A DNA stretch of 64,000 nucleotides from Elusimicrobiota bacterium. GTDB lineage: Bacteria; Elusimicrobiota; Elusimicrobia; Elusimicrobiales; UBA9959. The notes beneath the pieces are model-generated. The model saw only the letters and a program-made list of their open reading frames with translations. It did not search any database and was not told the origin of the DNA. The stretch covers positions 7,711 to 71,710 of the forward strand of contig JAUSCK010000277.1 of assembly GCA_030651035.1 (NCBI GenBank), given 5' to 3'. Every line of letters starts with the position of its first letter. Positions within the stretch are counted from its first letter, which is position 1. This document shows positions 1-64,000 of this stretch, piece by piece. A program made the position numbers and the translations under genes.

Positions 1-105
1 AAAAGGCGGCCGGGCAGCCAATTTCATCCCCCTTTTACGGCTGAAACGGGCTATGAACCTGATTTCGCCTTCCCCATTCCCTTTACCCTGTGCTATCATA
101 GCAGT

Positions 106-771
106 ATGAAATTCGAGGCCAGGGGGCTTGTCAAGGTTTTTCCGGCGCCGGTCTTTTCCGGCGGCTCGCCCCTGCGCGCCCTGGGCGGGCTGGATATCGA
201 GGCCGGGCCCGGCGTGCTGGGTGTGGAGGGGCCCAACGGCTCAGGCAAGACCACGCTCTTCAAGACCCTGGCCGGCATAATAGAACCTGACGGCGGGACC
301 ATCCTGGCCGGCGGCGTAGCCTCGGGCGCGGAACGATTACGGGAACTGGCGGCCTACTGCCCCTCCAACCCGCGCGCTTTTTACTTCCGGCTGAGCGCGG
401 CCGAGAACCTGCGCTTTTTCGGCGCTCTGGCCGGCCTTTCAGCGGTTCAGGCGCTGGAGCGGGCAAGACAGCTGGCGGACAAACTGGAACTTTCCGCGGC
501 GGACCTGGAGCGGCGCTTCGACCGGCTTTCCGAAGGGAATATGCAGAAGGTTTCGCTGATACGATCCTTTTCACGCCGCCCCCCCCTGCTGCTGCTGGAC
601 GAACCCTTCCGCGGCCTGGACGCGGATTCGCAGCAGGGCCTGATGGAACTGATAAAGGAAGCCGGCAGGGACTCCGCCGTAATTATTTCCAGCCACAGCC
701 CGGAACTGCTGCGAGAAGCAGCCGGCAGGATAATAACGATGGAAGGCGGGAAGATAAAAAATGGAGAATAA
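106..771 (+). CDS. ABC transporter ATP-binding protein
   Basis: 221-aa ORF with Walker A GPNGSGKTT, signature-like LSEGNMQKV and Walker B LLLLDEPF. A permease gene follows 174 nt downstream. Confidence 0.9.
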   Translation: MKFEARGLVKVFPAPVFSGGSPLRALGGLDIEAGPGVLGVEGPNGSGKTTLFKTLAGIIEPDGGTILAGGVASGAERLRELAAYCPSNPRAFYFRLSAAENLRFFGALAGLSAVQALERARQLADKLELSAADLERRFDRLSEGNMQKVSLIRSFSRRPPLLLLDEPFRGLDADSQQGLMELIKEAGRDSAVIISSHSPELLREAAGRIITMEGGKIKNGE

Positions 772-774
772 TAA

Positions 775-933
775 CCGCAAAGAAGCGCAAGAGGCGCAAC
801 TATTTAGAGCACTGCACATCACCGCAGAGACGCAGAGGTCGCAGAGCACGGAAAGAGATGTTCTTATTCTTCTCTGCGACCTCTGCGCCTCTGCGGTGAA
901 ATCTGATTCTGCGCTTTTTGCACATTTTTGCGG
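775..933. repeat. Nested inverted word arrays filling the ABC intergenic spacer
   Basis: CCGCAAAGAAGCGCAAGAGGCGCAA (775-799) is roughly complementary to TGCGCTTTTTGCACATTTTTGCGG (910-933). Together they enclose the CGCAGAG-type hairpin element at 819-900. Confidence 0.7.
819..900 (+). repeat. TIR hairpin element, short copy (MITE/REP-like), copy 1
   Basis: Left arm TCACCGCAGAGACGCAGAGGTCGCAGAG and right arm CTCTGCGACCTCTGCGCCTCTGCGGTGAA are near-perfect reverse complements. The same arms recur at 52141, 55004 and 55732. Confidence 0.85.
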
Positions 934-945
934 CTATAATAAATA

Positions 946-1761
946 ATGAAATCAACCGCACATATCATAGCCGCTTTCATCCGCCGGGACTTCCTGGCTG
1001 AGAGGAGCTACCGGCTTTCTTTCGCGCTGGGGGCGCTGGCCACACTGGCCAACCTGGCGGTTTTTTATTTCATCGGCAGACTTTTCGGCGGGGCGCTGGC
1101 CCCGCAGCTGGAACCCTACGGCGCCGGCTATTTCACATACGTATTTACCGCCATGGCCTTCTTCGGCTATATAGGCACCGGTGCGGGCTCCTACGCCGGG
1201 CGGCTGCGGCTGGAGCAGACGCAGGGGACGCTCGAGGCAACGCTCTCCACCCCGCTGGGGGTGCTCCCCTTCCTGGCGGCCATGTCCGCCTGGAATTTCC
1301 TGTTCGCCACTTTTGAGCTGGTCGTTTACGCGCTGGCGGGGATCTTTGTTTTTAACCTGGATTTCTCGGCCGCCAACTGGCCCGCGGCCGCCCTTGTTTT
1401 TATGCTCTCCGCGGCCTGTTTCGCCGCGCTGGGCATACTCTCTTCCTGCTTTGTGGTGCTTTTCAAGCGCGGCAACCCGCTGGCTTGGGTGCTGAATAAT
1501 TTTGAGGGGCTGCTGGGCGGGGTTTACTTCCCGGTCGCGGTGCTGCCCGCCTGGCTGCTGGCGGTCTCCAATTTACTGCCCGTCACCTACGCCGTGCGGG
1601 CCTTCCAGCTGGCGGTGCACCGGGGCGCGGGCCTGGCCGCCATCGGCCCTGACCTGCTTATACTGGCGGCTTTCGATATCGTCCTGATCCCGGCCAGCGT
1701 CTGGCTTTTTTCGCTGTCGGTAAACCGCGCCAGGAAAGCCGGCACGCTCGGGGAATACTAG
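946..1761 (+). CDS. ABC-2 type transporter permease
   Basis: 271-aa ORF with about six hydrophobic segments and no ATPase motifs, immediately downstream of the ATPase gene. Confidence 0.8.
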   Translation: MKSTAHIIAAFIRRDFLAERSYRLSFALGALATLANLAVFYFIGRLFGGALAPQLEPYGAGYFTYVFTAMAFFGYIGTGAGSYAGRLRLEQTQGTLEATLSTPLGVLPFLAAMSAWNFLFATFELVVYALAGIFVFNLDFSAANWPAAALVFMLSAACFAALGILSSCFVVLFKRGNPLAWVLNNFEGLLGGVYFPVAVLPAWLLAVSNLLPVTYAVRAFQLAVHRGAGLAAIGPDLLILAAFDIVLIPASVWLFSLSVNRARKAGTLGEY

Positions 1762-1790
1762 TCGCGGTATCAGGCGCCAGACGGCCTGGT

Positions 1791-3356
1791 CTATTCTTTT
1801 ACCGCTATAACATAATGTGTGCTCTGCGGGACCGTGGCCCGAAACAGCGGGGTCTCGCCTTCGGCCGAGATCTTTTCCGGGACTGCCTTAGCCCAGCCTC
1901 CGTCGGTAAGGTAAAGCAGCGTCGCCTCACCAGCGGCTGCGCCGCAGGCCCCGGTCAGGCGGAATTCCATAACCAGGTCCCCCTGTATATTGCCGGGGAC
2001 GCCCACCAGCTGCAGCGAAGAGCAGGCCTTAAGTCCGCCCGGAAGTGCCGCGGCCAGCTTCTCCGGAAGTTCCCCCTCCGCCGCGTTGAAAACCTCGGGC
2101 GCAGGGCCCCTGGACAGCACCCTCATGACTATGGCGCGGGCAGGGGATTCCTCACATACCCCCTCGAGCATGAACTGCACCCCGGCGGGAGAGATCTTCA
2201 GCGGCTTGGCTTGAACGGCGTAGGCGTGCAGTTTGACGGCCTGGAGTTTTTCCGAGGCCAGCACGTTCTCCCTGGGCGAGCGCAGGGCGGGCGCCTTTTT
2301 CTCTCCGAACCTGAAAGAGATAGAAAAGCGGTGCGAATTACCTATATCGCCGAAAGGGGAGAACGCGTAATCAAAAGAGAGTCTTTCCAGCTCCAGCCCC
2401 ATGCCGGCCGAGAAGCCGGACCAGGCTCCGAGCTCGTTGCCGTGCAGGCGGTAGCGGTAGCCGGTGCGCAGCGCCAGGCGCCCGGTCAGCTGCTGCTCCA
2501 GGCCGAGAGCGAGGAAGGGATAATTATCAATCGGTTTGGAAACGTCCAGGCTCAGCAGGGCGCCGGCTTCCGGTATGTGGTGGCTGAGGCCGGCACGCAG
2601 CGTCAGGGGCAGGGCGTAGCTTTTCGACGACAACTTGAGCCCCGGCCCGATGTTCAGCGCCGAAGCCCCGGCGGTAAAAAGGCGGCCGCCCAGCCAGTTG
2701 AACGAGCGGGTCACACCGAGATCAAGCGCGGCTGTGGAGCCGGACTCGTCGTCGATGGTCTGGCTTATGAACTTTACGGCGCCGCCGATATTGGTATCGG
2801 CATCGTAGGCGAAGCCATAGCCGAGTGAGAAAGCCAGGTCGTAGGCCTTGAAGGTCCCTTCCACCGGGGAGATCGGATAGAGCGGGTCGCTTTCGTAAAG
2901 CCCGCTGCGCCGCTCCAGGTCTTTCGGCGTGTGGAAATAATTCAGAGCCAGCCCCCACGTTCCCTTCTTAAGATAGGACGGCCTGAGAAACCGAAGCTTC
3001 TCTCCCTCCGTGGTATAGACGAACAGCTCCTGGCCGAGGTCCTGAAAATACTCGTTATGAGTGAAACTCGCGCGGCGCTCTTTCAGCCCGGCCAGCCCGG
3101 CCGGGTTCCAAAAAATGGCATACGGGTCGTCGGCGACCGCGGTAAAGGCCCCGCCCATGGAGACGGCCCGTGCTCCCGCGCCTATCTTGAGGAAAGCCGC
3201 GGAAGTGGAACCGGCGTCGGGGTGGATCTTCGCGGCATAAGCAGGGAGGGAGTTCAGCGCCAGAAACTGCGCGACAAGGGCAGACAGAACGACCGCGCCT
3301 TGTTTTCGCCAAACAAAGCCGTTCCGTAAAAAGTTAAATCTGCCGTTCAATTTCAT
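1791..3356 (-). CDS. Outer-membrane beta-barrel, PorV/PorQ- or FadL-like, with an extra C-terminal domain
   Basis: Signal-like N-terminus (LNSLPAYAA) followed by LKIGAGARAVSMGGAFTAVADDPYAIFWNPAGLA, a motif typical of PorV/FadL-type barrels. Alternating strand pattern runs to about aa 370, then about 150 further aa. Start set to ATG 3356 (GAGGGA 4 nt upstream); the track start at 3377 is GTG. Confidence 0.7.
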   Translation of the reverse strand: MKLNGRFNFLRNGFVWRKQGAVVLSALVAQFLALNSLPAYAAKIHPDAGSTSAAFLKIGAGARAVSMGGAFTAVADDPYAIFWNPAGLAGLKERRASFTHNEYFQDLGQELFVYTTEGEKLRFLRPSYLKKGTWGLALNYFHTPKDLERRSGLYESDPLYPISPVEGTFKAYDLAFSLGYGFAYDADTNIGGAVKFISQTIDDESGSTAALDLGVTRSFNWLGGRLFTAGASALNIGPGLKLSSKSYALPLTLRAGLSHHIPEAGALLSLDVSKPIDNYPFLALGLEQQLTGRLALRTGYRYRLHGNELGAWSGFSAGMGLELERLSFDYAFSPFGDIGNSHRFSISFRFGEKKAPALRSPRENVLASEKLQAVKLHAYAVQAKPLKISPAGVQFMLEGVCEESPARAIVMRVLSRGPAPEVFNAAEGELPEKLAAALPGGLKACSSLQLVGVPGNIQGDLVMEFRLTGACGAAAGEATLLYLTDGGWAKAVPEKISAEGETPLFRATVPQSTHYVIAVKE

Positions 3357-3367
3357 ACGTCCCTCTT

Positions 3368-3430
3368 GACTCCCCACTCCCGATTCTCGATTCCCGACTC
3401 CCGACTATCGACTTTTGATTTTCGATTTCC
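3368..3430. repeat. Nine tandem heptamers GAYTYYC (GRRRRTC on the minus strand)
   Basis: The run reads gactccc cactccc gattctc gattccc gactccc gactatc gactttt gattttc gatttcc. It fills the spacer between the 1070-aa gene stop (3430) and the PorV-like gene start (3356). Confidence 0.9.
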
Positions 3431-6400
3431 TAATGTATTACCGCCAGCTTCTTGGTGACGACCTTGCCGCCGGAAGCGCTTTCAGCGCTCACCCTGTAGA
3501 CGTAGACGCCGCTGGCGATATTCCTTATATCCCAGGTTATTTCCGAGGTGAGTCCCGCCGGGCAGTTAATCTTCGAGAGTTTCGCCACTTTTTCGCCGGC
3601 CACGTTATAGACATCTATCTCGATGGAAGCCTTGTCGGCCACATAGAACTTGAAGGTAAGGGAGTCTCCCCTCGCCGGGTTGGGATAGGTATAGACAGCG
3701 TTGGCCGTCAGCAGCGCGCCGGACGGCACATACTGCATTATCCTGAAAACCGAGAACGAATCCGTCTCGGCCTTCACCTTATTCGCCGCAGCCAGGACCT
3801 CTGAAGTGTCGAGCAGCATCCAGTTGGAGCCTGAAAGCTTGTACAGCCTCAGGTTCTCCTCTTCGAGGCCGGCAATTTCCGCGTCGGTGTAAGGCAGCAC
3901 TACCTCCGCCGGGGAGGTCAGGCGCGTGCCGGGGTTCTCGAATTTGATCTCGTAAACCACGCCGGTGGGCCTGTACTGTGTGTTGGCCTTGGCGGAAAAA
4001 AGCGGCTGGTACGTGGCGGGATTAAGGCGGGTGACAAGTATATTGTCGTTCTGGTTCACGGCGTTGCGGGGGATATCTACTTCCGCGCCGTCGGCCAGGC
4101 GGACGGTCCCGCCCTGCTCCGCGTCGAAAAAGCGCCAGTTGTCGGCGGAGATGCCGTGAACCTCGGCGGTCATGGTGGAATTATTGGTGCTGTCGAAGGC
4201 GGCTACCGCGTAATAATATTTCAGGTTTACCGCCGCGTCGGCGTCCATATAGCCGGTTTCACCGGCGGCGGAGGAGGCGTAAGGCGCGCTGGAAACGTAC
4301 TGTCCCGCCGCCCGCGAGCGGAATATCCTGTAGCCGTAAACGTCGGCCGCTCCGGCGCCGTCGTCGGGTGAAAGCGTCCAGGTCAGCGTCAGCCTGCCGC
4401 CGTGGTCTCCGCCGGCGTCGCTGACGGCCAGCCCCGAGGGAGCGCCCGGCGCCACAAGGTCCAACGTGGCCATCGCTGTCGCCGGATTGGACAGCGCGGA
4501 GTCGTTGCCGTTAAAATCCCAGGCTTTCAGGGAGAAATAATAGGTCACCCCGCCGAACAGCCCGGAGACCTCCTCGGACTCGGCGGAACCGTAAGCCCCC
4601 GAAACGGTTCTGGAGCTCTTCCAGAGCTGCGCGCCGGGGAAACCCGACCAATCGAAAGCGGCGTAAGTGGAATAGCGTATCTCGTAATGCGAGGCCGCGC
4701 CTACCGCGCCGTCATTACCCGGCGCGGTCCAGGCCAGTTGTACGCGCCCGCCCTGCGAACCCTGCCCGGCCGAAAGGTCGGTCACCGCCGAGGGGTCGGT
4801 TCCGTCGCTGGAGGGGTTCTCGTTGGACGAAGCGGCCGAAGCCTGCGGGGAATCTGCCGACTCTACCCACCCGTCGAAAGCCCTTATCCTGTAATAAAAG
4901 ACGGTCCCGGTGGGGGCGGTCGAGTCCACGTATGAGACTGCCGGAGCTAACGACTCAGCGAGCAGGGCGTAGTCCGCGCCGGTGCTCCTGTATATCCTGT
5001 AGGCGGTCACCCCTGCGCCGGGCGAGGCCGTCCAGTCGAGTTTTATCTTGTTGCCGCTGTCCGCCGGGACGTCCGCAGCCGACAGCGAGGCCGGCGGCTG
5101 CGGGCGGTGGTTTACCCGCAATTCGAGCAAAGCCGTGTTGACAGTGGAAGCCGGGGGTGTCTCCTGCGCCGTCAGTTTAAGGTAATAAAGACCGTTGGAG
5201 AGGGCAGAGGTATCCCAGTCGGCCAGCAGCGCGCCCTGCAGTTCCGCCGAAGCCGCGCTGGAAACCACGGTGGTCCAGGCCGGGGGGTCGGAAACCGCGG
5301 CGTATTCCAGCAGGTAGCCGCTCAGCGCGGGGTTCCTTATATACCCCCTTACCGGCACAGTGCCGCTGATAATCTCCTGCGGAGCCGGGGAGGAGAGGGA
5401 GGCCGCGCGCGCCGCACGCCAGGCCATCAGGTTGCCGCCATGTGTGCCGATATAGAGCATGCCGTTGGCTACGGCCGGCGAGGAGAAGGTGTAGGTGGAC
5501 AGCAGCACCTGCTGCAGCTGCGCGCCGGCGGTGGAGAAAAAGACCAGCCTTCCGTCCGCGGTCCCGGCGCAGATAACGCCGTTGGCCAAAGCCGGAGAGG
5601 ACATGAGGCCCAGGTTGGAAACATTGCCCAGCGTAGGGGAACTGGCCCAGACCCCCTCCAGTCCTGAGCGGGACAGCGCCATCAAATAATGCGGCGACGA
5701 GCCCGCGCCCATATAGATATTGTTCCCGTCGAGCAGGGGCGAGGTGACGCCCATCCAGCCTTCCCCGCCGGACTGCGGCTCAAGCGGTCCGGAAACGCCG
5801 AGCTGGCTGCCGTCCGCAGCGGAAAGAGAGAAAAGCCGCCGTTCGTCGCGGCCGGGAACGGCGTAGACTGAACCGCTGGAAACTGCCAGCGCAGCCATGC
5901 CGTAGCTGCCGCCTATGCTCTGGTAGTAGCCGGCCCCCGGCCAGGCCGCTGCGCCGGTTTCCGCATCCACGGCGTAAGCCCGGCCGTCGTTGGCCCCGAA
6001 GAACACCCTCTCACCGTCGGAAGAGGGAGAGGAATCTACAGGCTGACCGCCCGGCAGGGCAGTCCTTTTCTCAAAAAGCAGCGCCCCGGTGGCGGCACTG
6101 AAAGCTTTGAGCGAGTTCCTAGGCAGCCCCACCCCGGCATAAACCCGGCCGTCGAGATAAAGCGGTGAAGAGACCGAGGTTCCCCCGAGTTCGGCGGTCC
6201 ACAGCACGGCCCCGCTCAGCCTGTCCAGGGCGTAAAGCCGGCCGTCCATGGAAGGGATAAAGACCCCTGCGCTGGAGACGGCCGGAGAGGCATCCACCCA
6301 GCCATCGGTAGAATAATCCCAGACAAGTTCTCCCGTGCGGGCGTCCAGCGCGTACACGCTGCCGGAACGCGCGCCGAAAAAGACCTTGCCGTCGTAAACG

Positions 6401-6630
6401 GCCGGGCTGGAGAGGACGTCGCCCTGCACCTGGAAAGTCCAGGCCGGCGTGAAGGGCGGGTAGGCCTGCTCGGAGGTATAACCGGTGCGCGCGGCGTCCC
6501 CCCTGAACATGGGCCAGTCCGCGGAAAGAACCGGCGAGTTCGGAACGCAAAGGGCAAAGAGCAAAAGCGTTGCCTGCCCGAAAATCTTCCGGGGCAGTTT
6601 CAGTATAAATGAAACGGCGTTTCTCTTCAT
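3430..6630 (-). CDS. Secreted PQQ/BamB-like beta-propeller, three FN3 domains and a T9SS-type C-terminal sorting domain
   Basis: Signal peptide (ATLLLFALCVPNSPVLSA), then DWPMFRGDAARTGYT and repeated propeller blades. Three FN3-like units follow (e.g. KIKLDWTASPGAGVTAYRIYRS). The C-terminus VYTYPNPARGDSLTFKFYV...IDVYNVAGEKV...SGVYVYRV...KKLAVIH matches the Por/T9SS CTD pattern. Start ATG 6630 (GGAGAGG upstream); the track start at 6642 is GTG. Confidence 0.8.
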   Translation of the reverse strand: MKRNAVSFILKLPRKIFGQATLLLFALCVPNSPVLSADWPMFRGDAARTGYTSEQAYPPFTPAWTFQVQGDVLSSPAVYDGKVFFGARSGSVYALDARTGELVWDYSTDGWVDASPAVSSAGVFIPSMDGRLYALDRLSGAVLWTAELGGTSVSSPLYLDGRVYAGVGLPRNSLKAFSAATGALLFEKRTALPGGQPVDSSPSSDGERVFFGANDGRAYAVDAETGAAAWPGAGYYQSIGGSYGMAALAVSSGSVYAVPGRDERRLFSLSAADGSQLGVSGPLEPQSGGEGWMGVTSPLLDGNNIYMGAGSSPHYLMALSRSGLEGVWASSPTLGNVSNLGLMSSPALANGVICAGTADGRLVFFSTAGAQLQQVLLSTYTFSSPAVANGMLYIGTHGGNLMAWRAARAASLSSPAPQEIISGTVPVRGYIRNPALSGYLLEYAAVSDPPAWTTVVSSAASAELQGALLADWDTSALSNGLYYLKLTAQETPPASTVNTALLELRVNHRPQPPASLSAADVPADSGNKIKLDWTASPGAGVTAYRIYRSTGADYALLAESLAPAVSYVDSTAPTGTVFYYRIRAFDGWVESADSPQASAASSNENPSSDGTDPSAVTDLSAGQGSQGGRVQLAWTAPGNDGAVGAASHYEIRYSTYAAFDWSGFPGAQLWKSSRTVSGAYGSAESEEVSGLFGGVTYYFSLKAWDFNGNDSALSNPATAMATLDLVAPGAPSGLAVSDAGGDHGGRLTLTWTLSPDDGAGAADVYGYRIFRSRAAGQYVSSAPYASSAAGETGYMDADAAVNLKYYYAVAAFDSTNNSTMTAEVHGISADNWRFFDAEQGGTVRLADGAEVDIPRNAVNQNDNILVTRLNPATYQPLFSAKANTQYRPTGVVYEIKFENPGTRLTSPAEVVLPYTDAEIAGLEEENLRLYKLSGSNWMLLDTSEVLAAANKVKAETDSFSVFRIMQYVPSGALLTANAVYTYPNPARGDSLTFKFYVADKASIEIDVYNVAGEKVAKLSKINCPAGLTSEITWDIRNIASGVYVYRVSAESASGGKVVTKKLAVIH

Positions 6631-6690
6631 ATGCCTCTCCACCGCCTTAAAAGCCTTCGCTCTTTACGCTTCCGGCCTATACGGTCTTCT

Positions 6691-9600
6691 TCACGGGCCG
6701 ATGCTCAGCACGTAAGTCTTGCCGTCGCCGGAACCTGTTATCAGCACTCTGTTCTCTATGTCCGCTACGGGGTCGGCCCTGACGGGGCCGCCGGTGGCCA
6801 CAGGCCAGCCGTCGCGCAGCTGGCCGGTATTCGCGTTGACCGCGTAGATATAGCTGTCGTCGCAGCCGAAATAGACGTAATCCTCAGCCAGCCCGACGTA
6901 GCCGCCGGGAACCAGCACCGGCGAGGACCGGATCTGGCCGTTGGCCTGGAAAGTCCAGGCCTCGGCGCCCGTGACGGCGTTTATCTTGTGCAGCCTGCCG
7001 GCGTCGTCTCCCACAAAAATATACTTCGTCCCGCCAAGCGGCCAGATGAAAGGAGAGGAATAAAGCGGGGAGAACAAGTCCACGTAGCCAAGGGCCGGCC
7101 AGCCCGTCGGGATGCTCTCCAGGTTGGCCGCCACCCTGGCGTAGAGCCGGCCGTCGGTGGAAGCCAGGTAAAGATTGTTATTAGCGCCGCCGTAGCCGGC
7201 GTCCACGTACGGGGAAGATTTAATGGCGGCGCCGGTCTGGAAGGAGGTATCCACGTAGCCGTCTCCGGTCCTGAAGGTCACCATCTTGCCGTTGTCCAGG
7301 CCTATCCAGCCGCGGTTGACGTCGGTACGGTCGTCTATGGACAAGGTCCCCACGATAGGAGAATTTACGCTGGAGCTGAAGGTCCAGTCGGCGCAGTTCA
7401 GGCCGTCGGAGACATTAAGACAATAGATCTTGCTGTCCATGGTGCCCAGGTAGAGGCGCTCACCTATGACCATTACGCTGGAGCGCACGGCGGAACCGAG
7501 GCCGCGCTTCCAGACCTGGGAGACGCCGGGACCGTTGTCCTGCACCCGGTATATATCGCCGTTGTCGTTGGCAAAATAGACCTGGGGAGCGCCGCTGGGC
7601 CAGGGCACCGTCGGCCCGTTCCTTATGGGCGAGGCGGGGGACGGAGTGAACGCCCACTTGAACGTGCCGTCGCCGTTGAGCGCGCGCAGCACGCCGTCGG
7701 TGGCCGGGGAATAGACCGTGCTGCTGCCCTCATTGGTATAGTAATCGACCGGCGCTTCCACCGAGGTGGGCTCCGGAGGCGTGTAAGGCCAGGAGGTCCC
7801 GGCCGGCGCGGAGGACGGGGCTATGGCGGTCACCGAGGAGCTCTCGATCTCGGCCGCCGCCGGCAGCAGCTGCGCGAAGTCGGAAGGCCCGTCCCTCACG
7901 GTCAGTTCCGTATCGGCCCTGAACCTCAGCCTGAACACGTTGACGGCCTGCGAGGCGGCGTCCGCCTTCATCATGACCACCGCGAAGAAAGTGGCGGTAG
8001 AGGCGGCCGCCACCGAATTCGCGGCGGCGCCGGGGTTGGCCGCCGTGATAACCTGCGTTCCAAAAGCGTCCAGGGAGATCTCGCCGTTGCCGACGTAGGC
8101 CGCGGTATCGGTGTCTATGGCCGGCTCATAGATCCCGGGCAGGCCGGAAGCGGAATCCCTGGCTATATAGACGGCGTCGAACAGGGCGGAGGCCTTCGCG
8201 GTGTCTAACGGGTTGAGATCCGCGTCGTAGAAACGCAGCGAAGCCGAGGCCAGCTCGACGCTGTTATAGCCGGAGGGGCTGTTATTGGAGACATAGAAGA
8301 GGGCCAGGTCGTCGGAAGCGCCCTGGTTTACGCGCGCCGGGGCGGTGGTGGAAGCGGAAACGGTATGGACACTGGCGTCGTAAGTAACCGCGGCCAGCGC
8401 CAGCTGCGGGGCCGAGTCGGAGACGGAGTCGCTGTTGAGCAGCAGGCGGTAAACTGCGTTATGGACAAGGGCATGGCCGTCCTGGTCGGCGAACGAAACT
8501 CCGGCCTGGGCCGTGGACTGGGCCGCCAGCGAGGCCAGGTCGAAGCCTATGTCGCCCAGCCGGTAGAGATGCGGAGAGTAGTTGTCGGCGGCGCCTCCGG
8601 TCCGGATAAGCGCGATATTATCGGCGGTCCCTCCGGAGGAGTCGGCGCCGAGGGTCAGGCGCAGCGGGAACAGCCGCGGCAGCTTCTGGCCTTCGGCCGG
8701 GTAGGCGAGAGTATTGGCCGCGCCTGCGCCGGCCCCATTGTTCCTGGACATGGGCGTGGCGGCCACGGCAGCGGAGACAAAATCAGTGGAATCCGAGCCT
8801 ATGTCCTCTCCCTCCGAGGGCCGCCTGCCTATCGAATACGGCGCATTGGCCGGGGCGTAAGCCGCCGCGGACACCTGCGCGGCCTTGTAATTATACAGGC
8901 TGTAGCTGGTCCCGCTCTGCCAGGTAACGCGGTCCACGGTCTGCCCGACGGCGTTCTCAAGGGAAAGATAATCCCCGGCAGCGTTCAGCCCCCCGGTTCC
9001 GAAGGCCGACTGCCAGGACAACTGGTCGTCGCTGATCGAAGAGAAAACCAGCAGTGAATAATTCCCGGCATATATCTTGCGGGTGAACGTGAACTTCACC
9101 GCGTTGGAATTCCTGAGCGAATAGCCGCTGAGCGTGGGGGTATCCGCGCCGGTGTTAAAGAGTTCCACGAACTCGGAAGAAAGCGTCCCGTAGGCGGCCT
9201 CGTTTATTTTGACGAGGCCCGTGCTTATGGCGTTGGCGTAGCCCCTCGTCGGGGTCGGGTCAGCCTCGAAGAAGTCGGCGTTGCCGTCCTCTATCCTGGC
9301 GAAGGACTGGCCGGCTTCGAGATAAGGCCACTGCACCCTGTCTATGAGCACGCCGGAGGGATCTTTCAGCAGCAGGTGGTAGCTCTGAGCGCCGTTGAGG
9401 TTGAATGAAATGGTGCTTACAAAATGTGCGTTCACGCTGCTCCTGTCTACGTCCGCGCCGGTCCAGACCGTCACCTCGGGGCCCGGCAGGTCTATGGTGC
9501 CCTGGTTATAGACCAGCGTCCAGCCGGTCAGGTTGAACGTGCTGGCGGTGTTGTTGAAGAGCTCCACCCAGTCGTCGACGGCGGCCGCGCCGGAAGGATA

Positions 9601-12600
9601 GACCTCGTTGATATAGACATTGGCCGTCTGCGGCAGGCTGGAAGGCACGTTGGAAATGGCCGAAGTGCTGCCCGCCTTGTCATAGGTCTTTACCGCGAAG
9701 TAATAGGTCTTACCTGCCTCGAACCCGTAAAGCACCTTCGATTCCGTAACGCCGGCGCCCTGCGGGACCCAGGCCTGGGCGTAAACGCCCGCGGAGTCGA
9801 ACAGGGCCGCGGTTATATTGTAGGTGGCCGCCCTGACCAGATAGCCGCCCTGCGCGTTATCATTGAGCGCCCCGTCGTCGCCCGGCGCGGGCCATTCCAG
9901 CTTCACCGAGCCCCTGACCGGGCCGGGAGAGGCCGCAAGCGCGGTTATATCGGCCGGGGCCTGGGTGTCTTTAAGCACTTTAAAGGCGTCAACGAGCGTG
10001 GCGCTGGAAGAAGCCCAGTCCCAGACCCGCACCGTGATATAGTTCGTGCCGTGGGCCAGCAGGCCGAAGTTCATACCCCAGTCCGCGCTATAGGAGTTGC
10101 CCACGCCGGTGCCGGAGGAGATAACAGCGTTGTCCACCGCGTTGGCCCCGGTCTGGGCAGCCCCGGTCCAGGCGGAATATGTAATGGACGAGATCTGCGC
10201 CCCGCCGGAGTCGGCAAAGTTCACGTCGTAGATGTTCCCCGCGTCCGCGCTGCGCCAGGCCGGGTCGAAGCCGGCTGCCAGGTTGTTGGTTATAGTCGGG
10301 ACAGTAGTGTCCTTCCTGACGTAGAAGGCGTCCACCGCGGAGTTGGAGATGTTGCCCACATTGTCCAGCGCCCTGACCGAGACGTATGACTGGCCCTGCG
10401 GCAGTATATTGAAGGTGCCGGCGGCCAGCGGCCAGTCGGTGGTGTAGGAATCCAGGTTTATGCCCGTCACCTGGTCCGTCCAGTCCTGCAGCAGCGTTCC
10501 GCCCAGGCCCGCCGCGGAATGGACCTTGGTCTGGACGCGGGCCAGCCTGGAGCCGCCGGAATCTGTGGCGTCGACGTTATAGTAGGCGCTGGCATTGCGC
10601 CAATTGTCGTCGCCGGCCTGGTTGTCCGCCGCGGTGGGCGGCACTATATCGTGCCTGTCGAAGTCCGCCGCGGCGAATTCATAGATATGACCCGAGCCGC
10701 TCTGTTCATGCAGAGCATTGGCGGAGGCCCCGGCGGCTGCCCAGGCAGAGCCGTTCCAGACCGTGCTCCTGACGTCGTTAGCCGGCCCATCGACTCCCAG
10801 CGCGGTTATATTGTCGGTGTTAGGGTCCGGTATCAGCGAGAGCCAGGTTATGCTGCCGGCGAACACCGTGTTGTTGTTGGTGGCCGTCACCGACGGGCTG
10901 GCGGGGCTCCAGGTCCCGGCGGACCAGGTAATCCAGTCAAATTTATTATCAGTAGCTCCGGCGTCATCCACCGCCACGGCCAGCAGCTGCCCGGACTGGG
11001 ACTCCCAGGCGCAGTCGGTCATCCTGTAGCCCGTCCCGCTCATCGCCGTATCTTCCGTAGGCAGGGCTGACCAGGCCTCGGCTCCTGCGGGCCGCCAGAC
11101 CGCCATGTTCCAGTCTATATCGCCGTCGAGCGAGGTGAGGCCTATCCGGTTGGTGGACGGATCGGAGCAGAGGCGTATCCAGTTAGCGCCCGCCGTGGCG
11201 GCCAGGGCCGGACCGGCGGTCGGAGCGCCCCAGGTGGAGGCGGAATACCACTTGCGGTAACTGGTGCCGGTGCCCGTGCCCCACAGCACCAGCGCGTCTC
11301 CGGTCTGCGTCTCCCAGGCGGCGTCGAAACTTTCCTTCGTGGCTATGGAACCGGCCGTGGTCAGGTTGACGTTGTCTATCCAGACCGAGCCGTTCCAGAC
11401 CGCGGCTGAGATGTCGGAATTGGCGTCCAGGGCCGTCAGGAGTATCCTGTCGGTGCCCGGCATGGACCTGAGCCGCACCCAGTTGACGGTGCCGGTAAGC
11501 GAGGTCAGCGGGAGGCTGGCGGGGCCGGCCGCCCAGGCCGAGGCCGAGGCCGACCAGACGGCGTAGGTCACCGCGCCGGTGGTACCGTTATAGTAGGCCG
11601 TCATGATCCGGCCGCTCAGGTTCTCTGCGGCCATGTCGAAGCGCCGCGTGACCGAGCCGCCCGGGGCGGGCGCGGGAGCGGGCGTGGCGTCCGACCAGGC
11701 GGAGCCGTTCCATTTGAGCACCTTCAGCGAATTGTCGGAATAGAGCAGCCCGGCCAGTTTCTGGTTCGCCACCAGGGGCACGGACTTAAGCACGGACCAG
11801 CGTATGACCGAGCCGGTTACGCCGCTGTCGGCCTCCGCGCTCCAGTTAGGCGGGACCCAGGTCTGGTATCTCAGGTTGGCGGAATTATCGCCGTAGACCA
11901 GCATGCCGTCCGCCGCCCCGGCGGGGGCCGCGGTGCCCACTATCACGTTGGAGATAGGAGCGGTATTTCCGGCTTCGTCCACCGCCTTGATGGCGATGGA
12001 ATAGGTGGCGCCGGGCGAAAGGCCGTCCAGGACCCTGGCCTCGGCCTGGCCGTAGGCCAGCGGCGTCCAGGTCTGGGTGTAAGAGGAAACGTTCGGCGCG
12101 CTGAAATTCCCGGAGTTCACGGCGAAAGTGGCGTAGCGCACGATATAGGCCTGCGCCGTGCCGGCCCCAGCCACGCCCGCCACCCCTTCGCCGGGGGCGG
12201 TCCAGTAGAGGTTCACCTGGCCCTGGAAATCGCCCTGCAGCGAACTGAGGTCGGAGACGGTCTCGGGCGCGGTGAGGTCCAGCCCGGCATAGGTGGAGGT
12301 CAGGTTGGACAGCGCCCCGGTGTTACCGGCCTTGTCCACGGCCTTCACCGCGGCGTAATACGTTACCGAGGGGGTCAGGCCGGCTATAATGATACCCTCG
12401 CCCTGCCCGGCCGCCTTCGGGGTCAGCGTAGAGACGAACACGCTCACGGCGTCGAAGTTGCCGTCGTTTATGGCGTCGGTGTGGTAGCGTATCATGTAAT
12501 AACTGGCGGAGCCCGCCAGGGCATTGTCCCCGACGGCGGTCCAGTAGACATTAAGTTTCCCCTCGTCGGCGGCCGCCGGCGGCGTGACGGCTGACAGCGC

Positions 12601-15600
12601 GGTAATGCCCGAAGGAGCGACCGTATCTTTGAGTATATAGAACAGGTCCACCGCGGCCGAGGACTGGTCCAGGCCGTCCCAGGCGGTGACGCTGATATAG
12701 TTCGTTCCCGCGGCCAGCAGGGTGAAGGCCGCGTCCGTCAGGCCCCAGTCCGCGGTGTAGGAGGTGATTGGCGCCCCGCTGAAGATCTGCGAGGAGGCCA
12801 CGACGTTGGCTCCGGTCTTGCCGGGCCCGGTCCAGGCCTCGTAAGCCGCGCTGGAGAGGCCGATACCGCCGTCCGCGAAGTCCACGTTGAAAACGTCGCC
12901 GGGATTCAGCCTGTGCCAGGTGGTGTCGCCGGCCTGGAGGTCGGTCATGGACGGGGCGGCGGTATCCTTCTTGAGATAGAAGGCGTCCGCCAGCTCGGTC
13001 AGGTTGCCGGCCTTGTCCCAGGCCCTGACCGAGATATAGTTGAAACCCTGGGCGGCGTTGTTAAAGTCCGCGCTCCAATCCGCGGTGTAAGACAGCAGGC
13101 CGGTGGAAGTGAAGATCTGCGTCCAGCCCAGCGACTGCGAGCCGCCGGCCGCCGGCTGCGTCCAGGCCGCGTAGGCCGCGCTGGAGACCCTGGAGCCGTA
13201 GTCGGAGAAGTCGGCGTTATAGAGCGTTCCCGCCGCCGAGCGCCAGTTATCATCGCCGGCCTGGTTGTCGGTTATGAGCGCCGGCGTGGTGTCCTTCAGT
13301 ATCCTGAAGGCGTCAGTCAGGGTGAACGATGAACCGGCGTTGTCAAACACACGCAGCGAAATGTAATTGGTGACGCTGTCGACCAGCGCGTCCCAGACCC
13401 CGGAGGCCAGCGGCCAGTCTGCGGGATAGGCGGCGGCGTTCAGCCCCAGGGTATTGTCGGTCCAGTCCGGCGAGTAGGGCCCGGCGCCGGGCGTGGTGGA
13501 GGCCCGGACCTGGAACTTAGCCAGCAGCGCGCCCCCGGTGTCGGTGAAATCAGCGTCGTAGAGACCCGTGTTGAGGCCGCGCCAGTCGAACTCCCCGGCC
13601 TGGGCCGACGAGGCCGCAGGCGCCGTAGTGTCCTTGAATATCCTGAAGGCGTCCACCAGTGTGCCCGTGGTGCCGGCTATATCCCAAGCCCGCACCGAAA
13701 TATAATTAGTGCCTTCCGGCAGCAGGTCCCAGGCCGCCTGCGGCAGGGCCCAGTCGGCGGCGTAAGAGGCGGAATTGAGGCCGGAAGCTATGGGGGTCCA
13801 GTCCACGGGCATGATGCCGGTGCGCGCGGCTCCCGTGGTCACGCTGAACTGGTAGACGGAAAGTTTTGAACCGCCGGCATCCTGCACGTCCACGTTATGG
13901 AGCGTGCCGGAGGAATTGCGCCAGTTCAGATCGCCGCCGGCAGCGCCGTTGACGTAGGACGGGGCCGTGGTGTCCTTGAGCACGTAGAAAGGCTGAGAAC
14001 CGTAGGTGAAGAGGTTGCCGGCGCCGTCATAGACGCGCACGGAGATATAATTCGTCCCCTCCCGCAGCAGGTCCCAGACTCCGGAGGCCAGGGCCCAGTC
14101 GGAGGTATAGGAAGGCAGGTTTATCCCCGCGACATTGTCCGTCCAGTCGGGAGAGAAGGGCCCGATCAGGCCGGCATTGGTGGAGGCGCGCACCTGGAAC
14201 CTCTCCAGCCGCGAACCGCCCGTATCCGTGAAATCCACGTTGTAGAGGCCGTTATTGGCGTTGCGCCAGGCGTCATCGCCCGCCTGGAGGTCCGTCACCG
14301 ACGGAACGGTGGTATCCTTGAACACCCTGAAGGCGTCGGTAGAGAAGGTTATATTCCCGGCCTCGTCGTAAACCCGCAGCGAGACATAATTCGTGCCCTC
14401 CTGAAGCAGGTCCCAGGCCCCGGCGAAAAGCGCCCAGTCGGCGGAGTAGGCGGGAGCGTTAATGGCTGTGATATTGTCGGCCCAATCGGTCACCAGCGTG
14501 CCGGTCTGGGAGGCCCCGGTGGTTATCTTGACCTGGAACTTCTCCAGCAGCGAGCCGCCGGAGTCGGTGAAATCCAGGTCATAGGCCGCGCCCGCGGCGC
14601 CGCGCCAGGTTTGGTCGCCGCCGGCGATATTATTGGTTATGACGGCCGGGACGGTGTCCTTCCTGACGTAGAAGACGTCGGACTGCGAGGCCGAGTTCTG
14701 GGCCTGGTTATAGACCCGCACCGAGATATAGTTGGTGGCGGCGCTGAGCATAGCGTCAAACACGGTCCCGGGCAGCGCCCACTCCGCCGTATAGGACGCG
14801 GAATTTATGCCGGTGACGGCCGCCGTCCAGTCAGAGGTGAAAGGCCCGGCGCCGCCGGGCATGGTGGAGGAGCGCACCTCCAGCCTGTCCACCAGCGAGG
14901 CGCCGGAAGCCGAGGCGTCCACGTTATACAGCCCGTCGTTTACGCTCCGCCAGGCCGTATCCCCGGCCTGGTTGTCGGTTATGGTCACGGTCTGGGTGTC
15001 CTTCCTGATATAGAAGGCGTCGGCCAGCGTGCCGGAGGAACCGGCATTATCCCAGGCCCGCACGGAGATATAGCTGGTGCCGCTGGGCAGCAGAGCCCAG
15101 AGCTCGGCGGTCAGCGCCCAGTCGGCGTCGTAGGCGGCGGCGTTAATGCCGGTCACCAGGTCCGTCCAGCCGAAATGCGGCGTGCCGGCCAGGCCGGTCG
15201 CGCTGGAGGCCGTCACCTGGAACCTGCTTAGCAGCGAACCGCCGGTGTCGGCGAAGTTCACGTTATAGGTCCCGTTATTGGCGCTGCGCCAGGTATCGTC
15301 ACCCGCCTGCAGGTCCGTGACGGCCGGAGGCGTGGTATCCTTGCGCACCGCGAAGACGTCGGTCTGCGCGGCGAAGTTGCCGCCATTGTCGTAAGCCCGC
15401 ACCGAGATATAGTTGGGGCCCTCGGGCATGGAGGCGAAGTCCAGCGACCAGGGCATGTTGTAATAAGTCGCGTTGATGGCGGTGATCCTGTCCGTCCATT
15501 CCCAGACCAGCGTGCCGGTCTGCGCCGGGCCCGTGGTGACCCGGGTCTGGAACTTGGAGAGTTTGGCCCCGCCCAGGTCGGCGAAGTCCACGTCGAAAGC

Positions 15601-18600
15601 CGCGCCGGGATCGGCCGCCAGCCAGTCGGTATCCGCCTGGTTGTCGGCTACGGATGGGTTGGTGACGTCCTTGAGCACGTAGAAAGCGTCCTCCGCCGTG
15701 CGGGAAGAGCCCAGCGCGTCCCAAGCCCGCACCGAGACGTAGTTCGTGGCCGTCTCCTGCAGGGCGAAGAAATCCACGCCCCAGTCCGCGGTGTAGGAGG
15801 CGTAGGCCTGGCCGCTGAAGAGGTCGGTCCAGTTCTTCAGGACGGTCCCCGCGCCGTTCGGCAGAGAGGTGACCCTGTACTGGGCGGTGCTCACCCCCAC
15901 CCCGGAGTCGGCGAAGTCCATGTTATAGAGCGAGCCGGAAGCGTTGCGCCAGTTGTCGTCGCCTGCCTGGCCGTCCGTAATGGAAGGGGCGCTGGTGTCC
16001 TTGCGTATCACGAAGGCATCCGCGGCCGCGGAGGACAGGGCCACCCTGTCGAAAGCCCGGACGGAGACGTAGTTGGAGCCGTCCTTAGCCGCGGCGAAGT
16101 CCACGCCCCAGGCCGCGTCGTAGAGAGCCAGGCCCCCCGGAGTGAAGCTAATCACGGTCCAGTCCTTGTACAGCCCCCCCCCCCCGGCGGGCAGCGAGGT
16201 TATGCGGTATTCCACCGAGGTGAGGCCGCTGGAGAGGTCGCGGAAATCCACGTCGAAGACCGCGCCCGGGTCGGAGCCGTACCAGGCCGTGGGGCTGGCC
16301 TGGTTATTTATAACCTCGGGGCTGGAGACATCCACGATGAAAGCCCGCGTGGCCGCCCAGGCGGAATAATTCGCGGCGGCGTCGGCGGCCCTGACACGCC
16401 AGTAATAAACCCCGTCGCCCACGGCCGGCAGCGAGGCCGCTGAGACTGCCGGGGCGGAGGCGTAGGCTACAACCTGGAAATCGGCGCGGGTCGAGACCTC
16501 TAGCGCGTAGCCGGAGGTCCCGGAGCGCAGGTCGGAAGAATCGGTCCAGTCGAAAGAAACGGCGGAGACGGAATACAGGGCATTGTCCGCCGGCGAGGAA
16601 AGTGCCGGCGCGGAAGGCGGCGTGGTGTCCTTGAGCACGGTGAAGGCGTCGTCGAGCGCCGCGCTCTGGGCCAGCGCGTCATAAGCGCGCACCGAAACAT
16701 AATTAGTGAAGACTTCGGAAAGAGCCGCGAAGTCCACCGCCCAGTCGGAGGAATAGGAGGCCTGCCCGGGAGTCAGGGACGCGATGTTTGTCCAGTCCTT
16801 CAGCAGCGTCCCGGTCTGGCCCGCTCCGGACATGACCTTATACTGCGCCGTGGCCAGGCCCGACAGCGAGTCCAGGAAATCCACGTTATAGACCGTTCCC
16901 GCCGCGGCGCGCCAGGCCGCGTCGCCCGTCTGGCCGTCCGTTATCGACGGGGCCGAGGTATCCTTCTGCACATAGAAGGCGTTGTCGAAGGTTCCGGAGC
17001 TGGGCACCAGGTCGTGGGCCCGCACCGAGACGTAATTGCGCCCGGCGGCCAAGGCGTCGAACACGGCTCCCGGCAGCGCCCAGTCGGCCGTGTAATCAAC
17101 GGCGCCGAGGGCGGTCACTACGTCGGTCCAATCAGGAGCGTAGGCGCAGCCGGAGGTACAGGTGGAGGCGCGCACCTGGAACTTGTCGAGGTTCTGGCCC
17201 GACTGGGACTGGAAGTCCATGTTGTAAACGCCGGTATTGGAAGCGCGCCAGGTATCGTCGCCGGACTGGTTGTCGATTATAGAGGGCGCGGAGGCGTCCT
17301 TGTACAGCGAGAAGACGTCCTGGATGTGGGAATTGCCGGCATTGTCATAGATCCTGACCGTTATATACGAGTAAGCCAGGTTTGGCAGCACGGCGAAATT
17401 CACGGACCAGTCCTGCGTGTAGGAGGCTGCGTTGATCCCGGTGACTATATTGGTCCACGGTATGACTTCGCCCCCGGTCTGGTAACCGTCCGACCAGGCC
17501 GTGTACTGCGCGTAAGAGAGCAGCGAGCCGCCGGTATCGGTGAAGTCCGCGTTGATAGCGGAGAGGTCGGCCTGGGAATGGGCGGCGGCGATATCCGCCT
17601 GGTTGTCGGTCACGCCGGGCGCGGAGACGTCCTTGCGGACATGGAACACGTCGTAGGAGGTGGCGTCCTGGGCCAGCGTGTCGAAGACGCGCACGGTGAG
17701 ATAGAAGGTCCCCTCAGGCAGCAGGCTCCAGGCCGCGGCCGAGAGGCTCCAGTCGGAGCTGTACGAAGGCGCGTTCAGGGCGGAGAAGATATCGGTCCAG
17801 TTCTTCACCTGCGAGCCGCCCATGGAAACATCCGTGCTGATATAATACTGCGCCGTGGCCAGGCCGGAGAGGGCGTCGGCAAAGTCAACGTTATATACGG
17901 CGGAGTTGGAATTGCGCCAGGTATCGTCGCCGGCCTGGGAATCGGTCACGGAAGGGGCGAAAGTGTCCTTGAGCACTGTAAAAGCGTCCGCGAGAGTACC
18001 CGTGGAACCCGCCAGATCCCAGGCCCGGACGGAAATATAGTTGGTACCCGCTGACAGCAGGGAGAAGTTCACCGCCCAGTCGCCCTGGTACTGCTGCTGG
18101 CTGTAGCCCGCGGCGATGTTCGTCCAGGGGACGGGATTAGCTCCAGTCTGGCCCGCCCCGGTCCAGGCCGAGTACTGGAGCGTATCCAGCGTCGAGAGCG
18201 CGTCGGCGAAGTCGATGTTATAGACCGCGCCGCCGTCGGCCTTGCGCCAGGAAACTTCTCCCGCCTGGCCGTCGGTAATGACGGGGGCGATGGTGTCCAC
18301 CACCAGGGCATAGGCGGACGGGTAATCCGAATAATTGCCGGCGTTATCGCTGGCACGGACCTTCCAGTAATGCGTGGCGGACATGGAGAGGGCTGCGGTG
18401 AACTGGGAGGCAGCCGGCGCGCCGGAGGAAGCGATGACGGAGAAGCCGCTGTGCGTGGAAACCAGCGCTTCGTAACCGTAGATCCCGGAGGTGCCGTCGG
18501 AAGAGTTAGTCCAGTCCAGCGTCGGGCCCAGCGTGCGCACGTAGGCGAAGTCAGCAGGCGTAGAAAGCGACGGCACGGAGGGGACGGTGGTGTCCTTCCT

Positions 18601-21600
18601 GACATAGAAGGCGTCGGAGAGGGCGGAGGTATTGCCCGCATTATCATAAACGCGCACGGAGACGTAGTTCGGGCCTTCGAGCAAAGCGTTCCAGACCCCG
18701 GCCGGCAGGGACCAGTTAGCCGAATAGCCGGAGGAATTAATGCCCGCCGCGACGTCCAGCCAGTCCTGCAGCACCGTGCCGGTCTGCGACGGCCCCGTGG
18801 TCGCCTTTACCTGAATACGGTCGAGCAGGGAGCCGCCGGCGTCGGTGTAGTCCACGTTGTAAACGCCGGTGTCGGCATTGCGCCAGGTATCGTCTCCGGC
18901 CTGGTTGTCGGTTATGCCGGGCAGGGTTATGTCCTTGCGTATATAGAATACGTCGGCGGCCGTGGTGGTGGCCCCGGCCACGTCCCAGGCCCGGACCGAT
19001 ACGTAGTTGCTACCGTTCTCGGCGAGGGCGGCGAAGTCCACCGACCAATCCGTAGTATAGGCGGAGGCGTTGATATTGGAGGCGATGAAAGTCCAGTCTT
19101 TGAGCAGCGTCCCGGCCTGGGCCGGCAGCGACGTCACCTTGTACTGCGCGGCGGCCAGCAGCGAGGTCCCGGCGTCCTCGAAATCCACGTTATAAACGGT
19201 GCCCGCCATGCTGCGCCAGGTATCGTCGCCGCCCTGGCTGTCCGTCACGCGCGGGGCCGAAGTTGACTTCTTCACGTAGAAAGCGTCATTGAGGCTCTGC
19301 GTGAGCCCGGCGTTGTCAAAGACCCGGACCGAGACATAGTTCAGGCCGCTCTGCATGGCCGTGAACACGCCCTCGGGCACGGCCCACTCGGCGTCGTAGG
19401 AGGCGGCGTTAAGGCCGGAGAGCACTGTCAGCCAGTCCGAGACCAGAGTGCCGGTCTGGGCTGCCCCGGTCGTTACCTTTATCTGGAAATAGGCGAGCTT
19501 CGAGCCGCCGGTATCGGCGAAATCCACGTTATAGGCCCCGCTGTTGGAGCCTCGCCACGCGTCGTCGCCGCCCTGGTTGTCGGTTATGGAGGGCGCGCTG
19601 GTGTCCTTCCGAATATAGAAGGCGTCGGAAAGAGTCGCCTGGTTCTGCGCCCCGTCGAAAGCCTTCACGGAAATATAGGAAGTGCCCGGTCCCAGCAGGG
19701 TCCACTGGTCGAAGGAAAGTGTCCAGTCTTCGGCATAGGTCTCGGAGTTGATGGCCCCTGCCTTGTCGGTCCAGTCCAGCAGCACCGTGCCGGTCTGCGA
19801 CGGGCCGGTGGTTATCTTCAGCTGGAACTTGTCCAGCCGCGAGCCGCCGGAGTCGGTGAAGTCCACGTTATAGACGCCCGCGTTGGAATTGCGCCAGGCA
19901 TCGTCGCCGGCCTGGTTGTCCGTAATGGAAGGCGGGGAAGCGTCTTTCCTGACATAGAAGACGTCCTGAGTCTCTGCCGAGCCCTGGGCCCTGTCCGCGG
20001 CCCGCACCGAGATATAGCTGGTGCCGGAACCCAGCAGATCGAAATTAGCGGCCCAGTCGGCGGCGTAGGCGGCCAGGTTCACCGGCGGGGCGGTTATATT
20101 GGTCCACGGCACCAGGTTGCTGCCGCCGAGTCCCGGCTGGGTCCAGGCCGAGTACTGCACGGTATCGAGCAGCGAGCCGCCGGCGTCGGCGAAGTCCACA
20201 TTGTACACCGCGCCGGGATCGCTCCCGCGCCAGGCGTCGTCCCCGGCCTGGTTGTCGGCCATCGTGGGCGGGGCGGTGTCCAGCACCAGCGCGTAGGTCG
20301 AGGACCAGGCCGAATAGTTGCCGGCGTTGTCCGCGGCGCGGGCCTTCCAGTAATAAGCGGCCGAGACCAGGCCTGCTGCCTGATGCTGGGAGGAGGAAGC
20401 GGCGGCGCTGGCCGAGAAGACGGAGAAGAACTCGTCGGTGCCGATATATATCTCATAGCCGGACAACCCGCTGAGCGCGTCGGCGGAATCGCTCCAGTCG
20501 AAGAGCGGCCCGGCGGAGTTGGAATAGCCGCCGTCGGCCGGGGCAACAAGGGAAGGCGCGGAAGGCGCGGTGGTGTCTTTCCTTACATAGAAGACGTCGG
20601 AAAGAGTGGCGGTGGAACCGGCATAGTCGAAGACACGCACCGAGACATAGTTGGTGCCGGACTGCATAAGAGTGAAGGTAGAGGCGCCCAGGCTCCAGTC
20701 GGAGGCATAAGAGGCGGAATTCACGCCCGAGGCGAGGCTGGTCCAGTCGGAGATCAGCGTCCCTGTCTGCGCCGGGCCGGTGGTCACTTTCACCTGGATG
20801 CGGTCTATCAGCGAGCCGCCGGTGTCGGTGAAATCGACGTTATAAACGGCGGCACTGTCCTTGCGCCAGGCGTCGTCCCCGGCCTGGTTGTCGCTTACCC
20901 CGGGGGCCGTCACGTCCTTCCTTATATAGAAGACGTCCTCGAGGACAGCCGTATTGCCGGCGGCGTCCGCCGCCTGCGCCGAAACATAGCTGGTGCCGTT
21001 CGGCAGCAGGTCCCAGTGCGCCTGCGACAGCTTCCAGTCCGTCGGATAGGAATCGGCCCCTATGGAGTCCGCTATCAGCCCGGAGGCAAAGGAAACCAGT
21101 TCGGCGCCTTGCCGGCCGGTGGAGGAATAGACCGCGTAGCGCACGTTCTGGAGCCTGGAGCCGCCGGCGTCCGTGAAGTCCACATTGTAGACGGTGCCGG
21201 AGGACCTGCGCCAGGTATCGTCGCCCGCCTGCGCGTCGGTCACTACCGGCGGCGCGGTGTCCACGAAGACCGCGAAGGTGGAGGAATAGACCGAGTAATT
21301 GCCGGCGGCGTCCAGCGCCCTGGCGCGCCAGTAGTACTTGCCGCTGTCGAGGCCGGAAGCCGAAGCCTGGGAAACGGAGGGCGAGTCGCTGAACGACAGC
21401 GTCGTGAAATCGTCGGAAGTGGAGACCTGCAGAGTGTAGCCGGCCACTCCGGAAGTGCCGTCGGAAGAATCGGACCAGTCCAATAAAGGCTGAGTATTGA
21501 CGGCCGCATTGTCCGCAGGGGAGGACAGCGACGGAACGGAAGGCGCTGTGGTGTCCTTTTTGACATAGAAAGCGTCCACAGCGGGATTGACGGTGGCATT

Positions 21601-33600: not shown

Positions 33601-34857
33601 GCCATTGGTCCAGCCGGCCATGGCCGGGGTGAAGTCGTGGAAGAACTGGAAGCCGGAGATCTGGGAGGCCGTGGTTTGTATGGCGTAGTTCCTTAGCGGC
33701 ACGTCGGAACCGCCTATCGAGGAGGCCACGGGCAGCTGGTCGCCTGTAGCCGAATCAAAGCTGCCGGCCACCCTGGCGTAGACCCGGCGCAGGGTTACGC
33801 CCTCTTCCCGCAGGTACAGGGGAATGGCGAAGTTGGTGGTTGAATTGGCCAGCGTGCCCTGGCCCAGGAAATAACGCGCGGTCTGGGTCTTCGAGGCGGA
33901 GTCCCTTGAGAACTCATAGGTCAGCACTACCTCGCCGGACAGCAGGTTCACCGGGGCCACGCCTATGGGCACGTTCAGCGTCTGCAGGGTATTGGCCAGG
34001 AAGCCGTCGGGCTGATCGGAGGAGGAGAGGTAGAGGAAAGAATAGGAATCCCCGAGGCCGTCATCCAGGTTCATGGAAGGCTCGGCCGCCCCGGTGCCTA
34101 TCTGGCAGCCCAGCGTGCCGTCGTTCGTGCCGTTCTGGTGATAGCCGCGCAGCTCGAACCACTGCTGCTGTATGGAAACCCCGGAGTCGGCTATCTCCGC
34201 GTTATACTGCATGAGCGCGGTGCCGGCGGCCTGTTGGCCGGTGAAAGCGGCAATACCCGAAGCGTAATCGGAATAGAGCGGGAAGCGGACCGTCTTCACC
34301 TGCGTGGGCGACTGGTCGTCATACTCGTAGGTGACGTAGAGCTTCATGGAATGCGAGTTGGAGGCGGGGCCGGTTATGGTCACGCCGGCCGTGAACTGCC
34401 TGCCGGCCGCAAGTTGGGCCAATTCCGCCTGCACCACGGCCGTGACGTCGGTCCTGGCGAAAAGCCTTATGGATTCCACCGTGGAGTCGGTATATTGGGC
34501 GCTCTGCAGCCGTATGGTGGAAGCGGTGGCCCCGGCGTTGAAATAGATCTCTATCGGGTTAGTGTCGGAGGCGGCCGTAAGGCCCTCGAATTCGAGCCAG
34601 GCGCTTTTTATGGCCTTGCCGTTCTCGGGAAGTTTGACCGTCCTGGTGGGAAAATTTAACTGTGTACCGGAGTTGACGTCCGCGCCGTAACGTCCGCCAA
34701 AATTGTACTCGACGGTCTTTATGCGGGTTTCCGCGGAAACGAAGGACAGAGGGTAAAGCAGGAAAGCCAGGAAAAGGAGGCGCCGGGCAAAAGAAAGGCC
34801 GCGCGGAACAGATCCGCGTTTCGCGCCTCCCTTTTCCTCAGCGTTCCCGAATAACAT
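6691..34857 (-). CDS. Giant secreted repeat protein (9,388 aa), putative surface fibre/adhesin
   Basis: Uninterrupted 28,167-nt ORF; ATG at 34857 lies 12 nt after the Rrf2 stop, with AGAGGA overlapping that stop. Sec-type N-terminus. About 50 hand-counted modules of about 100 aa (FYVxKDTxxP, xQxGDDxWR, YNVDFxD, NY[IV]SVRxxDxAGN). Also FN3-like modules, Trp-rich modules, lamin-tail-like segments and a C-terminal PQQ-like propeller. Confidence 0.9.
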   Translation of the reverse strand: MLFGNAEEKGGAKRGSVPRGLSFARRLLFLAFLLYPLSFVSAETRIKTVEYNFGGRYGADVNSGTQLNFPTRTVKLPENGKAIKSAWLEFEGLTAASDTNPIEIYFNAGATASTIRLQSAQYTDSTVESIRLFARTDVTAVVQAELAQLAAGRQFTAGVTITGPASNSHSMKLYVTYEYDDQSPTQVKTVRFPLYSDYASGIAAFTGQQAAGTALMQYNAEIADSGVSIQQQWFELRGYHQNGTNDGTLGCQIGTGAAEPSMNLDDGLGDSYSFLYLSSSDQPDGFLANTLQTLNVPIGVAPVNLLSGEVVLTYEFSRDSASKTQTARYFLGQGTLANSTTNFAIPLYLREEGVTLRRVYARVAGSFDSATGDQLPVASSIGGSDVPLRNYAIQTTASQISGFQFFHDFTPAMAGWTNGEVVRATVTAVTNAGGATGAPGMELIVTYDYTNDAAHTSSYEVLAGSDVTSALDGTYASVFGLYYPEVNGSKVMRSAWLYADIIQNDNIGDFTTTIDFDGNSAQTAAVRSITETTYMNRFYANTAQASAFPAFITANYSVSSGRGTLGGAARVNYGFTPVPKLVTGLQQYANGSALTAGTYTNARSISLEGVVASSMSADNLYFVLELKPSASSFDGLGLATGTLNSYSGTPLTVSLSSAGLTSGTVYKWRVRTLGDGGPGGWTAFTSPSFAVDYSSPPAPAMAAIAPAHNANLSITAFPLSWEAVADIDGSGLKNYELQVATSADYGTLSFSSAPLGALVQVSGLTQKYYYWRVRALDNAGNTGNWSAEKNFRVDLSTPTATSNIGTGDQAWRKANDGVYDVDFADLGESLIKQVEVKVTSGAAQTGTIFADWTLALAAVNADSYSGDWTLPAGVWNLMQSWTTNYVSVRVVDYSSQTYTLADAFKVFKDTVTPSYVNGEAGGDNTWRKAGRNYNVDFADPYSKLAGAKYEAWTGAARTGTQKKALTAIPSVSGASFGTDWSVDFASLEDSAANFISVEFYDVAGNTTTITDAFYIRKDTTPPSNINGEAGGDTAWRKAGRNYNVDFADAGSGLNGAKYAARTGANYTGTLKVASTTIAGVTGASFNADWSVDFASLEDSAANYVSIELYDVAGNTATITDAFYVRKDTTPPSNVNGESGGDNTWRKAGRNYNVDFADAGSGLNGAKYAARTGPNYTGALKVASTTIGGVAGASFNSDWSVDFDSLEDSAANYVSIELYDVAGNTATITDAFYVKKDTTPPSNINGETGGDAAWRKAGRNYNVDFADAGSGLNGAKYAARTGPNFTGSLKVASTTIAGVAGASFNSDWSVDFTSLEDSAANYVSIELYDVAGNTATITDAFYVKKDTTPPSNVNGEAGGDNTWRRTSRNYSVDFSDGGSLLAGAAYEAWTGGGKTGTQKKALTAIPGVSGASFNTDWAADFDALADEVLNYLSVEVYDVAGNTSTITDAFIVRKDTTAPRLADGQSGDDIWRNEPGTVYNVGFTDPVLLDHAQYSVWSAPGRTGTLRKDWTYINGSPINSSNYDTDWAVDFSALAEGQTTNYISVRAWDVAGSTAVFDDVFYAQKDVSLPYITDSQGGDDAWRSSSGTLYGVAFGDAGGSLLNSAEYKITTGAGQGGTLVLDWTALAAGIGAASYPGPWALPQAAWNGLPAGLSYISVRVTDYAGNSQAQSDVFYVKKDTQAPSATDLQSGDSAWRKTGSAVYDVDFADAGGSLLQKVQVKITTGPSQTGTLVTDWTDNLTNIDASSYSDPWSLAAGLFDLLQSGTNYVSVRVFDYAGSSSALTDVFYVKKDTSAPTVTDGQGGDDSWRRFGGTVYNVDFADPGAGLSGAKYEAWTGPGRTGTQKIALTAIPSVTGPLFADNWAVDFALLEQGTNYISVEAYDALASTATSADVFYVKKDNAAPVITDSQAGDGTWRNAAGTVYNVDFQDLNSKLATAQYRITSVTGQGGTVIKDWADIFTAQELSSYAADWQVAFADLTSGVTGYVSVRAYDTGGNLSQVSDVFYVLKDTIAPYIAISTPPGGYGAYENDPGGVFNVDIFDEGGSQLSYLQYSISSGSAFSGTLVKEWSNFALNVGATYYMQNWGVDFNALLKDPATNYVSLRGYDTAGNIIVSTDVFKIFRSSSAAPNLVDNQAGDDIWRNSSGTYYNVDFTTSSGFALDWFEAAAYSELGRLGDLLINWTTVRTNLGSSPYADDWPLPESFFNGMREGVNYISVRVYDSSSPANVSNVKDVFYVRKDTSPPSVPVLLSPVDNAGLNYAGVMFDWADSNGLQSGTSNYELILATSSDFTTITASSSPVVSQAYVPGLAQNPYYWKLRAKDHAGNFSAFASTYTFLVDLATPTITGLQADATHYLTANTGLYNVNFDDLGGSLLDKAQVRVTSGPAQTGTLLVDWTDAVTGMNSLSYSTDWALPASAWNALPSGPTGYVSVKVYDRAGNSFVQSDVFTVWKDTAPPYVSDNQAGDDNWRGSDPGAIYNVDFYDLESLLTTAQYRLYSGAGQTGALLKDWTTIVYLPGGTTQYSSAWGVDFGAALEGMTYVSVSLSDRAGLTSQAGDLFYVRKDTSAPVITDGQAGDGSWRSTPGTVYNVDFGDLSSGLTTVQYKVTRETGETGTLVKDWTNIVPDLAGQTSYAADWTLDFSALLETVTNYVSVRAYDQLGLGTTVQDVFYVRKDVTLPAITDDQLGDDAWRNADTASYSVSFADAGGSLLDRAQVKITSGPAQTGTLIADWTDRITDIEAATYAAPWQLGAALWNQLPEGKSYVSVRAYDNAANPRTVTDAFHVRKDATVPVINDVQSGDDSWRNTNSASYALSFSDTGGSLLASAEVKITTGPAQTGTLIADWTPVASAIDSSSYPGPWSLTAGLWDLLAAGTNYVSVRVSDNAGSAASLADAFYVRKDTQAPAINDTQGGDSVWRNSNAGSYAVGFTDPGGSLLSKFQVRASTVAGGAGPFSPDWTDNVTAINAASYPGPWTLVSGVWTLLQPGTNYISIRAYDNAGSPAVLADAFNVLKDTQTPSGSAVPPAYAGALAFNVAWSASDSGPSGVNYARLYYTLDTVSPYTWTQFGSTFNSSPIAFTAPSGGTAGFRIVAYDRAGNSDEADPPAAETAPEASTLVDLAAPSVTDNQAGDDAWPNAGGTSYNVDFSATGASDLDTAQYKVTSGPSQTGDVLKDWTTIAAGIGSPSYTANWQVDFAALKSSFNYVSARAWTVAGTTTTANDVFYVKKDTSPPAALDNQAGDDAWRRAAGTLYDVDFQDQLSLLANVQYSASSAEGSASGNLVAWTNIAYGISAENYTTDWEADFAALNSGGTNYISVRAYDLAGNMSVSTDIFHVHKDTVPAVITDNQAGDASWRTSNAGVYNVDFADAGGSLLSVIQVRASSGPAQTGTLAFDWSDLATGVNSASYADNWSLQAGNWNLLLPGTNYISVRAWDTAGTTVTLNDAFYVLKDQAGPGITDNQGGDDAWRAYAGTVYNVDFDDPLSGLASLQAKVHSEPGGAGLLLADWTQVTALAGAAHAADWALVPSLFSAMAEAQNYVTIRAYDTAGNYSTLADAFYVRKDATGPVITDNQGGDAVWRSTYNGVSYNVDFDDTLSLVSKFQVRASSGQGFTGNQALDWTDDLTGINASSYAGDWEFAPGVWALLLPGTNYISIRAYDVAGATSTLADAFYVLKDTAAPAAVSDLAAGTGSEGEVTLSWTASGDDASSGTALAYIVKLSSTGAINAGNFDSAGTYAQSWQPAASGLPENGSLTGLQADTLYYVAIKVQDKAGNLSAISNLPSGTSGADVTNPGTISLGAATGAFEGQVDLSWTAPGDNGVAIGTATAYLARYRTDQAITSLPLWDGAQVYAQSWQPLGAGEAEVKTISGLTPGTVYYWAVRAVDEVNNTGSLSNSPSASAQNAGAVGGIMQFGVSSSYDVPYFRKWAPPAFGSAQTGLETAAAANSQIRHAVVKASRLRNEKISGLLSSDGVLQIQRYDGVTDAWTNEWSVTEIGATNSAYRGFDIAYEQNSGRAMVLYSGVTAGQLKYNIWNGASWSGAVTLTSGTANASLWVRLEPKPGSDELMAAVLKATSLEIYAMRWTSTTWRDGTQIVASAGSSAKQRYDIAWEKTLGRCLVVYGGATGRADTKIWDGSAWSAYTATYFSFAGGNGVAQWIRLVSDPTSDRIGATAVDSGADWNAAIWDNGWTYAATENGAVDSNANQARSIDAAWESQSGKLVVVSAHGTASGLLYSSWTVSGGWGTTLAAAPTVTGWSNAVRSAVLESDPNTNSLILTAASGSNDLRSATWNGSAFSLYGSVHTAAISANAYMPFDFALDRHDTSAPTLADNQAGDDTWRNSNTGSYDVDANDTGGSHLKEIQVKVYTGAGQTGTLVLDWSAQVSTAVVDSYTDNWALAASTWTALREGVNYISVRSLDGALNATVNPAVDAFYVKKDTTAPSVPSLSSPADNAAVNTQPLLDWSDSSDGTSGVAGYTLQVSTSDDFTTLSFSDSPSVSQASASGLDSGKYYWRARALDAAGNYSVYSSTFAVFVDTAPPVVTDAQAGDDTWRRSSGTVYNVDFTDAGGSRLQNVRYAVYSSTGRQGAELVSFASGLIADSIGADSYPTDWKLSQAHWDLLPNGTSYVSAQAADAAGNTAVLEDVFYIRKDVTAPGVSDNQAGDDAWRKDSAAVYNVDFTDTGGSLIDRIQVKVTTGPAQTGTLISDWTSLASGVNSASYASDWSLGASTFTLMQSGTNYVSVRVFDYAGSTATLSDVFYVRKDTTAPSAPSLVAPADGGYSNSAGPLFDWSDSADALSGLSGYEIYIGTDEFFSVFSASAAASSSQHQAAGLVSAAYYWKARAADNAGNYSAWSSTYALVLDTAPPTMADNQAGDDAWRGSDPGAVYNVDFADAGGSLLDTVQYSAWTQPGLGGSNLVPWTNITAPPVNLAAYAADWAANFDLLGSGTSYISVRAADRAQGSAETQDVFYVRKDASPPSITDNQAGDDAWRNSNAGVYNVDFTDSGGSRLDKFQLKITTGPSQTGTVLLDWTDKAGAINSETYAEDWTLSFDQWTLLGPGTSYISVKAFDGAQNQATLSDAFYIRKDTSAPSITDNQGGDDAWRGSNSGAYNVDFADTGGSKLAYFQIKVTTGAAQTGTLVSDWLTVLSGLNAASYDAEWAVPEGVFTAMQSGLNYVSVRVFDNAGLTQSLNDAFYVKKSTSAPRVTDSQGGDDTWRSMAGTVYNVDFEDAGTSLLAAAQYKVTSLPAQAGTLLKDWTFIASNINASAYTTDWSVDFAALAENGSNYVSVRAWDVAGATTTAADVFYIRKDITLPGITDNQAGDDTWRNADTGVYNVDYTDAGGSLLDRIQVKATTGPSQTGTVLQDWLDVAAGINSSGYSANWSLPAGVWNALLEGPNYVSVRVYDNAGNTSALSDAFYVRKDTTVPSVPSLSTPADFAYVRTLGPTLDWTNSSDGTSGIYGYEALVSTHSGFSVIASSGAPAASQFTAALSMSATHYWKVRASDNAGNYSDYPSAYALVVDTIAPVITDGQAGEVSWRKADGGAVYNIDFADALSTLDTLQYSAWTGAGQTGANPVPWTNIAAGYSQQQYQGDWAVNFSLLSAGTNYISVRAWDLAGSTGTLADAFTVLKDTFAPSVTDSQAGDDTWRNSNSAVYNVDFADALSGLATAQYYISTDVSMGGSQVKNWTDIFSALNAPSYSSDWSLSAAAWSLLPEGTFYLTVRVFDTLAQDATSYDVFHVRKDVSAPGVTDNQADIAAAHSQADLSAINADFTDTGGSLLSYAQYTAWSDGYQTGGEVIPWTNIVTGINAASYTQDWSVNFAVLPNLAYSYITVRIYDNAGNSHIQDVFSLYKDASAPSIIDNQSGDDTWRASNTGVYNMDFQSQSGQNLDKFQVRASTCTSGCAYAPDWTDVVTALGAVDYTADWALPGAVFDALAAGRNYVSVRAHDLVPSSGTFDNAFYVQKDTSAPSITDGQTGDAAWRAAAGTVYNVDFLDSLSGLATAQYKVMSGAGQTGTLLKDWTNIASLTPGQASYSSDWAVDFAALSEVFTNYVSVRAYDALAQSAALDDAFTVLKDTTPPSAPALSSPADNALYSVSAVSFDWTDSSDLRSGTSGYALEVSTRADFQVVAYASAPAVSAASLPAVGDGVYYWRVRAADAAANYSAWAATRAFIVDVSSPEVINNQASPTAWYGSDPGAVFDVDFRDLSSGLTSVEYRITSLPAGGGGLYKDWTVISFTPGGLALYDAAWGVDFAAAKDGSNYVSVRAFDRVALSSAAADAFVIRKDTSAPSITDGQAGDDNWRNASGSLYNMDFADSGVGVSTAQYRVTSLPNGAGTVLKNWTDLFSGQAYASYTADWGVDFFALQETATNYVSVRAWDALGSSRTAEDAFYVLKDVTNPSVADNQADTDWLAADPGAAFDVDFADLGGAKLSKFQTRVTTGPAQTGTLVWEWTDRITAINATYYNMPWSLDFASMPEGPNYISVRAYDNGGNFAAQTDVFAVRKDTTPPAVTDLQAGDDTWRSANNGTYNVNFADTGGSLLSRFQVTASSATGLAGTPHFGWTDLVTGINAAAYDADWALTAELWALLPSGTSYISVRAWDNAGSSGTLADAFYIRKDTQTVTITDNQAGDTAWRSVNDGLYNVDASASGASLVDRLEVRSSTMPGGAGPFTSDWTAAVTGINSASYTAEWALPGTVFDAMLSAATNYISVRVYNQAQNSASQSDVFYVRKDTVPAVITNNIAGGDQTWRGAAGAAYDLDFTDSGGSLLEKFQVKITTGASQTGTLVTDWADNITAINAPAYSADWALFAGAWDLLQEGTNYVSLRVYDEAGNITFSTDAFRVFKDTTVPSVTDLQAGDDAWRNANNGLYNVDFTDTGGSRLERFQVRASTNAGLIGPFSPDWTDNVAGINLPSYTSDWALASGVWDLLREGTNYISVRVYDGAGNLFTYGSQPFYVLKDTTAPSYVNGAAGGDLNWRNSSGTLHNVDVQDAGGSKLSVYQFSVTTGAARTGIMPVDWTPIASGLNSASYAADWALPQAAWDLLPEGTNYISVRAWDIAGTTGTLVDAFRIFKDTTAPAASSAQAGEFDWRGLNTGLYDADFTDTGGALLAKFQVRASTTPGAGPYSPDWTDNTLGLNAAAYPADWPLASGVWDALVDSVTNYISLRVFDNAGSSFTLTDAFRILKDTTPALITDNQAGDDNWRSAAGTLYNADFSDYGSRVSSAAYAAWTQPAAGGSQSLGWTQIFTSTGLLSYTADWSADFNNAAQGFNYISVRAWDKAGNLTELADAFYLKKDTAAPSMTDLQAGDTTWHRLNPGDVFNVDFADGGIGLSSAAYEAWTGPGKTGANVVASSQIFSGAPITSYTADWGLTDAAFTLLAAGTNYISVTAWDGLDQSSAAVDLFYILKDTVAPSGITALSAVTPPAAADEGKLNVYWTAVGDNALAGSASYYMIRYHTDAINDGNFDAVSVFVSTLTPKAAGQGEGIIIAGLTPSVTYYAAVKAVDKAGNTGALSNLTSTYAGLDLTAPETVSDLSSLQGDFQGQVNLYWTAPGEGVAGVAGAGTAQAYIVRYATFAVNSGNFSAPNVSSYTQTWTPLAYGQAEARVLDGLSPGATYSIAIKAVDEAGNTAPISNVIVGTAAPAGAADGMLVYGDNSANLRYQTWVPPNWSAEADSGVTGSVIRWSVLKSVPLVANQKLAGLLYSDNSLKVLKWNGSAWSDATPAPAPAPGGSVTRRFDMAAENLSGRIMTAYYNGTTGAVTYAVWSASASAWAAGPASLPLTSLTGTVNWVRLRSMPGTDRILLTALDANSDISAAVWNGSVWIDNVNLTTAGSIATKESFDAAWETQTGDALVLWGTGTGTSYRKWYSASTWGAPTAGPALAATAGANWIRLCSDPSTNRIGLTSLDGDIDWNMAVWRPAGAEAWSALPTEDTAMSGTGYRMTDCAWESQSGQLLAVAVDDAGATDNKFDWITWSAGTWSPASPSVTATNNNTVFAGSITWLSLIPDPNTDNITALGVDGPANDVRSTVWNGSAWAAAGASANALHEQSGSGHIYEFAAADFDRHDIVPPTAADNQAGDDNWRNASAYYNVDATDSGGSRLARVQTKVHSAAGLGGTLLQDWTDQVTGINLDSYTTDWPLAAGTFNILPQGQSYVSVRALDNVGNISNSAVDAFYVRKDTTVPTITNNLAAGFDPAWRSADAGNIYDVNFADSGGAQISSITYSAWTGAAQTGANAVDNAVISSGTGVGNSYSADWGMNFGLLAHGTNYITVRVWDWASSSATLVDAFKVLKDTQAPADITALAASPGPVRGSVKLEWPAPGDDGALNDNAQGGYLVRAATYNITAALFDSAGVYAQAWVPQGAGVTESKVLYGFEAGKTYYFAVKTYDKAGSTSAISNVPSSLPQTANVYINEVYPSGAAAVDDWVELFNNTASTFNLTGWTLVYNQGTIDLPGPEVTVWTGADVDRSSVNAHFVSTISFNLNGAQSYHLLLKDPSGVLIDRVQWPYLEAGQSFARIEDGNADFFEADPTPTRGYANAISTGLVKINEAAYGTLSSEFVELFNTGADTPTLSGYSLRNSNAVKFTFTRKIYAGNYSLLVFSSISDDQLSWQSAFGTGGLNAAGDYLSLENAVGQTVDRVTWQSGTSYSLYNYKAAQVSAAAYAPANAPYSIGRRPSEGEDIGSDSTDFVSAAVAATPMSRNNGAGAGAANTLAYPAEGQKLPRLFPLRLTLGADSSGGTADNIALIRTGGAADNYSPHLYRLGDIGFDLASLAAQSTAQAGVSFADQDGHALVHNAVYRLLLNSDSVSDSAPQLALAAVTYDASVHTVSASTTAPARVNQGASDDLALFYVSNNSPSGYNSVELASASLRFYDADLNPLDTAKASALFDAVYIARDSASGLPGIYEPAIDTDTAAYVGNGEISLDAFGTQVITAANPGAAANSVAAASTATFFAVVMMKADAASQAVNVFRLRFRADTELTVRDGPSDFAQLLPAAAEIESSSVTAIAPSSAPAGTSWPYTPPEPTSVEAPVDYYTNEGSSTVYSPATDGVLRALNGDGTFKWAFTPSPASPIRNGPTVPWPSGAPQVYFANDNGDIYRVQDNGPGVSQVWKRGLGSAVRSSVMVIGERLYLGTMDSKIYCLNVSDGLNCADWTFSSSVNSPIVGTLSIDDRTDVNRGWIGLDNGKMVTFRTGDGYVDTSFQTGAAIKSSPYVDAGYGGANNNLYLASTDGRLYARVAANLESIPTGWPALGYVDLFSPLYSSPFIWPLGGTKYIFVGDDAGRLHKINAVTGAEAWTFQANGQIRSSPVLVPGGYVGLAEDYVYFGCDDSYIYAVNANTGQLRDGWPVATGGPVRADPVADIENRVLITGSGDGKTYVLSIGP
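6694..7800 (-). other. C-terminal PQQ/BamB-like beta-propeller of the giant protein
   Basis: Repeated blade pattern: DGVLRALNGDGTFKWAF, GDIYRVQD, DSKIYCLNVSDG, DGRLYARV, AGRLHKINAVTGAEAWTF, SYIYAVNANTGQLRDGW. Confidence 0.65.
8800..9620 (-). other. Two lamin-tail-domain-like segments
   Basis: VYINEVYPSGAAAVDDWVELFNNTASTFNLTGWTL and VKINEAAYGTLSSEFVELFNTGADTPTLSGYSL match the LTD hallmark I-N-E ... [DE]-[WF]-V-E-L-[FY]-N ... L-[ST]-G-[WY]. Confidence 0.6.
10650..12640 (-). other. FN3 pair plus Trp-rich module 2 of about 420 aa
   Basis: ILKDTVAPSGITALSAV and two FN3 units are followed by GAADGMLVYGDNSANLRYQTW...KWNGSAWSD...VWNGSVWID...TVWNGSAWAA, ending at FDRHDIVPP. This is a paralogue of module 1. 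Confidence 0.55.
16174..16185 (-). repeat. Homopolymer of 12 G on the coding strand (C12 on plus) inside the giant ORF
   Basis: The plus strand reads cagcccccccccccccggc. The tract encodes Gly6225-Gly6228 (LPAGGGGLYKDW) and is the longest homopolymer I found in the window. Confidence 0.9.
21900..23845 (-). other. FN3 pair plus Trp-rich module 1 of about 420 aa
   Basis: VLKDTAAPAAVSDLAAGTGSEGEVTLSWTASGDD and a second FN3 are followed by GGIMQFGVSSSYDVPYFRKW...IWNGASWSG...IWDGSAWS...ATWNGSAFS, ending at LDRHDTSAP. The periodic W-x-G-[ST]-x-W pattern suggests a propeller or beta-sandwich array. Confidence 0.55.
27950..28870 (-). other. Low-GC compositional island inside the giant ORF
   Basis: Hand counts: line 28501-28560 has 23/60 G+C and line 28621-28680 has 25/60, against 39/60 for a typical flanking line (29401-29460). 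The segment covers about three modules and the frame is preserved. Confidence 0.75.
30500..32140 (-). repeat. Five tandem 327-nt (109-aa) units, the inner three near-identical
   Basis: The linker sequence recurs with a 327-nt period (e.g. 30811 vs 31138). Protein units run DAFYV[RK]KDTTPPSN[IV]NGE.GGD..WRKAGRNYNVDFADAGSGLNGAKYAARTG...NYVSIELYDVAGNTATIT. The outer units share EAWTG..TGTQKKALTAIP. Confidence 0.85.
34732..34857 (-). other. Predicted Sec signal peptide of the giant protein (aa 1-42)
   Basis: MLFGNAEEKGGAKRGSVPRGLSFARRLLFLAFLLYPLSFVSA/ET has a long basic n-region, a hydrophobic core and small residues at -3/-1. Confidence 0.6.
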
Positions 34858-34869
34858 AAACTTTTTCCT

Positions 34870-35316
34870 CTACTCTTCCGCCGCGCCGCCGCCGCTTGTC
34901 GGCCTCGGCGCTTTTTTCTTTTCCCCGTCCTTATGCCGCTCTTCCTCTTTCATCATCTCGATGATATCCTGCACGCTGAGGCCCACCAGCCAGTGGTTCA
35001 CCTCTTCGCGCAGGGTTTCGTACAGCTTTATGGAGATCTGTTTCCGGTCGGCTTTGGGCGCGCCGTTGAAAGTGAAGGACTCCATCAGTTCCCAGACGCT
35101 GATATCGTCCAGTTCTTTGTTCAGGCGGTAGCCTTTGCCTTTCTGAGATTCCACGAAACCCGCGTGCACCAGCGCCTGCAGCACCTTGTTGCAGTAGGCC
35201 GCAGGCAGGCCCTGGAATTTGGAGATCTGCCCTACTTGGTTCCAGGCGCCGCCATTGTTCTGCCCGAGGTAATGCAGGCAGGCCAGGCCATAAGCTAAGG
35301 TGCGGTTCATCTTCAT
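34870..35316 (-). CDS. Rrf2-family transcriptional regulator without a Cys cluster
   Basis: 148-aa winged-helix N-terminus (RTLAYGLACLHYLGQ...ISKFQGLPAAYCNKVLQALVHAGFVESQKGKGYRL). It lacks the three C-terminal Cys ligands of IscR/NsrR. Its stop lies 12 nt before the giant gene ATG. Confidence 0.8.
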   Translation of the reverse strand: MKMNRTLAYGLACLHYLGQNNGGAWNQVGQISKFQGLPAAYCNKVLQALVHAGFVESQKGKGYRLNKELDDISVWELMESFTFNGAPKADRKQISIKLYETLREEVNHWLVGLSVQDIIEMMKEEERHKDGEKKKAPRPTSGGGAAEE

Positions 35317-35335
35317 AAAAATATCTGTATTCGCC

Positions 35336-35364
35336 AGCCATTGGACACTTCTTATCCAATGGCT
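35336..35364. promoter_or_regulatory. Perfect 10-bp inverted repeat (candidate Rrf2 operator)
   Basis: AGCCATTGGA-N9-TCCAATGGCT, total 29 bp, lies 20 nt upstream of the Rrf2 ATG. The size fits Rrf2-family operators. Confidence 0.55.
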
Positions 35365-35370
35365 CCCCAG

Positions 35371-35400
35371 AAAAAAGGCGGCACTATACTAGCCTGCCGC
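35371..35400 (-). terminator. Hairpin plus U-tract (terminator of the rSAM operon and/or leader attenuator of the Rrf2-giant unit)
   Basis: The minus strand reads GCGGCA-GGCUAGUAUAG-UGCCGC followed by CUUUUUUCU. It lies downstream of the predicted -10 at 35415-35420. Confidence 0.4.
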
Positions 35401-35414
35401 TTGTTGATATCTAT

Positions 35415-35442
35415 AGTATAGCAGGCGTATTTCCATAGTCAA
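35415..35442 (-). promoter_or_regulatory. Sigma70-like promoter for Rrf2 and the giant gene
   Basis: The minus strand reads TTGACT-N16-TATACT. The -35 box overlaps the rSAM stop codon (35439-35441). Confidence 0.5.
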
Positions 35443-36536
35443 GGGGTAATCTCGCGACTCTTGGATACATAAATCTGGCTCATTATTTTCGCCATTTCAC
35501 AGGCCGGTTTATTGGGAGCGAACAGGTTTCCTTCCTCAATAAGGCTCAAGCCGGGACAGCGGCTGCAGAAGTCTATATCCGCGCAGGAGGCGCAGCCTTT
35601 AAGGTCCCGCATTCCTGCGCTGCGCCATTTTTTAAGCCAGGCCGAGTTTTTCCAGATGTCGGAGAAGCTTTGCCTGGTCAGATCCCCCAGTTTTACCGGA
35701 ACCTGCAGGCAGGAATAAAGCCCGCCCTCCGGGCCGACAGCGCAGACATTGCGGCCGGCGCCGCATAGAAAATCCAGGGTCGGGGAGTCGGGAGTCGAGA
35801 GTCGGGGGTCGAGCGCAGCGAGACTGTGCTTGTCGGGAATCGGGGAGCGGGGATTAAGAGGCGCGGAGAGAAGTTTTACTGCTTTTGACAGCTGCGGGCC
35901 GGAGAGGCGCAGGGGGAGGGCGGAGGCGTTGCCGTCGTTGGTTGAGGTTATAGTCGGGTCGAAAGAGATATCAAAGCCTTCTGTTTCAGCGAGTTTCCTG
36001 AGCCAGCCGGCCTGGCCCAGGTTTTTTTTCATCAGCGGGGTTTTAAATTTCACTTTTATGCCGGCCGCCTTAAGCAGGCGGGCCGCCGCAAGGGTGTGTT
36101 TAGAAGAATTTTTCACGCCGGTAACGGAATCATGCAGGGCGGGTTTACCATAAAAACTGAGCTCAAAGGCGGAAACCCCGGCTTTCTTAAATTCAGCGGC
36201 AAGTCCGGGTGTCAGCCCCAGGCCAGTGGAAAAAACACGGACGTCGAAGTTGAGCTTTTTTGCGTGGCGGCAGAGCTCGGCCAGGTCGGGACGCAGCAGG
36301 GGTTCCCCCCCGGTATAAACCAGGTAAAGCGCGCCGGCTCCCGCCAGCTGCGCGAGGATATTCTTCCATTGGGCGGTTGTCAGTTCAAGGCCGGCGGGGG
36401 CGCGGCCGCGGGTCTCCGGCAGGTAACAATGCAGGCAGGCGAGGGGGCAGCGGCGCGTGAGCTCAATAGTGACCGCCGCCGGGATATTCCGCTCAAGCGT
36501 AAGCGTGTTCAGTTTAGCCGCAATTGCGAATTTCAT
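35439..36536 (-). CDS. Radical SAM / SPASM-domain peptide maturase
   Basis: 365 aa with the CPLACLHC (CxxxCxxC) cluster, GGEPLL, and a C-terminal Cys-rich SPASM region (FLCGAGRNVCAV...CLQ...GCASCADIDFCSRCPG). Confidence 0.85.
   Translation of the reverse strand: MKFAIAAKLNTLTLERNIPAAVTIELTRRCPLACLHCYLPETRGRAPAGLELTTAQWKNILAQLAGAGALYLVYTGGEPLLRPDLAELCRHAKKLNFDVRVFSTGLGLTPGLAAEFKKAGVSAFELSFYGKPALHDSVTGVKNSSKHTLAAARLLKAAGIKVKFKTPLMKKNLGQAGWLRKLAETEGFDISFDPTITSTNDGNASALPLRLSGPQLSKAVKLLSAPLNPRSPIPDKHSLAALDPRLSTPDSPTLDFLCGAGRNVCAVGPEGGLYSCLQVPVKLGDLTRQSFSDIWKNSAWLKKWRSAGMRDLKGCASCADIDFCSRCPGLSLIEEGNLFAPNKPACEMAKIMSQIYVSKSREITP
35777..35870 (+). repeat. GRRRGTC word array embedded in frame in the rSAM gene
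   Basis: The plus strand reads GGGTC GGGGAGTC GGGAGTC GAGAGTC GGGGGTC ... GTC GGGAATC GGGGAGC GGGGATT AAGAGG. This is homologous to the minus-strand reading of 3368-3430 (GTC GGGAATC GAGAATC GGGAGTG GGGAGTC AAGAGG). It encodes LNPRSPIPDKHSLAALDPRLSTPDSPTLD between the rSAM core and SPASM. Confidence 0.75.
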
Positions 36537-36563
36537 ATCCGGATTTCCCGAATGGGGTGCGAA

Positions 36564-36905
36564 TTACACGAACAACAGAGCAAGCGAGCGGCGGATCTTT
36601 GAGTAGATATAGCCGCAAAGGCCGCCGGCAAGGGGGTTTCGGCTCAGGACTTTGCCGCGGATATTTTCCCATGGCACCAGGTGGGGTTCCAGGCGGCCGG
36701 CGTCATCCGCCAGCCAGGCGCCTTCCGGCCCGGTTTTTACCACCCGGTGAAGCAATATGCGGCCCTCAAGATCGTATACAGCGCAATCGCCTGGGGAAAG
36801 GATAAGGGATGAGGGATGAGGGATGAGGGGATGCACGAGGGCAATCTCGCCGGGTTTAAATACCGGGAGCATGCTTGACCCCTCAAGACGGAAAGCGGCG
36901 GGCAT
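36564..36905 (-). CDS. S26B-type (SipW/Sec11-like) signal-peptidase-fold protein, candidate leader peptidase
   Basis: 113 aa. EGSSMLPVFKPGE (GxSMxP Ser box) and ILLHRVVK (His in place of Lys, as in archaeal/ER-type S26B). The ATG lies 2 nt after the precursor stop. Confidence 0.6.
   Translation of the reverse strand: MPAAFRLEGSSMLPVFKPGEIALVHPLIPHPSSLILSPGDCAVYDLEGRILLHRVVKTGPEGAWLADDAGRLEPHLVPWENIRGKVLSRNPLAGGLCGYIYSKIRRSLALLFV
36797..36831 (+). repeat. Five tandem heptamers RARGGAT inside the peptidase gene
   Basis: aaaggat aagggat gagggat gagggat gagggga, encoding the loop PLIPHPSSLILSP in frame. Confidence 0.85.
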
Positions 36906-36907
36906 AT

Positions 36908-37045
36908 TCAGGAAAATTTTTTAAGCGTCTTACAGGCCAGCTGGCTGATGGGCCCGGTCTGGCACTTGCCGCAGGCCAGCGCGGCGGTCTCAAAGACCTT
37001 TTCGGTCTTTATTTTAGGTTTTTCGTATGTCTTCTTTTTTTTCAT
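36908..37045 (-). CDS. 45-aa candidate RiPP precursor peptide (not in the ORF track)
   Basis: My translation is MKKKKTYEKPKIKTEKVFETAALACGKCQTGPISQLACKTLKKFS. GGGGGAG sits 7 nt upstream of the ATG. The ORF begins 14 nt after the PqqD stop, and its stop is 2 nt before the peptidase ATG. It has a PqqA-like KP leader, an A-L-A site and three Cys. Confidence 0.7.
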   Translation of the reverse strand: MKKKKTYEKPKIKTEKVFETAALACGKCQTGPISQLACKTLKKFS

Positions 37046-37059
37046 AGATCACTCCCCCG

Positions 37060-37323
37060 TCAGGTCTTTTTAGCAAGCAGGCCGGCTTTCAAAAGCTCGG
37101 CAATAAAGCTGTTCATATCCGCGCGGGCGGTTTCTTCGTCCACTTCGAATTCGGCCGTAATTGCCGAGACCAGGGCGCTTTCCTTTTTACCGGAGGCAAG
37201 GCCTTCCCAGATAAGGGCGGCGGGGCTGTTCAGCTCGTGCAACTCGGCCCGGGAGGCGTCCACTATGAACATTTCCCCGGCAATGCGCCGGTAAGCCAGG
37301 TCCTTTTTAATATTGGTCTTCAT
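37060..37323 (-). CDS. PqqD-family peptide chaperone (RRE)
   Basis: 87 aa. IAGEMFIVDASRAELHELNSPAALIWEGL...ITAEFEVDEETARADMNSFIAELLKAGLL fits the PqqD pattern. Confidence 0.8.
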   Translation of the reverse strand: MKTNIKKDLAYRRIAGEMFIVDASRAELHELNSPAALIWEGLASGKKESALVSAITAEFEVDEETARADMNSFIAELLKAGLLAKKT

Positions 37324-37355
37324 TAGTATTTATCCGAAAAGTCAGCGGGCTTTTT

Positions 37356-37763
37356 TCATTGAAACAGCGTTTTTACCCAATCAAGGTAACGGCCAACATC
37401 TTTTGTGATGTCCGACGCTTCCCGTTCGGTAAATTCCCTGGAATCATATTCCACTATGCTCTTTTGCCCAAGGATACGGGTAAGCCGGGCGGACTGTACG
37501 CTGACCTTCTCGTGCTTTATGTGAATACACAGCAGCTCTACCGCCTCATAGTGGCTTTCTCCGGCTGAGCGCACCTTGGCTTTAAATCCCAGCGCCGCGT
37601 CGGTAGCGGATATAGCGCAGTGGACTCCCGCCAGGCCCGCCGAATTCCACCGTCTTTGTCTGCAGGACTCCAGCATGGTCTGGTAGAATTCCTCAGCCTT
37701 CTTCAGATAGGATTTTGCCTCGGCTTCGCTCACATGCCTGGTGCGGTGTTTTTTAGGGCTCAT
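37356..37763 (-). CDS. HEPN-domain protein (toxin of an MNT/HEPN pair)
   Basis: Helical protein of about 135 aa with an R-x5-H motif (RSAGESH). It overlaps the upstream MNT gene by 11 nt. The track start at 37781 is TTG; ATG 37763 is preferred. Confidence 0.7.
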   Translation of the reverse strand: MSPKKHRTRHVSEAEAKSYLKKAEEFYQTMLESCRQRRWNSAGLAGVHCAISATDAALGFKAKVRSAGESHYEAVELLCIHIKHEKVSVQSARLTRILGQKSIVEYDSREFTEREASDITKDVGRYLDWVKTLFQ

Positions 37764-38376
37764 GGGCCAGCAGCTCCTCAAAATATTTACCGGAAATTAC
37801 GCGGCCTTCCTTGATCACATTTTGGATCAATTTATCTTTTTTATCGAACCTGGCGACAAAGTCCCGGCGACGAATAACATGCGGGGAAAGCATCATTCCG
37901 AATTTGGCCAGAAATTCCCCGCTTTTATCCTGTATGCCAGCGGTGATCTTCCGGACATCGAGGGAATCCTCAAGCACGAGCATAATATCCAGGTCGCTGC
38001 CCTGTCTGCCTTCCCCGCGCGCCACACTGCCGAAGACGATCAGGGACACGACGCCTTTATTCGGCAGCGCCTTGCGCAGCTCCTCTATCATCGCGCCAAA
38101 CAGCCCCCCCTCGCTTTCGAAAAGGGGAGACAGCATATTTTTAACCACATAACGCGTTCTGTTGAGCGAGAATAAATATGAAGCCCCCGCGGTCTTCCTG
38201 TGGACGATGCCCGCGGCATAGAGTTCCTGCAGGGCCTGCTGCGCGGCCCTGGGGCTCAAGTCCGCCTTCCTGGCAATTTCCCTGCCCGTGAATTCCGTCC
38301 CGCGGTAAAGGATGCGGAGAATAGTCACCTTTGACTTCTGCCCCAGAAAATCCTCCAGCAGATGCTTTGTGTCCAT
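37753..38376 (-). CDS. Winged-helix plus minimal nucleotidyltransferase (MNT) protein
   Basis: N-terminal wHTH (KVTILRILYRGTEFTGREIARKADLSPRAAQQALQEL) followed by the NTase motif LIVFGSVARGEGRQGSDLDIMLVL (GS...DxD). Confidence 0.8.
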   Translation of the reverse strand: MDTKHLLEDFLGQKSKVTILRILYRGTEFTGREIARKADLSPRAAQQALQELYAAGIVHRKTAGASYLFSLNRTRYVVKNMLSPLFESEGGLFGAMIEELRKALPNKGVVSLIVFGSVARGEGRQGSDLDIMLVLEDSLDVRKITAGIQDKSGEFLAKFGMMLSPHVIRRRDFVARFDKKDKLIQNVIKEGRVISGKYFEELLAHEP

Positions 38377-38377
38377 A

Positions 38378-38438
38378 TGTATACTTAAGTAGCCATTTGT
38401 ATGCTAATAGTATACACCCCCCGGCGCTCCCCTGTCAA
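38378..38438 (-). promoter_or_regulatory. Sigma70-like promoter with TGTATAC operator boxes upstream of MNT/HEPN
   Basis: The minus strand reads TTGACA (38438-38433)-N18-TATACT (38414-38409). Inverted repeat TGTATAC (38378-38384) / GTATACA (38410-38416), plus a TGTATGC half-site at 38398-38404. Confidence 0.55.
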
Positions 38439-38451
38439 CCCCGCATCCTCT

Positions 38452-38476
38452 TTGCGCATCTTGCGCTTCTTTGCGG
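38452..38476 (-). repeat. Post-stop 25-mer, second copy
   Basis: The minus strand reads CCGCAAAGAAGCGCAAGATGCGCAA, a 24/25 match to 775-799. It starts 9 nt after the HprK-like stop; the first copy starts 3 nt after the ABC ATPase stop. Confidence 0.85.
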
Positions 38477-38485
38477 CTAATCCCA

Positions 38486-39355
38486 CTAACTAATAAGGCT
38501 CAGGAAATCAGCGTTATCCTTTGAGAATTCCAACCGGGCGAACTTCGCTTTTGAGATCAACTGGACGGCATTCCCCATTATCAAAGTCGAGGTCCCCGGG
38601 TTTTTATCAAAATTCACCAGGCAGCGGAGCAGCAGTTTAAGCGCTTCACCCTTTGTACAGGCGCGCACTTTGTTGAGCTTCGCCTTGTTAAGCAGGTAGA
38701 TCCCGCCCAGGGGCCAGGAGCCCTGCCTGCCATCGGCGCGCATCTCCCCCCAGAAAGGGGAGCCGTAAACCCTGAAGCGGCCCTTTTCAAAGCGGACGAG
38801 GTTTATTTCGTCGCTTATTACCTCGGCCCCGCACTTTTTCCGAAGACGGCCAAAGTGCGGGGCAAGCCCCTGGGCCGCTAATTTCGCCAGGGTGGACTTG
38901 CCGGCGCCGGATTTGCCTAAAAAAAGGTATGCTTTGCCGTTCTTAACCAGCCCGGCCGAATGCTGCATGAAGCCGCCGGAACGGATGAGCAAAAAACTTA
39001 TAAAAGAACGTAAAAAAGCGTCAAGGCACTGTTCATTGGGGGCGGCTTTCAGTGTTCCGGCCCCGGCACGCATATCCAGAACCGCCTCAAAATCCCCGCG
39101 CTTAATTTCCAGAGAGCGTCCGTCAAACAAAACCTCCGGCTTGAACGGGTTTTGCCTGCCGGGGGCCTCAGAAACATCCAGCCTGAAGCCCGCGCCGACC
39201 GCCGACCCGAATTTACTATACCTGTGCTTTAAAATTGAAATGATACTTATCGCGTCCGATTTCAGGCTTAACCTGAAACCGGCTATTTCAAGCCCCACCC
39301 GGCCTGAGAAAGCGGCCAGGGTCTTTCCACTGTTTTTCAAAGGGAATTTTATCAT
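38486..39355 (-). CDS. HprK-related kinase-like P-loop protein
   Basis: 289 aa. HSAGLVKNGKAYLFLGKSGAGKSTLAKLA resembles the HPr kinase C-terminal P-loop. No HPr kinase N-terminal domain is present. Confidence 0.6.
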   Translation of the reverse strand: MIKFPLKNSGKTLAAFSGRVGLEIAGFRLSLKSDAISIISILKHRYSKFGSAVGAGFRLDVSEAPGRQNPFKPEVLFDGRSLEIKRGDFEAVLDMRAGAGTLKAAPNEQCLDAFLRSFISFLLIRSGGFMQHSAGLVKNGKAYLFLGKSGAGKSTLAKLAAQGLAPHFGRLRKKCGAEVISDEINLVRFEKGRFRVYGSPFWGEMRADGRQGSWPLGGIYLLNKAKLNKVRACTKGEALKLLLRCLVNFDKNPGTSTLIMGNAVQLISKAKFARLEFSKDNADFLSLIS

Positions 39356-39451
39356 GATAAACTTGCCGCGTCAATCATTTTAACACCCGAAAGGCGGATA
39401 TCTTTTTTTGCCTGCTATTTCCCTGTTTCCCCTTCCGGGCCGGCGCCGTCC

Positions 39452-42001
39452 TTAACCTCCCAACACGCGCGCCCTTGCCCGCCAAAGCCCGGCTTTTTTC
39501 TGTTCCCCGCGCGCGGCATACAGCCGGGCCATCGTCGTCGCGGCTTTAAAGCTCAAAGGGTCGCGGCTTACGGCGACCTCGCAGCAGCGCAGCGCGCGGC
39601 CGAGATCTCCCGTCTGCGCGGCATAGTACGCCAGCTGCAGCCAATCGTCCGACCCCCAATTGCGTCCGAACCTCGCTTCCAGCCAGTCCAGGAACCGCAG
39701 TGTCAGGGCCGGCCTGCCCGCCAGTACCGGCCAGACCGAACGCTGGAATAAGTCGGTATGCGTATAGAAAATGACAAGGGCCTGCTCGAGGAAGCGGGGG
39801 TCATCCGGGCCGCGCAGTTTTATATTGTAGGACCCGGGGTTTATGGCCACCTGGTCGGGCGGCGGCTCTTTCGTGTACCGCGCGGCAACCGCCTGGAATT
39901 CCAGCAGCGGGAGATCGTCGGTGTTCGGCGTCACTTTCGCCAGGTCCGGGCGCGGGAAGATATCGCCGGTCAGCAGGATATTATTCAGATGCATGAACGG
40001 GTCCGCGCCGCTGGCGCCGGTCTCTACCGCTTTTTGTACCCCCGGCGGCAGCCAGGCTCCGGCGGCGGAACGCAGCTTCACTTCGGAATCGGAACAGACG
40101 AGCACATAATAGTTCGCGCGGGCGAGCGCCAGCCCGCAATGCCGGAAATTCCGGGACAGGGTGGCTAGTATCGTGTCCACCCCCGCGTTCGACATGTCGA
40201 GGTAGGTGAACCAGAGCAGGTAGACGCCGTCCGGCGCGAGGGCGCGCTTCACCAGGGTGTAGAACTCCATCGTGTGCAGTTTGGCCGCGGCCGCGTAGTC
40301 CGGCGGGGGCAGCGTGCTGACTATCGCGTCGTACGGCGCGCGGGGCCGGGCCAGGAACCTGCGCCCGTCGTCATGGTAGATAGAGGCCCCGGGGTTGCGG
40401 GCCAGGTCGAGGTTCGCGCCGGGAATTATAGGGAGCAGGGGGCGGCAGGCGCCGTTGATCTCCACGATATCGGTATGCCCGAACAGCGAAGCCACCGTTC
40501 CGGCCGTTATGCCGGTACCCAGGCCGAGGACGAGGGCCCTGTCCCTCCTGGGGGCCGCCAGGGCGGGCAGCACGCCGTAGACGGTCTCGGAGATGTTGGC
40601 GTTATCCTTCGTCCCGAAATGTATCCCTCCCACGCCGTTGTGTATTATGGACGAATTGATACGGCCCCGGACATAGGTGACATTGTCGGACGCGGACTTG
40701 AAGTGGACCAGCGTGGCGCCGGGTTCATACGGCGTGTTGGCCGCATACACCAACCCCTGCGGCAGGCCGGTAACCCGCCAGCACAGCAGGGCGGCAGCGC
40801 ACAGGGTCGGCAGGCGCCGCCGGGCGAACCCGGGCCCTTCGTAGACGAGGGCCGCGGAGACCAGCAGGGCGGCGCCTAAGACGGGAGCCGTGAAAAGCCC
40901 GGACAGCGGGTGGACGGCGAAAGTGTAGAGCAGGAGCCCGACGGCGTTGCCCAGGCCGGACACCAGCAGCAGCCGCCCGCTGTCGCGCGCCAGGCGCGGC
41001 GAGGCGCCGGCCAGCGCCGGGATGGCTCCCCAGAACCAGATTACCGGCAGGCCGCCCAGCAGGAATGCGAAAAAGAGCTTAAGCGCTACAGCGGCCGCTT
41101 CCGTAGACACCCCGGCCAGGAGGCCGTAATAGCCCTTCACCAGCAAAGGGAAAGCGGCGTAGATCAAGCCGATGCCGAAAGCCGAGAGCAGCGCGCAGTC
41201 GGCGAACCCCGTGTTCCGGCGGCGGACCAGCCAGGTCCCGGCCGTAATGGAGAACAGGGTGGCCGCGGTGCAGACGGCGAAGTTCTCGCGGCTGGGCAGG
41301 AATATACAATAGCCGGCCTTGAGAAAAAAAGCCGAGAACAGCGCCCCGCCCAGGCTGGCCAGGAACAGGGCCGTTCCCTGCCGGAGAAAAGGGGAGGGAG
41401 CATCCGGCAGTTCAGTTTTTTTTACCTCGCGGAGGTCGGGCCGCAGCCAGAGCGCCAGGCCGCAGGCCAGGCTCAGCGCGCCCAGCAGCCGCAGCGACAC
41501 GATCACGCCGAAATAACGGACGGCGGCAAACTCCATGAGGAGCAGCCCGGCGGCGGCGCCTATATTATAGAGGGAGTACGCCGAATGCAGCGGGAAATCC
41601 CCCTCCCCCCGCCGCTCCAGGTAGGCGGCGAACAGCGGCACGGCGAACCCCGCCGCTACCGCCGGAACGGCTAGCAGCAGCGCGGAAGCCAGCACGGCCT
41701 GCGCGCCGGGATGCGGAAGCAGCTCCGCAAGGGGCGAGGCCTCGTAAGCCCGCGCCAGCGCCGGGAAAAAGAAAGCGTACGCGCCGGCGGCAAGCTCGAA
41801 AATATGAAGGCGGGAAGCGAAGCGGTGCGCTACCCACGCGCCCAGGCCCAGGCCCAGCAGGAAAACCGCCACGAGCGCGGCGTGGACATAATACATGTCG
41901 CCCAGGAAGGTGGTCAGATGGCGCAGGTAGAGGACCTCGCAGGCGACGCCGCCGGCGCCGGAGAGCACGGATAAAAGCAGGAGCAGGTTGACGGGGTTCA
42001 T
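39452..42001 (-). CDS. Fused polytopic membrane / spermidine-synthase-fold protein with C-terminal TPR
   Basis: 849 aa. N-terminal SGAGGVACEVLYLRHL plus about 12 hydrophobic segments, a class-I MTase/spermidine-synthase-like core (ALVLGLGTGITAGT...DIVEIN...YDAIVS) and a TPR-like tail. Confidence 0.7.
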   Translation of the reverse strand: MNPVNLLLLLSVLSGAGGVACEVLYLRHLTTFLGDMYYVHAALVAVFLLGLGLGAWVAHRFASRLHIFELAAGAYAFFFPALARAYEASPLAELLPHPGAQAVLASALLLAVPAVAAGFAVPLFAAYLERRGEGDFPLHSAYSLYNIGAAAGLLLMEFAAVRYFGVIVSLRLLGALSLACGLALWLRPDLREVKKTELPDAPSPFLRQGTALFLASLGGALFSAFFLKAGYCIFLPSRENFAVCTAATLFSITAGTWLVRRRNTGFADCALLSAFGIGLIYAAFPLLVKGYYGLLAGVSTEAAAVALKLFFAFLLGGLPVIWFWGAIPALAGASPRLARDSGRLLLVSGLGNAVGLLLYTFAVHPLSGLFTAPVLGAALLVSAALVYEGPGFARRRLPTLCAAALLCWRVTGLPQGLVYAANTPYEPGATLVHFKSASDNVTYVRGRINSSIIHNGVGGIHFGTKDNANISETVYGVLPALAAPRRDRALVLGLGTGITAGTVASLFGHTDIVEINGACRPLLPIIPGANLDLARNPGASIYHDDGRRFLARPRAPYDAIVSTLPPPDYAAAAKLHTMEFYTLVKRALAPDGVYLLWFTYLDMSNAGVDTILATLSRNFRHCGLALARANYYVLVCSDSEVKLRSAAGAWLPPGVQKAVETGASGADPFMHLNNILLTGDIFPRPDLAKVTPNTDDLPLLEFQAVAARYTKEPPPDQVAINPGSYNIKLRGPDDPRFLEQALVIFYTHTDLFQRSVWPVLAGRPALTLRFLDWLEARFGRNWGSDDWLQLAYYAAQTGDLGRALRCCEVAVSRDPLSFKAATTMARLYAARGEQKKAGLWRARARVLGG

Positions 42002-44301
42002 GAGCGGTCGGCCTGGAGAGAGTCGAAAATGGACAGGGAAGGCGACCCGTGCGCCCAGCGGTATTCCAGCACGGGGCGGTCGTCGGAGTGGAGGTAAGGC
42101 GGCGCGAAGCCGTTATCCTCATTAAGCTTTTTCTCGAACTCGCGCGAATACCGGAAAGCCTCGCTGAAAAAAGCGCGGGGGTCGCTTATCCCGAGCCGCC
42201 TCATTTCCGCGAGCATACGCGGGCCCGCCCGCTCCAGGCTGACCGGCGCGTCCTCCAGCGGCCCGGCGAAAGCCACTACGTTGAAATCCTTGCCGTAGGC
42301 GGGGAAATACAGCACGGTGGAGAACACCGAGCGCAGCCCCCGGGAAAGCAGCAGTATATCGTTGCCGTGTACGAGCTGGGTGTACGCGCCGCCGGGGTTT
42401 AGCCGGGACTTTGCCAGCCGCCAGAAGTCCACGGTATAAAGCGAAGAGGAACCCGGCAGGTACGGGTCGAGCACGTTCACGCTGATCACGTCGTAGGTGC
42501 GCTCCTCCGCAGCCAGCAGGCGGCGGCCGTCCCCGGCCAGGAGCTCCGCGCGATCGTCATTGTAGTAGCCGGAATTGAATTCCTGGAAAAGGCGCTGGAT
42601 GCGCAGAAAGAACGGCAGGATCTCGATGGTACGCATCTCGCGGACGCCCTCCGCCTGCAGGAAGGCCCCGGCCGTAAGGCCGAACCCGGTGCCGATGTTC
42701 AGCACGCTCTCGCAGCGCCTGGCGAGCAGGCAGGAGAAGTACGCGGGGGTTTTCTGCGCATAGCTGGTAGCGGGGTTCCCGAGCGGGTTGACCAGGCTGA
42801 GCCGGTTATTGCGGACCTTCAGCCCGTCGGGACCGCGCACCGCGACCTGTATGCCGTATTCATCCTCGTTGCTGTCAAGCAGGGTTTCGCCCTGCTTGAG
42901 GAAGATGAAGTTCTTAGGCGAGAGCTGCCAGCCTAAAGCCAGGGCCGCCAGGCTTGCGGCGGCCGCGGAAGCCAGCCGCCTATTTTCAAGCAGCGCGGTG
43001 AAACAGGCGAGCGCCGCCAGCACCGCCACGCCGGAGGCGGCGACAAAGCCGTAAGCGGTGCCGATTCTTGCCGGCAGCCACAGCCCGCCGTACACCGCGC
43101 CGAGCGCGGCGCCGAGCGAACTGGCCGCGAACAGGAGGCCGGAAAGCCTGCCGGGCCGCCCGCTCTCAGTCTCGGCGGCCTGGAGCAGGACCGGGAAGAC
43201 GGCTCCAAGCGCCACTACGCCCGGCCCCATGGCCAGGAGGGTGAGGGAGATCCTGCCCGCCCCGCTGTTCCCCGGCAGCCAGGACGGGAACAGGGCGCCG
43301 CCGACGATCGCATGCGCCAGCCCGGCGCCCGCCGGGTGCAGGAAAGCGGAAATGGAAAGCAGGAAGGCGGCGATGAGGAGGGCGCCGCGCCTGCCCCGCA
43401 CTTTTTCCGCAGCGGCCAAAGTGCGGGGCCTGCCGCCCCAGCGGCGGCCTGCGAAACGGGCTAAAGAGCAGCCCAGGACAAGGCAGGACAGGTAAATGGC
43501 CAGCAGCAGCGAAATGGCCAAAGTCCGGTCGCCCAGGTAAAATTTGGCTACCCTTCCCCAGAGCAGCTCATAGCACAGCGACAGCGCACCGGACAGAAAG
43601 GCCAGGGCCAGGAAGGGCGCGGCCGGAAACGGCAGACTTTTCTCAGGCGGCAGCCCGCCGTTTTGGGGGATGTCCCCGGCTCCGGACACAGCAAACCCCA
43701 GCAAGGCCGCCGCTGCGTACATGAACAGCGCCAGGTCGGCGGTCCCGGAAACACCGAACAGCCAGAGCAGCGCAAAACCGCAGGCGAGCGCCCCGACGGC
43801 CCCGCCGGCCGTATTTACCGCGTACAAAGCGGCCGCCTCGTCCCCCGCTTTCTTCCCCTCTTTCAAAGCGCCGACGATAACGGGGAAACCTATCCCCATC
43901 GGGACGGCCGCCAGCAGGATAAGCGCAAGGGCCTGCGCGGAGGTCACCGTGTCGCCATGCCGGAGAAGCGCCCAGACCGCCAGGCGCCCGAATAGCCCGG
44001 CGGAAAGGTTAACGGCGGAAAGGGTCAGGAGGGGTCTGCGGAGGAAAGGCAAAAGCAGGCTTCCCAGCCAGGAACCGAGGGCTAGCGCCAGTATGAACGC
44101 GGCAAAAACGGCGGTCATGGCCGCGGCGGTCGAACCGGCTATATTGGAATAGAGCCGGGTTAAAAGGACTTCGAAGACCAGCCCCCCGGCGCCGGAAATA
44201 AAAAAAAGCGTTTTGAGCCAGAAAAGCCTGCTCCTGCGGGAAAAACAGCGATAAAGGGGGTCCTCACCGAGGATAGCGCGCAGCCCGGCCAGGCTGATCA
44301 T
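41998..44301 (-). CDS. Fused polytopic membrane / spermidine-synthase-fold protein (paralogue)
   Basis: 767 aa. ISGAGGLVFEVLLTRLYS plus multiple TM segments, then VLNIGTGFGLTAGA...EILPFF...YDVISVNVLDPYLPGSSSLYTVDFW. It has a 4-nt ATGA overlap with the downstream paralogue. Confidence 0.7.
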   Translation of the reverse strand: MISLAGLRAILGEDPLYRCFSRRSRLFWLKTLFFISGAGGLVFEVLLTRLYSNIAGSTAAAMTAVFAAFILALALGSWLGSLLLPFLRRPLLTLSAVNLSAGLFGRLAVWALLRHGDTVTSAQALALILLAAVPMGIGFPVIVGALKEGKKAGDEAAALYAVNTAGGAVGALACGFALLWLFGVSGTADLALFMYAAAALLGFAVSGAGDIPQNGGLPPEKSLPFPAAPFLALAFLSGALSLCYELLWGRVAKFYLGDRTLAISLLLAIYLSCLVLGCSLARFAGRRWGGRPRTLAAAEKVRGRRGALLIAAFLLSISAFLHPAGAGLAHAIVGGALFPSWLPGNSGAGRISLTLLAMGPGVVALGAVFPVLLQAAETESGRPGRLSGLLFAASSLGAALGAVYGGLWLPARIGTAYGFVAASGVAVLAALACFTALLENRRLASAAAASLAALALGWQLSPKNFIFLKQGETLLDSNEDEYGIQVAVRGPDGLKVRNNRLSLVNPLGNPATSYAQKTPAYFSCLLARRCESVLNIGTGFGLTAGAFLQAEGVREMRTIEILPFFLRIQRLFQEFNSGYYNDDRAELLAGDGRRLLAAEERTYDVISVNVLDPYLPGSSSLYTVDFWRLAKSRLNPGGAYTQLVHGNDILLLSRGLRSVFSTVLYFPAYGKDFNVVAFAGPLEDAPVSLERAGPRMLAEMRRLGISDPRAFFSEAFRYSREFEKKLNEDNGFAPPYLHSDDRPVLEYRWAHGSPSLSIFDSLQADRS

Positions 44302-44314
44302 TGCCGGAGACCGC

Positions 44315-45664
44315 TCACAGGCCGGCCGGCCATACGGGCGGGACCTCGTACCAGGAGTCGGAGACTATGTCAACCCCCTGCAGCAGTATGCCGGTCGCCA
44401 CCTGGTCGTCGTAATAAATGCCCATGGTGGAAGTGCCCATGGTGGCGTCATGGGCGCTCATCAGCACGCCGTTGATATTGCAGTTGCCGCCGCCCACAAG
44501 GCCCTGGTCCCCCCCGGTATAAATAAAACCGTGTATGATCACATTGTCCAAGGTGTAGGTTTTATTGGCGGCCAGGTAGTTGGAGCTCAAAGCCGCCGCG
44601 TAAGTGGCCGGGGCCCCGCTAACCACAGGGTCGAAGGTCAGGTAATGCGCCCAGTTATTCCCATATTCCTTCCACGCCTCGGACGGCAGGCGGGCGGCAT
44701 ATTTGCCGGCGGCGCCGGCGGCGCCCCCGAAAGCCAGATCCCCGAGGACGATAACGGTGCCCCTGATGAATTGCGAAGAGCCGGCGCTGAAAGTGGCGTC
44801 CCCGGTTATGTAGTAGGTTTTATTGGTGATATCGTTGCAGCCGGAGAAAGTCGCATTCCCGACCCTGTAATAGGTGGAAGCTTTGGCGTTGCCGCAGCCA
44901 GTCGGGGCCGCGCCGCTGGCCGTGGCCGAGGCCAGGTAAGAGGAAAATTTGATATTCGGCAGCGGCGGGATGGCGTAATAAGACCACCAGTAAACATTGT
45001 CCGTATTGGAGGTGGTAGAGCCGCCGTCCTGCGGCGTTACATGCCCGGCGCTGTAATACCGGGGGAAGGTGCGGGCGGTGGCATCGATGGAGTTGCCGGA
45101 CACTACCGACCCCCACTCTATATGGTCGTTGCCCCCGGTATTGGATACCAGGTTGGAGGCCCGGGTGGCGAAGTCGGCGGCGTTGCCGTTAAGCAGCACC
45201 TGCTTTATGCGGCGGGCCTGGGCGCGGGTTTTATCCCTCCCCACCGATTCCACTATGCGCTTGTCGGGGTCTGTAGGGTGAGAAGTGATGTTTATAGCGT
45301 AGGTGCCGCCGTCCTCGGCGGTATAAACCTTGTCGAAATGGTAGCCGGCTAGCGTGCCGGTTGAAGTGATCGTCCACATATCGTCATTCTCAAGCAGCTT
45401 CCAGCGCGCCCTGTCCACCCCGGCCTCGGCCATGTGGAAAGCCGCCGTGGCTTTTTTCTCCTTTACCGACCACTTGCCCTCGTTCTGCACGAACATGTTC
45501 ATAACAGGGAACATCAGCAGAAGGAAAAGCATTATGACGATGACCATGGTCATGGCCATCTGGCCCGGCCGGGAGGCAAAGGATAAAGGATAAAGGATAA
45601 AGGATAAAGGGCGGCGGACCAAAGCCGAAAGCACTTTCCCGCCCGAATTTTCTATTCTTTTCAT
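44315..45664 (-). CDS. PilX-like minor pilin / pilus assembly protein
   Basis: SRPGQMAMTMVIVIMLFLLLMF ... AFHMAEAGVDRARWKLL resembles the PilX N-terminal domain, followed by a large Gly/Thr/Ala-rich C-terminal region. ATG 45664 is preferred; the track start at 45700 is GTG. Confidence 0.55.
   Translation of the reverse strand: MKRIENSGGKVLSALVRRPLSFILYPLSFASRPGQMAMTMVIVIMLFLLLMFPVMNMFVQNEGKWSVKEKKATAAFHMAEAGVDRARWKLLENDDMWTITSTGTLAGYHFDKVYTAEDGGTYAINITSHPTDPDKRIVESVGRDKTRAQARRIKQVLLNGNAADFATRASNLVSNTGGNDHIEWGSVVSGNSIDATARTFPRYYSAGHVTPQDGGSTTSNTDNVYWWSYYAIPPLPNIKFSSYLASATASGAAPTGCGNAKASTYYRVGNATFSGCNDITNKTYYITGDATFSAGSSQFIRGTVIVLGDLAFGGAAGAAGKYAARLPSEAWKEYGNNWAHYLTFDPVVSGAPATYAAALSSNYLAANKTYTLDNVIIHGFIYTGGDQGLVGGGNCNINGVLMSAHDATMGTSTMGIYYDDQVATGILLQGVDIVSDSWYEVPPVWPAGL
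45578..45612 (+). repeat. Four perfect AAAGGAT heptamers plus AAAGGGC inside the PilX-like 5' region
   Basis: aaaggat x4 at 45578-45605. It encodes PLSFILYPLSFA in the putative leader. Confidence 0.9.
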
Positions 45665-45700
45665 TATTTTTTCAACCTTCCCACTCCCCGCCGTTTCCAC

Positions 45701-45728
45701 CCTTCATCCCTCAGCCTTCATCCTTTCC
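45701..45728 (-). repeat. RARGGAT word array in the pseudopilin/PilX-like spacer
   Basis: The minus strand reads GGAAAGGATGAAGGCTGAGGGATGAAGG. It is complementary to the array at 45578-45612 and 23/27 identical to the element at 54438-54460. Confidence 0.85.
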
Positions 45729-45730
45729 TG

Positions 45731-46243
45731 CTAGTTCATTATCCTCACTTTTTCCACGGCCATCTGCAGGGCCTTGGTGCCGCCCTCATAGGTGGCTTTT
45801 TCAAAGGTTAAGGAGATAGAGAGTATGGTGCCGTCGTCGGTGCGGGGGTAGGTGAAGGCGATATAGCGCAGGTTGTTGGCTATCATCTTGCCGCTGACGC
45901 CGCCCCGGGCCTGGAAGAGCTGGGTGCCCTGCTGGTAGTAAGACATAGTCTCCAGGGCGCCGGCTGAATTGTACTTTATAAAGGTTATGCGGGAATGCGG
46001 CGGCTGTCCTGAAACCGAGTCTATGACAAGGCTGGCAGCCTGCGCCTGGCGCAGGTCCCTGTTGATATTGGCCAGCGCCCCGCGGGCGTTTTTCTGTATC
46101 TCCACGCGGGCCGTCATCAGCTGCACGAACTGGAAAACCTTGGTGAATGTTTTTGGCGCGGCTATCATTACCACTCCCATGATAGCCACCACCACCATCA
46201 TCTCTATCATGGTGAAACCGCGTTTTGAGCTTATGGTTCTCAT
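45731..46243 (-). CDS. Prepilin-type N-terminal cleavage/methylation domain protein (GspJ/PilW-like pseudopilin)
   Basis: MRTISSKRG/FTMIEMMVVVAIMGVV carries the canonical G/FTxIE motif with Glu+5. 170 aa. Confidence 0.85.
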   Translation of the reverse strand: MRTISSKRGFTMIEMMVVVAIMGVVMIAAPKTFTKVFQFVQLMTARVEIQKNARGALANINRDLRQAQAASLVIDSVSGQPPHSRITFIKYNSAGALETMSYYQQGTQLFQARGGVSGKMIANNLRYIAFTYPRTDDGTILSISLTFEKATYEGGTKALQMAVEKVRIMN

Positions 46244-46247
46244 AAGG

Positions 46248-48818
46248 TCACCAGAAAAAATTGGCCGTCTTTGCTTCGGCTAGGGCCACGCTTACTGCAA
46301 GTGACTCCTGGCGGACGGTGGTGGGCACTACACCTCTCCAGGTGGTATACCAGGCGTAAACATTGTAGCTGTAGCCGCCCTTAACCGGGATAGTGTAATT
46401 GCCCAGCGCGTTGCTGGAAGCGGCGTAATAGATGCCGGTGCCTCCGCGCAGGGCCGAGTTTATAGTAGGCGGGGCGGCGCCGGCAGCCAGGGTGGCGGTG
46501 GTAACATAAACAAGCACCCCGGTGGTTATCACCGGGCCCGCGGCGCTGCCCGTGCGCACGCTGCCGCTCATGGAGCCGAACGCCCCGGAAATAGTATAGG
46601 TGGAGGAGAAAGCCGTCAGGCCGGCCGCAATCGTGACCGTAGTGCTGGAGGGGGAAGAGCTCTCTCCCGCCTCCAACTGGGGCACCACCACATAGGTGCC
46701 GGTGGAAACGCCCGAGCCGGAAATAGTGAAATAGCCGTCGGCGCCGCTTATGCCGCTGCCCTGTTCCACCCCGCCCTTGAGCCCCACCACCGGGATATTC
46801 GGCAGCGGGTCAGTGCCGTTGGTGGTTATCCGGCCGCGTATCCGGCCGCCGTAGTAAAGAGAGAAGTTCACGTCCTTTACCGCCTGGCCTATGCCCACGT
46901 TCACATCCGCGGAGGAAAGTTCCACATAGCTGGGACTTTGGCTCTGGTAGTTGGCTATCACGGTCATTACTCCGGCCGTCACGGGCAGGGTATAGCGGCC
47001 GCTCGCGTCGGTGGCTACCTGCGGGTTGCCGGATGAAAACATCTTTATGCCGGGAAGCGCGGTCCCGTAGACATTGGCGACCCGCCCGGTGACATAGCCG
47101 AAGGTCGTGATCGTGGACAGGCGGATGAAGCTGCCGGCAGAGTCGCTGAAGCTGTTCCAGGTTTTGCCGTAATAGGCCACGCTGGAAAAAGCCACGCCGC
47201 TCGAGAGATAAACCGTCCAAGAGCCGGTGGCCACGTTGACCAGGTTGAAGTAACCGTAGGAACTGGCCGTCACCGGGAAGGAAAGCCCGTCGTCGGCGAA
47301 GACCAGCGCGCCGTCCGCGGTCTGGCCGGTAACGCAGGGCTCCGAGTAAGAACTGTTATTCGGCTGGTCGACCAGCGGGAAGCTGATGCGGAAGTCGACA
47401 TAATTCATGTTGGAGTCGGAACAGCGCGCTTCGCCCGGGTTGTTCGCATACCGCACGCTGGTCCGGACAAACCCCATGCCGGGCTCCAGCCCGTTTTGGT
47501 TCTCGGTATAGGGCGGGAGGGGCACCCGCCAGTAGATGGAAAAAACCTCGTACCAGCCGAAGTCCGGGCTGTAACCGTTGTTGAGGGAATACCAACCCAC
47601 CCTGTCAATTATCTGGCCGGTAACTTTGTTATCGAGTATCACGCCGCCCGGGAAGGAAGGGACGCCGGTCTTGATGACGTTGTCCTGGTTGGCCCAGTTG
47701 GAATCACTGTCATAGACCGCGTCGGCCTGGCGGGTGACGCCGACGGCCGTAATGGTGCCGGTATTGGCGAACAGGAAATAGGTGTTGGAAGACAGGCTGA
47801 CGGTGCGGTAGTCGAAGTCCGGCGCGATCTCGGTGACGTTTTTTTCCTTATATCTGATGCCCACCACCTCGTTGGCGCCGGTGCCGAGCCCTGTGGCCAT
47901 GGTCCAGGTCCAGGTGGTAGGGTTGTAGACCTCCACCCACTCGTCGTCACCGGTGGCGGTGGCCGAGCTGCCCACGATCTGGCTGATGACGAGGCGGTCC
48001 GCAATATGTGCGTAGCCCCATATCGAGCCGCTGTTCATCTGGGTAAGCGTGAAATCTTTTCCGGTGGCGTTCTGGGCGGAGAGTACCCCGAAAGAGGAAA
48101 GCGTGCCCGTGAAATAGCCGCTCTTGGTGGCCAGCAGGGTATAGGTGCCGGGCTCTATGGTGAAGTAGTACTCCCCGTTGACGTCGGTTACACCGTATTT
48201 CGAGGGGTTTTCCTGCGCGCGCACTATCACGTCCTGCAGGTGGGCGCCGCCGCTGGAGTGCACGGTGCCTCTTATGGAGGCGCTCAGATTGACGCGTTCC
48301 GGGTTTTCCCGCATGTTCCGTATCTCCAGTTTGCGCCATTCCCCGCGCTCAAACCAGGCCACATAAACCTTGACCTCCTTAAGCCCGGGATCCGGCTCGT
48401 CCCAGGCGAGGTAGTCGAGGCTGCCGTCGGCAGCTTCATTAACCTTTCTTACATAGACCCGCCGGATAAAATTCAGGCCGCCCACGTTCACCGTCTCCTG
48501 GCCGTTCGGGGCGCGGTCATAGACCATCTCGCCCGCTGGGAAATTATCGTCGGAAACCGGGTCAGTTGTGACGAGCACCCTGTAATAGGATTTATTCTTA
48601 AGGTACTCAATCCTTTCCTGCGCGATGTTGTTGGCCAGCGAGCGGGTTTTGGCGGACTGCACGCCCACGTTGAAGTACTTGAAAGCCCCGATCATGCCCA
48701 GCACGCCCACTGACATCACGACCATGGCTACCTTGAGTTCCACAAGGGTCCCGCGGGCGCGCCGGCGCGCCGGTGCGCCGGAGAATATCCGGCTTAAATG
48801 TTTCACAACTCTTGTCAT
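46248..48818 (-). CDS. PilV-like minor pilin fused to a large adhesin-like region (CarboxypepD_reg-like and lamin-tail-like)
   Basis: RRRARGTLVELKVAMVVMSVGVLGMIGAF...SLANNIAQERIEYLK is PilV-like but degenerate (no G-F). It also has GTVHSSGG..LQDVIVRAQE...TDVNGEYYFTIEPGTYTLLATKSGY and a lamin-tail motif DDEWVEVYNPT. ATG 48818 has GAGGGA 7 nt upstream; the alternative ATG is 48848. Confidence 0.6.
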   Translation of the reverse strand: MTRVVKHLSRIFSGAPARRRARGTLVELKVAMVVMSVGVLGMIGAFKYFNVGVQSAKTRSLANNIAQERIEYLKNKSYYRVLVTTDPVSDDNFPAGEMVYDRAPNGQETVNVGGLNFIRRVYVRKVNEAADGSLDYLAWDEPDPGLKEVKVYVAWFERGEWRKLEIRNMRENPERVNLSASIRGTVHSSGGAHLQDVIVRAQENPSKYGVTDVNGEYYFTIEPGTYTLLATKSGYFTGTLSSFGVLSAQNATGKDFTLTQMNSGSIWGYAHIADRLVISQIVGSSATATGDDEWVEVYNPTTWTWTMATGLGTGANEVVGIRYKEKNVTEIAPDFDYRTVSLSSNTYFLFANTGTITAVGVTRQADAVYDSDSNWANQDNVIKTGVPSFPGGVILDNKVTGQIIDRVGWYSLNNGYSPDFGWYEVFSIYWRVPLPPYTENQNGLEPGMGFVRTSVRYANNPGEARCSDSNMNYVDFRISFPLVDQPNNSSYSEPCVTGQTADGALVFADDGLSFPVTASSYGYFNLVNVATGSWTVYLSSGVAFSSVAYYGKTWNSFSDSAGSFIRLSTITTFGYVTGRVANVYGTALPGIKMFSSGNPQVATDASGRYTLPVTAGVMTVIANYQSQSPSYVELSSADVNVGIGQAVKDVNFSLYYGGRIRGRITTNGTDPLPNIPVVGLKGGVEQGSGISGADGYFTISGSGVSTGTYVVVPQLEAGESSSPSSTTVTIAAGLTAFSSTYTISGAFGSMSGSVRTGSAAGPVITTGVLVYVTTATLAAGAAPPTINSALRGGTGIYYAASSNALGNYTIPVKGGYSYNVYAWYTTWRGVVPTTVRQESLAVSVALAEAKTANFFW

Positions 48819-48928
48819 TACCTGATCCCTCACCCGGAACAAAACCATTATAGATACTCTATTACAAAAAAATCAAGGGGGAAACAAAAAAAAATCAAAT
48901 TTCGGCCAAATCCCATAGAGCAAATGGT

Positions 48929-49040
48929 ACGAATAGTTGCGAATAACACGAATGGCTGCCAATTTTTGACAAGACAAATAAATTTCGTTGTATTCGCTAT
49001 TAATTCGCGCAATTCGCTTTGATTATTCGTCCTATTCGCT
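48929..49040. repeat. CGAATA / TATTCG inverted word arrays
   Basis: acgaatagttgcgaataacacgaatgg, then a 28-nt spacer, then tttcgttgtattcgctattaattcgcgcaattcgctttgattattcgtcctattcgc. Confidence 0.8.
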
Positions 49041-49041
49041 T

Positions 49042-49770
49042 TTACGGGTACGCGCCCGCGTCCTCTTCGTCCGGGGCGGCTTCCTTGCCGGTGGGCGCGG
49101 CGCCGGCCGGCTCCTCCTCTTCGGCGGCAGCCGGCTTCTTCTTCAGCGTCCGCTTCTTTTTGGGCGCGGGCGGGGCTTCCTTGTCCACCATGGTCTGCCC
49201 GGCCTCGTCCTCGCCCGGGGCGGCCTCGGCTTCCTCCGCGGGGGCCTTCCTGCGCTTGACCAGGCGTTTCTTTTTCCCGGACTTAGCCGCGCCTCCCGCC
49301 TGTTTTCCCTGGACCGCGGCGCCGCCTCCCGCCGCGGCCGTCTTTTTCGCGGTTGCCAGCAGCTCGTCATAGCTTTCGCGCTGCGCGTCGTCCAGGAATT
49401 CGCGTATGTCGTCGGGCAGCTGCCGCTTCAGCTTCAGCATCTCGTGGCGGGTGGCGTTCACCTTGTAGCGCCATTTTTTTTCTTCGGCGTCGCTCTTGTC
49501 GAAATCCTTCATAAGCTTGTCGAATTCTTTCGTCTTCTTGTTGATCACCGCGGCTATGCGGTCCTCCTGCTTGGAGCTCAGGCGCAGGGCGGTCGAGAGC
49601 TCGGACATTATCTTCTCGGCGTCCGGCCTCTGCACCGGTTCCAGGCTGTCCGGGGAGCCCGCTTTTGCGCCCTTTGCCGCGGGCGCGCCTTCCAGGTCAG
49701 CCGTGCTGAGCTCCTGGGAATAGGCCGCGGACGGCAGGCACAGCAGCGCTACTATAATAAGTTTCTTCAT
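49042..49770 (-). CDS. Secreted helical protein with LTxxQ-like motifs (Spy/CpxP-like?) and a Lys/Ala/Pro/Glu-rich tail
   Basis: MKKLIIVALLCLPSAAYSQE signal peptide with AGGAGGA 8 nt upstream of ATG 49770 (the track start at 49830 is TTG). LSSKQ and LDDAQ motifs, and a low-complexity C-terminus. Confidence 0.55.
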   Translation of the reverse strand: MKKLIIVALLCLPSAAYSQELSTADLEGAPAAKGAKAGSPDSLEPVQRPDAEKIMSELSTALRLSSKQEDRIAAVINKKTKEFDKLMKDFDKSDAEEKKWRYKVNATRHEMLKLKRQLPDDIREFLDDAQRESYDELLATAKKTAAAGGGAAVQGKQAGGAAKSGKKKRLVKRRKAPAEEAEAAPGEDEAGQTMVDKEAPPAPKKKRTLKKKPAAAEEEEPAGAAPTGKEAAPDEEDAGAYP

Positions 49771-49793
49771 TGTTTTTCCTCCTGACTGCAAAT

Positions 49794-49887
49794 CACACGA
49801 ATGACTGCGAATACCTCGAATAATTACCAAAAATGGTCGCTAATGAGTTTATGATCCGTTGTTGTTATTCGTCTCATTCGCTATTCC
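49794..49887. repeat. CGAATA / TATTCG inverted word arrays
   Basis: cacacgaatgactgcgaatacctcgaataatt ... gttattcgtctcattcgctattcc, spanning the GT2 stop to the start of the next gene. Confidence 0.8.
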
Positions 49888-51188
49888 ACCAGATCTGCTA
49901 TGGCCACGCGGCTGGTATGCTCGGTGCGGCCCCAGAAATCGGTGCCGCGCAGCACGCCCGCCACAAAAACCGGCAGCCGCAGTATCCCCAGCAGCGGCTG
50001 CAGGAAATAGGCGGCAGCCAGGCCGGGGCTGGCGCGCTCGATAACCAGCGCTGCCGCCGGGTAAAGCAGCAGCGGCACCAGGGAAAGAGCCTTCATGGTG
50101 TGTTCCATGCCCGGCAGGGCCCCGTAAAGCCAGACCACAAGGTTGAAAGAGTCCCGGCTGAACCAGACCAGCGCGGCGCCCAGCGAAACTATAGCGAAGC
50201 GGTAGGTCTGGGCGGAATAAAGGGCGCCCTCGAAAGCCCTGAGATCCCCCCGGCGCAGCGCGCGGGCGGCGAGGCCGGGCAGGTGGCGGCGGGCCGTGTC
50301 GAGCGAGCCGCGCGTCCAGCGTATGGTGCGGCACAGGTACTGCCGCAGGGTCTCCGGCTCCTCGTCGTAAACCACGGCGTCCTGGGCCCAATGAATGCGC
50401 ACGCCGTGGCGTATCAGGCGCATCTGCATCTCCAGGTCCTCGGTCAGGCAGGTTTCATCCCAGTGGAATTTGCCGGCGATCGCGGCGGTAAAACACATCC
50501 CCTTGCCGTGAAGCGTGGCGGAAAGGCCCAGCGCGGCCTTGGGCAGCTGGAAAAACCTGTTGGAAACGATATGCCCGGCCGCCAGTATTTTAGCCAGCAG
50601 GCACCCGGTATTTTTGGCCAGCTGCCTGCCCTGCAGGGCCTCGGCCCCGGCTGCAAGGTGCGCGTTCATGGCTTCAAGGAAACCGGGGTGTGCCAGCGAG
50701 TCGGCGTCAAAATAGCAAAGCGCGTCGAAGATCCCGGCGGCCAGTATTTTTTCAGTGGCCCATTTAAGAGCGCGGCCTTTGCCGGCCTTTAAGCCCGGCC
50801 CCGCATGCTCCAGCACCCTGGCGCCGGCGGCCGCGGCCGCCCGCGCTGTGCCGTCCGTGCAGTGGTCGGCCGCCACAAAGATCTCAAAAAGCTCCCGGGG
50901 GTATTTCAGGCCGGCCAGGCTTTCCACCGCCAGGCCGACTACGCCCTCCTCGTTGTGCGCCGGCAGCAGCAGCGCGAAGCGGCGCCGCAGCTGGGCGCGC
51001 GCGGGTTTCTTCAGCTGCCAGAAGCCGCGGAAGCTCAATAAAAGGTATAAAAGGCCGGTGACAAAAAGGAACACCTGCGCCAGGTTGGAAAACGTTATTA
51101 AGATAAATTTCCACATAGTAACACGGCCGGCGCAAAAAAGCCGGCTATGGATATCGATAATAATACAAAATGGACGGGGTGAAGGCAA
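49881..51188 (-). CDS. Membrane-embedded family 2 glycosyltransferase
   Basis: FALLLPAHNEEGVV...FVAADHCTDGT...YFDADSL (DxD-type), QxxRW-like RTIRWTRGS, with TM segments at both ends. The start is uncertain (51188 or ATG 51116). Confidence 0.8.
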   Translation of the reverse strand: MPSPRPFCIIIDIHSRLFCAGRVTMWKFILITFSNLAQVFLFVTGLLYLLLSFRGFWQLKKPARAQLRRRFALLLPAHNEEGVVGLAVESLAGLKYPRELFEIFVAADHCTDGTARAAAAAGARVLEHAGPGLKAGKGRALKWATEKILAAGIFDALCYFDADSLAHPGFLEAMNAHLAAGAEALQGRQLAKNTGCLLAKILAAGHIVSNRFFQLPKAALGLSATLHGKGMCFTAAIAGKFHWDETCLTEDLEMQMRLIRHGVRIHWAQDAVVYDEEPETLRQYLCRTIRWTRGSLDTARRHLPGLAARALRRGDLRAFEGALYSAQTYRFAIVSLGAALVWFSRDSFNLVVWLYGALPGMEHTMKALSLVPLLLYPAAALVIERASPGLAAAYFLQPLLGILRLPVFVAGVLRGTDFWGRTEHTSRVAIADLVE

Positions 51189-51196
51189 TCTCCCTG

Positions 51197-51225
51197 TTGA
51201 CTAATCAATTTTTCGGTGTTATATT
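51197..51225 (+). promoter_or_regulatory. Sigma70-like promoter giving a probable leaderless mRNA
   Basis: TTGACT-N17-TATATT. The -10 ends 6 nt before ATG 51232 and there is no SD. Confidence 0.55.
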
Positions 51226-51231
51226 ATAGTT

Positions 51232-52119
51232 ATGGAAGAAGAACAGAAGAAGTCCGGCTGGAAGATCTGGGTCTACCTCACCCCGGTATATATAGTGCTG
51301 GCCATGCTGCTTGTCAGGTGGACCGCGAAGATAAACTCCAGCGACATCAACCTTACAAAGGAAGGCTATAACGCCTTCAACGCCCCCGACGGTGAAATAA
51401 AAAAACGCCGGGACGACGGCTACGACCCGAATCTCAGCGACAGCGGCTACAACGTGCGCTACCGCTCCGGCGGGGCCGAAGCCGGCAAGCTGCGGGGGGA
51501 CGGGCCAACCCGGCAGGCCTTAGAGCAGGCTGAAAAAGCCGCCGCCGCGCGCCGGGCGCAGGACCAAAAAACCGAGGAAGCCGGCCAGGCGCGCGGGGGC
51601 AAAACCGCCAACCAGAACGCGCTGGAATCCAACGACACCAAGGCCAAGGAGCAGATGACCGCGGGATACAAGAAAGGCTACCTGAGCTACGCCGTGGAAA
51701 AGGTCATGAATAATCCCAAGGCCGTGGGCGCGCTTATGAACAACAAGTATGTGGTCGAAGGCTTTATGTCCAGGGGCACGGTAAAATCCGCCACGGGCAG
51801 CGCGCAGGGCCTGGCCAACTATCTCAAAAGCGACGGGCCGTCCAACTTCATGAACAACCCCGTGGTTAAAGCCGCCCTGAATAACCCCGCGCTGGTGAGC
51901 GCCGTGGCCGGGAGCGGCATGGTAAGCGCCATGCTGAACACGCCGGCGGCGAAGGCGCTTATGAACGACCCCGCCGCCCTGAGCGATTTGATCAACAACA
52001 ACCCGCAGCTGATGGCCCTGGCAATGCAGAACCCGCAAACCCTTAGCACGCTGATGGCCAATCCCGAGGTCTCCGGCCTGGTGGGCAAGTTCGACACCAG
52101 CAAAATCAAAAAATATTAA
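51232..52119 (+). CDS. Membrane-anchored protein with C-terminal NPxx-hydrophobic repeats (STI1/ubiquilin-like pattern)
   Basis: N-terminal TM (WKIWVYLTPVYIVLAMLLV), then NNPVVKAALNNPALVSAV...LNTPAAKALMNDPAALSDLINNNPQLMALAMQNPQTLSTLMANPEVSGLV. Confidence 0.5.
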   Translation: MEEEQKKSGWKIWVYLTPVYIVLAMLLVRWTAKINSSDINLTKEGYNAFNAPDGEIKKRRDDGYDPNLSDSGYNVRYRSGGAEAGKLRGDGPTRQALEQAEKAAAARRAQDQKTEEAGQARGGKTANQNALESNDTKAKEQMTAGYKKGYLSYAVEKVMNNPKAVGALMNNKYVVEGFMSRGTVKSATGSAQGLANYLKSDGPSNFMNNPVVKAALNNPALVSAVAGSGMVSAMLNTPAAKALMNDPAALSDLINNNPQLMALAMQNPQTLSTLMANPEVSGLVGKFDTSKIKKY

Positions 52120-52140
52120 AAGAAAAACTTCTTCCGATAT

Positions 52141-52270
52141 TCACCGCAGAGGCGCAGAGGTCGCAGAGTTCGGAGGGGAAAATATTAGTTTATGTTTCTT
52201 CTCACTGCGGTGTCGCTTCGCTCCACTCTGTGTACTCTGCTCTCTGCGACCTCTGCGCCTCTGCGGTGAA
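52141..52270 (+). repeat. TIR hairpin element, copy 2 (130 bp)
   Basis: TCACCGCAGAGGCGCAGAGGTCGCAGAG ... CTCTGCGACCTCTGCGCCTCTGCGGTGAA. The internal sequence is about 90% identical by eye to copy 4. Confidence 0.9.
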
Positions 52271-52312
52271 ATTAATCATTTCCCGCTGCCCCCCCCTCTG
52301 AATAATTAGTTA

Positions 52313-52342
52313 TTGACAGTCGTCAACTAAAAGTCCTATATT
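52313..52342 (+). promoter_or_regulatory. Sigma70-like promoter for the S8 protease gene
   Basis: TTGACA-N18-TATATT. GGAGGA lies at 52375-52380, 3 nt before ATG 52384. Confidence 0.6.
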
Positions 52343-52383
52343 GAGCATAGGTACTTTGGCCCCTGTTTATTCTTGGAGGAAAA

Positions 52384-53592
52384 ATGAAAAAAATATCAAC
52401 CTTAATAGCCGGTGTAATACTTGCCGCGGCCGTCAGCGCGCAGGCTTCGCAGAAGATAGTGAGCTTCGAGCACGCCTATAAAGGCGCCATAGACAAAAGC
52501 GTCGAGAGCCTAGGAGGGACGGTCACCCGTAAATTCACCCTGATAGACTCCCTTGTCGCGGTTTTCCCCGACAACATTAAAGACTCCAGCATCTACGCCC
52601 TGAAGGGCGTGACCGACGTGGCGGAAGACAGTTATACACGCTGGATCGAAGCCGCCCCGGCCTCAATGACTTCAGTGCCCCTCCCTTCCGTGGAAAGCGC
52701 CCTGGACATGATACGCACCGGCGAGGGCTGGGAAGCCCCCGTGTTCACAGCGATCCGGCCCGCGGCCGACCCCGCCGAGAAAGAGATCCCCTGGGGCGTG
52801 AAGCGCGTCAACGCGGCCGGCGCCTGGAGCACGAACTCCGGCAAGGGCGTTAAAGTGGCCGTCGTGGACACCGGCGTAGATTTCAACCACCCCGACCTTG
52901 CTTCCAACTATAAAGGCGGCTATAACGCCATCATCTCCACCGCCCCTCCGCTGGACGACCACGGGCACGGCTCGCACGTCTCCGGGACCATAGCGGCCAT
53001 CAGGGACCTCAAGGGCGTGGTCGGCGTTGCGCCGTCCGTGGACCTCTACGGAGTTAAAGTCCTGGACAAGAACGGCTCCGGCCAGTACTCCTGGGTGGTG
53101 GCCGGCATAGAGTGGGCCGTCATGAACGGGATGAATGTAATAAATATGAGCCTCGGCGGCAGCAGCGGCACCGAAGCCCTCAGGCAGATCATGATAAAGT
53201 CCAAAGAAATGGGCGTGGCCGTAGTCTGTGCCGCCGGCAACAGCGGCGGTTCCGTCGGTTACCCCGCCAAGTACCCGGAAGCTATCGCCGTTTCCGCCTC
53301 CGACTCCGCGGACAAGATCGCCTCTTTCTCCTCGCGCGGCCCTGAAATAGCCGTGATAGCTCCCGGCGTTAACGTGTACTCCGTGCGCAAGGGCGGCGGC
53401 TACACCACCATGTCCGGGACCTCCATGGCCTGCCCCCACGTGGCCGGCCTGGCGGCGCTCGCGGTAGGCGCGGGAGCCCAGGGTTCCGACGCGGTAAGGG
53501 CGGCCCTTAAAGCCGCGGCCACCCCGCTTCCCGGCCTTACGCCGGTACAGCAGGGCGCGGGCCTCGTGGACGCGGCCAAGTTCGCGCATTAA
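52384..53592 (+). CDS. Secreted subtilisin-family (S8) serine protease with propeptide
   Basis: Signal peptide, then the catalytic triad motifs VAVVDTGVD, HGHGSHVSGTIAA and GTSMACPHVAGLAAL, with oxyanion Asn in NMSLGG. Confidence 0.9.
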   Translation: MKKISTLIAGVILAAAVSAQASQKIVSFEHAYKGAIDKSVESLGGTVTRKFTLIDSLVAVFPDNIKDSSIYALKGVTDVAEDSYTRWIEAAPASMTSVPLPSVESALDMIRTGEGWEAPVFTAIRPAADPAEKEIPWGVKRVNAAGAWSTNSGKGVKVAVVDTGVDFNHPDLASNYKGGYNAIISTAPPLDDHGHGSHVSGTIAAIRDLKGVVGVAPSVDLYGVKVLDKNGSGQYSWVVAGIEWAVMNGMNVINMSLGGSSGTEALRQIMIKSKEMGVAVVCAAGNSGGSVGYPAKYPEAIAVSASDSADKIASFSSRGPEIAVIAPGVNVYSVRKGGGYTTMSGTSMACPHVAGLAALAVGAGAQGSDAVRAALKAAATPLPGLTPVQQGAGLVDAAKFAH

Positions 53593-53710
53593 CGAATAGC
53601 GCGAATAAAAAGCGAATAAAACGAATAAAAAACCCCGCGGAAGATTTCCGCGGGGTTTTTTTTAGTGCATTCGTGTCATTCGTCCTAAACTTATTCGCGC
53701 CATTCGCTAT
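53592..53710. repeat. CGAATA / TATTCG inverted word arrays flanking a terminator
   Basis: acgaatagcgcgaataaaaagcgaataaaacgaataaaaaa [hairpin] gcattcgtgtcattcgtcctaaacttattcgcgccattcgctat. Confidence 0.8.
53633..53663. terminator. Bidirectional rho-independent terminator
   Basis: CCCCGCGG-aagattt-CCGCGGGG is followed by T8 and preceded by an A-run, between convergent genes. Confidence 0.8.
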
Positions 53711-54408
53711 CACCAGCCAGTCCCCTCCCCCGTCATCTGCTCCAGGCGCTGCCCGACTATCTTGTCCTTGTTGAGCTTGCGGCTTTCAAGATTTTTCCTG
53801 AGCTTGGCCATTTCCTTCTCCATGAACTTCACGCGCAGTTCCTGGCCCTTGGTCTTCAGGTCGAAAAGCTCGGCAAGTATGCCCCTGAGGCTGTCCTTTA
53901 TCGCCTTCTTGTCGGCGTCGGGAGCCTTGTCGTATTTGAGCGAAAGCTCCTTGCTCTCGAACTCCAGCGACATCCCGCGGACGGCGTCTTTTTCCAGGCT
54001 CTCGTCCTGCTCCATCTTGGCCATCCCCAGCATTTTGCCGGACATCATCAGCACCATCTTATATTTGCGCGGGGCTGACTCGCGCAGGTTCCCCAGCTTT
54101 TTCGCGAAGGCGGGGTCGTGCTTGGTTACCACGGCCATTATCTCGTCTTCCATAAAGCCGGGCCCGCCCTTCTCTTTTCCCTCGCGTCCCTCGCGGAATT
54201 TTTTGATCTTGATCTGCATCTTCTCCTGGCCCATGCCGGGTCTCTCGGACCTGTCGGGTCTCTCGGGCCGCATTTCAGGCCTCCCCGGGCCGCCCTCCAT
54301 CATTTCAATTTCCTCTTCTTCGCCGGGTCCCTCCTGCGCCATCAGGTTGATAGCCGGGCCTGAAACTAGCGCTATCACCGCCGCCCACATAACAATTTTC
54401 TTATTCAT
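53710..54408 (-). CDS. Secreted coiled-coil protein of the ECF sigma operon
   Basis: MNKKIVMWAAVIALVSGPAINLMAQE signal peptide, a Glu/Pro/Arg-rich linker and a helical Lys/Glu-rich body. GGGAGA sits upstream of ATG 54408. Confidence 0.5.
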   Translation of the reverse strand: MNKKIVMWAAVIALVSGPAINLMAQEGPGEEEEIEMMEGGPGRPEMRPERPDRSERPGMGQEKMQIKIKKFREGREGKEKGGPGFMEDEIMAVVTKHDPAFAKKLGNLRESAPRKYKMVLMMSGKMLGMAKMEQDESLEKDAVRGMSLEFESKELSLKYDKAPDADKKAIKDSLRGILAELFDLKTKGQELRVKFMEKEMAKLRKNLESRKLNKDKIVGQRLEQMTGEGTGW

Positions 54409-54437
54409 ATATTCTCCCATCCTTTATATTAATTCCG

Positions 54438-54460
54438 CCCTTTATCCTTCAGCCTTCATG
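54438..54460 (-). repeat. RARGGAT word array overlapping the anti-sigma stop
   Basis: The minus strand reads ATGAAGGCTGAAGGATAAAGGGCGGAA, a 23/27 match to the element upstream of the PilX-like gene. Confidence 0.8.
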
Positions 54461-54930
54461 TTTTTCTCTGCCAGACTCTCGTCTTCCAGCGCGCTGCACT
54501 TATATTCCCAGTCGCTGGAGACAGAAGCCATATCGAACTTCGCCTGGTACATTGAATATTCCACCGAGTCCAAACCGGAGTCGAGCCCGCTGTTCCAGGC
54601 CAGGTCGGCCGGGACGCCGCTGCCGGAGAAGATGAAGCCCGCGACCAGAAGAGAGGCCAGGGCGCCGGACAGGAGGGTCTCTCCCCAGTTAAAAGAGAAA
54701 ACGCTCCCGCGCGAAACAGCCGCGCGGGCGGCCAGCATCACGGCTTCAACGGTGGCCGCCGACGGCCCGGGAGCGCGCCCGGACAGCCGCCCCTCCGCGG
54801 CCTTGAGCGCGGCCAGCTCACCGCGGCACGCGGCGCAGCCGGCCAGGTGTTCTTTCACCCCGGCCCGCATATCTTCCGCGGCTTCGCCGTAGAAGTAAAG
54901 TATCAGTTTTTCGCCGTACCCGCAGTTCAT
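54442..54930 (-). CDS. Anti-sigma factor (zf-HC2 type)
   Basis: MNCGYGEKLILYFYGEAAEDMRAGVKEHLAGCAACRGEL (H-x3-C-x2-C) and one TM segment, downstream of the ECF sigma gene. ATG 54930 is preferred over the track start at 54984. Confidence 0.7.
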   Translation of the reverse strand: MNCGYGEKLILYFYGEAAEDMRAGVKEHLAGCAACRGELAALKAAEGRLSGRAPGPSAATVEAVMLAARAAVSRGSVFSFNWGETLLSGALASLLVAGFIFSGSGVPADLAWNSGLDSGLDSVEYSMYQAKFDMASVSSDWEYKCSALEDESLAEKNMKAEG

Positions 54931-55003
54931 AAATGTCTCCTGTAAATACAACGCGCGCCCCCCCGCTTTTATTGCAACGCACAACCACCTAGTTTACTGC
55001 ATA

Positions 55004-55128
55004 TCACCGCAGAGGCGCAGAGTACGCGGAGGAAGAGCGCAGAGAAGAATATTGTTTTATATCCCTGCTCTTGACCGATGACTTGTGCTTCGCACCCCAC
55101 TCTGCGACCTCCGCGCCTCTGTGGTGAA
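55004..55128 (+). repeat. TIR hairpin element, copy 3 (diverged)
   Basis: TCACCGCAGAGGCGCAGAGTACGCGGAGG ... CTCTGCGACCTCCGCGCCTCTGTGGTGAA, lying between the sigma and anti-sigma genes. Confidence 0.8.
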
Positions 55129-55141
55129 ATAAGTATTGCAG

Positions 55142-55705
55142 TCATTCCTCCAGCTCTTTGCGGAGCAGGGCGGCGGCGCGGCTCATGCGGGCCAGCACCG
55201 TGCCTATGGGGACCGAAAGCATTTCGGCAATTTCCTTAAATGACAGCCCGGAATAATGGCGAAGGTAGAAGACCTCCCGCTGGTCCGCGGAAAGCAGGGC
55301 CAGCGCGGCGTCCAGTTTTTCAGCCAGCGCCTTGTTGACGGCGGCCTCCTCCGGGCCGGGCTCCGGCGAAGCCGCGCGATCCGCCGGCCCCGGCCTCTCC
55401 CCGTCCCCCTCGAGCGGAACCTCGCCCCTGGAGCTCTGACGCCTGAAATGGTCCATGGCGGCGTTGCGGGCCACGGTAAAAAGCCAGGCCTTCAGCTTTT
55501 CCCGCTCGCCGTAGGCGGACGGATTTTTCACCAGCTTAAGGAAGACCTCCTGGAACAGGTCGTCAGCCGCATCGGGCTGGCCCGTAAGGCTCAGCAGGTA
55601 GCCGTAGACGGCCGCCTTGTGCCGCTCCATCAGCAGCCCAAGCGCCTCGGCGTCCCCGCCCTTAAAGGCCGAGATAAGCTCGGAGTCTGAAAGTTCTTCT
55701 GACAT
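55142..55705 (-). CDS. ECF-type sigma-70 family RNA polymerase sigma factor
   Basis: Region 2 (DDLFQEVFLKLVKN...WLFTVARNAAMDHFRR) and region 4 HTH (SFKEIAEMLSVPIGTVLARMSRA). Confidence 0.9.
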   Translation of the reverse strand: MSEELSDSELISAFKGGDAEALGLLMERHKAAVYGYLLSLTGQPDAADDLFQEVFLKLVKNPSAYGEREKLKAWLFTVARNAAMDHFRRQSSRGEVPLEGDGERPGPADRAASPEPGPEEAAVNKALAEKLDAALALLSADQREVFYLRHYSGLSFKEIAEMLSVPIGTVLARMSRAAALLRKELEE

Positions 55706-55731
55706 TAATTATTACAACAAACAACCGATAT

Positions 55732-55861
55732 TCACCGCTGAGGCGCAGAGGTCGCGGAGTTCGGAGGAGAAAATATTAATTTATGTTTCTTCTCACTGCT
55801 GTGTCGCTTCGCTCCGCTCTGCGTACGCTGTTCTCTGCGACCTCTGCGCCTCAGCGGTGAA
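55732..55861 (+). repeat. TIR hairpin element, copy 4 (130 bp)
   Basis: TCACCGCTGAGGCGCAGAGGTCGCGGAG ... CTCTGCGACCTCTGCGCCTCAGCGGTGAA. It carries compensatory A/T changes in both arms (GCTGAGG / CCTCAGC). Confidence 0.9.
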
Positions 55862-55911
55862 CTCTTTCCTAAATCTGATCCTATATCTTCTTCTCTCTTC
55901 TCTTCTCATCT

Positions 55912-55933
55912 CTCTCTGTGTCTCTGTGGTGAA
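55912..55933 (+). repeat. Solo degenerate right arm of the TIR family
   Basis: CTCTCTGTGTCTCTGTGGTGAA. Confidence 0.6.
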
Positions 55934-55957
55934 AAATATAAGTAAATTCTTGTTCGC

Positions 55958-58060
55958 ATGTTTCCAATAATTTCATACGATATAAAAGCCGTGCGAAGAT
56001 TTAATCTTATTCTATTATTCATCCTCATGCAATCCGGCGCCGGTTATTGCGCCGCTCCGGCCTATGAACTTTACCTGAAAGGAGAGCTGCTGCAGGCCTC
56101 CTCCGCCTACCTGGCCCTGGCCGACGCCGACCCGGAAAACCCGCGCCCCATGATGAACGCGGCCGCCTGCCTTAAGCAGGCCGGCCGCTACTACGACGCC
56201 GCCCGCATCATGGTAAAGGCGCTTGAGCGCGACCCGCAGAACCCGGATATTTATTCCGAGCTGGGCTGGCTGCGCTTCCACCAGGCTGATTATGAAGGCG
56301 CCCGCTCCGCCTTCGAGATAGCCCTGAAGATACAGATCCTGCACTCCCGCGCGGAGCTGGGCCTGGCCAGCGTCTACTCGAACCTGGACGAAAAGGAAAA
56401 GACCCTGGCCCACCTTGAGAAATACCGGCAGCTGCGCCCGGACTTCTCCGGGGTGGATTATATACTGGCCTGGAACTACATGAATTTCAAGATGCACAAG
56501 GAGGCGGAGGAAGCGCTGGTAGAGGCCCTGCGCAAGGACCCCTCCTTCACCGAGGCCCGCCTGCCGCTGGCCGGGATCTACGCCCGGCAGGGCAAGTTCA
56601 ACGAGGCCTGGAACCAGTACTACCGCGTGCTGGACTACGCCCCGGGCCACCCGGTGGCGTCCAAGATGATGAAGGTGCTTGAGGGGAAGCTGACCAAGCA
56701 GCCGGAGGAAATACGCCCGCCGTTCAGGATTACGAAGCCGCTGGTGATGGAGCCGCTGGACGCGCTGGCCAGCCTTTCGTCGTCCGTAAAGATCCGCGTG
56801 GGGATAGGCACCGGCAACACCGGCAAGCAGGGCAGGAACAACCTGCTCAGGATCAAATCCTTCGAGGGCCTGACCGTGACCGGCAAGGCCAGCGGCAAGG
56901 TTTACGCCACTATCCCCCCGGACGAGACCTGGACCGTAACGCATGAGGGCGACAAGGTGGCGCTGACCGCCCCCGACGGCACCGTCTTCGGGCGCTTCGC
57001 GGGCGCGGTGCTGGTGAAACCGGTGAAAACAGGCGGATCAGTGATCTTTGACGCCACTTCAAAAACAAAAAACCCATGGTTCAGCGGGGCTGACCGGCAA
57101 TACCGCGGCTATATTGAGCTTTTCCCTAACGGCGGGCGCGGCGTAGGCGTGGTGAACGTCATCGAGAACGAGCTTTACCTGCTGGGCGTGGTGCCCAGCG
57201 AGGTGGCGCCGCAGTGGCCCTATGAATCGCTGAAAGCGCAGGCCGTGATAGCCCGCACGCAGGTGCTGATACGCCGCGCGCGCGGCGGCCAGCACAAGAA
57301 GGACGGCTACCATCTCTGCGACGGGCAGCACTGCCAGGCCTACAAGGGCAAGTCCAACGAGGCCAACACCACCACCAACGCGGTGGTGGAGACCGAGGGC
57401 GAGATTCTGACCTACCACGGCCGCCCGGCCTACACCTTCTACCACTCGAACTGCGGCGGCTGGGTACAGGCCTCGAAAGAGGTCACCGGCTGGGGCGATT
57501 CCCCCTATCTGGTGACCAAGCCGGACATAGCCCCGGACAAGCGGCAGGAGCCGCTGGACCCGTGGGACTGGCACCTGTGGATAACAGGCAACCCGCAATC
57601 CAACTGCAATTACCCGGGCCGCGTACGCGCCTCCGAATACCGCTGGATGAAAATAATCCGCCAGAAAGACATGACCTTCCGCATCAACATGGATTACAAG
57701 ATAGGAGAGCTGGTGGAAATAATACCGCTCAGGCGCAGCCCCTCCGGCAACGTCAACACCCTGAAGCTGGTGGGCAGGAAAAAATCCGTTACGGTCACCA
57801 AGGAGCACCTGATACGCAATCTGCTGGGCTTCAGCTCGCTGAAAAGCACGCTGTTCGAGATAGAGATAAACCGCTTCAAGAACGGCAAGGTGCGCAATTA
57901 CTGGCTCTACGGCGGCGGCTGGGGCCACGCCATAGGCATGTGCCAGAGCGGCGCCGCCGGCCTGGCTGGCAAATACGACATGCCTTACAAGGGCATCTTG
58001 GATTTCTACTTCCCCGGCACCAGCCTGCGGACGATCAAATACGTGAAAAAGGTAAAATAG
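55958..58060 (+). CDS. TPR-repeat / SpoIID-LytB domain protein
   Basis: N-terminal signal-like segment, TPR units (aa 40-230), then the SpoIID pattern YRGYIELF...LYLLGVVPSEV...ESLKAQAVIARTQVL...LCDGQHCQAY...FYHSNCGGW. Confidence 0.85.
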   Translation: MFPIISYDIKAVRRFNLILLFILMQSGAGYCAAPAYELYLKGELLQASSAYLALADADPENPRPMMNAAACLKQAGRYYDAARIMVKALERDPQNPDIYSELGWLRFHQADYEGARSAFEIALKIQILHSRAELGLASVYSNLDEKEKTLAHLEKYRQLRPDFSGVDYILAWNYMNFKMHKEAEEALVEALRKDPSFTEARLPLAGIYARQGKFNEAWNQYYRVLDYAPGHPVASKMMKVLEGKLTKQPEEIRPPFRITKPLVMEPLDALASLSSSVKIRVGIGTGNTGKQGRNNLLRIKSFEGLTVTGKASGKVYATIPPDETWTVTHEGDKVALTAPDGTVFGRFAGAVLVKPVKTGGSVIFDATSKTKNPWFSGADRQYRGYIELFPNGGRGVGVVNVIENELYLLGVVPSEVAPQWPYESLKAQAVIARTQVLIRRARGGQHKKDGYHLCDGQHCQAYKGKSNEANTTTNAVVETEGEILTYHGRPAYTFYHSNCGGWVQASKEVTGWGDSPYLVTKPDIAPDKRQEPLDPWDWHLWITGNPQSNCNYPGRVRASEYRWMKIIRQKDMTFRINMDYKIGELVEIIPLRRSPSGNVNTLKLVGRKKSVTVTKEHLIRNLLGFSSLKSTLFEIEINRFKNGKVRNYWLYGGGWGHAIGMCQSGAAGLAGKYDMPYKGILDFYFPGTSLRTIKYVKKVK

Positions 58061-58080
58061 CGGCGGCTGGGAATAAAAAA

Positions 58081-58102
58081 GCCCCGGCAGCGGGGCTTTT
58101 TT
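58081..58102. terminator. Bidirectional rho-independent terminator
   Basis: GCCCCG-gcag-CGGGGC followed by T6 and preceded by A6, between convergent genes. Confidence 0.75.
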
Positions 58103-58119
58103 ATTTTACAGCGGCGTTC

Positions 58120-59472
58120 CTAGAACTTGTACGCCAGCGCGGCTTTTACGCCGGAGAACTCGTCCTGCTTGGTGACCTCGCTGTCGCCCATGATCTTGCG
58201 GGCGGTAACGTCCAGCGACAGGTTCTGAACTTTCAGCCCCGCTCCCGCGGCTACCGAATTGTAGAAGGTCTCCACTTTTGTAAGGTCGTCCTGGAAGTCC
58301 ATCCTCTTGACCGAGCCGCGCACGGCGAACCATGGAAGCAGCCAGACCTCGGCCCCCCCGGCCATGGTGACGCAGGAATTATCGTCGTGCGTGCCGGAAA
58401 ACACATTATTGTTATAAACGTCGTAGCTCAGCGTCAGCTCCTCCACCTGGGCGCCCAGGAGGAAGCGGCCGTCGAAAAAGCGGAAAGAGGCGGCTAAAGT
58501 CTTCAGCCTGTGCTGACTTTCGGCCTTCTTGCCTTTGTTTCCCTGGATATAGTCGAGCTTTTCGTAGCCCATAGCCAGAGTAAGAGGGGTCCCCTCCGGT
58601 TTCCACTCTAACCGCGTTCCCAGCTCCACGTTCGCCGAGGTGACATTGGATTTGCCCCCTCCGGAAGTGCGGTCGCCGGACAGGTTGGATACGGAAGCCC
58701 GCAAGGCGCCCGTAACGCTTTTGTGCGGTTTTATCATGGTCTGGACGCCCAAAAGCGGGCCGCTGCGCTTGATCTCTAACGCACCGGCCGCCGCCTTCAT
58801 GCCCCTGTTAACATAATCCGCGGTGAACCCGACGTCAACGATGCCTGACCGGAACGCGAGCGCGGCGCCCGCGGAGGTGTTCGGCAGCTCCAGGCCGGAG
58901 CTGGCCCGCTTGGCGGTGTTCGTGTTCGCGTGCAGGCCCAGCCGCGCGCCTTCGCCGCCCAGGGAAATAGCGGCTCCCGCGCCGCTCTTTTTATCCTCGC
59001 CGGGGCTCGCTGAACCCGCGGCCTCCTGCCGCAGCTGCGAAGCCTCCGCCTCAAAGGTCCAGAAGCGGACGTAAGCGCCGCCAGCCTCGCCGGAATACTC
59101 CTTGTCCTTGATCCCGGCGCTGTTGTAGGTGGTGCCGGAAAGGCCGCCCGCCGCAACCTTAAGCATGGGTGCGCCGGGCCGTATATCCGCGCGGTTGTCT
59201 CCCCAGTTCTCAAGCGTCAGCCGGCCGCTCTCGTCGTCCACCGCCAGGTCCATCTGCAAGGTCTCGACCCTGGCGCTGTGCAGGCGCTCGGTCCGGTCCC
59301 GGAAAGGCCTTGCCATATACTGGAAAAAATCGCTCCTCAAGGCAGGGTCGGCCGCCAGCACAGCGGCATTATCCCCGGCCAACAGCATCATTTCATGGTT
59401 TTGGAACTGCGCCCGTGCGTCCCCGGCGGCAAAAAGCAGGCAGATAAACAGCAGTCTGGCGGCATTCTTCAT
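58120..59472 (-). CDS. Outer-membrane beta-barrel protein (unknown family)
   Basis: Signal peptide MKNAARLLFICLLFAAGDARAQ, alternating strands and a C-terminal ...ALAYKF (terminal Phe). GAGGAGA SD. Confidence 0.65.
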   Translation of the reverse strand: MKNAARLLFICLLFAAGDARAQFQNHEMMLLAGDNAAVLAADPALRSDFFQYMARPFRDRTERLHSARVETLQMDLAVDDESGRLTLENWGDNRADIRPGAPMLKVAAGGLSGTTYNSAGIKDKEYSGEAGGAYVRFWTFEAEASQLRQEAAGSASPGEDKKSGAGAAISLGGEGARLGLHANTNTAKRASSGLELPNTSAGAALAFRSGIVDVGFTADYVNRGMKAAAGALEIKRSGPLLGVQTMIKPHKSVTGALRASVSNLSGDRTSGGGKSNVTSANVELGTRLEWKPEGTPLTLAMGYEKLDYIQGNKGKKAESQHRLKTLAASFRFFDGRFLLGAQVEELTLSYDVYNNNVFSGTHDDNSCVTMAGGAEVWLLPWFAVRGSVKRMDFQDDLTKVETFYNSVAAGAGLKVQNLSLDVTARKIMGDSEVTKQDEFSGVKAALAYKF

Positions 59473-59533
59473 TCTATATCTCCTCGGTCTGCGTATATAA
59501 AGTTATCCGGCAGCCGCCGTGCGGGCGGCGCGC

Positions 59534-59926
59534 CTACTTCCGGCTTTTCAGGATTTCCGCGATCTTAGCCAGCACTACCGACGGGGGGGTCATCTTGGCG
59601 AAAAAACAGATAAAGCCGGGCCTTGAGGCAAAAACCTTGTTCAGTTCGCTTTCCATGAAATTCTCACCGGTCATGACCACGAAAGGGATCTGGTCCAACC
59701 GGGGGTTCTTCTCCGCCCGGAGAGCGAGTTCCCGCATAAATTGCATACCTGACATTTGCGGCATTAAAACGTCCACGACCATGAATTCCGGGAGGCGCGC
59801 TTCAAGCGCTTCAAGCGCCTCAAGGCCATTCTCGGCCAGCGTCACCTCGTGCCCGGCTTCCTCAAAGATAAATTTAAAAAGTTCCCGTATAGTGGGTTCG
59901 TCGTCCACGATAAGTAATTTAGCCAT
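59534..59926 (-). CDS. Single-domain response regulator (CheY-like receiver)
   Basis: KLLIVDDEPTIRELF...MVVDVLMPQMSGMQF...PFVVMTG. 130 aa with no output domain. Confidence 0.9.
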   Translation of the reverse strand: MAKLLIVDDEPTIRELFKFIFEEAGHEVTLAENGLEALEALEARLPEFMVVDVLMPQMSGMQFMRELALRAEKNPRLDQIPFVVMTGENFMESELNKVFASRPGFICFFAKMTPPSVVLAKIAEILKSRK

Positions 59927-59935
59927 AAATTGGTC

Positions 59936-61369
59936 CTACCCCGGCTGCTCTTGCTGCGCCGCAGCCCCCGCGGCCGGCAGGGCGGTCTTGGGAATTGTAA
60001 AAATGAACTTGCTGCCCTTTCCGACTTCGGATTCCACCCAGATGCGCCCTTTATGGATCTCCACCGCCATCTTGCACATGGCCAGCCCCAGGCCGAAGCC
60101 CATGAACTTATGCTCCTCCAGCTGGAAGTGCTTTTCAAAAACCTCTTTTCGCTTCCCCTCCGGGATGCCGGGCCCGGTGTCCTCCACCGCGAACAGCATC
60201 TCGCCGCCGCTCTCCCGGCAGGAAAGCGTGATGCTCCCCCCCTCCGGGGTGAATTTAATGGAGTTGCCCAGCAGGTTGGTTATTACCCGCTCGAGCAGGA
60301 CGGCGTCTCCCGGGAACTCCAGTTTCTCCGGCGGCATAAGCACCGAAAACTTTATCCCTTTGCGGGCCGTCAGCGGCGCATGGACTTCGGAGATGCGCCC
60401 GGCCAGGGCGCCGGCATCGATATTTTCAAGCTTAAGCTCCATGGTGCCGCGCTCAAGCTTTATCGTGTTAAGGATGTCGTCTATCATCCCGTTGAGCCGT
60501 CTCGCGGAGCGCTGGACGATCAGCAGGTTCTTCGTAATATCCGGCAACTCAGCGGCTTTCTTCAGCAGGAGCTCCGTGTAACCCTGTATACTGGAAAGCG
60601 GGGACCGCATATCGTGCGTTATCATGTGGAAAAAAGTTTCTTTCGCCTCCGCGAGCTCTTTTTCCACCGTGACGTCGCGGATCACCAGGACGCGGCCCGG
60701 GCGGCTCAGAGTGGCCAGGCTGAACTGGTTAGCGATAATACGGAATTTTTTGACGATGCTGGAATCCTCGTCCTGAACAGGGACCTCGACCTCAACCTTC
60801 ATATATTTCTCGGCCGAAGCCATTATTTCGCGAAGAGCCGGCGAGAAAGCCTCTGTTTTCACCGAATCCGGCAGGACGACATCAAGCGAATGCCTGGGAA
60901 TGCCCAGGAGTTTGAGGGCGGTCTGGTTGGAATAGATCAGCCTTCCGCGGTCGTCCGCCAGCAGCACGCCGTCGGTAATGGTTTCCACGAGCGCCTGCGC
61001 TTTTCCCCGCTCTTCCACCACCTGGTTCAGGTGGAAGGCCCGGTAGGCGCTGAGCTCGAGCATCAGCCGGTTCAGCGCGGAGATAAGGCTGCCGGCCTCC
61101 GGCCAGCCTTCCTTCGGGAGCACCTCTTCAAGGCGGTAATCGGCCGCGACAAACTGCTTCACGCTGGCGGTCACTTTGTCCAGCGGCCGCGCCAGGCCGG
61201 CCAGGACCAGCATGGCGGCAAAAACGGAGGCCGCGGGGACCGAGACCGCGGCGATAAGCAAAGCGCGCTGATATTGAAGGCCGACCCCCGACGCGCAGAC
61301 GGCAAAGACAAGCAGCGGCAGCAGCGAAGCCGCGAACGTGAGAAGGTGCAGTCTATAATTTATCTTCAT
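59936..61369 (-). CDS. Sensor histidine kinase (TM-HAMP-PAS-HisKA-HATPase)
   Basis: H-box FFHMITHDMRSPLSSIQGY, N/G boxes LLGNSIKFT, VEDTGPGIP, GFGLGLAMCK. Two N-terminal TM segments. Confidence 0.9.
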   Translation of the reverse strand: MKINYRLHLLTFAASLLPLLVFAVCASGVGLQYQRALLIAAVSVPAASVFAAMLVLAGLARPLDKVTASVKQFVAADYRLEEVLPKEGWPEAGSLISALNRLMLELSAYRAFHLNQVVEERGKAQALVETITDGVLLADDRGRLIYSNQTALKLLGIPRHSLDVVLPDSVKTEAFSPALREIMASAEKYMKVEVEVPVQDEDSSIVKKFRIIANQFSLATLSRPGRVLVIRDVTVEKELAEAKETFFHMITHDMRSPLSSIQGYTELLLKKAAELPDITKNLLIVQRSARRLNGMIDDILNTIKLERGTMELKLENIDAGALAGRISEVHAPLTARKGIKFSVLMPPEKLEFPGDAVLLERVITNLLGNSIKFTPEGGSITLSCRESGGEMLFAVEDTGPGIPEGKRKEVFEKHFQLEEHKFMGFGLGLAMCKMAVEIHKGRIWVESEVGKGSKFIFTIPKTALPAAGAAAQQEQPG

Positions 61370-61452
61370 CTTTCATCAGACAGCTGCTCACCACGGGGCG
61401 GAGCTTCGCTCCACGCCGCCCGTGTCTCCGTTGTTTTCCCGCTTCCGGACGG

Positions 61453-62454
61453 TTACTTGATCTCCCAGGCGTCGGGACCGGCCAGCAGGGCCTCCAGCTC
61501 ATGCCCTTTGGTATCGCCCACCGCCTTCACCTGGTCGTAATAGAGCTCCTCGTAGGAAGGCTTGCGGACCGCCTTGAGCACGCCGAGCGGCACAGGGAAT
61601 TCCGGCTGGGTAAAGCCGCTTACAAGGTAGGCCATCTCGGAATTGGTCTCGTCGTAGACGGCTACATTTTCCGGCACCGTGCCGGCTTTGAACGAGATTA
61701 TCTCCGGACGGAAATTGCGGAAAACTATACCTTTATCCCTGTTCTTGCCGAACACCAGGGGCTTGCCGTGCTCGACCCGGAGCAGCAGGTCTTCCTTTGT
61801 GGCCGGGTCCTTAAGCGTGTCGAACTCCTTGTCGGTGAACGGCACGCATTTATGCAGCACCTCGACAAAAGCCGTGCCGTTGTGTTTCGCCGCCCGCTCG
61901 AGGATGGCCGAAGTGCCGGCGATATCGTTGTCTATGCCGCGCGCCACGAAGGTGCAGTCCAGCCCAACGGCGAACCGCGCCGGATTGAACGGGTAGTCGA
62001 TAGCGCCGAGCGGCGTGGTTTTGGTCCTGGAGCCCTGCAGGGTGGTGGGGGAGGCCTGGCCCTTGGTCATGGCGTAAATGCGGTTATTAAAAAGCACTAT
62101 CTTAAGGCCTATGTTGCGGCGTATGGTGTGCAGCATGTGGTTGCCGCCGATGGACAGCCCGTCGCCGTCGCCGGTAACCACCCACACGGCAAGCTCCGGG
62201 TTAGAAAGCTTCACCCCCGACGCCACCGGCAGCGCGCGGCCGTGCAGGGTATGGAACCCGTAGGTGCTCACATAATACGGGAAGCGGCTGGAGCAGCCTA
62301 TGCCGGAAATAACGGCGTATTTCTCCAGCGGCAGGCCCATGCCGGCCAGCGTCTTCTGTATCATTGCGAGTATGGCGAAATCGCCGCAGCCGGGGCACCA
62401 CTTCACCGGCAGGCCGGAAGAGAAGTTTTTAGCTGTAAGTTTTGTTTCTTCCAT
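61453..62454 (-). CDS. korB: 2-oxoacid:ferredoxin oxidoreductase beta subunit
   Basis: WCPGCGDFAIL, GIGCSSRFPYY and the TPP motif VVTGDGDGLSIGGNH...FNNRIYAMTKGQ. Confidence 0.9.
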   Translation of the reverse strand: MEETKLTAKNFSSGLPVKWCPGCGDFAILAMIQKTLAGMGLPLEKYAVISGIGCSSRFPYYVSTYGFHTLHGRALPVASGVKLSNPELAVWVVTGDGDGLSIGGNHMLHTIRRNIGLKIVLFNNRIYAMTKGQASPTTLQGSRTKTTPLGAIDYPFNPARFAVGLDCTFVARGIDNDIAGTSAILERAAKHNGTAFVEVLHKCVPFTDKEFDTLKDPATKEDLLLRVEHGKPLVFGKNRDKGIVFRNFRPEIISFKAGTVPENVAVYDETNSEMAYLVSGFTQPEFPVPLGVLKAVRKPSYEELYYDQVKAVGDTKGHELEALLAGPDAWEIK

Positions 62455-62458
62455 GATG

Positions 62459-64000
62459 TTAATTCCCCCTCAGGATCTCTTGAATTTTTGCCAGCACTTC
62501 GTCGGAATTGATCGGCTGGCCCTGCACCTTGTTAAGGCCCAGGGGTTCGAGCATATGCGCGGAGCGCAGCAGCAGCCTGAGCTGCCCCGAATTCTCCTCA
62601 GGCACCAGCACCTTCCGGAAACGCCGCATTATGGACCCCAGGTCCGGCGGCATCGGGAAAATGTGCCTGATATGGATGGAGGACACGTTGAGCCCGGCCT
62701 TGCGGGCCTCGCTGACGGCGGTTTTTATGGCGCCGTAGGTGGAGCCCCAGCCCACCACCAGCAGGTCGCCCTCGGCCTGGCCGTAGATCTTCGTGGGCGG
62801 GATCTCCCTGACCACCCTGGCCACTTTTTCGGCGCGAAGCTTGGTCATGCGCTCGTGGTTTTCCGGGTCGTAGCTGACGCCGCCCGTGATATCGGCTTTT
62901 TCAAGACCGCCGGCGCGGTATTCGTAGCCGGCCAGCCCGGGCCAGGTCCAGGGCCGGGCCAGTGTGTCCGGGTCGCGCATGAAGGGCTTGTAGTCAGCCG
63001 GTTCAGGCAGGGGGGGCAGGTGGAATTTAGGCAGTTCCGAGAGTTTGGGAATGCGGAAAGGCTCCGAGCCGCTTGAGAGATAGGAGTTGGAAAGCACTAT
63101 CACCGGCGTCATATATTTTACCGCTATGCGGGCGGCCTCCAGCGTGGTATTGAAGCAGTCCGAGGGGCTGGTAGCGGCCAGCACCACCAGGGGACATTCA
63201 CCGTGGCGTCCGTAAACGGCCTGCAGAAGGTCGGACTGCTCGGTTTTTGTGGGAAGCCCGGTTGACGGGCCGCCGCGCTGCACATTTATCACCACCAGGG
63301 GGAGCTCGGCTATGACGGCCAGCCCCAGCGCCTCGGTCTTAAGGGAAAGCCCGGGCCCGCTGGTGCCGGTGGCAGCCAGTTCTCCGGCGAACGCCGCCCC
63401 TATGGAGGAGCAGATGGCCGCTATCTCGTCTTCGGCCTGGAAGACCACCACGTCGGTGGCGCGGTGCTTGGAAAGGGTCTGCAGTATCTCGGAGGCCGGG
63501 GTGATGGGGTAGGACCCGCAGAAAAGCTTCTTCTTCAGGAGCTTCGCCGCGGTGATAAGGGCGTAGGCCACCGCTTCGTTCCCGGTGAGGTTGCGGTATT
63601 TGCCGGGGATCACGGGGCTCTTTTTAAGCTGGAACCTGGCGTCGAAGATCTCGGTGGTTTCGGCGTAGTCAAAACCCGCCAGCAGCACCTTGATGTTCGC
63701 AGCCGCCAGCTCCGGCGCCTTTTTAAATTTCGTTTTTATCCAGGCCCGCGTGGTCTCCAGCGGGAGGCCGTACATCCAGTAAAGCAGGCCCAGCAGGTAG
63801 AAATTCTTGCATTTCAGGACCTGGGTGCCGGTAAGGCCGGAATCCTTGAGGGCGCCTTCGGTCAGGGTGTTTACCGGCACGCCTATGACGCGGTAATTGG
63901 CCAGAGAGCCGTCCTCAAGGGGATTTGACGCGTAGCCGGCCTTCTCCAGCGCGGCCGGGGTGAAGGCGTCGGAGTTGGTTATGATGATAGAGCCTTTGTC
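62459..64000 (-). CDS. korA: 2-oxoacid:ferredoxin oxidoreductase alpha subunit with fused gamma domain (5' end outside the window)
   Basis: The frame stays open to nt 64000 (DKGSIIITNSDAFTPAALEKAGY...). GNEAVAYALI...GSYPITPASEI...GTSGPGLSL...VINVQRGGPSTGLPTK. The track M at 63880 is an internal GTG. Confidence 0.9.
   Translation of the reverse strand, partial: DKGSIIITNSDAFTPAALEKAGYASNPLEDGSLANYRVIGVPVNTLTEGALKDSGLTGTQVLKCKNFYLLGLLYWMYGLPLETTRAWIKTKFKKAPELAAANIKVLLAGFDYAETTEIFDARFQLKKSPVIPGKYRNLTGNEAVAYALITAAKLLKKKLFCGSYPITPASEILQTLSKHRATDVVVFQAEDEIAAICSSIGAAFAGELAATGTSGPGLSLKTEALGLAVIAELPLVVINVQRGGPSTGLPTKTEQSDLLQAVYGRHGECPLVVLAATSPSDCFNTTLEAARIAVKYMTPVIVLSNSYLSSGSEPFRIPKLSELPKFHLPPLPEPADYKPFMRDPDTLARPWTWPGLAGYEYRAGGLEKADITGGVSYDPENHERMTKLRAEKVARVVREIPPTKIYGQAEGDLLVVGWGSTYGAIKTAVSEARKAGLNVSSIHIRHIFPMPPDLGSIMRRFRKVLVPEENSGQLRLLLRSAHMLEPLGLNKVQGQPINSDEVLAKIQEILRGN

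Follow-up and report, generated by a model that had tools for sequence, protein, structure and literature searches.

The 64,000-nt stretch of Elusimicrobiota DNA analyzed here (the window) holds a probable peptide-maturation cassette of a kind that is found recurrently beside, or fused to, giant surface proteins in several bacterial phyla. We consider it probable (roughly 0.6) that the cassette is a RiPP-type system that depends on a RiPP recognition element (RRE), follows the logic of the recently described Linear Polyphosphorylated Peptide (LPP) system with an added radical SAM (rSAM)/SPASM step, and is functionally tied to the giant surface protein. A link between a peptide-maturation cassette and giant surface proteins has apparently gone undescribed so far.

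Table 1. The cassette and its genomic setting, in window coordinates
Feature	Position	Strand	Basis or remark
Giant secreted protein, 9388 aa	6691..34857	minus	ORF + Pfam domains
Rrf2-family transcription regulator, 148 aa	34870..35316	minus	Pfam Rrf2 61.6 bits
rSAM/SPASM enzyme, 365 aa	35439..36536	minus	Pfam Radical_SAM + SPASM
S26B-type serine peptidase, 113 aa, putative leader peptidase	36564..36905	minus	Fold + Ser/His/Asp
45-aa precursor peptide MKKKKTYEKPKIKTEKVFETAALACGKCQTGPISQLACKTLKKFS	36908..37045	minus	Homologues, codon pattern, GenBank MDO8806174.1
Shine-Dalgarno-like GGGGGAG, 6 nt 5' of precursor ATG	37052..37058	minus	Sequence reading
Discrete PqqD-type RRE, 87 aa	37060..37323	minus	Pfam PqqD 57 bits
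HEPN/nucleotidyltransferase (toxin-antitoxin) pair	37356-38376		Inserted between PqqD and ScmC genes
ScmC-family P-loop protein, 289 aa, putative peptide Ser kinase	38486..39355	minus	PF27840, fold

A sequence-only reading of this DNA had proposed that a small ORF between the PqqD and peptidase genes encodes an unannotated precursor. All the ORFs lie at the coordinates given there, on the minus strand. The small ORF, its translation and its spacing (14 nt from the PqqD stop to its ATG, 2 nt from its stop to the peptidase ATG) were as described, and GGGGGAG lies 6 nt from the ATG. GenBank does list the ORF, however, as a "hypothetical protein" (locus tag Q7R35_17295). It is a single-copy gene in the window and occurs in every syntenic Elusimicrobia locus examined. 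The peptide has 133 homologue clusters (E-values between 1e-13 and 1e-20), almost all of them of 45 aa; its clusters in Elusimicrobiota number over 120. Pairwise differences at codon positions 1, 2 and 3 are 0.12, 0.13 and 0.43, substitutions that show purifying selection. The ORF is a genuine gene, far beyond a chance ORF. Its product looks like a precursor, with a lasso/LPP-type YxxPx[ILV] leader (Y7xxP10xI12 ... F18-E19-T20-(A-A-L-A24)) and a core containing three Cys (25, 28, 38), G31-P32, Q35 and a C-terminal Ser45. Among 121 peptides, Y7, P10, F18, A22-C25, K27, C28, G31, Q35, C38 and S45 are invariant, the C-terminal Ser is present in 121/121, and 118 have exactly three Cys. By sequence identity the peptide is far more conserved than the cassette enzymes (71–82% where the rSAM enzyme shows 36–66%).

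The neighboring genes largely bear out their proposed identities. The PqqD-like protein is a discrete RRE of lasso-B1 type: it scores above GA for Pfam PqqD, its best NCBIfam match is the lasso PqqD chaperone, and its best PDB sequence matches are the lasso RREs TbiB1, TfuB1, 9x8z_B and 9x90_B. The motifs reported for the rSAM enzyme (CPLACLHC, GGEPLL and a SPASM Cys set) and the peptidase (GSSMLP, LLHRVV) were all found. The rSAM enzyme carries CxxxCxxC at residues 30–37 and seven invariant SPASM Cys. Its closest solved relatives are not anSME but the peptide modifiers PqqE (4e-28 over the full length), SkfB, SuiB and CteB. All NCBIfam equivalogs fall below cutoff for this enzyme, which is a putative core-modifying maturase.

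The best library matches of the peptidase, NCBIfam sigpep_I_arch and Pfam Peptidase_S24, are both below cutoff. Its AF2 model (pLDDT 88.3) matches LexA, SipA, SpsB, UmuD' and LepB by Foldseek, which gives it an S24/S26 fold, and it is of S26B type, as proposed, because Ser11, His53 and Asp67/68 are invariant with no conserved Lys. It has no N-terminal TM or signal segment and is putatively a small cytoplasmic leader peptidase. Cleavage after A-L-A (Ala24) is plausible since an [AV]-L-[AG] block is conserved in all lineages, across phyla; by analogy, the LPP work points to a rival site after F-E-T (Thr20).

The supposed HprK-like kinase is a P-loop protein whose AF2 model (pLDDT 88.8) matches PEPCK (E 1e-6) and the HprK/P catalytic domain (E 4e-4) by Foldseek. 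Across phyla, His132, the Walker A motif GxSGxGK[ST]T (147–155) and Asp182 are invariant. NCBIfam gives weak ScmC and HprK_rel_A/B matches, all below cutoff, and Pfam Hpr_kinase_C does not match, whereas the homologues all carry precomputed Pfam PF27840 ScmC. On its predicted structure, then, ScmC is a relative of HprK at the fold level only. Phosphorylation of the C-terminal Ser of lasso precursors by HPr-kinase homologues, which the earlier reading had invoked, is documented (PMC8498205). The C-terminal Ser of the window peptide, invariant and recurring in a ScmC-bearing sister family, matches this precedent by analogy. The gene is merely "nearby" in the window because a HEPN/nucleotidyltransferase pair has been inserted in this genome; in relatives the ScmC and PqqD genes overlap by 4 nt.

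Gene content and order are kept in 20+ Elusimicrobia species-level loci, and three loci (L005, L021, L022) have the rearranged order ScmC-PqqD-rSAM-peptide-peptidase. Most Elusimicrobia loci place the Rrf2 regulator between the cassette and the giant gene (10+ syntenic loci), and a promoter-like site overlaps the end of the rSAM gene. One cassette (L001) has no adjacent ScmC, yet its peptide ends in Ser. Acidobacteriota and Deltaproteobacteria hold a sister cassette, ordered PqqD-rSAM-precursor-ScmC-peptidase and always accompanied by a ScmC-like gene. Its precursors (...PYExPxh..LRPEEAVLGxCK..GP..C..C..GS) have a related leader, three Cys and a C-terminal Ser. Two more distant ScmC-linked precursors (L038, L052) end in another residue.

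The giant protein has a signal peptide, a conserved N-terminal module of ~800 aa, fn3/Ig repeats and an LTD. Downstream of the cassette, almost every Elusimicrobia locus has a giant ORF, a synteny that could partly reflect shared ancestry. One locus (L023) has the cassette without the giant gene. Eight acidobacterial loci have the peptidase fused in frame to DUF11/CARDB giants. Two further fusions, of Elusimicrobia type, are orthologues of the window giant: P0449 (6457 aa; E 4e-84) and P0466 (E 3e-98). Their linkers hold repeat-element-like sequence, so these two might be recent accidents. One of the two, at L088, has a precursor gene 48 nt upstream. Neither the adjacency nor the fusions figured in the sequence-only reading.

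These observations suggest the following pathway. The 45-aa precursor is translated, as its conservation and codon pattern indicate. The discrete RRE would bind the Y7-x-x-P10-x-I12 leader motif, as in lasso and LPP systems, given its homology to TbiB1/TfuB1/LppB-type RREs, and would present the peptide to the rSAM/SPASM enzyme, which itself lacks an RRE domain. That enzyme would modify Cys25, Cys28 and Cys38, most likely forming Cys-derived thioether cross-links, and ScmC would phosphorylate a Ser, most likely Ser45, as in paeninodin-type lasso peptides. The peptidase would remove the leader after A-L-A24, in keeping with the -3/-1 rule, or after F-E-T20, where LppS cuts, leaving a cationic product of 21 or 25 residues. 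Thioether links, phosphorylation and the site of cleavage are each proposed by analogy. Finally, maturation would be coupled to the giant adhesin-like protein encoded downstream. In other genomes, a signal-anchor joins this peptidase domain to the N-terminus of the giant protein; thus, the peptide probably works together with the surface protein, or on it, rather than being a free antibiotic that evolves fast.

The earlier claim that no cluster type combines an rSAM/SPASM enzyme, an S26B peptidase and an HprK-like kinase is half true, as LPP and SynChlorMet each hold part of this set. [quoted passage not shown] In LPP of Bacillota (LppA/LppB/LppK/LppS/LppN/LppD; Nat Commun, May 2026), a SpI-like peptidase is the RRE-dependent leader peptidase, an HprK-like kinase phosphorylates the precursor, and the leader consensus is YxxPxVLxHQxIxFETxxS (PMC13381572). 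Both systems have a discrete lasso-type RRE, an HprK-like P-loop protein, a small archaeal-type (Ser/His/Asp) signal-peptidase-I-like enzyme (its role as cytoplasmic leader peptidase being putative in the window), a YxxPx[VIL] leader followed by F-E-T, and a setting in cell-surface biogenesis, at capsule loci in LPP and giant adhesin genes here. The window cassette differs from LPP in its rSAM enzyme, nowhere mentioned in the LPP paper (PMC13381572), and in its conserved core. This core is Cys-containing and near-invariant, whereas that of LPP is hypervariable, and Leu stands in place of the LPP phospho-acceptor, core Ser3. Y and T lie 2 residues closer together, the kinase-like protein is a member of Pfam ScmC, the cassette encodes neither an LppN-type NTP transferase nor an MsbA-like exporter, and the phyla are Elusimicrobiota/Acidobacteriota instead of Bacillota.

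An HprK-like protein, PqqD and rSAM/SPASM already occur together in the "SynChlorMet cassette", which was defined bioinformatically (NCBIfam TIGR04248–TIGR04251 for ScmC, ScmD, ScmE and ScmF, plus Pfam PF27840). It too pairs a ScmC-family P-loop protein with a PqqD-like protein and PqqE-like rSAM/SPASM enzyme(s), and ScmC is the best NCBIfam match of the window protein. However, the four NCBIfam models are far below cutoff (27/125, 21/100, 77/400 and 62/400 bits), SynChlorMet has two rSAM enzymes where the window has one, and the window adds an S26B-type peptidase and an identified precursor. Going by the TIGRFAMs description, the SCM precursor is not known to have been identified. Phosphorylated lasso peptides (paeninodin family; kinases PadeK/ThcoK) resemble the window cassette in their lasso-type RRE, YxxP leader and HPr-kinase-like enzyme and in the invariant C-terminal Ser that is the likely phospho-acceptor, but the window has no Asn-synthetase-like lasso cyclase or B2 transglutaminase-type peptidase, and any cross-linking would be rSAM-derived. 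Sactipeptide, ranthipeptide and PQQ maturases (SkfB, CteB, PapB, PqqE/PqqD) share an rSAM enzyme with a full SPASM domain and a Cys-containing core, and PqqE/PqqD also the trans-acting PqqD partner. Unlike the window enzyme, sacti- and ranthipeptide synthases usually carry a fused N-terminal RRE; these systems have no kinase or S26-type peptidase, and their named models are below cutoff for the window rSAM enzyme.

Several alternatives must be weighed against an LPP-like cassette tied to the giant. The peptide might instead be a free, secreted, thioether-linked and C-terminally phosphorylated 21-aa cationic antimicrobial or signal, cut after Ala24, with the giant as a syntenic bystander. The A-L-A motif obeys the -3/-1 rule of S26 peptidases, no block is more widely conserved than [AV]-L-[AG], the core carries three Cys and is cationic, and at L001 an ABC transporter pair lies directly upstream of PqqD. 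We nevertheless consider this unlikely: a near-invariant core is atypical for antimicrobial RiPPs, and this one is conserved across >120 clusters beyond its own enzymes. Moreover, the window cassette has no exporter or immunity gene. A bystander role is opposed by independent peptidase fusions to two unrelated giant families and by neighborhood enrichment, with an ORF of at least 1300 aa within 6.5 kb of 25 of 33 cassette loci vs 3 of 35 other rSAM loci. The fusions might also be read as a sign that the peptidase is primarily dedicated to processing or assembling the giant, the peptide being trimmed by another protease or left untrimmed. In SipW-TasA/TapA of B. subtilis and SipA-pili of S. pyogenes, an S26-family protein is likewise encoded beside, and dedicated to, a large surface protein. 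Peptidase–giant fusions number at least 10, S. pyogenes SipA, a [quoted passage not shown], ranks second among the structural matches, and LppS descends from SipW homologues (PMC13381572). However, unlike SipW and SipA, the window peptidase is not preceded by a signal or TM segment; within the fusions, the domain lies N-terminal to the signal-anchor, on its Arg-rich (cytoplasmic) side, so an exported cleavage site would be out of reach. The peptidase is also coupled to an RRE and a precursor whose stop always lies ≤5 nt from the peptidase start, in both gene orders among the loci compared, and LppS is experimentally a cytoplasmic, RRE-dependent leader peptidase. A primary role in processing or assembly thus seems improbable.

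We give similarly little credence to an intracellular cofactor, or a small redox or metal-binding effector, made in the manner of PQQ or mycofactocin by a PqqE/MftC-like rSAM enzyme. The rSAM enzyme does best match PqqE (PDB 6c8v, full length) and MftC/AhbD/NirJ-type models, and the discrete PqqD, the CxxC motif, the lack of an exporter and a peptide conservation as high as that of PqqA and MftA would all fit, as would the BamB/PQQ-like beta-propeller at the C-terminus of the giant (Pfam) and the PQQ-like/BamB-like one in the gene next to it. BamB-like propellers, however, usually bind no PQQ, and the acidobacterial giants have DUF11 repeats instead. PQQ and mycofactocin models are all far below cutoff, no PqqB/C/F or MftD/E/F homologues accompany the cassette, all 45 aa are conserved and not merely a short cofactor-forming motif, and the LPP-type kinase and leader peptidase point to a peptide product. 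Conservation of the entire sequence, as in a folded mini-protein, could also suggest a small metal-binding or regulatory protein, rich in Lys and containing Cys, that just happens to lie in the operon and is no enzyme substrate at all, the rSAM enzyme acting on something else; CxxC and the third Cys could bind metal, and the peptide had no family match in any library searched. This we regard as very improbable, since a canonical RRE-binding YxxPx[ILV] motif sits beside a lasso-type RRE and the rSAM enzyme brings no RRE itself. In other phyla the leader is common to otherwise different cores, and L088 and L022 have a variant core behind the same leader.

The minus-strand cassette most probably encodes a peptide-maturation pathway that depends on its PqqD-type RRE and acts on the 45-aa product; we put the probability of this reading at about 0.85. 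All ORFs named in the sequence-only reading are present, every one on the minus strand, and the distances it gave from the PqqD stop to the precursor ATG (14 nt) and from the precursor stop to the peptidase ATG (2 nt) are confirmed in the sequence. The GGGGGAG box upstream of the precursor ORF is likewise there, at 6 nt from the ATG and not 7. The same reading had called the ORF unannotated. In fact, an identical peptide is already in GenBank (MDO8806174.1, 'hypothetical protein Q7R35_17295'), so it was overlooked only through that reading's 60-aa cut-off.

Genes of the cassette and its surroundings in the window
Feature	Coordinates	Strand	Remark
P-loop protein (ScmC family)	38486-39355	minus	ORF
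wHTH-nucleotidyltransferase, 207 aa	37753-38376	minus	weak MntA antitoxin hit, Pfam NTP_transf_2; overlaps HEPN gene
HEPN protein, 141 aa	37356-37781	minus	between P-loop gene and PqqD
PqqD	37060-37323	minus	ORF
45-aa precursor ORF	36908-37045	minus	ORF
113-aa peptidase	36564-36905	minus	ORF
rSAM/SPASM enzyme	35439-36536	minus	ORF
Rrf2 regulator	34870-35316	minus	next after rSAM gene
9,388-aa giant ORF	6691-34857	minus	next after Rrf2 gene
1,070-aa protein	3430-6642	minus	PQQ_2 propeller + Por_Secre_tail (T9SS C-terminal sorting); follows window giant

Searching 5.8 billion proteins with the peptide returned 133 clusters (E 1e-13 to 1e-20), nearly all exactly 45 aa long and from Elusimicrobiota MAGs; no family match was found in Pfam, NCBIfam or the PDB. 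Across 121 aligned peptides, Y7, P10, F18, A22-L-A-C25, K27, C28, G31, Q35, C38 and S45 are invariant. The C-terminal Ser is present in 121/121, and exactly three Cys occur in 118/121. Among 16 copies of the gene, differences per site at codon positions 1, 2 and 3 are 0.12, 0.13 and 0.43, the pattern of a translated gene under purifying selection. Judged by these comparisons, the 45-aa ORF is a real gene. Identity among relatives is 71-82% for the peptide versus only 36-66% for the rSAM enzyme; thus, the peptide is more constrained than its presumed maturase.

Related loci were gathered via the peptide and by scanning GTDB species genomes with an rSAM profile. In both sets, the order ScmC-PqqD-peptide-peptidase-rSAM-Rrf2-giant gene recurs, in ~20 Elusimicrobia species altogether, which bears out the expectation that the small ORF is conserved in syntenic clusters. 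An alternative order, ScmC-PqqD-rSAM-peptide-peptidase, is found in three loci (L005/L021 and L022). At every locus the peptidase start lies within 5 nt of the peptide stop or overlaps it. Since most relatives have a 4-nt overlap between ScmC and PqqD, the HEPN/nucleotidyltransferase pair that separates them in the window is a toxin-antitoxin-like insertion, outside the system. The pair (37356-38376), by its sequence matches a HepT/MntA-like toxin-antitoxin pair, is absent at ~20 related loci. A strong promoter-like site of its own (11/12 match) lies at 38438-38409.

The protein components fit such a pathway. The PqqD protein passes the Pfam PqqD model (57 bits) and is closest, in both NCBIfam and the PDB, to lasso-peptide B1 RREs (TbiB1, TfuB1); further PDB matches, 9x8z_B and 9x90_B, are two 2026 entries annotated as PqqD-family/lasso chaperones. 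The rSAM enzyme has seven invariant SPASM cysteines and carries CxxxCxxC already at residues 30-37, which leaves no space for a fused RRE. An NCBIfam scan gave no named equivalog at its cutoff. Among solved structures it comes nearest to PqqE (full length), SkfB, SuiB and CteB, all of which modify peptides, and not to anSME, the kind of non-peptide maturase that the sequence-only reading had named as a counter-indication.

The 113-aa peptidase keeps its G-[ST]-S-M-x-P, H-R-[VL] and [GD]-D boxes in all relatives, without a conserved Lys, and Ser11, His53 and Asp67-68 are invariant. Its AF2 model (pLDDT 88.3) matches LexA, UmuD', lambda cI, SipA, SpsB and LepB. Together, these features indicate an S24/S26-fold, S26B-type (Ser/His/Asp) peptidase; the best NCBIfam match, sigpep_I_arch (TIGR02228), reaches 22.4 bits against a cutoff of 51.85. 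Type I signal peptidases of the S26B group (SipW/Sec11/archaeal) are alike in fold and catalytic residues but are membrane-anchored, with an extracytoplasmic catalytic domain. No N-terminal TM segment was found in the cassette peptidase, whose catalytic Ser lies at residue 11, and it is therefore predicted to be cytoplasmic. The GenBank model (Q7R35_17290, 102 aa) begins at Met12 and so loses the conserved AFRLEGSS segment with Ser11; the longer reading of 113 aa is backed by conservation in >100 homologues.

The P-loop protein is a member of Pfam PF27840 'ScmC', going by the precomputed annotation that all its homologues carry. The best structural matches to its AF2 model (pLDDT 88.8) are PEP carboxykinases, at E 1e-6, and the catalytic domain of HprK/P, at E 4e-4. 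His132, GxSGxGK[ST]T and Asp182, laid out as in the HprK/P active site, do not vary across homologues ranging from Elusimicrobia to Proteobacteria. The window copy has a ~13-residue insertion (LAPHFGRLRKKCG, residues ~161-175) between the Walker A helix and the conserved SDE motif; it is missing from relatives and falls in a low-confidence region of the model (pLDDT 66-71).

The closest experimentally studied counterpart is the pathway for Linear Polyphosphorylated Peptides (LPPs) of Bacillota (Nat Commun, May 2026; PMC13381572), whose leader consensus is YxxPxVLxHQxIxFETxxS. There, LppS (catalytic residues S29/H68/D93) cuts after the Thr of FET in an RRE-dependent manner, cleavage is weakened by mutation of F-3, E-2 or T-1, and LppK polyphosphorylates core Ser3; the authors describe SpI-like peptidases as new to RiPP pathways and do not mention radical SAM enzymes (PMC13381572). 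By comparison, the window cassette appears to be built on the trio and leader logic of LPPs (Y7xxP10xI12 ... F18-E19-T20). Its S26B-type peptidase matches the archaeal-type SpI-like leader peptidase with its Ser/His/Asp set, its PqqD matches the discrete lasso-type RRE, and ScmC, a putative kinase of the Pfam ScmC family with a PEPCK/HprK fold and conserved His/Walker A/Asp, is a candidate counterpart of the HprK-like LppK. The YxxPxI and FET elements are shared, but spacing is 2 residues shorter and HQ is absent. Further differences are substantial. The position +3 after FET, where LPPs have their phospho-acceptor Ser3, is an invariant Leu. The cassette lacks LppD, the NTP transferase LppN and the MsbA-like exporter, and contains no ABC exporter; the sole nucleotidyltransferase in the window is the MntA-like antitoxin with its HEPN partner, which relatives lack. 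LPP products are linear, without a cross-linking enzyme, whereas the cassette has an added rSAM/SPASM protein. Finally, LPP C-termini are hypervariable, whereas the cassette core is near-invariant, contains Cys and ends in Ser.

Among purely bioinformatic entities, the closest relative is the SynChlorMet cassette (ScmC/ScmD/ScmE/ScmF; TIGR04248-04251), which has two rSAM/SPASM enzymes where the cassette studied here has one. Scores against its four NCBIfam models are far below the cutoffs (26.9/125, 21.3/100, 77.4/400 and 61.6/400 bits, respectively), and only membership of the broader Pfam ScmC family, through precomputed homologue hits, is shared. The sactipeptide and ranthipeptide maturase models AlbA, SkfB, StsB and PapB give the rSAM enzyme 45-52 bits against cutoffs of 300-850, and neither SCIFF nor any other NCBIfam precursor model matches the peptide. 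No lasso cyclase (Asn-synthetase-like) or B2 (transglutaminase-like) ORF was found in the cassette or in 20+ related loci. The cassette does resemble phosphorylated lasso clusters of the paeninodin type in pairing an invariant C-terminal Ser with a ScmC-like putative kinase gene, which adjoins it in nearly all loci. As the sequence-only reading noted, HPr-kinase homologues phosphorylate the precursor's C-terminal Ser in those clusters (PMC8498205). Literature searches found no published description of this cassette. On these sequence comparisons, we rate it as a RiPP pathway of LPP-like/SynChlorMet-like type that includes an rSAM step, has a hyper-conserved core and is associated with giant surface proteins across phyla.

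By analogy with these systems, the peptidase probably removes the leader. That ScmC phosphorylates Ser45 is plausible at slightly under even odds, and formation of Cys-derived thioethers by the rSAM enzyme is a more tentative suggestion. Two cleavage sites are defensible. All three residues of F-E-T20 are invariant in Elusimicrobia, and this type of site has experimental precedent in LPPs. A-L-A24, the site chosen in the sequence-only reading, fits the S26 -3/-1 rule, and all lineages keep a corresponding [AV]-L-[AG], among them Acidobacteriota, where a homologous peptidase is present and P-E-E, by its sequence a poor fit to the S26 -1 pocket, replaces FET. Cleavage after Ala24 is slightly favoured.

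Similar cassettes extend beyond Elusimicrobiota. In Acidobacteriota and Deltaproteobacteria, more distant rSAM relatives (27-32% identity) belong to cassettes with the order PqqD-rSAM-small ORF-ScmC-like, and acidobacterial cassettes have the same S26-like peptidase gene next after ScmC; none of the proteins reaches an NCBIfam cutoff. The small ORFs read ...PYExPx[ILV]..LRPEEAVLG-xCK[TI]....GP....C....C...GS, so that both precursor sets have a YxxPxh leader, an [AV]-L-[AG] block, Lys after the first Cys, GP and three Cys. The C-terminal Ser occurs in 13/13 of these loci. Two proteobacterial variants (L038, L052) share the leader and lack this Ser. Upstream of proteobacterial cassettes with non-Ser-ending precursors lie repeat proteins (L038 58-4071, 1,337 aa; L040 26-4885, 1,619 aa) with weak similarity to the Ig-like repeats of the window giant.

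A giant gene accompanies most of these cassettes. An ORF of >=1,300 aa lies within 6.5 kb at 25/33 cassette loci versus 3/35 other rSAM loci; the L023 cassette locus has none. In Elusimicrobia the giant ORF nearly always follows the cassette, and about half share the N-terminal 800 aa of the window giant (41-70% identity), which has a signal peptide, ~70 Ig/fn3-like repeats, LTD domains and a C-terminal BamB/PQQ-like propeller. Long plus-strand ORFs within its gene (e.g. 30388-33696, 1,102 aa) were rejected as antisense artefacts of GC-rich repeats. Four acidobacterial loci (L034, L035, L037, L031) have a standalone peptidase followed by a giant gene. In eight acidobacterial species the two form an in-frame fusion, which runs from a peptidase domain through an Arg-rich segment and a hydrophobic signal-anchor with an AxA-like end into >=1,400 residues of DUF11/CARDB repeats; Pfam detects Peptidase_S24 and DUF11 within the same unbroken translation. 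When the peptidase alignment was used as the profile for an exhaustive search (811 representative clusters), two Elusimicrobia-type fusions emerged, P0449 (6,457 aa) and P0466 (792 aa, contig-truncated), in which an N-terminal peptidase domain and a signal-like segment precede a part that is orthologous to the window giant (33-35% identity, E 4e-84 and 3e-98). Their signal-segment junctions read '...LHA|ATRIKTVEYNFGG', compared with 'VSA|ETRIKTVEYNFGG' in the window giant, and a 54-aa precursor variant (...IYSKPALKTEKVFETAALACGKCIAGNPIFTSNCTVLPRFS) lies 48 nt upstream of P0466. The linker between the two parts in P0449 and P0466 is repeat-element-like translated sequence (VIASDRRERGNLN..., LTLTLSHKGRGN), and in L087 another copy of this element immediately precedes the gene (regions concerned: 1-200 and 201-19574 in L087, 390-2766 in L088). 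A repetitive element that inserted into the intergenic spacer may thus have given rise to the Elusimicrobia-type fusion.

As judged from these sequences, the peptidase is fused independently to two unrelated giant-protein families, a Rosetta-stone argument that cassette and giant protein work together; we hold functional coupling to be an even bet. Two points weaken the case: the repeat-element-like linkers of the Elusimicrobia-type fusions and the lack of a giant gene at L023. The same fusions would suit a peptidase dedicated to the adhesin. However, it sits on the cytoplasmic side of the signal-anchor, which fits a leader-peptidase role and argues against its being the giant's own signal peptidase. 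A PQQ/mycofactocin-like cofactor precursor might be read from the PqqD gene and the full-length PqqE match, but the rSAM enzyme reaches only 123 bits with the PqqE model, whose cutoff is 381, the E-x3-Y motif of PqqA is missing from the peptide and no PqqB/C genes are present in the neighbourhood. Likewise, the missing family match leaves room for a mini-protein that is not a substrate; the LPP-like leader logic speaks for a substrate. A free secreted antimicrobial or signal peptide would accord with the A-L-A24 site and a cationic core with three Cys, and less well with the near-invariance of that core. If confirmed, stronger constraint on the whole peptide than on its enzymes would indicate a partner-specific rather than an antibiotic role.

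A physical coupling of the maturation pathway to the giant's export is less likely than not, yet it would have distinct consequences. A conserved, cross-linked and possibly phosphorylated peptide would be matured by a leader peptidase tethered to the membrane, via a C-terminal helix or as the giant's own cytoplasmic N-terminal domain. In the latter case, the domain would stay behind after signal-anchor cleavage, leaving one peptidase per adhesin molecule exported, and the peptide would be an obligate adhesin accessory (anchor, cap, matrix partner or secretion/assembly signal). This would define a new functional category, the 'adhesin-associated RiPP', common to Elusimicrobiota, Acidobacteriota and some Proteobacteria. 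More broadly, the cassette, if confirmed, would be the first radical-SAM-containing relative of the LPP pathway, would widen the known range of signal-peptidase-like leader peptidases and HprK-like peptide kinases by at least three phyla, and would provide ScmC/PqqD/rSAM 'SynChlorMet-like' cassettes, so far only bioinformatic entities, with the precursor type they have lacked. A RiPP pathway repeatedly linked, both genetically and physically (by gene fusion), to giant surface proteins of 1,500 to >9,000 residues would then offer a handle on cell-surface building and regulation in poorly studied phyla such as Elusimicrobiota and Acidobacteriota.

Several loci vary in their components. Directly upstream of ScmC in the window lie two tandem overlapping minus-strand genes (39452-42001 and 41998-44301) for large polytopic membrane proteins fused to spermidine-synthase-like domains, the first of them above the NF037959 MFS_SpdSyn cutoff; they are not at the corresponding position in related loci such as L003. 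In the divergent cassette L022 (4366-4794), Cys replaces the nucleophilic Ser of the peptidase (GGCMRP), which may be a Ser-to-Cys nucleophile swap, and the precursor core deviates (…AALGCKKCTSGNPIVQARCSAQLSSS). In the most divergent Elusimicrobia locus, L001, the place of ScmC directly before PqqD is taken by an ABC transporter pair (ABC_tran + ABC2_membrane), with an NTP_transf_5 gene nearby on the opposite strand (6806-9622 for the region). The NTP_transf_5 family is found in lasso/LPP-type clusters. The L001 peptide retains the C-terminal Ser.

Follow-up and report, generated by a model that had tools for sequence, protein, structure and literature searches.

In the genome of an Elusimicrobiota bacterium, one segment of a radical SAM (rSAM)/SPASM maturase gene and one segment of a peptidase gene are probably copies of heptanucleotide repeat arrays that are dispersed in this lineage. 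The repeat character of these segments, their frame, their location, their restriction to a clade, their variation in length and the dispersal of a 24-nt core are established, and the units in both in-gene arrays match intergenic arrays of the same window, that is, of the 64-kb stretch of DNA that was analyzed. The DNA sampled comprised these 64 kb of the source genome and ~20 kb for each relative, and any figure for genome-wide abundance is an extrapolation from it. The features concerned are as follows (positions in the window).

3363..3430, minus strand: intergenic reference array of the GRRRRTC family; its G-rich strand is the sense strand of the neighboring genes
35439..36536, minus strand: gene for an rSAM/SPASM maturase of 365 aa, in which the first array lies (ORF and Pfam)
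35772..35867, minus strand: interdomain linker, codons 224-255, SAPLNPRSPIPDKHSLAALDPRLSTPDSPTLD, with C-rich YYYCGAY heptamers on the sense strand; hypervariable in the homologue alignment
35777..35810, plus strand: heptamer block A on the G-rich template strand, GGGTC GGGGAGTC GGGAGTC GAGAGTC GGGGGTC (Tandem Repeats Finder)
35808..35831, minus strand: 24-nt non-heptamer core AAGCACAGTCTCGCTGCGCTCGAC, coding for KHSLAALD; copy of a dispersed intergenic small repeat
35835..35861, plus strand: heptamer block B, GGGAATC GGGGAGC GGGGATT, followed by a terminal AAGAGG; aligns colinearly with the final part of the spacer array at 3363-3430
36564..36905, minus strand: gene for an S24/S26-fold peptidase of 113 aa, in which the second array lies (ORF; weak TIGR02228 and PF00717 matches)
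36797..36832, plus strand: five-unit array AAAGGAT AAGGGAT GAGGGAT GAGGGAT GAGGGGAT as read on the template strand; the sense strand has TCATCCC-type units
45575..45726, minus strand: intergenic inverted pair of arrays of peptidase-type units (45575-45610 and 45699-45726) around a GC hairpin
54440..54487, minus strand: short array of the peptidase-type unit family at a gene 3′ end and in the spacer that follows

Heptamer arrays between and within genes

Tandem Repeats Finder reported period-7 repeats in both genes (35783-35811, GGGAGTC, 4.1 copies, 86% matches; 36800-36829, GGATGAG, 4.3 copies, 95% matches) and also in the intergenic arrays (3368-3406 and 45578-45610). In the window and 10 related loci taken together, arrays of at least three copies numbered 21 at period 7, as against 0-8 at periods 5, 6 and 8-12. 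Within the 64-kb window, GRRRGTCGRRRGTC with at most one mismatch was matched 9 times against 1.42 expected, a count attained in none of 100 shuffles, and RARGGATRARGGAT was matched 10 times against 0.14 expected. The units fall into two families, GRRRRTC (YYYCGAY on the other strand) and RRGGMTR (TCATCCC-type on the other strand), and each in-gene array includes one 8-mer. Four of the six array sites in the window are intergenic or straddle a gene 3′ end, between co-oriented genes, and the intergenic arrays adjoin a stop codon or a start codon; the 3363-3430 array, for example, follows a stop codon and precedes the RBS-like AAGAGGGA and the ATG of the next gene. Elsewhere, arrays lie between co-oriented genes at L086 3826-4028, where they form a convergent inverted pair (3826-3901 with 3993-4028), and in the atpB-atpE spacer of L094.

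The first host gene encodes a protein (P0001) that is 100% identical to a protein of an Elusimicrobiota MAG. It has both the CxxxCxxC cluster motif and the SPASM Cys motifs of radical SAM/SPASM maturases (C30, which is at least 90% conserved, C34 and C37; invariant C258, C276, C315, C318, C324 and C346), and its Pfam scores exceed the thresholds (PF04055, 74.3 vs. 29.5; PF13186, 33.4 vs. 21.5). The initial annotation had placed a stretch of about 30 aa, rich in Pro, Ser and Leu, between the rSAM core and the SPASM region, and the repeat-coded codons 224-255 do lie between the two domains, because Pfam assigns Radical_SAM to residues 24-170 and SPASM to residues 258-318. In the AlphaFold2 model, residues 227-264 have pLDDT values below 50 and no secondary structure, and the linker filled by the array is thus predicted to be disordered. 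The same annotation regarded this stretch as a reappearance of the GRRRGTC array of 3368-3430. The units are indeed the same and the stretch can be aligned colinearly with the 3350-3440 spacer up to and including the ...GAATCGGG...AAGAGG end that both have (identity in 58 and gaps in 20 of the 111 alignment columns), but the array is not continuous: five G-rich units (35777-35810) are followed by the 24-nt non-heptamer core, three degenerate units (35835-35855) and AAGAGG (35856-35861).

The product of the second host gene is most safely called an S24/S26-fold peptidase, with the S26B (SipW/Sec11-type) subtype as a candidate. The fold (model pLDDT 89; best Foldseek matches LexA, SipA and SpsB), an xSSM/xTSM Ser box conserved in those aligned homologues for which the ORF call extends over the N-terminus, and H53 in LLHR, invariant among the aligned homologues, fit the S26B label given earlier, but the HMM scores lie under the curated cut-offs (TIGR02228, 22.4 vs. 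51.85; PF00717, 20.1 vs. 23.3). The array codes for most of HPLIPHPSSLILSP (codons 25-38, 36792-36833). Although five in-frame units stand in a loop as described, they are not five RARGGAT heptamers at 36797-36831, since one of them is an 8-mer and the total is 36 nt. In the AlphaFold2 model, the array occupies the loop between strands E21-26 and E41-46 and would add 7 aa to this β-hairpin loop, which measures 54 nt against a 33-nt baseline in L001, L003, L081, L082, L084 and L085 (+21 nt, 7 aa); the peptidases of the closest rSAM relatives have the baseline loop. Structure prediction, which had been suggested as a check, thus puts both segments in disordered or loop regions. Both ORFs read through their arrays in frame and without stops, as had been claimed, and the catalytic and Cys motifs downstream are conserved.

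Clade restriction and length variation of the linkers

Close loci were retrieved by exact-protein match; a contig scan with the rSAM alignment was dominated by generic radical-SAM patterns and gave 3 close loci. In a quick neighbor-joining tree, the array-bearing rSAM proteins form one clade within the Elusimicrobiales, in which heptamer-built linkers are 20-43 aa long and differ in length mostly by steps of 21 nt (linker DNA of 66, 87, 108 and 129 nt). The distance from FD(P/L) to CGAGRN is 52-75 residues in this clade, as against 48-59 in nearly all distant homologues, and the classes 53/60/67/74 and 52/59/66 account for about 18 of the 23 repeat-clade proteins. A strict 21-nt rule is only partly true: linkers of 105 and 132 nt also occur, and two linkers within one 90% cluster differ by 27 nt. 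All changes keep the frame, and the multiple-of-three length, put forward as a check in the initial annotation, was found throughout (66, 87, 105, 108, 129 and 132 nt). In that 90%-identity cluster, whose members are 91-97% identical, the 9-aa linker difference is the sole internal indel, and the remaining length differences are confined to the called N-terminus. In L086, units of the other family occupy the same rSAM linker and the same peptidase loop (93 nt), and they also occur in ScmC, a third gene. An ATG within an array was called as a start codon at this locus.

Homologues of at most 64% identity carry unrelated Ala/Pro linkers of normal length. The segments are absent from them, and the conserved peptide that would have marked these stretches as ancestral linkers was not found in distant relatives. 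The proposal of lineage-specific insertions needs rewording for the rSAM gene, since there the array is common to the whole clade and replaced the ancestral linker rather than adding to it. The shortest repeat linkers equal the ancestral ones in length, and in several lineages inside the clade the array has given way to short linkers that are unrelated to it.

The 24-nt core and the origin of the in-gene arrays

The core overlaps the last unit of block A by 3 nt and occurs once in the 64-kb window. It is present in three rSAM genes (those of the window, L081 and L083) and at seven distinct, unrelated non-rSAM sites on metagenome contigs (L088-L095), with 23-24/24 identity to the gene copy. All seven sites lie between ORFs, and heptamers of the rSAM-array type flank the core in all three rSAM genes and at six of the seven intergenic sites. 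Since the core recurs at unrelated intergenic sites, the rSAM gene holds a copy of a dispersed repeat. On four of these contigs (L088, L089, L093 and L094), the proteins flanking the core cluster at ≥90% identity with Elusimicrobiota MAG proteins, and at least four of the core-bearing contigs thus belong to this phylum. The core is found in three non-sister rSAM branches in one reading frame, and orthologues with and without it exist. From this distribution, its presence in rSAM genes is best read as ancestral and followed by several losses, in which case the rSAM site would offer no clean pair of filled and empty alleles; it is conceivable, too, that the rSAM gene was the source of the intergenic copies. 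A phage origin was considered for the core and for a palindromic element of the window (see below), and neither had a match in viral contigs. The core and the spacer of a palindromic element with 9-mer arms have TCGCTTCGCTC in common, as judged by eye; this piece is short and of low complexity.

The central proposal of the initial annotation, that repeat elements have entered coding sequence at structurally tolerant places, is supported by the distant homologues that have no such segments, by the 33-nt and 54-nt loops of the peptidases, by the loop positions in the AlphaFold2 models and by the dispersed core. The most likely account is that, in the ancestor of the Elusimicrobiales clade, an array with an embedded 24-nt core took over the disordered linker between the rSAM barrel and the SPASM domain, which would then have been lengthened and shortened (20-43 aa), the surviving net changes being divisible by 3 and mostly amounting to three units (21 nt, 7 aa), and that a five-unit array extended the β-hairpin loop of the peptidase by 7 aa. 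As the C-rich strand is the sense strand, the arrays are translated through all three codon phases into a low-complexity peptide rich in Pro, Ser, Asp, Arg and Leu, and they may persist because they are stop-free and located where the fold tolerates them. We read them as tolerated DNA, mutationally driven or selfish, rather than as a device with its own function; they are presumably neutral, and they may have entered the genes by ectopic gene conversion between arrays or by some copying process.

Alternatively, the arrays may have been born in place by polymerase slippage on native C-rich Pro/Ala codons, their likeness to intergenic arrays reflecting a slippage bias of the whole genome. The ancestral linkers are C-rich Pro/Ala tracts (as in L003), the array 3′ end blends into the unit-like codons GAYTTY of a conserved Asp-Phe, the shortest repeat linkers have the ancestral length, and slippage is the accepted source of such repeats (PMC4692102). 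Nevertheless, we consider this origin unlikely. The core is non-repetitive and common to the gene and seven unrelated intergenic sites, and thus is not attributable to slippage; in addition, one linker position holds two different unit families in different genomes, and the colinearity of the rSAM stretch with the 3363-3430 spacer extends to the AAGAGG end.

Pro-rich linkers are common between domains, and the linker is in frame throughout the clade at 20-43 aa, so that selection might act on the Pro/Ser/Asp/Arg-rich peptide as an extended and flexible tether, the length of which would tune the way in which the SPASM domain and the peptidase loop meet the substrate peptide. This seems very unlikely, because conservation follows the 7-nt lattice and not the codon. 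Lag-7 identity of the linker DNA is 0.47 in the window (about 0.25-0.36 at other short lags) and 0.47-0.71 over eight loci (about 0.2-0.45 at other lags); CGA occurs in all three codon phases in the window, and over the eight loci no lag-3 signal is present and the invariant CGA is found equally in the three phases. What is constrained is thus the DNA repeat and not the peptide. The swapping of the array for unrelated short linkers in several lineages and the presence of the same units in non-coding DNA also argue against a selected tether.

The initial annotation offered, as another possibility, RNA-level structures inside the operon, to which G-quadruplex (G4) or i-motif DNA on the template strand, modulating transcription, can be added. 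The RNA of the intergenic inverted pair at 45575-45726 folds strongly (-71.8 kcal/mol, z = -3.44), GGGAATC-repeat oligonucleotides form G4 in vitro (PMC4692102), and the peptidase array contains a canonical G3N4 × 4 motif on the template strand (36806-36830). By contrast, the mRNA across the in-gene arrays is not more stably folded than shuffled sequences (z = +1.40 and -0.67) and the operon has no complementary array, so the RNA alternative is unsupported; no Rfam family matched in the window. As a property that would unify the arrays, G4 fails as well: of the seven canonical motifs in the window, a single one overlaps a heptamer array, the motifs are not enriched (7 vs. 11.3 expected), and the rSAM array and the AAAGGAT arrays have none, many units being without a G3 run. 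We therefore give little credence to a structural role.

Equally improbable is a phase-variation switch, in which the gain or loss of a single 7-nt unit would shift the frame and thereby switch the SPASM domain, or else the peptidase, between off and on states in part of the population. It would accord with a unit length that is not a multiple of 3, with the arrays in several genes of one L086 operon and with the different array lengths of very close relatives. Phase-variable contingency loci, such as those of Haemophilus and Neisseria, likewise have, inside coding sequence, tandem units that are not a multiple of 3, but they consist of perfect tracts, usually near the 5′ end, with on/off frameshift alleles. 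The arrays described here lie mid-gene and are imperfect and interrupted (81-95% matches, plus the 24-nt core), which lowers slippage, and no frameshifted, truncated or split allele at the linker was found among 120 listed homologues and 10 clusters. Query coverage is at least 88% for each of the 120 listed homologues, and identical proteins occur on up to 15-16 contigs. The sole split gene pair (P0260/P0261), considered as a sign of a frameshift at the array, breaks at residue 125, outside the linker. The published repeat class has itself been judged unlikely to serve in phase variation (PMC4692102).

Relation to known repeats and significance

The closest known class is that of the GGGNATC-type heptamer repeats of Xanthomonas and Nostoc, together with the small dispersed repeats of Nostoc. 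The in-gene arrays add a new case to a type of bacterial repeat that is already known, and they involve no new mechanism. Rehm et al. (2015; PMC4692102) described G-rich heptamer repeats, GGGAATC in Xanthomonas and GGGGA(C/T)T in Nostoc, of which an intragenic minority avoids having the G-rich strand on the coding strand; the intragenic copies were not traced into proteins. Similarly, the window has 7-nt units that include literal GGGAATC and GGGAGTC, and also GAGAATC (3363-3430 and 35777-35855), many of them degenerate, and its arrays are dispersed and mostly intergenic between co-oriented genes in the 64 kb sampled. Arrays that adjoin a stop codon are G-rich on the sense strand, those just upstream of a start codon are G-rich on the antisense strand, and convergent inverted pairs are frequent (45575-45726, and 3826-4028 of L086); their copy number varies between close relatives, and the minority in ORFs keeps the G-rich strand off the coding strand. 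The differences are the phylum, the second unit family (RRGGMTR) and the many degenerate units without a G3 run, on account of which G4 formation is not a common property of the Elusimicrobiota arrays; at least four intact G3 tracts, as in the GGGNATC class, make up a canonical motif only at 36806-36830, as a sequence motif alone. Furthermore, the intragenic copies are here hypervariable linkers and loops at recurring sites in several genomes, unlike in the published work. A literature search found no report of heptanucleotide repeats in Elusimicrobia.

The heptamer repeats of cyanobacteria (STRR) are said to contain nested small dispersed repeats (SDR) of 21-27 nt, the in-gene copies of which reportedly keep the frame. 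The core resembles them in being a short unique sequence (24 nt) that occurs at many loci within tandem heptamer arrays, and also inside genes without breaking the frame. The likeness is one of organization, and the rSAM copy seems to be ancestral, with losses thereafter, and not a recent insertion. Rickettsia palindromic elements (RPE), reportedly palindromes of 100-150 bp inserted in frame in protein-coding genes, resemble the arrays as repeated DNA that ORFs tolerate in frame at surface or loop positions, where it encodes additional residues. The heptamer arrays, on the other hand, are neither palindromic nor self-complementary, and they change in copy number. In the window, an RPE-like palindromic unit is represented only by a separate element of 37-38 nt, which stands in two ORFs in two different frames (38826-38863 and 43393-43429, the latter as a putative insertion in a 767-aa ORF at 41998..44301) and in this respect behaves like an RPE.

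These observations extend a poorly understood class, G-rich heptamer arrays with nested small repeats, to an uncultured phylum. For annotation, they imply that Pro/Ser-rich low-complexity stretches in these proteins are repeat DNA and not functional motifs, and that the arrays mislead gene callers. Since two unit families and a palindromic element recur at the same protein sites, these sites are structurally permissive, which is useful for the engineering of the rSAM/SPASM enzyme. A further reading, which we advance only tentatively and think doubtful, is that the arrays and the 24-nt core form a family of very small, actively copied Elusimicrobiota elements (a second such case at the level of phyla, the first being the small dispersed repeats of Nostoc), which spread from array to array by copying or conversion and colonize disordered coding sites, repeatedly the same linkers of a RiPP-type maturation operon. 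If so, the translated copies would be a dated record of the entry and turnover of the elements. In the genes that they have come to occupy, the arrays have given rise to hypervariable disordered linkers and loops that evolve by a 7-nt DNA lattice rather than by the codon.

Heptamer arrays in two genes of one operon

The window belongs to a metagenome-assembled genome of Elusimicrobiota, and its radical SAM (rSAM) protein is 100% identical to one annotated "MAG: radical SAM protein [Elusimicrobiota bacterium]", which is encoded on a 77-kb contig. The genes concerned are as follows.

38486..39355, minus strand: ScmC-like P-loop protein
37356-38376, minus strand: HEPN and HTH-nucleotidyltransferase genes (MNT/HEPN-like pair), between ScmC and PqqD
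37060..37323, minus strand: PqqD-family protein
36908..37045, minus strand: 45-aa ORF, MKKKKTYEKPKIKTEKVFETAALACGKCQTGPISQLACKTLKKFS, between PqqD and the peptidase
36564..36905, minus strand: S24/S26-like peptidase
35439..36536, minus strand: radical SAM/SPASM protein
Minus strand: Rrf2 regulator
6691-34857, minus strand: 9388-aa protein, after the Rrf2 gene

The order ScmC, PqqD, 45-aa ORF, peptidase, rSAM, Rrf2 and giant protein is repeated in the related contigs fetched for comparison, and this gene set looks like a peptide-maturation cassette akin to the SynChlorMet type, the match being weak (TIGR04249 ScmC, E = 2.7e-6, under the curated cut-off). The 45-aa ORF, called at the equivalent position in five related loci (L081, L084, L085, L086, and L087), probably encodes the precursor peptide on which the rSAM/SPASM maturase acts. 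Giant orthologues lie downstream of the equivalent operon in every related locus; the 9388-aa ORF contains many ~109-aa repeats (327-nt period, 30491-32112) as well as fibronectin-type-III-like, LTD-like and beta-propeller-like regions. The MNT/HEPN-like pair is specific to the window and absent from the related loci, two of which (L082 and L083) have an AAA_14/DUF4143 gene nearby in its place.

Tandem Repeats Finder called period-7 arrays within the rSAM and peptidase genes (35783-35811 and 36800-36829, respectively) and in intergenic DNA (3368-3406 and 45578-45610). Two-unit patterns, one for each unit family, occur 9 and 10 times against expectations of 1.42 and 0.14 under dinucleotide-preserving shuffling, and no shuffle reached the observed counts. 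Arrays with three or more copies, counted over the window and ten related loci, number 21 at period 7 versus 0-8 at periods 5, 6, and 8-12. On the plus strand, the rSAM array begins with GGGTC GGGGAGTC GGGAGTC GAGAGTC GGGGGTC (35777-35810), the last unit of which overlaps by 3 nt a 24-nt non-heptamer core in the middle of the array (35808-35831), and it ends with GGGAATC GGGGAGC GGGGATT AAGAGG (35835-35861). The stretch aligns colinearly with the minus-strand spacer 3350-3440, common end included, which together with the period-7 call bears out the initial annotation of a GRRRGTC-type array carrying the terminal AAGAGG of that spacer inside the rSAM ORF. The peptidase array (36797-36832) reads AAAGGAT AAGGGAT GAGGGAT GAGGGAT GAGGGGAT and totals 36 nt, the final unit having 8 nt instead of 7. 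Each ORF continues uninterrupted across its array with the conserved downstream motifs intact, so that the frame is kept without stops, as had been claimed. Each of the five coding occurrences seen has the C-rich strand as its sense strand. With the GGGATGA family no other orientation is possible, because an array passes through all three phases and the G-rich reading meets a TGA in one of them.

The rSAM linker and its 24-nt core

The repeat-coded residues 224-255 constitute an interdomain linker, as judged from the Pfam domain limits (Radical_SAM, residues 24-170; SPASM, 258-318) and from an AlphaFold2 model built with 38 homologues (mean pLDDT 73), in which a helix reaches to residue 223, pLDDT is below 50 without secondary structure over residues 227-264, and the first SPASM strands follow. 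Of the 120 rSAM homologues compared, nearly all the distant ones place FD(P/L) and CGAGRN 48-59 residues apart and carry unrelated Ala/Pro-rich linkers. About 23 closest relatives have PDSRSPI-type or PDPRLST-type heptad linkers with distances of 52-75, the classes 53/60/67/74 and 52/59/66 covering ~18 of these 23 proteins. The proposal that the insert is lineage-specific holds for this group of close relatives, but not for this genome alone.

At the DNA level, runs of YYYCGAY form the linker in the window and in related loci L001/L085, L081, L082, L083, L084, and L087, with lengths of 66, 87, 108, 108, and 129 nt (21-nt steps), plus 105 and 132 nt. Lag-7 identity in this DNA is 0.47-0.71, no lag-3 signal was found, and the invariant CGA is evenly distributed among the three codon phases; therefore, it is the DNA repeat that is conserved, not the peptide. 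Neither heptamer periodicity nor the CGA pattern is present in the L002 and L003 linkers, which served as controls. With the linker masked, a quick neighbour-joining tree groups the array-bearing proteins in a single clade, within which several lineages now have short unrelated linkers in place of the array. A 9-aa linker difference is the sole internal indel in one 90%-identity cluster (members 91-97% identical), so that the linker turns over quickly compared with point substitution. Turnover is slower than the scale of sampling, identical proteins having been found on 15-16 contigs.

The core, AAGCACAGTCTCGCTKCGCTCGAC, encodes KHSLA(A/S)LD. Three rSAM genes (window, L081, and L083) have it in one reading frame, with differing numbers of flanking units. 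A scan of metagenome contigs yielded eight exact matches representing seven distinct loci, none in an rSAM gene and all between ORFs, for example in the atpB-atpE spacer and upstream of an amidase gene; heptamers like those of the rSAM array flank the core at six of the seven. Six of the seven have co-oriented neighbours whose sense strand is the G-rich one; downstream of the core in five of these come a few heptamer units, a variable spacer, and an RBS-like motif with ATG. Proteins flanking the core on four of these contigs (L088, L089, L093, and L094) belong to 90%-identity clusters shared with Elusimicrobiota MAG proteins. Slippage cannot independently make a 24-nt unique sequence, and the rSAM linker therefore includes a dispersed-repeat copy; this is the strongest support for the reading that repeats have invaded coding sequence at tolerant sites, here a disordered linker. 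The core may have moved by ectopic gene conversion between arrays, which would be the simplest route given the heptamers that border it at nearly all sites. As it occurs in three non-sister branches in a single frame, we read the core as a presumably ancestral feature of the rSAM clade that would then have been lost several times. Small dispersed repeats in Nostoc, reportedly 21-27 nt long, offer a parallel to this nested 24-nt core.

The peptidase loop and other repeat-bearing sites

In the peptidase model (pLDDT 89), residues 27-40 form a loop linking strands 21-26 and 41-46, in accordance with the annotated position of the RARGGAT array. The fold resembles LexA, SipA, and SpsB. H53 is conserved, as is the Ser box, which is GSSM in the window and xSSM/xTSM in those homologues that have the N-terminus within the called ORF. 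Family HMM scores are under the curated cut-offs, so the name used here is S24/S26-fold peptidase, its residues being S26B-like. In the public annotation (P0121, 102 aa) the protein begins at Met12, which leaves out the GSSM Ser box; conservation among homologues supports preferring the 113-aa ORF. The loop DNA is 33 nt long in six related loci, including those with the rSAM nearest to that of the window, and the 54-nt loop of the window is exactly three units longer. Three other loci have loops of 54-57 nt of non-repeat sequence, and a degenerate form of the window's insert is present in two metagenome proteins (PLIPQPSALILSP and PLIPRPPSLLLSP).

In L086, from the lineage of Elusimicrobia bacterium GWA2_56_46, the TCATCCC family occupies four sites.

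Site 1: rSAM linker
Site 2: peptidase loop, 93 nt of TCATCCC units
Site 3: ScmC, immediately past the Walker A motif, 36 nt extra
Site 4, 3826-4028: intergenic inverted pair upstream of a prepilin-like gene

An (AGGGATG)x11 array in L086 begins directly after a stop codon, and the start of the prepilin-like gene has been called at an ATG within the array; translation probably begins instead at the TTG that closely precedes the G|FSLAEL motif. Long RNA hairpins are predicted for the intergenic inverted pairs of both L086 (3826-4028) and the window (45575-45726).

A 37-38-nt palindromic element, GCCCCGCACTTTTTCCG..CGGCCAAAGTGCGGGGC, has two copies in the window (38826-38863 and 43393-43429), both inside ORFs and translated in different frames. 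The copy in the ScmC-like gene gives GLAPHFGRLRKKCG, a gain of 36 nt over five orthologues, and its site coincides with that of the heptamer array in L086; the other, in a 767-aa membrane, spermidine-synthase-like ORF (41998..44301), gives GRPRTLAAAEKVRGR. The other fetched loci and viral contigs contain no copies. The element is similar to the in-frame palindromic elements of Rickettsia, a classic case of repeat DNA within genes. A further dispersed repeat family of the genome is an intergenic palindromic element with tandem 9-mer arms, TTCACCGCAGAGGCGCAGAGGTCGCAGAG ... CTCTGCGACCTCTGCGCCTCTGCGGTGAA (819-899, 52140-52270, and 55731-55861), in which the spacer is conserved between the second and third copies.

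Alternative explanations and known repeat classes

The alternative that the in-gene arrays act as RNA-level structures in the operon was not upheld: mRNA folding is no better than in shuffles (rSAM, z = +1.40; peptidase, z = -0.67), the operon contains no complementary array, and no Rfam family matched. By contrast, the intergenic inverted pair at 45560-45740 folds at -71.8 kcal/mol (z = -3.44). G-quadruplex formation as a property common to the arrays was likewise rejected; only one of the seven canonical motifs in the window overlaps a heptamer array (peptidase, 36806-36830, template strand), and such motifs are not enriched in the window. Phase variation appears unlikely, the tracts being imperfect and mid-gene, with no frameshifted alleles seen among the homologues compared.

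The in-gene period-7 arrays are confirmed, and their interpretation as repeat invasion is supported. Dispersed heptamer repeats have been described in Xanthomonas (GGGAATC) and Nostoc (GGGGA(C/T)T), where 89-93% are intergenic and 7-11% overlap ORFs, convergent inverted pairs are frequent, copy number differs among close species, the G-rich strand is avoided on the coding strand, and function is unknown (Rehm et al., 2015; PMC4692102). The window arrays resemble these repeats in every positional feature listed and in their unit, which includes the literal GGGAATC. A full-text literature search returned no match for heptanucleotide repeats in Elusimicrobia; the arrays belong to an already known kind of repeat, for which Elusimicrobiota is a new phylum. 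Their significance lies in the way two unit families and a palindrome have repeatedly colonised identical permissive sites in the proteins, and in the inclusion of a small dispersed core within the arrays.

Follow-up and report, generated by a model that had tools for sequence, protein, structure and literature searches.

Organization of the locus

The window analysed here is a stretch of 64,000 nucleotides from an Elusimicrobiota bacterium, and it carries on its minus strand a tight operon of three genes, referred to below as genes 1 to 3 (Table 1). A preliminary description made from the DNA letters had reported these three open reading frames, and we found them as described, together with every peptide it quoted (RGTLVELKVAMVVMSVGVLG, KRGFTMIEMMVVVAIMG, RPGQMAMTMVIVIML and DDEWVEVYNPT). 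Its reading of the trio as three consecutive pilin-type genes was upheld for an I-like (PilV/GspI), a J-like (GspJ/PilW) and a K-like (PilX/ComZ) member, the last by predicted structure only.

In the ORF map, gene 2 begins 4 bp past gene 1. Since the -10 element of a promoter match overlaps the first ATG of gene 1 (48848), translation likely starts at the downstream ATG at 48818, which agrees with the NCBI model; gene 3 is probably translated from the ATG at 45664, giving 449 aa. Gene 3 is followed after 13 bp by two fused MFS/spermidine-synthase-like genes that overlap each other by 4 bp. Because all but one of the other loci lack the pair at that position, we regard it as an operon passenger here, outside the conserved trio.

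Table 1. Coordinates of the trio, its modules and adjoining features in the window
Feature	Position	Strand	Description
Promoter match, sigma-70-like	48847..48876	-	TTGATT-18-TATAAT, 10/12; just upstream of gene 1; consensus match only
Gene 1	46248..48848	-	Modular PilV/GspI-type minor pilin; 866-aa ORF; probable start 48818, giving 856 aa
Gene 1 pilin module	48294..48752	-	Degenerate class III signal peptide RAR-G-TLVELK, ~50-residue alpha1 helix, beta-sheet
Gene 1 CarboxypepD_reg (transthyretin-like) beta-sandwich 1	48042..48278	-	PF13620, 44.5 bits on isolated segment
Gene 1 LTD-like beta-sandwich with insertions	47379..47999	-	Contains DDEWVEVYNPT; PF00932 below cut-off
Gene 1 C-terminal chain	46248..47321	-	Four further beta-sandwich modules (AF2 secondary structure, segment scans)
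Gene 2	45731..46243	-	170 aa; canonical small prepilin, GspJ/PilW-like
Gene 3	44315..45700	-	Predicted pilin in PilX/GspK position, without Glu5, with inserted beta-solenoid, ComZ-like; 461-aa ORF
Gene 3 pilin module	45188..45568	-	Helix 33-102, four strands at 109-159 (AF2)
Gene 3 beta-solenoid module	44414..45166	-	Residues ~167-417 (~250 aa), then terminal strand 433-441
Two fused MFS/spermidine-synthase-like membrane proteins	39452..44301	-	Directly after gene 3

A PilV/GspI-type pilin with a large beta-sandwich extension

In the AF2 model of gene 1 (pLDDT 84.7), residues 25-74 form a helix and 87-171 hold the strands; the model of gene 3 likewise has a long alpha1 helix that leads into a beta-sheet. 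Among 24 N-termini of the gene 1 family, the PilV profile TIGR02523 matched all 24 (best E 1e-11), ComGE-type models matched 22 and GspI 16, and PilV scored above GspI in all 24 members; the PilV, GspI and GspJ matches of the trio all lie below the curated cut-offs and cover mostly alpha1 only. Stand-alone PilV/GspI-like pilins of 120-135 aa are distant relatives of the module, at about 90% coverage.

Gene 1 had been said to lack the canonical G/F cleavage dipeptide. This is true of the window copy, but the family is canonical: 99 of 106 homologues combine G at -1 with a hydrophobic residue at +1 and E at +5. The copy in the window, an outlier, has R at -1, G at +1 and K at +7, and its N_methyl score is only 9.8 bits; R at -1 occurs in 2 of the 106 homologues, this copy included, and K at +7 in this copy only, while its Glu is in register with the family. 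The missing dipeptide is a peculiarity of the window copy and not a family trait. Because its cleavage site is degenerate at these three positions, the gene 1 protein of this genome may be cut one residue away from the usual site or be processed poorly.

The pilin module is followed by six beta-sandwich modules, and this extension spans about 680 aa, not the 800 claimed earlier, with the CarboxypepD_reg and LTD-like sandwiches both present. CarboxypepD_reg reached 71.3 bits on the whole of gene 1 against a Pfam cut-off of 32.3, and Foldseek matched the first sandwich to the carboxypeptidase D/N domain with an rmsd of 2.1-2.2. The combination of N_methyl and PF13620 is one of the 15 commonest modular-pilin architectures (PMC8179133). 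As for the lamin-tail hallmark, the motif is there, but PF00932 gave the window copy 17.8-21.9 bits, below its cut-off of 34.3, while covering profile positions 6-108 of 109. At the family level 15 of 18 segments matched LTD at E<=0.01 (best E 1.2e-7), so that an LTD-like identity of the window module is supported across the family despite the sub-threshold score. One of the four C-terminal sandwiches is a CarboxypepD_reg domain at 28 bits and the rest are weak or without assignment; the top Foldseek matches of this chain are tandem-sandwich surface proteins, namely the B. anthracis TIE protein and Gram-positive pilins.

Genes 2 and 3

The perfect prepilin motif attributed to the 170-aa protein was borne out. 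Apart from its KRG/FTMIEMMVVVAIMG the window has no canonical class III motif, and N_methyl scored 35.5 bits on this protein (cut-off 21.2). GspJ matched residues 8-76 at 27.3 bits and Verru_Chthon cassette protein C matched at 29.3 bits; in the gene 2 family these models matched 6/9 and 9/9 proteins, respectively. Judged by its sequence, gene 2 encodes a canonical GspJ/PilW-like prepilin.

The third protein had been called PilX-like, and this did not hold at the sequence level: no PilX model matched in profile searches with the gene 3 protein, and neither PilX_N nor ComZ could be linked to it by sequence. Its N-terminus, RPG/QMAMT, is without Glu5, and 46 gene 3 homologues have a conserved R-x-G-Q-M-A-I N-terminus in common. 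Only the predicted structure (pLDDT 82) shows gene 3 to be a pilin. In a Foldseek search against the PDB, the best three matches were chains of ComZ (6qvi), with E 2e-7 and probability 1.0 at a TM-score of 0.25-0.27, and ice-binding beta-helices ranked next. The preliminary description had also placed a fused module on the pilin itself; gene 1 agrees with this, but the PilV-like member is not the only one so equipped, as gene 3 carries a beta-solenoid.

Conservation and genomic context

Full-length homologues of gene 1 number 115, and all those carrying a source name are labelled Elusimicrobia; some are annotated 'pseudopilin PulG' by JGI. The order of the trio was the same in 50 of 58 loci, from genomes taken one per species and nearly all labelled Elusimicrobia, which places the feature well beyond chance. 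The trio is the only constant unit across the 58 loci, and its sequences diverge much faster than the flanks, as expected for exposed surface structures.

A giant neighbour gene at 6691-34857 carries the LTD motif at aa 8429 and 8562, in line with the earlier report of two copies, and Pfam LTD, which matched in two stretches, scored 101.8 bits. In about 15 of the 58 loci, a linkage confined to one clade, the trio is found upstream of a gene for a giant secreted protein; in distant lineages it stands alone, beside housekeeping genes.

As reported before, the trio set contains no PilY1 and no major pilin; nor does it include an H-type (FimU/GspH) fourth subunit. Among the window ORFs that were run against Pfam, none belongs to the machinery that assembles pili or secretion systems. 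The window has neither a prepilin peptidase nor an ATPase, a platform protein, a secretin or a major pilin, and no class III signal peptide other than the trio's; a motif scan of about 1 Mb of flanking DNA from some 70 related loci detected none of these components either. GspD, GspE and GspF were not found nearby.

Proposed role of the trio

We consider it probable that the trio is the core minor-pilin set of a type IV filament, most likely a type IVa-like pilus, of an Elusimicrobiota bacterium, and that its three subunits make up a priming/tip complex displaying grafted ligand-binding modules. Like GspI-J-K, PilV-W-X and S. sanguinis PilA-B-C, the three pilin modules would come together in the inner membrane via their alpha1 helices, prime filament assembly and then sit at the distal tip, with prepilin peptidase and ATPase presumably encoded elsewhere. 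The capping subunit of tip complexes is without Glu5 (PMC10191384), and gene 3 would be the capping subunit because it, too, is without Glu5. Its beta-solenoid may occupy the place of PilY1 in other systems, as proposed for beta-solenoid PilX in cyanobacteria (bioRxiv 10.64898/2026.02.12.705559); a location at the pilus tip has also been argued for ComZ (PMC6561018). Gene 1, as an I-type pilin with a sandwich graft, would project from the tip as a flexible ligand-binding stalk, most likely for a carbohydrate or a cell surface. Homology and fold thus suggest a tip-complex role and an adhesive function.

The evidence can be read in other ways. In bacteria, LTDs frequently occur in fusion with extracellular nucleases, and ComGE-type models match most gene 1 N-termini, so the trio might instead be the tip of a DNA-uptake (competence) pilus whose ComZ-like solenoid, possibly with the LTD-like module, captures extracellular DNA. 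ComZ, the top structural match of gene 3, binds dsDNA and is required for transformation (PMC6561018), and one cyanobacterial PilX-solenoid subfamily is linked to competence (bioRxiv 10.64898/2026.02.12.705559). We nevertheless think this unlikely: the solenoid is equally like ice-binding and adhesin beta-helices, the DNA-binding lysines of ComZ cannot be aligned to gene 3 since there is no sequence-level match, CarboxypepD_reg is usually interpreted as carbohydrate-binding-like (PMC8179133) and no com genes lie nearby. A GspI-J-K-type tip of a type II secretion pseudopilus, serving as the tip of a piston or as an adaptor for substrates such as, perhaps, large surface proteins, would fit the GspI and GspJ matches, the PulG name, the giant gene downstream in some loci and the giant genes of Omnitrophota that adjoin T2SS-like loci with class III signal peptides (bioRxiv 10.1101/2023.11.21.568195). 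However, PilV outscores GspI throughout, giant-gene linkage is limited to one clade and core Gsp genes were not found nearby; GspK contains an alpha-domain, while the K-type subunits known to have a beta-solenoid belong to T4aP systems (PMC6561018; bioRxiv 10.64898/2026.02.12.705559; PMC8179133), and a periplasmic pseudopilus and secretin would hardly accommodate a 680-aa stalk. This reading seems to us very unlikely.

Gene 1 in this genome might also no longer be a filament subunit, but an uncleaved membrane-anchored periplasmic or surface protein, or a decaying copy. Its rare R at -1, unique K at +7 and low N_methyl score speak for this, as the last residue of leader peptides is Gly or Ala (PMC10191384). 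We find it quite unlikely, given that the ORF is intact and full length, 80% identical to its nearest homologue and conserved at its C-terminus; that a Gly remains one position later, where cleavage would give Glu4; that the Glu keeps its register; and that genes 2 and 3 both conform to the pattern of their families. Moreover, both changes are single-base substitutions and could be MAG consensus errors. Finally, the trio, the SynChlorMet-type peptide-modification cassette downstream of it and the giant LTD-bearing protein could together form a single system, in which the trio would, for instance, dock or export the giant adhesin. The order trio-ScmC-PqqD-peptide-rSAM-Rrf2-giant recurs in several MAGs at 35-65% identity, and an LTD-type module is common to gene 1 and the giant protein. 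Yet only about 15 of the 58 loci preserve this arrangement, the trio stands by itself in distant lineages, unrelated genes sit between trio and cassette in the window, and Rrf2 and a gap separate the units; we hold such a joint system to be highly improbable.

Comparison with known systems

The trio, read as a tip complex, is a recognisable example of a known modular pilin design and not a new type of machine. Modular type IV pilins likewise join a small pilin module to C-terminal functional domains that are not pilus-specific (Raynaud et al. 2021, PMC8179133), and S. sanguinis PilA-PilB-PilC are three minor pilins, one I-like and two bulky modular subunits, with predicted tip exposure (PMC9934059, PMC10191384). 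In contrast to these, the largest graft of the trio, six sandwiches including an LTD-like one, is borne by the I-like subunit, the host is a diderm, and the predicted grafts are beta-sandwich and beta-solenoid rather than vWA or lectin.

Gene 3 resembles Thermus thermophilus ComZ (PDB 6QVI; PMC6561018) and cyanobacterial PilX (bioRxiv 10.64898/2026.02.12.705559), which combine a pilin fold with a large ice-binding-like beta-solenoid and are encoded with small minor pilins and without PilY1. However, sequence similarity to ComZ is not detectable, the TM-score is only ~0.25, the DNA-binding residues are unmappable, and the Thermus and cyanobacterial sets have a FimT/FimU-type fourth subunit.

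The Verru_Chthon cassette (TIGR02596/TIGR02599) is also a small pilin-like operon away from assembly genes, and its protein C is matched over its first 61 residues by all nine proteins of the gene 2 family that were compared. This match is N-terminal only, at 29 bits against a cut-off of 256.5, and the cassette has four members of differing size in another phylum.

The trio follows the same I, J, K logic as GspK-GspI-GspJ of the T2SS and FimU-PilVWX(-PilY1) of T4aP, though its matches are all below family cut-offs. Like a GspK-type cap, gene 3 is without Glu5 and, in the I-J-K comparison, is the largest subunit, but it has a beta-solenoid where GspK has its alpha-domain; the set is without an H-type subunit and PilY1, and its I subunit is about six times the size of GspI or PilV.

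Organization of the pilin-type trio

The three consecutive pilin-type open reading frames reported in the preliminary description were confirmed on the minus strand of the window, and every peptide that it quoted from them was recovered (see the table of positions). Genes 1 and 2 are separated by 4 bp, and genes 2 and 3 by 30-66 bp, depending on the choice of start. A sigma-70-like promoter match (10/12) overlaps the first ATG of gene 1; the identical NCBI protein begins 10 codons downstream, giving 856 aa, and the NCBI model of gene 3 comprises 449 aa; both of these identical proteins bear the label "MAG: Elusimicrobiota bacterium" (MAG, metagenome-assembled genome).

Positions of the features discussed, in the window and (last row) in a related locus
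Feature	Position	Strand	Description
Propeller protein and PorV-like protein	1791-6642	-	1070-aa PQQ/BamB-like beta-propeller protein and PorV/UPF0164-like outer-membrane protein
Giant protein	6691-34857	-	9388-aa ORF
SynChlorMet-type peptide-modification cassette	34870-39355	-
Rrf2 regulator	34870-35316	-
Radical SAM/SPASM enzyme	35439-36536	-
S24-like protein	36564-36905	-
Candidate precursor peptide	36908-37045	-	45 aa, Lys- and Cys-rich, MKKKKTYEKPKIKTEKVFETAALACGKCQTGPISQLACKTLKKFS
PqqD	37060-37323	-
HEPN protein and overlapping ORF	37356-38376	-	141 aa and 207 aa
ScmC-like P-loop protein	38486-39355	-
Spermidine-synthase-like pair	39452-44301	-	fused multi-TM (MFS)/spermidine-synthase-like proteins, 767 and 849 aa
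Gene 3	44315-45700	-	461-aa ORF
Gene 2	45731-46243	-	170-aa ORF
Gene 1	46248-48848	-	866-aa ORF
Promoter match	48876-48847	-	sigma-70-like
Ubiquilin-like repeat protein	51232-52119	+	295 aa
Second pilin-like set, L006	14723-19004	-	459, 295 and 662 aa

Gene 1 as a modular minor pilin

Type IV prepilins, as defined by PF07963 and TIGR02532, have a hydrophilic leader whose last residue is Gly or Ala; some 20 hydrophobic residues come next, in most cases with Glu at +5. The gene 1 family, represented by 115 full-length homologues (810-917 aa, 30-80% identity; all labelled Elusimicrobia where a source name is given), carries a canonical class III signal peptide of the form (R/K)(R/P)G|[VIFML]TL[VT]ELM[VI]A, with a hydrophobic residue at +1 and E at +5. 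Among 106 intact N-termini, G was found at -1 in 99 and M at +7 in 90. In a gapless alignment with its closest relative (ARRRAGVTLTELMIAMV vs ARRRARGTLVELKVAMV), the window copy reads RAR-G-TLVELK, with R at the -1 position of the family, G at +1 and K at +7, so that the Glu keeps the family register and a Gly sits one residue later. This copy scored 9.8 bits with N_methyl, below the 21.2 cut-off, and lacks a class III signal peptide by the above definition. The absence of a G/F cleavage dipeptide, which had been noted for the PilV-like member, is thus correct for the window copy but does not describe its family. Since a terminal Gly or Ala is reported for all leader peptides (PMC10191384) and the window copy has R at -1, its processing would be either shifted by one residue, leaving a Glu4, or impaired. 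Both N-terminal changes are single-base substitutions, and the degenerate N-terminus may therefore be a consensus error in the MAG; the codons concerned are CGC GGG (R-G, 48749-48754) and AAG (K, 48731-48733).

The AlphaFold2 model of gene 1, built from 73 sequences (pLDDT 84.7), places a helix over residues 25-74 and a beta-sheet over 87-171, followed by a chain of beta-sandwiches; residues 25-171 are predicted to adopt a pilin fold, consisting of the alpha1 helix and an antiparallel sheet. The PilV profile TIGR02523 matched all 24 N-terminal segments of the family (best E 1e-11) and GspI (TIGR01707) matched 16 of the 24. For the window copy, the PilV score was 25.5-28.8 bits against a cut-off of 52.2, over profile positions 5-56 only; NCBIfam returned this sub-threshold match on residues 34-84 and nothing else, and a PDB profile search with the N-terminus returned generic pilin alpha1 only. 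A profile search with the pilin module also found stand-alone pilins of 120-135 aa that cover about 90% of the module. These distant relatives score up to 51.8 bits with PilV and cover positions 1-97 of the 101 in the GspI profile, which argues that the N-terminal module of gene 1 is an I-type (GspI-like) minor pilin bearing a graft of about 680 aa.

Two proteins, P0173, of 171 aa from a 51-kb contig, and P0176, of 184 aa from an 18-kb contig, appear to be stand-alone gene 1 pilin modules and stop exactly at the linker preceding the first sandwich. P0176 looks frameshifted, and P0173 may be a natural split or truncated form.

Within the graft, the CarboxypepD_reg domains that had been proposed for this protein were confirmed: PF13620 scored 71.3 bits over four stretches of gene 1, passing its gathering threshold of 32.3, and the first domain alone reached 44.5 bits, with a Foldseek rmsd of 2.1-2.2 Å to the carboxypeptidase D/N domain. 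The lamin-tail (LTD) segment proposed alongside them corresponds to an LTD-like sandwich that carries insertions. In the window copy PF00932 covers profile positions 6-108 of 109 but, at 17.8-21.9 bits, stays below its gathering threshold of 34.3, whereas 15 of 18 segments from the family reach E<=0.01 with this profile (best 1.2e-7) and the domain is precomputed for some homologues. Four more sandwiches follow, one of them a CarboxypepD_reg domain at 28 bits. With a pilin module and at least one non-pilus-specific domain, gene 1 is a modular pilin in the sense of Raynaud et al. 2021, in which PF13620 serves as an example (PMC8179133).

Other similarities of gene 1 were set aside. The whole-model Foldseek search against the PDB matched the TIE protein, Gram-positive pilins, ushers and alpha-2-macroglobulins, all generic tandem beta-sandwich proteins; homology to sortase pilins was rejected, and the search was uninformative on the pilin and LTD modules. 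Matches to Kelch_1 and KLHL2 arise by chance from the short motif VEVYNPTTWTW, and a PDB profile search of the LTD segment returned only such chance Kelch motif matches. Big_1, MetallophosN, SdrD_B and TTR were sub-threshold and reflect generic sandwich similarity.

Gene 2, a canonical prepilin, and the predicted solenoid of gene 3

Gene 2 is a textbook prepilin, KRG|FTMIEMMVVVAIMG, in which the site reads KRG|FTMIE. The perfect cleavage motif originally read in this protein is upheld by N_methyl (35.5 bits vs 21.2) and TIGR02532 (32.2 bits vs 16.3), and is the sole canonical class III motif in the 64-kb window. Residues 8-76 scored 27.3 bits with GspJ (TIGR01711; cut-off 64.85) and 29.3 bits, far under the cut-off, with the Verru_Chthon cassette protein C. 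All nine gene 2 orthologues matched the N-terminus of the latter and six of them GspJ; the PDB profile search returned generic pilin alpha1 only. "J-like" (GspJ-like) is a reasonable label for gene 2 as a suggestion, not a demonstrated assignment.

Gene 3 of the window matched no Pfam or NCBIfam family. It had been called PilX-like, but PilX_N (PF14341) did not match it and matched only 2 of 32 family members at E<=0.1. The family (46 members) shares the N-terminus R-x-G|Q-M-A-I-x-M-V; the window copy reads G|QMAMT, the family G|QMAI(T/S/M), and E at +5 occurs in none. In the AlphaFold2 model (pLDDT 82), a helix of about 70 residues (33-102) and four strands (109-159) are followed by some 250 residues of successive short strands and then a terminal strand, and the protein is predicted to adopt a type IV pilin fold. 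The top three PDB hits in Foldseek were chains of Thermus thermophilus ComZ, 6qvi (E 2.2e-7 to 2.5e-6, probability 1.0), with ice-binding beta-helices next in rank. The model points to a ComZ-like architecture of pilin fold plus large beta-solenoid, and the order of its secondary-structure elements suggests an insertion of the solenoid ahead of the final pilin strand. The PDB profile search yielded nothing meaningful for gene 3, and no sequence alignment to ComZ was obtained. An OAD_gamma match was rejected, as it covers the hydrophobic helix only. The first reading described a graft on the PilV-like member; the predicted solenoid is a second one that it missed. Type IV filament tip complexes are capped by a subunit without Glu5 (PMC10191384), and the Glu5-less gene 3 fits this pattern.

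Conservation and divergence of the trio

In all nine loci retrieved for homologues of 31-62% identity, the three genes were adjacent and in the same order, with sizes of roughly 840, 170 and 420-590 aa. Scanning a single genome for each GTDB species gave 58 loci, nearly all from Elusimicrobia MAGs. The full trio was present in order in 50 of these, most of the others being interrupted by contig ends, and L037 and L051 contained tandem duplicated trios. A trio (L039) also lies on a complete Elusimicrobia chromosome, OY969767.1. Roughly one locus in three has the same wider neighbourhood as the window, which comprises an S8 protease, the ubiquilin-like repeat protein, a GT2 and a 262-aa protein upstream of the trio, and ScmC-PqqD-peptide-rSAM/SPASM-Rrf2-giant protein downstream. 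In the remaining loci the trio lies among unrelated housekeeping genes; this gene order argues that the trio is a functional unit and that its linkage to the giant LTD protein is clade-specific.

In several loci the flanking genes (GT2, S8) are 74-87% identical to those of the window, yet the trios fall into distinct identity classes. Gene 1 is about 62-65% identical to the window copy in a high class (L013-L015, L043), about 46% in a middle class (L047) and 31-36% in a low class (L025, L050, L057, L059-L061, L064), and genes 2 and 3 fall into the same classes. Domain-specific hypervariability of gene 1 was rejected, the divergence being even across all modules. These data suggest cassette exchange between lineages or differential loss of tandem paralogues, both typical of exposed surface structures. 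The contrast between conserved flanks and divergent trio makes the trio proteins candidate determinants of surface specificity in a phylum whose cell biology has hardly been studied by experiment.

Genes surrounding the trio

The giant protein has a signal-peptide-like N-terminus, numerous repeats, each about 100 aa long, and a PQQ-like beta-propeller at its C-terminus. The lamin-tail hallmark was rightly said to occur twice in it: two bona fide domains lie near aa 8410-8690 (101.8 bits). Orthologues of 3950-9390 aa occupy the same position in other Elusimicrobia MAGs. The 1070-aa beta-propeller protein encoded downstream carries a T9SS-type C-terminal sorting domain (Por_Secre_tail, 42 bits), which together with the PorV-like protein hints that surface proteins encoded nearby may be exported by a type IX-like route.

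The peptide-modification cassette is syntenic in about 15 of the 58 related loci. Inside it, the HEPN gene and the 207-aa ORF look like a toxin-antitoxin-type insertion into an otherwise syntenic arrangement. The spermidine-synthase-like pair, whose second member has a TPR tail, begins 13 bp after gene 3, and its two genes appear translationally coupled to each other. Its insertion between trio and ScmC was seen in this window only, but something similar occurs in L017. The 295-aa protein has an N-terminal TM segment and an Ubiquilin-1-like/STI1 DP repeat (PF23195, 36.6 bits vs 27), a eukaryote-typical repeat, and syntenic loci retain it upstream of the trio.

Assembly machinery

No prepilin peptidase, extension ATPase, platform protein, major pilin or secretin was found in the 64-kb window, and a motif scan of all fetched loci, with about 1 Mb of trio-flanking DNA, revealed no PilB/GspE Walker A, secretin or A24 peptidase. 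An A24 peptidase match in L070 was discounted, as this Atribacterota contig matches through the N-terminal helix only and is not a family member. Type IVa pilus genes are typically scattered (PMC10191384); the lack of nearby machinery would fit this organisation, and the link between the trio and an assembly system is putative. In related Endomicrobium, every genome retains pilD as well as pilins (PMC8809381), and detection of Tad systems has been reported for Elusimicrobia (PMC6668835); pili go unmentioned in the bioRxiv version of Méheust et al.

A second, different three-gene pilin-like set was present in L006, a distant Elusimicrobia locus, where it is convergent with the trio and has N_methyl on its 295-aa and 662-aa proteins. 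Its presence argues that genomes of this kind hold several minor-pilin sets.

A putative tip complex and its precedents

The trio is best explained as a putative priming/tip complex of three minor pilins, belonging to a type IV filament that is most likely a type IVa-like pilus. In such a complex, the I-type subunit (gene 1) would present a long beta-sandwich stalk, and the Glu5-less K-type (GspK-like) subunit (gene 3) would cap the filament with a beta-solenoid. Since the curated thresholds of PilV, GspI, GspJ and PilX_N are not reached, we claim by analogy that the trio would work like an I-J-K tip set, not that it is PilVWX. Overall, the observation behind the preliminary description was borne out with corrections, and its interpretation as a tip complex gained partial support.

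By default, the domain types point to carbohydrate or cell-surface adhesion as the putative function of the exposed modules. Capture of DNA instead of adhesion is a live alternative because gene 3 matches ComZ, which binds both DNA and a small I-type partner pilin, PilA2 (PMC6561018). We regard as unlikely a more specific scheme, in which the Elusimicrobiota tip is reduced to three subunits without H-type subunit or PilY1, and the I-type and K-type subunits both act as effectors. Under this scheme the complete trio would pass as a cassette between loci that are otherwise near-identical, and would thereby determine to which partner cells or polymers the pilus attaches, in one clade perhaps together with the neighbouring giant LTD protein.

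Our analysis provides a phylum-wide annotation for three gene families, mostly labelled "hypothetical" or "carboxypeptidase regulatory-like" in public databases, as the probable core minor-pilin set of Elusimicrobiota. It also adds a diderm, Elusimicrobiota-wide example both to the idea that pili gain functions by module grafts on minor pilins and to that of a beta-solenoid PilX standing in for PilY1, both recently formulated. The trio is no new type of machine or mechanism, and its cassette-like variability is mildly interesting.

Close precedents for the trio exist in several known systems. These include GspI-J-K, the S. sanguinis PilA-B-C complex and the modular pilins, among which N_methyl plus PF13620 is one of the 15 commonest architectures (PMC8179133). 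ComZ, likewise a close precedent, is a competence pilin with a beta-solenoid that has been argued to fit only at the pilus tip (PMC6561018). Cyanobacterial PilX is a further close precedent: in all its homologues the pilin fold is combined with a solenoid, which "resembles ice-binding proteins" and is proposed to replace the PilY1 plug (2026 preprint, bioRxiv 10.64898/2026.02.12.705559).

Follow-up and report, generated by a model that had tools for sequence, protein, structure and literature searches.

Two long hairpins flank an ECF sigma factor gene in this Elusimicrobiota genome, and the locus raises the question of whether they serve that gene or have arrived there independently of it. The window, i.e. 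the whole 64-kb stretch of DNA that was analysed, contains nine arms matching TCACCGCAGAGGCGCAGAGGTCGCAGAG, which make up four complete hairpins and one solo arm. With up to three mismatches allowed, the 28-nt arm occurs at eight sites in the window where none is expected (100 shuffles). The core CTCTGYGGTGA additionally picks up the solo arm, at 55922–55932, and a search of the window with an HMM of the arm (nhmmer) returned the nine arms and nothing further below E = 5. The four hairpins with 28-nt inverted arms and the solo arm that a first-pass annotation had described are thus real and not a product of chance. The features are as follows; the 28-nt arms are matches with ≤3 mismatches.

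771–938, no strand: outer hairpin round copy 1, of another arm subtype with GCAAAG words, TAACCGCAAAGAAGCGCAAGAGGCGCAA ... TTCTGCGCTTTTTGCACATTTTTGCGGCTAT
818–900, no strand: copy 1, an 83-bp miniature hairpin, ATCACCGCAGAGACGCAGAGGTCGCAGAG ... CTCTGCGACCTCTGCGCCTCTGCGGTGAA, with a 25-nt loop; 28-nt arms at 819–846 (+) and 872–899 (-)
52140–52270, no strand: copy 2, a 131-bp hairpin with perfect 29-bp arms; 28-nt arms at 52141–52168 (+) and 52242–52269 (-)
55003–55128, no strand: copy 3, a 126-bp degenerate hairpin; 28-nt arms at 55004–55031 (+) and 55100–55127 (-)
55731–55861, no strand: copy 4, a 131-bp hairpin with the paired variant GCTGAGG/CCTCAGC; 28-nt arms at 55732–55759 (+) and 55833–55860 (-)
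55887–55933, minus strand: solo arm of about 47 nt, from an outer CACAGAG-type hairpin, TTCACCACAGAGACACAGAGAGAGATGAGAAGAG...

Each pair of arms folds into one long hairpin with a predicted stem of 28–36 bp (RNA dG -59 to -83 kcal/mol, z -7 to -12; as DNA, z -5 to -11), so the check for a stable fold proposed in the annotation came out positive. Copies 2 and 4, judged there to be about 90% alike internally, are 92.4% identical overall (121/131) and share 66/73 positions in their loops, while copy 3 is the most degenerate, with three and two mismatches in its arms. All copies sit between ORFs, their loops of 25–73 nt are ORF-free, and none of them holds an ORF of transposase size, as had been noted from the start. 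A distance of 51 kb separates copy 1 from the others, and the flanks are unrelated, which shows dispersed elements and not parts of one duplicated region. The solo arm is present but is of a different kind than first described, being about 47 nt long and of a subtype with CACAGAG words; it is the remnant of an outer hairpin whose other arm this genome no longer has.

The outer hairpin at 771–938 starts directly 3' of a stop codon (769–771) and has copy 1 in its loop, the compound fold reaching -95.8 kcal/mol (z -12.4). Copy 2 is located 20 nt past the stop of a UBQLN-like gene (51232–52119) and, as annotated, upstream of the protease promoter, a conserved TTGACA-18-TATATT (52313–52342) of the S8 family gene. 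Copy 3 is found 13 nt past the stop of the ECF sigma gene (minus strand, 55142–55705), with a conserved motif downstream of the copy and before the anti-sigma start (54930). Copy 4 is in the spacer between the sigma gene and a divergent TPR/SpoIID gene (55958–58060), at 25 nt upstream of the sigma start. The window also has further types of word-hairpin without TTCACC ends, and a terminator was found inside a CGAATA hairpin.

A role as cis-regulatory RNA of the host could be proposed from these positions, the elements acting as 3'-end stabilisers, terminators or attenuators that are selected on pairing and tune the ECF sigma/anti-sigma/protease locus. The stems are very stable, most lie just past stop codons, and the copies surround a regulatory gene pair. 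Furthermore, covariation between the arms is strong family-wide, with 12 of 22 pairs altered on both sides and two-sided changes in 136 cells vs 58 ± 6.5 in shuffles, and the annotation had read the compensatory arm changes of copy 4 as arguing for selection on pairing. However, the transcribed strand is not favoured when wobble and A.C mismatches are compared (79 vs 78), so that these data do not demonstrate selection on RNA pairing. Fold energies of the sense and antisense strands do not differ (p = 0.32), and A-U to G-C switches occur nearly without G-U intermediates. A terminator scan called none of the window elements, though it called a true terminator at 53627–53661, and no U-tract is found directly 3' of the stems in the window, where the flanks are only mildly T-rich. 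An Rfam search of the window matched no family to the elements and detected no rRNA. One copy, moreover, occupies a divergent promoter spacer.

The corresponding spacers in four related Elusimicrobiota also speak against regulation of the host locus. Gene order at the sigma locus is identical in the four, yet the copy-2 spacer is empty in L181, L183 and L184 and in L186 holds a CACGGAG/CACAGAG-type hairpin with the same left junction, and L183, L184 and L186 have nothing in the copy-3 (sigma/anti-sigma) spacer, where L181 has a CACAAAG-word hairpin. The position of copies 3 and 4 on either side of the sigma gene was thus correctly observed but is without special meaning. The window hairpins are no regulatory device dedicated to the sigma-factor gene that they flank. 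The same arms also occur beside unrelated genes in many phyla. We consider the regulatory explanation improbable. In L181 (sigma identity 86%) an orthologue of copy 4 is nested between both outer CACAGAG-type arms, which have been kept there. It has diverged in its loop, whereas copies 2 and 4 are 92% identical to each other, and its left arm is already GCTGAGG. The GCTGAGG/CCTCAGC pair, noted earlier as a compensatory change, is present in copy 4 but is not a fresh compensatory event.

The repeat is not private to this Elusimicrobiota genome, and further copies exist, related ones being present in sister genomes and hundreds of others. Searching 596 Gb with the pattern CTCTGCGNCTCTGCGGTGA (18 specified bases; about 17 chance matches by our own estimate), we found it in at least 120 genome stretches from more than 12 phyla. 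The matches are from Chloroflexota, Acidobacteriota, Planctomycetota, Verrucomicrobiota, Bacteroidota, Pseudomonadota, Thermodesulfobacteriota, Armatimonadota, Gemmatimonadota, Chlamydiota, Bacillota, Desantisbacteria, Poribacteria and Binatia, and the arm core is also present in 59 viral stretches (IMG/VR). A partner arm is present at 82 of the 124 arm matches listed, and the third word, CGCAGAG, is conserved among the matches although it lies outside the search pattern. The arms have a common anatomy: a TTCACC start is followed by 2–4 tandem words of 7–9 nt ending RC(A/G/C)GAG (GCAGAG in the window; ACAGAG, ACGGAG, GCCGAG, GCGGAG or GCAAAG elsewhere), and the second arm is the exact mirror of the first, with a GGTGAA end. 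The number of words differs between elements. At the element ends, TT|CACC, T is found at -1 in 94/104 and at -2 in 75/104. The window arms have the same build, with (T)TCACC, at least two RC(A/G/C)GAG words and a mirror ending GGTGA(A), and their sequence TTCACCGCAGAGGCGCAGAGGTCGCAGAG is identical to the consensus built from 149 arms of other genomes. No description of a TTCACC-word hairpin family was found in the literature, and the family is, as far as could be found, very widespread and apparently unnamed.

A full-length form also exists, in which a gene for a protein of ~125 aa, GxxExxY (TIGR04256 / PF13366, PD-(D/E)XK nuclease fold), lies between the same arms. Seven loci selected by their arms have this gene between or adjoining the arms, and no GxxExxY ORF was found elsewhere in the same 1.3 Mb. 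In a reverse test, where genes were fetched by protein similarity alone, 58 of 75 GxxExxY genes were flanked by an inverted repeat of ≥17/20 (0/75 in the shuffled control), a share of 77% that may apply to one subfamily only, as the test drew on the 80 GxxExxY loci closest to the query. Nearly all of these repeats start with TTCACC and carry RCNGAG words. Cultured carriers include Bacteroides finegoldii, Gemmatirosa and Bernardetia. Like the window copies, about 90% of the elements selected by their arms have no ORF, and neither the 64-kb window nor the syntenic loci of 12 kb contain a GxxExxY gene. The window arms also match arms that flank GxxExxY genes (e.g. in L213 and L216). As the arms are those of the GxxExxY cassette and the loops have no ORF, we conclude, with a probability of roughly 65%, that the four window elements are ORF-less miniatures of a widespread family of palindromic insertion cassettes.

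The window copies are short, non-coding, dispersed in several copies and bounded by terminal inverted repeats, as MITEs are. Spread within genomes is evident: loops match within genomes only, including between different contigs of one MAG, while arms are common across phyla, so whole units multiply inside a genome. The closeness of copies 2 and 4 and the assembly breaks inside the arms also speak for such spread. Classical MITEs would be IS deletion derivatives moved by a DDE transposase that recognises the 28-nt terminal inverted repeats. An AT/TA target-site duplication had been suggested in the annotation, but in 104 elements direct repeats of 2–5 nt at offsets 0–4 are no commoner than expected by chance, apart from one excess, 4-mers at offset 2 (5/104), and the elements are therefore not MITEs of the classical transposase type. 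No transposase-bearing element with the same ends was seen among 268 loci. The 125-aa nuclease-fold protein is the only recurrent cargo, other long loops holding unrelated genes, and this explanation is very unlikely. The Correia/NEMIS, RUP and ERIC elements are likewise 80–130-bp and non-coding, with terminal inverted repeats and many intergenic copies co-transcribed with their neighbours, and Correia elements are RNase III substrates. The elements here differ from them in having tandem-word arms without target-site duplication or cognate transposase, and their arms are conserved over more than 12 phyla and not within one genus.

REP/BIME-type repeats mobilised by a RAYT (an IS200/IS605-like Y1 transposase) are also extragenic palindromes that lack target duplications, frequently form clusters or tandem arrays and are presumably handled as hairpins, and the present elements often occur in clusters or tandems too. 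However, their ends are TTCACC with no conserved GTAG-type 5' tetranucleotide, their arms are perfect and 28–36 nt long with long, variable loops, as against imperfect palindromes of 20–40 nt, and no Y1 transposase (RAYT) ORF lies between or adjoining the arms in the fetched loci. Such an origin is most unlikely. The IS200/IS605 elements and PATEs resemble the family in manner of working only, as they also leave no target duplication and depend on DNA hairpins for insertion. Theirs are asymmetric sub-terminal hairpins with a Y1 (often also TnpB) gene, whereas the present elements are single symmetric palindromes from end to end, with PD-(D/E)XK cargo.

The elements lie nearer the stop codon before them (median 30 nt) than the start that follows (median 70 nt; p = 0.011). 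Spacers just past stop codons are favoured sites, and so are loops of hairpins already in place, with nesting as the outcome: copy 1 lies in its GCAAAG hairpin and the copy-4 orthologue of L181 in a CACAGAG hairpin. Decay proceeds by deletion between adjacent similar arms, leaving solo arms.

The relation between hairpin and nuclease may be the reverse of that in a cassette. The hairpin would then be primary, its palindromes arising and spreading alone by slippage of words, by fold-back or template-switch copying, or by a host enzyme, and GxxExxY would be a secondary invader landing in loops like a homing-endonuclease gene, so that the window copies would represent the "empty" state and not degraded cassettes. 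A recognisable GxxExxY coding remnant is present in only 1 of 129 miniatures, and the type of arm word does not track GxxExxY protein similarity (0.640 within types, 0.637 between, p = 0.17), and the nuclease may accordingly have invaded the hairpin or travel in it as a passenger, and not be the enzyme that mobilises it. The variable word number, the other word-hairpins of the window without TTCACC ends, and the preference for loops as landing sites (copy 1, the copy-4 orthologue, the terminator in the CGAATA hairpin) would fit as well. On the other hand, exact arms of 19–28 nt co-occur with the same gene family in at least five phyla, for which joint travel is the simplest explanation, and we know of no mechanism for the autonomous spread of a bare hairpin. 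We regard the primary-hairpin explanation as rather unlikely.

Returning to the miniature cassettes, the units would be selfish DNA. A GxxExxY-type nuclease that works on hairpin or cruciform ends would mobilise them in trans, or alternatively they would offer the GxxExxY gene a landing site. It is possible, and we propose it tentatively, that the TTCACC-word hairpins generally are the ends of unrecognised pan-bacterial mobile palindromic cassettes, similar in design to the intervening sequences (IVSs) of 23S rRNA, which insert without target-site duplication via a hairpin or cruciform and are mobilised by GxxExxY or serve as its homing site, with the window miniatures as non-autonomous parasites. 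A survey of PD-(D/E)XK proteins gives the function of GxxExxY as "Unknown" (PMC3424549). The family has 21,207 cluster representatives at E ≤ 0.001 (clusters at 50% identity), and the predicted protein structure was too poor for use (pLDDT 47). If the link holds, it provides genomic context, and hence a testable function, for one of the larger uncharacterised bacterial protein families.

In Coxiella, the IVS of the 23S rRNA has a 28-bp terminal stem within which RNase III cuts, and its 5' end carries three to four tandem GACAGAT heptamers, strain-variable in number, with an ORF in the loop (PMC4990558). The likeness of design to IVSs in Coxiella, Leptospira, Salmonella and others comprises a long terminal stem, tandem words and a possible small loop ORF, and both groups are regarded as selfish and horizontally acquired. 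IVSs, however, occupy helices 25/45 of the 23S rRNA, and their ORF codes for the S23p four-helix bundle, whereas the window elements lie between protein-coding genes, the family carries GxxExxY PD-(D/E)XK when cargo is present, and the arms start with TTCACC followed by RCNGAG words; no S23p-like ORF is present in any fetched locus. The origin and mobility of IVSs have been unexplained since 1990. The link with GxxExxY, if it holds, would make Bacteroides and Gemmatirosa experimentally tractable carriers in which to study the movement of IVS-type elements, palindromic and free of target duplication. A repeat family crossing phyla with near-identical 20-nt ends would also be unusual among bacterial miniature repeats. 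The hairpin design is common to carriers across phyla, and the loops are unrelated. Tandem 7-nt intergenic words able to form hairpins were reportedly described in cyanobacteria by Mazel and co-workers in 1990 (the STRR heptamers), and small dispersed repeats inserted within one another are said to have been found there by Elhai and co-workers in 2008. Their words and taxa are others, and to our knowledge neither a defined TTCACC terminus nor nuclease cargo has been described for them.

By analogy with the IVSs, a transcribed perfect stem of 28–36 bp would be a substrate for RNase III. Copy 3 would then cut the sigma message off from the downstream RNA and copies 1 and 2 would set mRNA 3' ends, consequences that are probably side effects and not a dedicated regulatory design. 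Stems of this type inside operons matter for annotation and for transcript boundaries in MAGs. The arms also break short-read assemblies: an independent assembly of the same organism is broken inside the arms of copies 1, 2 and 4, and its Logan contig L273 begins at window position 873, within the right arm of copy 1.

Searching the window with the 28-nt arm TCACCGCAGAGGCGCAGAGGTCGCAGAG returned eight matches at ≤3 mismatches, where shuffled sequences lead one to expect none, and these pair as 819/899, 52141/52269, 55004/55127 and 55732/55860. The terminal arm core adds a solo arm with its end at 55932/55933, and an HMM trained on 324 family arms finds exactly nine arms in the 64 kb, with nothing further below E = 5. 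The family of four hairpins and a solo arm described by the first-pass annotation is thus confirmed. Many of the arms are built from short tandem units, here called words.

Hairpin elements and word arms of the window
818-900: copy 1, 3' of an ORF that ends at 771
52140-52270: copy 2, 20 nt past the stop codon of a UBQLN-like gene, ahead of the S8 protease promoter (conserved TTGACA-18-TATATT)
55003-55128: copy 3, 13 nt beyond the ECF sigma stop codon
55731-55861: copy 4, 25 nt upstream of the sigma start codon
55887-55933: solo arm of about 47 nt, CACAGAG words
771-938: second hairpin with arms of GCAAAG/GCGCAA words, holding copy 1 in its loop
53590-53710: CGAATA-word hairpin, enclosing a canonical bidirectional intrinsic terminator (53627-53661)
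48925-48965 and 49790-49895: further CGAATA-word arms

All four copies are intergenic. Each arm pair forms a single long hairpin, in agreement with the structure anticipated earlier: RNA folds of both strands have a dG of -59 to -83 kcal/mol (z -7 to -12), and the DNA form is also stable (z -5 to -11). The compound structure of copy 1 and its outer hairpin reaches -95.8 kcal/mol (z -12.4). Copies 2 and 4, previously judged about 90% alike by eye, are 92.4% identical and match at 66 of 73 loop positions; copies 1 and 3 have the arms alone in common with them. A search of the hairpins against Rfam gave nothing at gathering thresholds; the matches reported in E-value mode were generic hairpin resemblances far below threshold. 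Copy 2 had no blastn match among PLSDB plasmids and INPHARED phages, and the 35-nt loop pattern of copies 2 and 4 had 0 matches in JGI metagenome contigs.

Other tandem-word hairpins and solo arms in the window are of the CGAATA, GGGATGA and CGGGAGT types. The CGAATA-word hairpins are without the TTCACC terminus and may represent a separate word-hairpin family. Solo arms of tandem heptamers (3378-3430, 35786-35822, 36795-36835 and 45698-45728) have their complementary counterparts tens of kb off (CCCGACT-type and complement, GGGATGA-type and complement) and resemble the cyanobacterial STRR repeats. A solo arm of GCAAAG/GCGCAA words at 38446-38480 is near-identical to the left arm of the outer hairpin (772-799), and is located just upstream of a toxin-antitoxin-like pair, in which the gene of a HEPN-domain protein and that of a putative nucleotidyltransferase overlap (37356-38376, minus). 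A single ORF of 9388 aa, composed of dozens of diverged repeats of ~113 aa (339 nt), takes up 44% of the window (6691-34857, minus).

The sigma protein of the window has a 100% identical counterpart in an Elusimicrobiota MAG, and syntenic loci were compared in four Elusimicrobiota relatives (L181, L183, L184 and L186) with sigma factors 86-91% identical. Gene order is the same throughout: TPR/SpoIID, sigma, anti-sigma, a 230-aa protein, S8 protease and the UBQLN-like gene. The bacterial protein encoded at 51232-52119 has a domain resembling ubiquilin/STI1 (PF23195, E = 3.6e-9), and its place beside the S8 protease is conserved in all relatives. Despite this conserved order the contents of the spacers differ.

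Spacer contents in the window and its relatives
Sigma/anti-sigma: window, copy 3; L181, another hairpin of CACAAAG words; L183, L184 and L186, empty
Protease/UBQLN: window, copy 2; L181, L183 and L184, empty; L186, a CACGGAG/CACAGAG-word hairpin with the same left junction
Upstream of sigma: window, copy 4 and one outer arm; L181, a complete outer CACAGAG hairpin enclosing the left arm TTCACCGCTGAGGCGCAGAGGTCGCAGAG and a diverged loop, the inner right arm being absent; L183, 34 nt with no element; L184 (5737-6000) and L186 (723-936), a different structured element of ~190 nt in the place of copy 4 (GGACCGGAACGCAAAAACAG ... GTTTTGCTAACCCGGTCC)

This comparison shows gain and loss of hairpin elements at orthologous sites. 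A link to the sigma gene, implied by the first-pass annotation, is not supported, as the relatives keep the gene order with empty or different spacers. A composite transposon, with copies 3 and 4 as its ends and the sigma gene between them, was likewise considered; it is ruled out by relatives in which copy 3 is absent and the genes stand in the same order. Upstream of sigma the inner hairpin is complete in the window and the outer arms are reduced to one; the elements thus nest in each other, and their decay proceeds by deletion between adjacent similar arms. The loop of the L181 orthologue of copy 4 is far more diverged than that of copy 2; copy 2 is therefore the more recent duplicate, having either landed 3.5 kb away or been converted there. 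Logan contigs assembled independently from the same organism match the window exactly and break off within the arms of copies 1, 2 and 4. Contig ends of this kind are the usual mark of a multi-copy repeat.

Directly upstream of the anti-sigma start, and downstream of the location of copy 3, a conserved motif CAATAAAAnCGGGGnGCGCGTTGTAnnTACAGGAG (54931-54975, minus) is present in the window and in all four relatives. One possible reading is an internal promoter (ECF-type?) with a ribosome-binding site, in which case strict co-transcription of sigma and anti-sigma would not be needed. Since the motif is kept in all relatives, the insertions have avoided conserved signals, as neutral insertions would.

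The arm core CTCTGCGNCTCTGCGGTGA has 18 specified bases, for which about 17 chance matches are estimated in 596 Gb on both strands. It was found in at least 120 stretches among GTDB species representatives, and IMG/VR contigs gave 59 additional stretches. Among the matches listed are Chloroflexota, Acidobacteriota, Planctomycetota, Verrucomicrobiota, Bacteroidota, Alpha-, Beta- and Gammaproteobacteria, Thermodesulfobacteriota, Armatimonadota, Gemmatimonadota, Chlamydiota, Heliomicrobium, Desantisbacteria, Poribacteria, Binatia and others. A complementary partner arm accompanies 82 of 124 arm-core matches, and the elements are mostly 52-250 nt long, with A-rich 5' and T-rich 3' flanks. The consensus of 149 arms reads (T/C)TCACC-GCAGAG-R-CGCAGAG-RN-CGCAGAG; its third word, CGCAGAG, is conserved though it lies outside the search pattern.

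Between genomes the loops are unrelated and never gave a match. Loop matches occur within single genomes only, as between copies 2 and 4 of the window, between L004 and L048 (different contigs of one MAG), in L063, L241 and L244, between L141 and L178, and between L127 and L131. Whole units therefore multiply inside a genome, and arms alone are common across genomes.

In 104 complete hairpins, complementarity ends at TT|CACC...GGTG|AA, and no target-site duplication was found at any offset or length, contrary to the MITE-style expectation of the first-pass annotation. By crude ORF calls, 24 elements lie between tandem genes, 13 between convergent and 5 between divergent ones. In the tandem cases the element is nearer the preceding stop, at a median of 30 nt, with a median of 70 nt separating it from the next start (Wilcoxon p = 0.011).

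Elements with a long loop carry an ORF of ~125 aa at seven loci in five phyla. This ORF belongs to the GxxExxY family (TIGR04256, E = 1e-43), which has a PD-(D/E)XK nuclease fold (PF13366 PDDEXK_3, E = 1e-41 to 1e-45), and no GxxExxY ORF was found elsewhere in the same loci (1.3 Mb). The layout of these cassettes is constant: left arm, purine-rich linker with ribosome-binding site, ORF, stop codon, 5-20 nt and right arm. In a reverse test, in which a GxxExxY protein alignment was run against metagenome contigs and a flanking inverted repeat was scored at ≥17/20, 58 of the 75 genes with enough flank among the best 80 of 587 relatives (77%) had such a repeat; the shuffled control gave 0/75, with a maximum of 16. 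Nearly all of these arms consist of TTCACC followed by GCAGAG, ACAGAG, ACGGAG, GCCGAG, GCGGAG or GCAAAG words. Cultured carriers have the same layout, exemplified by Bacteroides finegoldii, where radA is followed by GGTTCACCACAGAGGACGCAGAGGACACGGAG..ORF..CTCTGTGACCTCTGTGTCCTCTGTGGTGAA, and by Gemmatirosa and Bernardetia. In Sphingomonas the GxxExxY gene is located between fabD and fabG.

Because the arms flanking GxxExxY genes are of the same word types, the GCAGAG hairpins and the CACAGAG arm of the window are ORF-less miniatures of the cassette family; the GCAAAG hairpin is probably another. The larger finding is a pan-bacterial family of palindromic cassettes tied to GxxExxY nuclease genes, of which the window elements are miniatures. 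A GxxExxY coding remnant is kept in only 1 of 129 miniatures, and a description as recent deletion derivatives is therefore unsupported for most copies. We found no paper printing the arm sequences or describing inverted repeats around GxxExxY genes; subscription journals were mostly uncovered, and an earlier description is possible.

The GxxExxY family comprises 21,207 representatives (50% identity, E ≤ 0.001); its function is listed as unknown, and "multiple transfers" between divisions have been reported (PMC3424549). Some relatives (P0241-P0252), 270-295 aa in length, match over two stretches and are tandem-duplicated or fused two-domain forms. No relative was found in the PDB by sequence, an AlphaFold model from 30 close homologues had a pLDDT of 47, and similarity to the Cas4 core was weak. 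Arm word type showed no co-evolution with the GxxExxY protein.

Pairing was analysed over the 22-bp terminal stem of 55 elements, mostly protein-selected cassettes. The statistics are descriptive, being inflated by complementarity-based pair choice and sequence relatedness: 90.4% of cells are paired, 12 of 22 stem pairs vary on both sides, and 136 cells are changed on both sides vs 57.6 ± 6.5 in shuffles (0/500), with slid controls collapsing. The main switches are from A-U to G-C with G-U intermediates nearly absent, as in pairs 7:42 (AU 31, GC 23, GU 1) and 15:34 (AU 31, GC 22, GU 1). This strong covariation implies that the arms are kept complementary. No strand signal was detected in the 46 elements with an inferable transcription direction (sense wobble 79 vs A.C mismatches 78), and fold stability does not differ between the sense and antisense strands (p = 0.32). 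Such a symmetric signal is as expected from a constraint at the DNA level, or from copying that regenerates one arm from the other; selection on RNA gains no specific support. The paired variant GCTGAGG/CCTCAGC of copy 4 had been taken for a fresh compensatory change, and hence for selection on pairing. That reading is not supported, as the GCTGAGG arm is already present in L181, so that the variant is inherited rather than new, and an RNA-strand signal is lacking.

We infer that the hairpin units are selfish DNA. They may spread via hairpin or cruciform ends, plausibly with the PD-(D/E)XK protein; alternatively, the gene could home into hairpins. The elements differ from classical MITEs in having no target-site duplications and, among 268 loci, no transposase partner, and from REP/RAYT systems in lacking GTAG, with no Y1 gene seen in the fetched loci. 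In insertion style they are like duplication-free, hairpin-dependent elements.

If transcribed, a perfect duplex of 28-36 bp should be a target of RNase III. The best experimental analogue for such cutting is the 23S rRNA intervening sequence (IVS) of Coxiella, with a 28-bp terminal stem, 5' tandem GACAGAT heptamers in variable number and a loop ORF; RNase III cuts have been mapped inside its stem, and its origin is still unexplained (PMC4990558). The elements differ from an IVS in the strict sense, being outside rRNA and without an S23p ORF, and because no S23p/four-helix-bundle motif was found in any of the fetched loci this link stays an analogy. In working, an IVS or Correia-type co-transcribed hairpin comes closest. 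Copy 3 could thus cause RNA processing between sigma and the downstream genes, and copies 1 and 2 could give the genes that precede them structured 3' ends. The window elements are not canonical intrinsic terminators.

In a Chloroflexota MAG (L098, 1937-2365), a 111-aa GIY-YIG-like ORF lies inside a 41-nt near-perfect inverted repeat (TTGTCATTCCGAGCGTAGCGAGGAATC...), a second kind of small-nuclease gene in a palindromic cassette.
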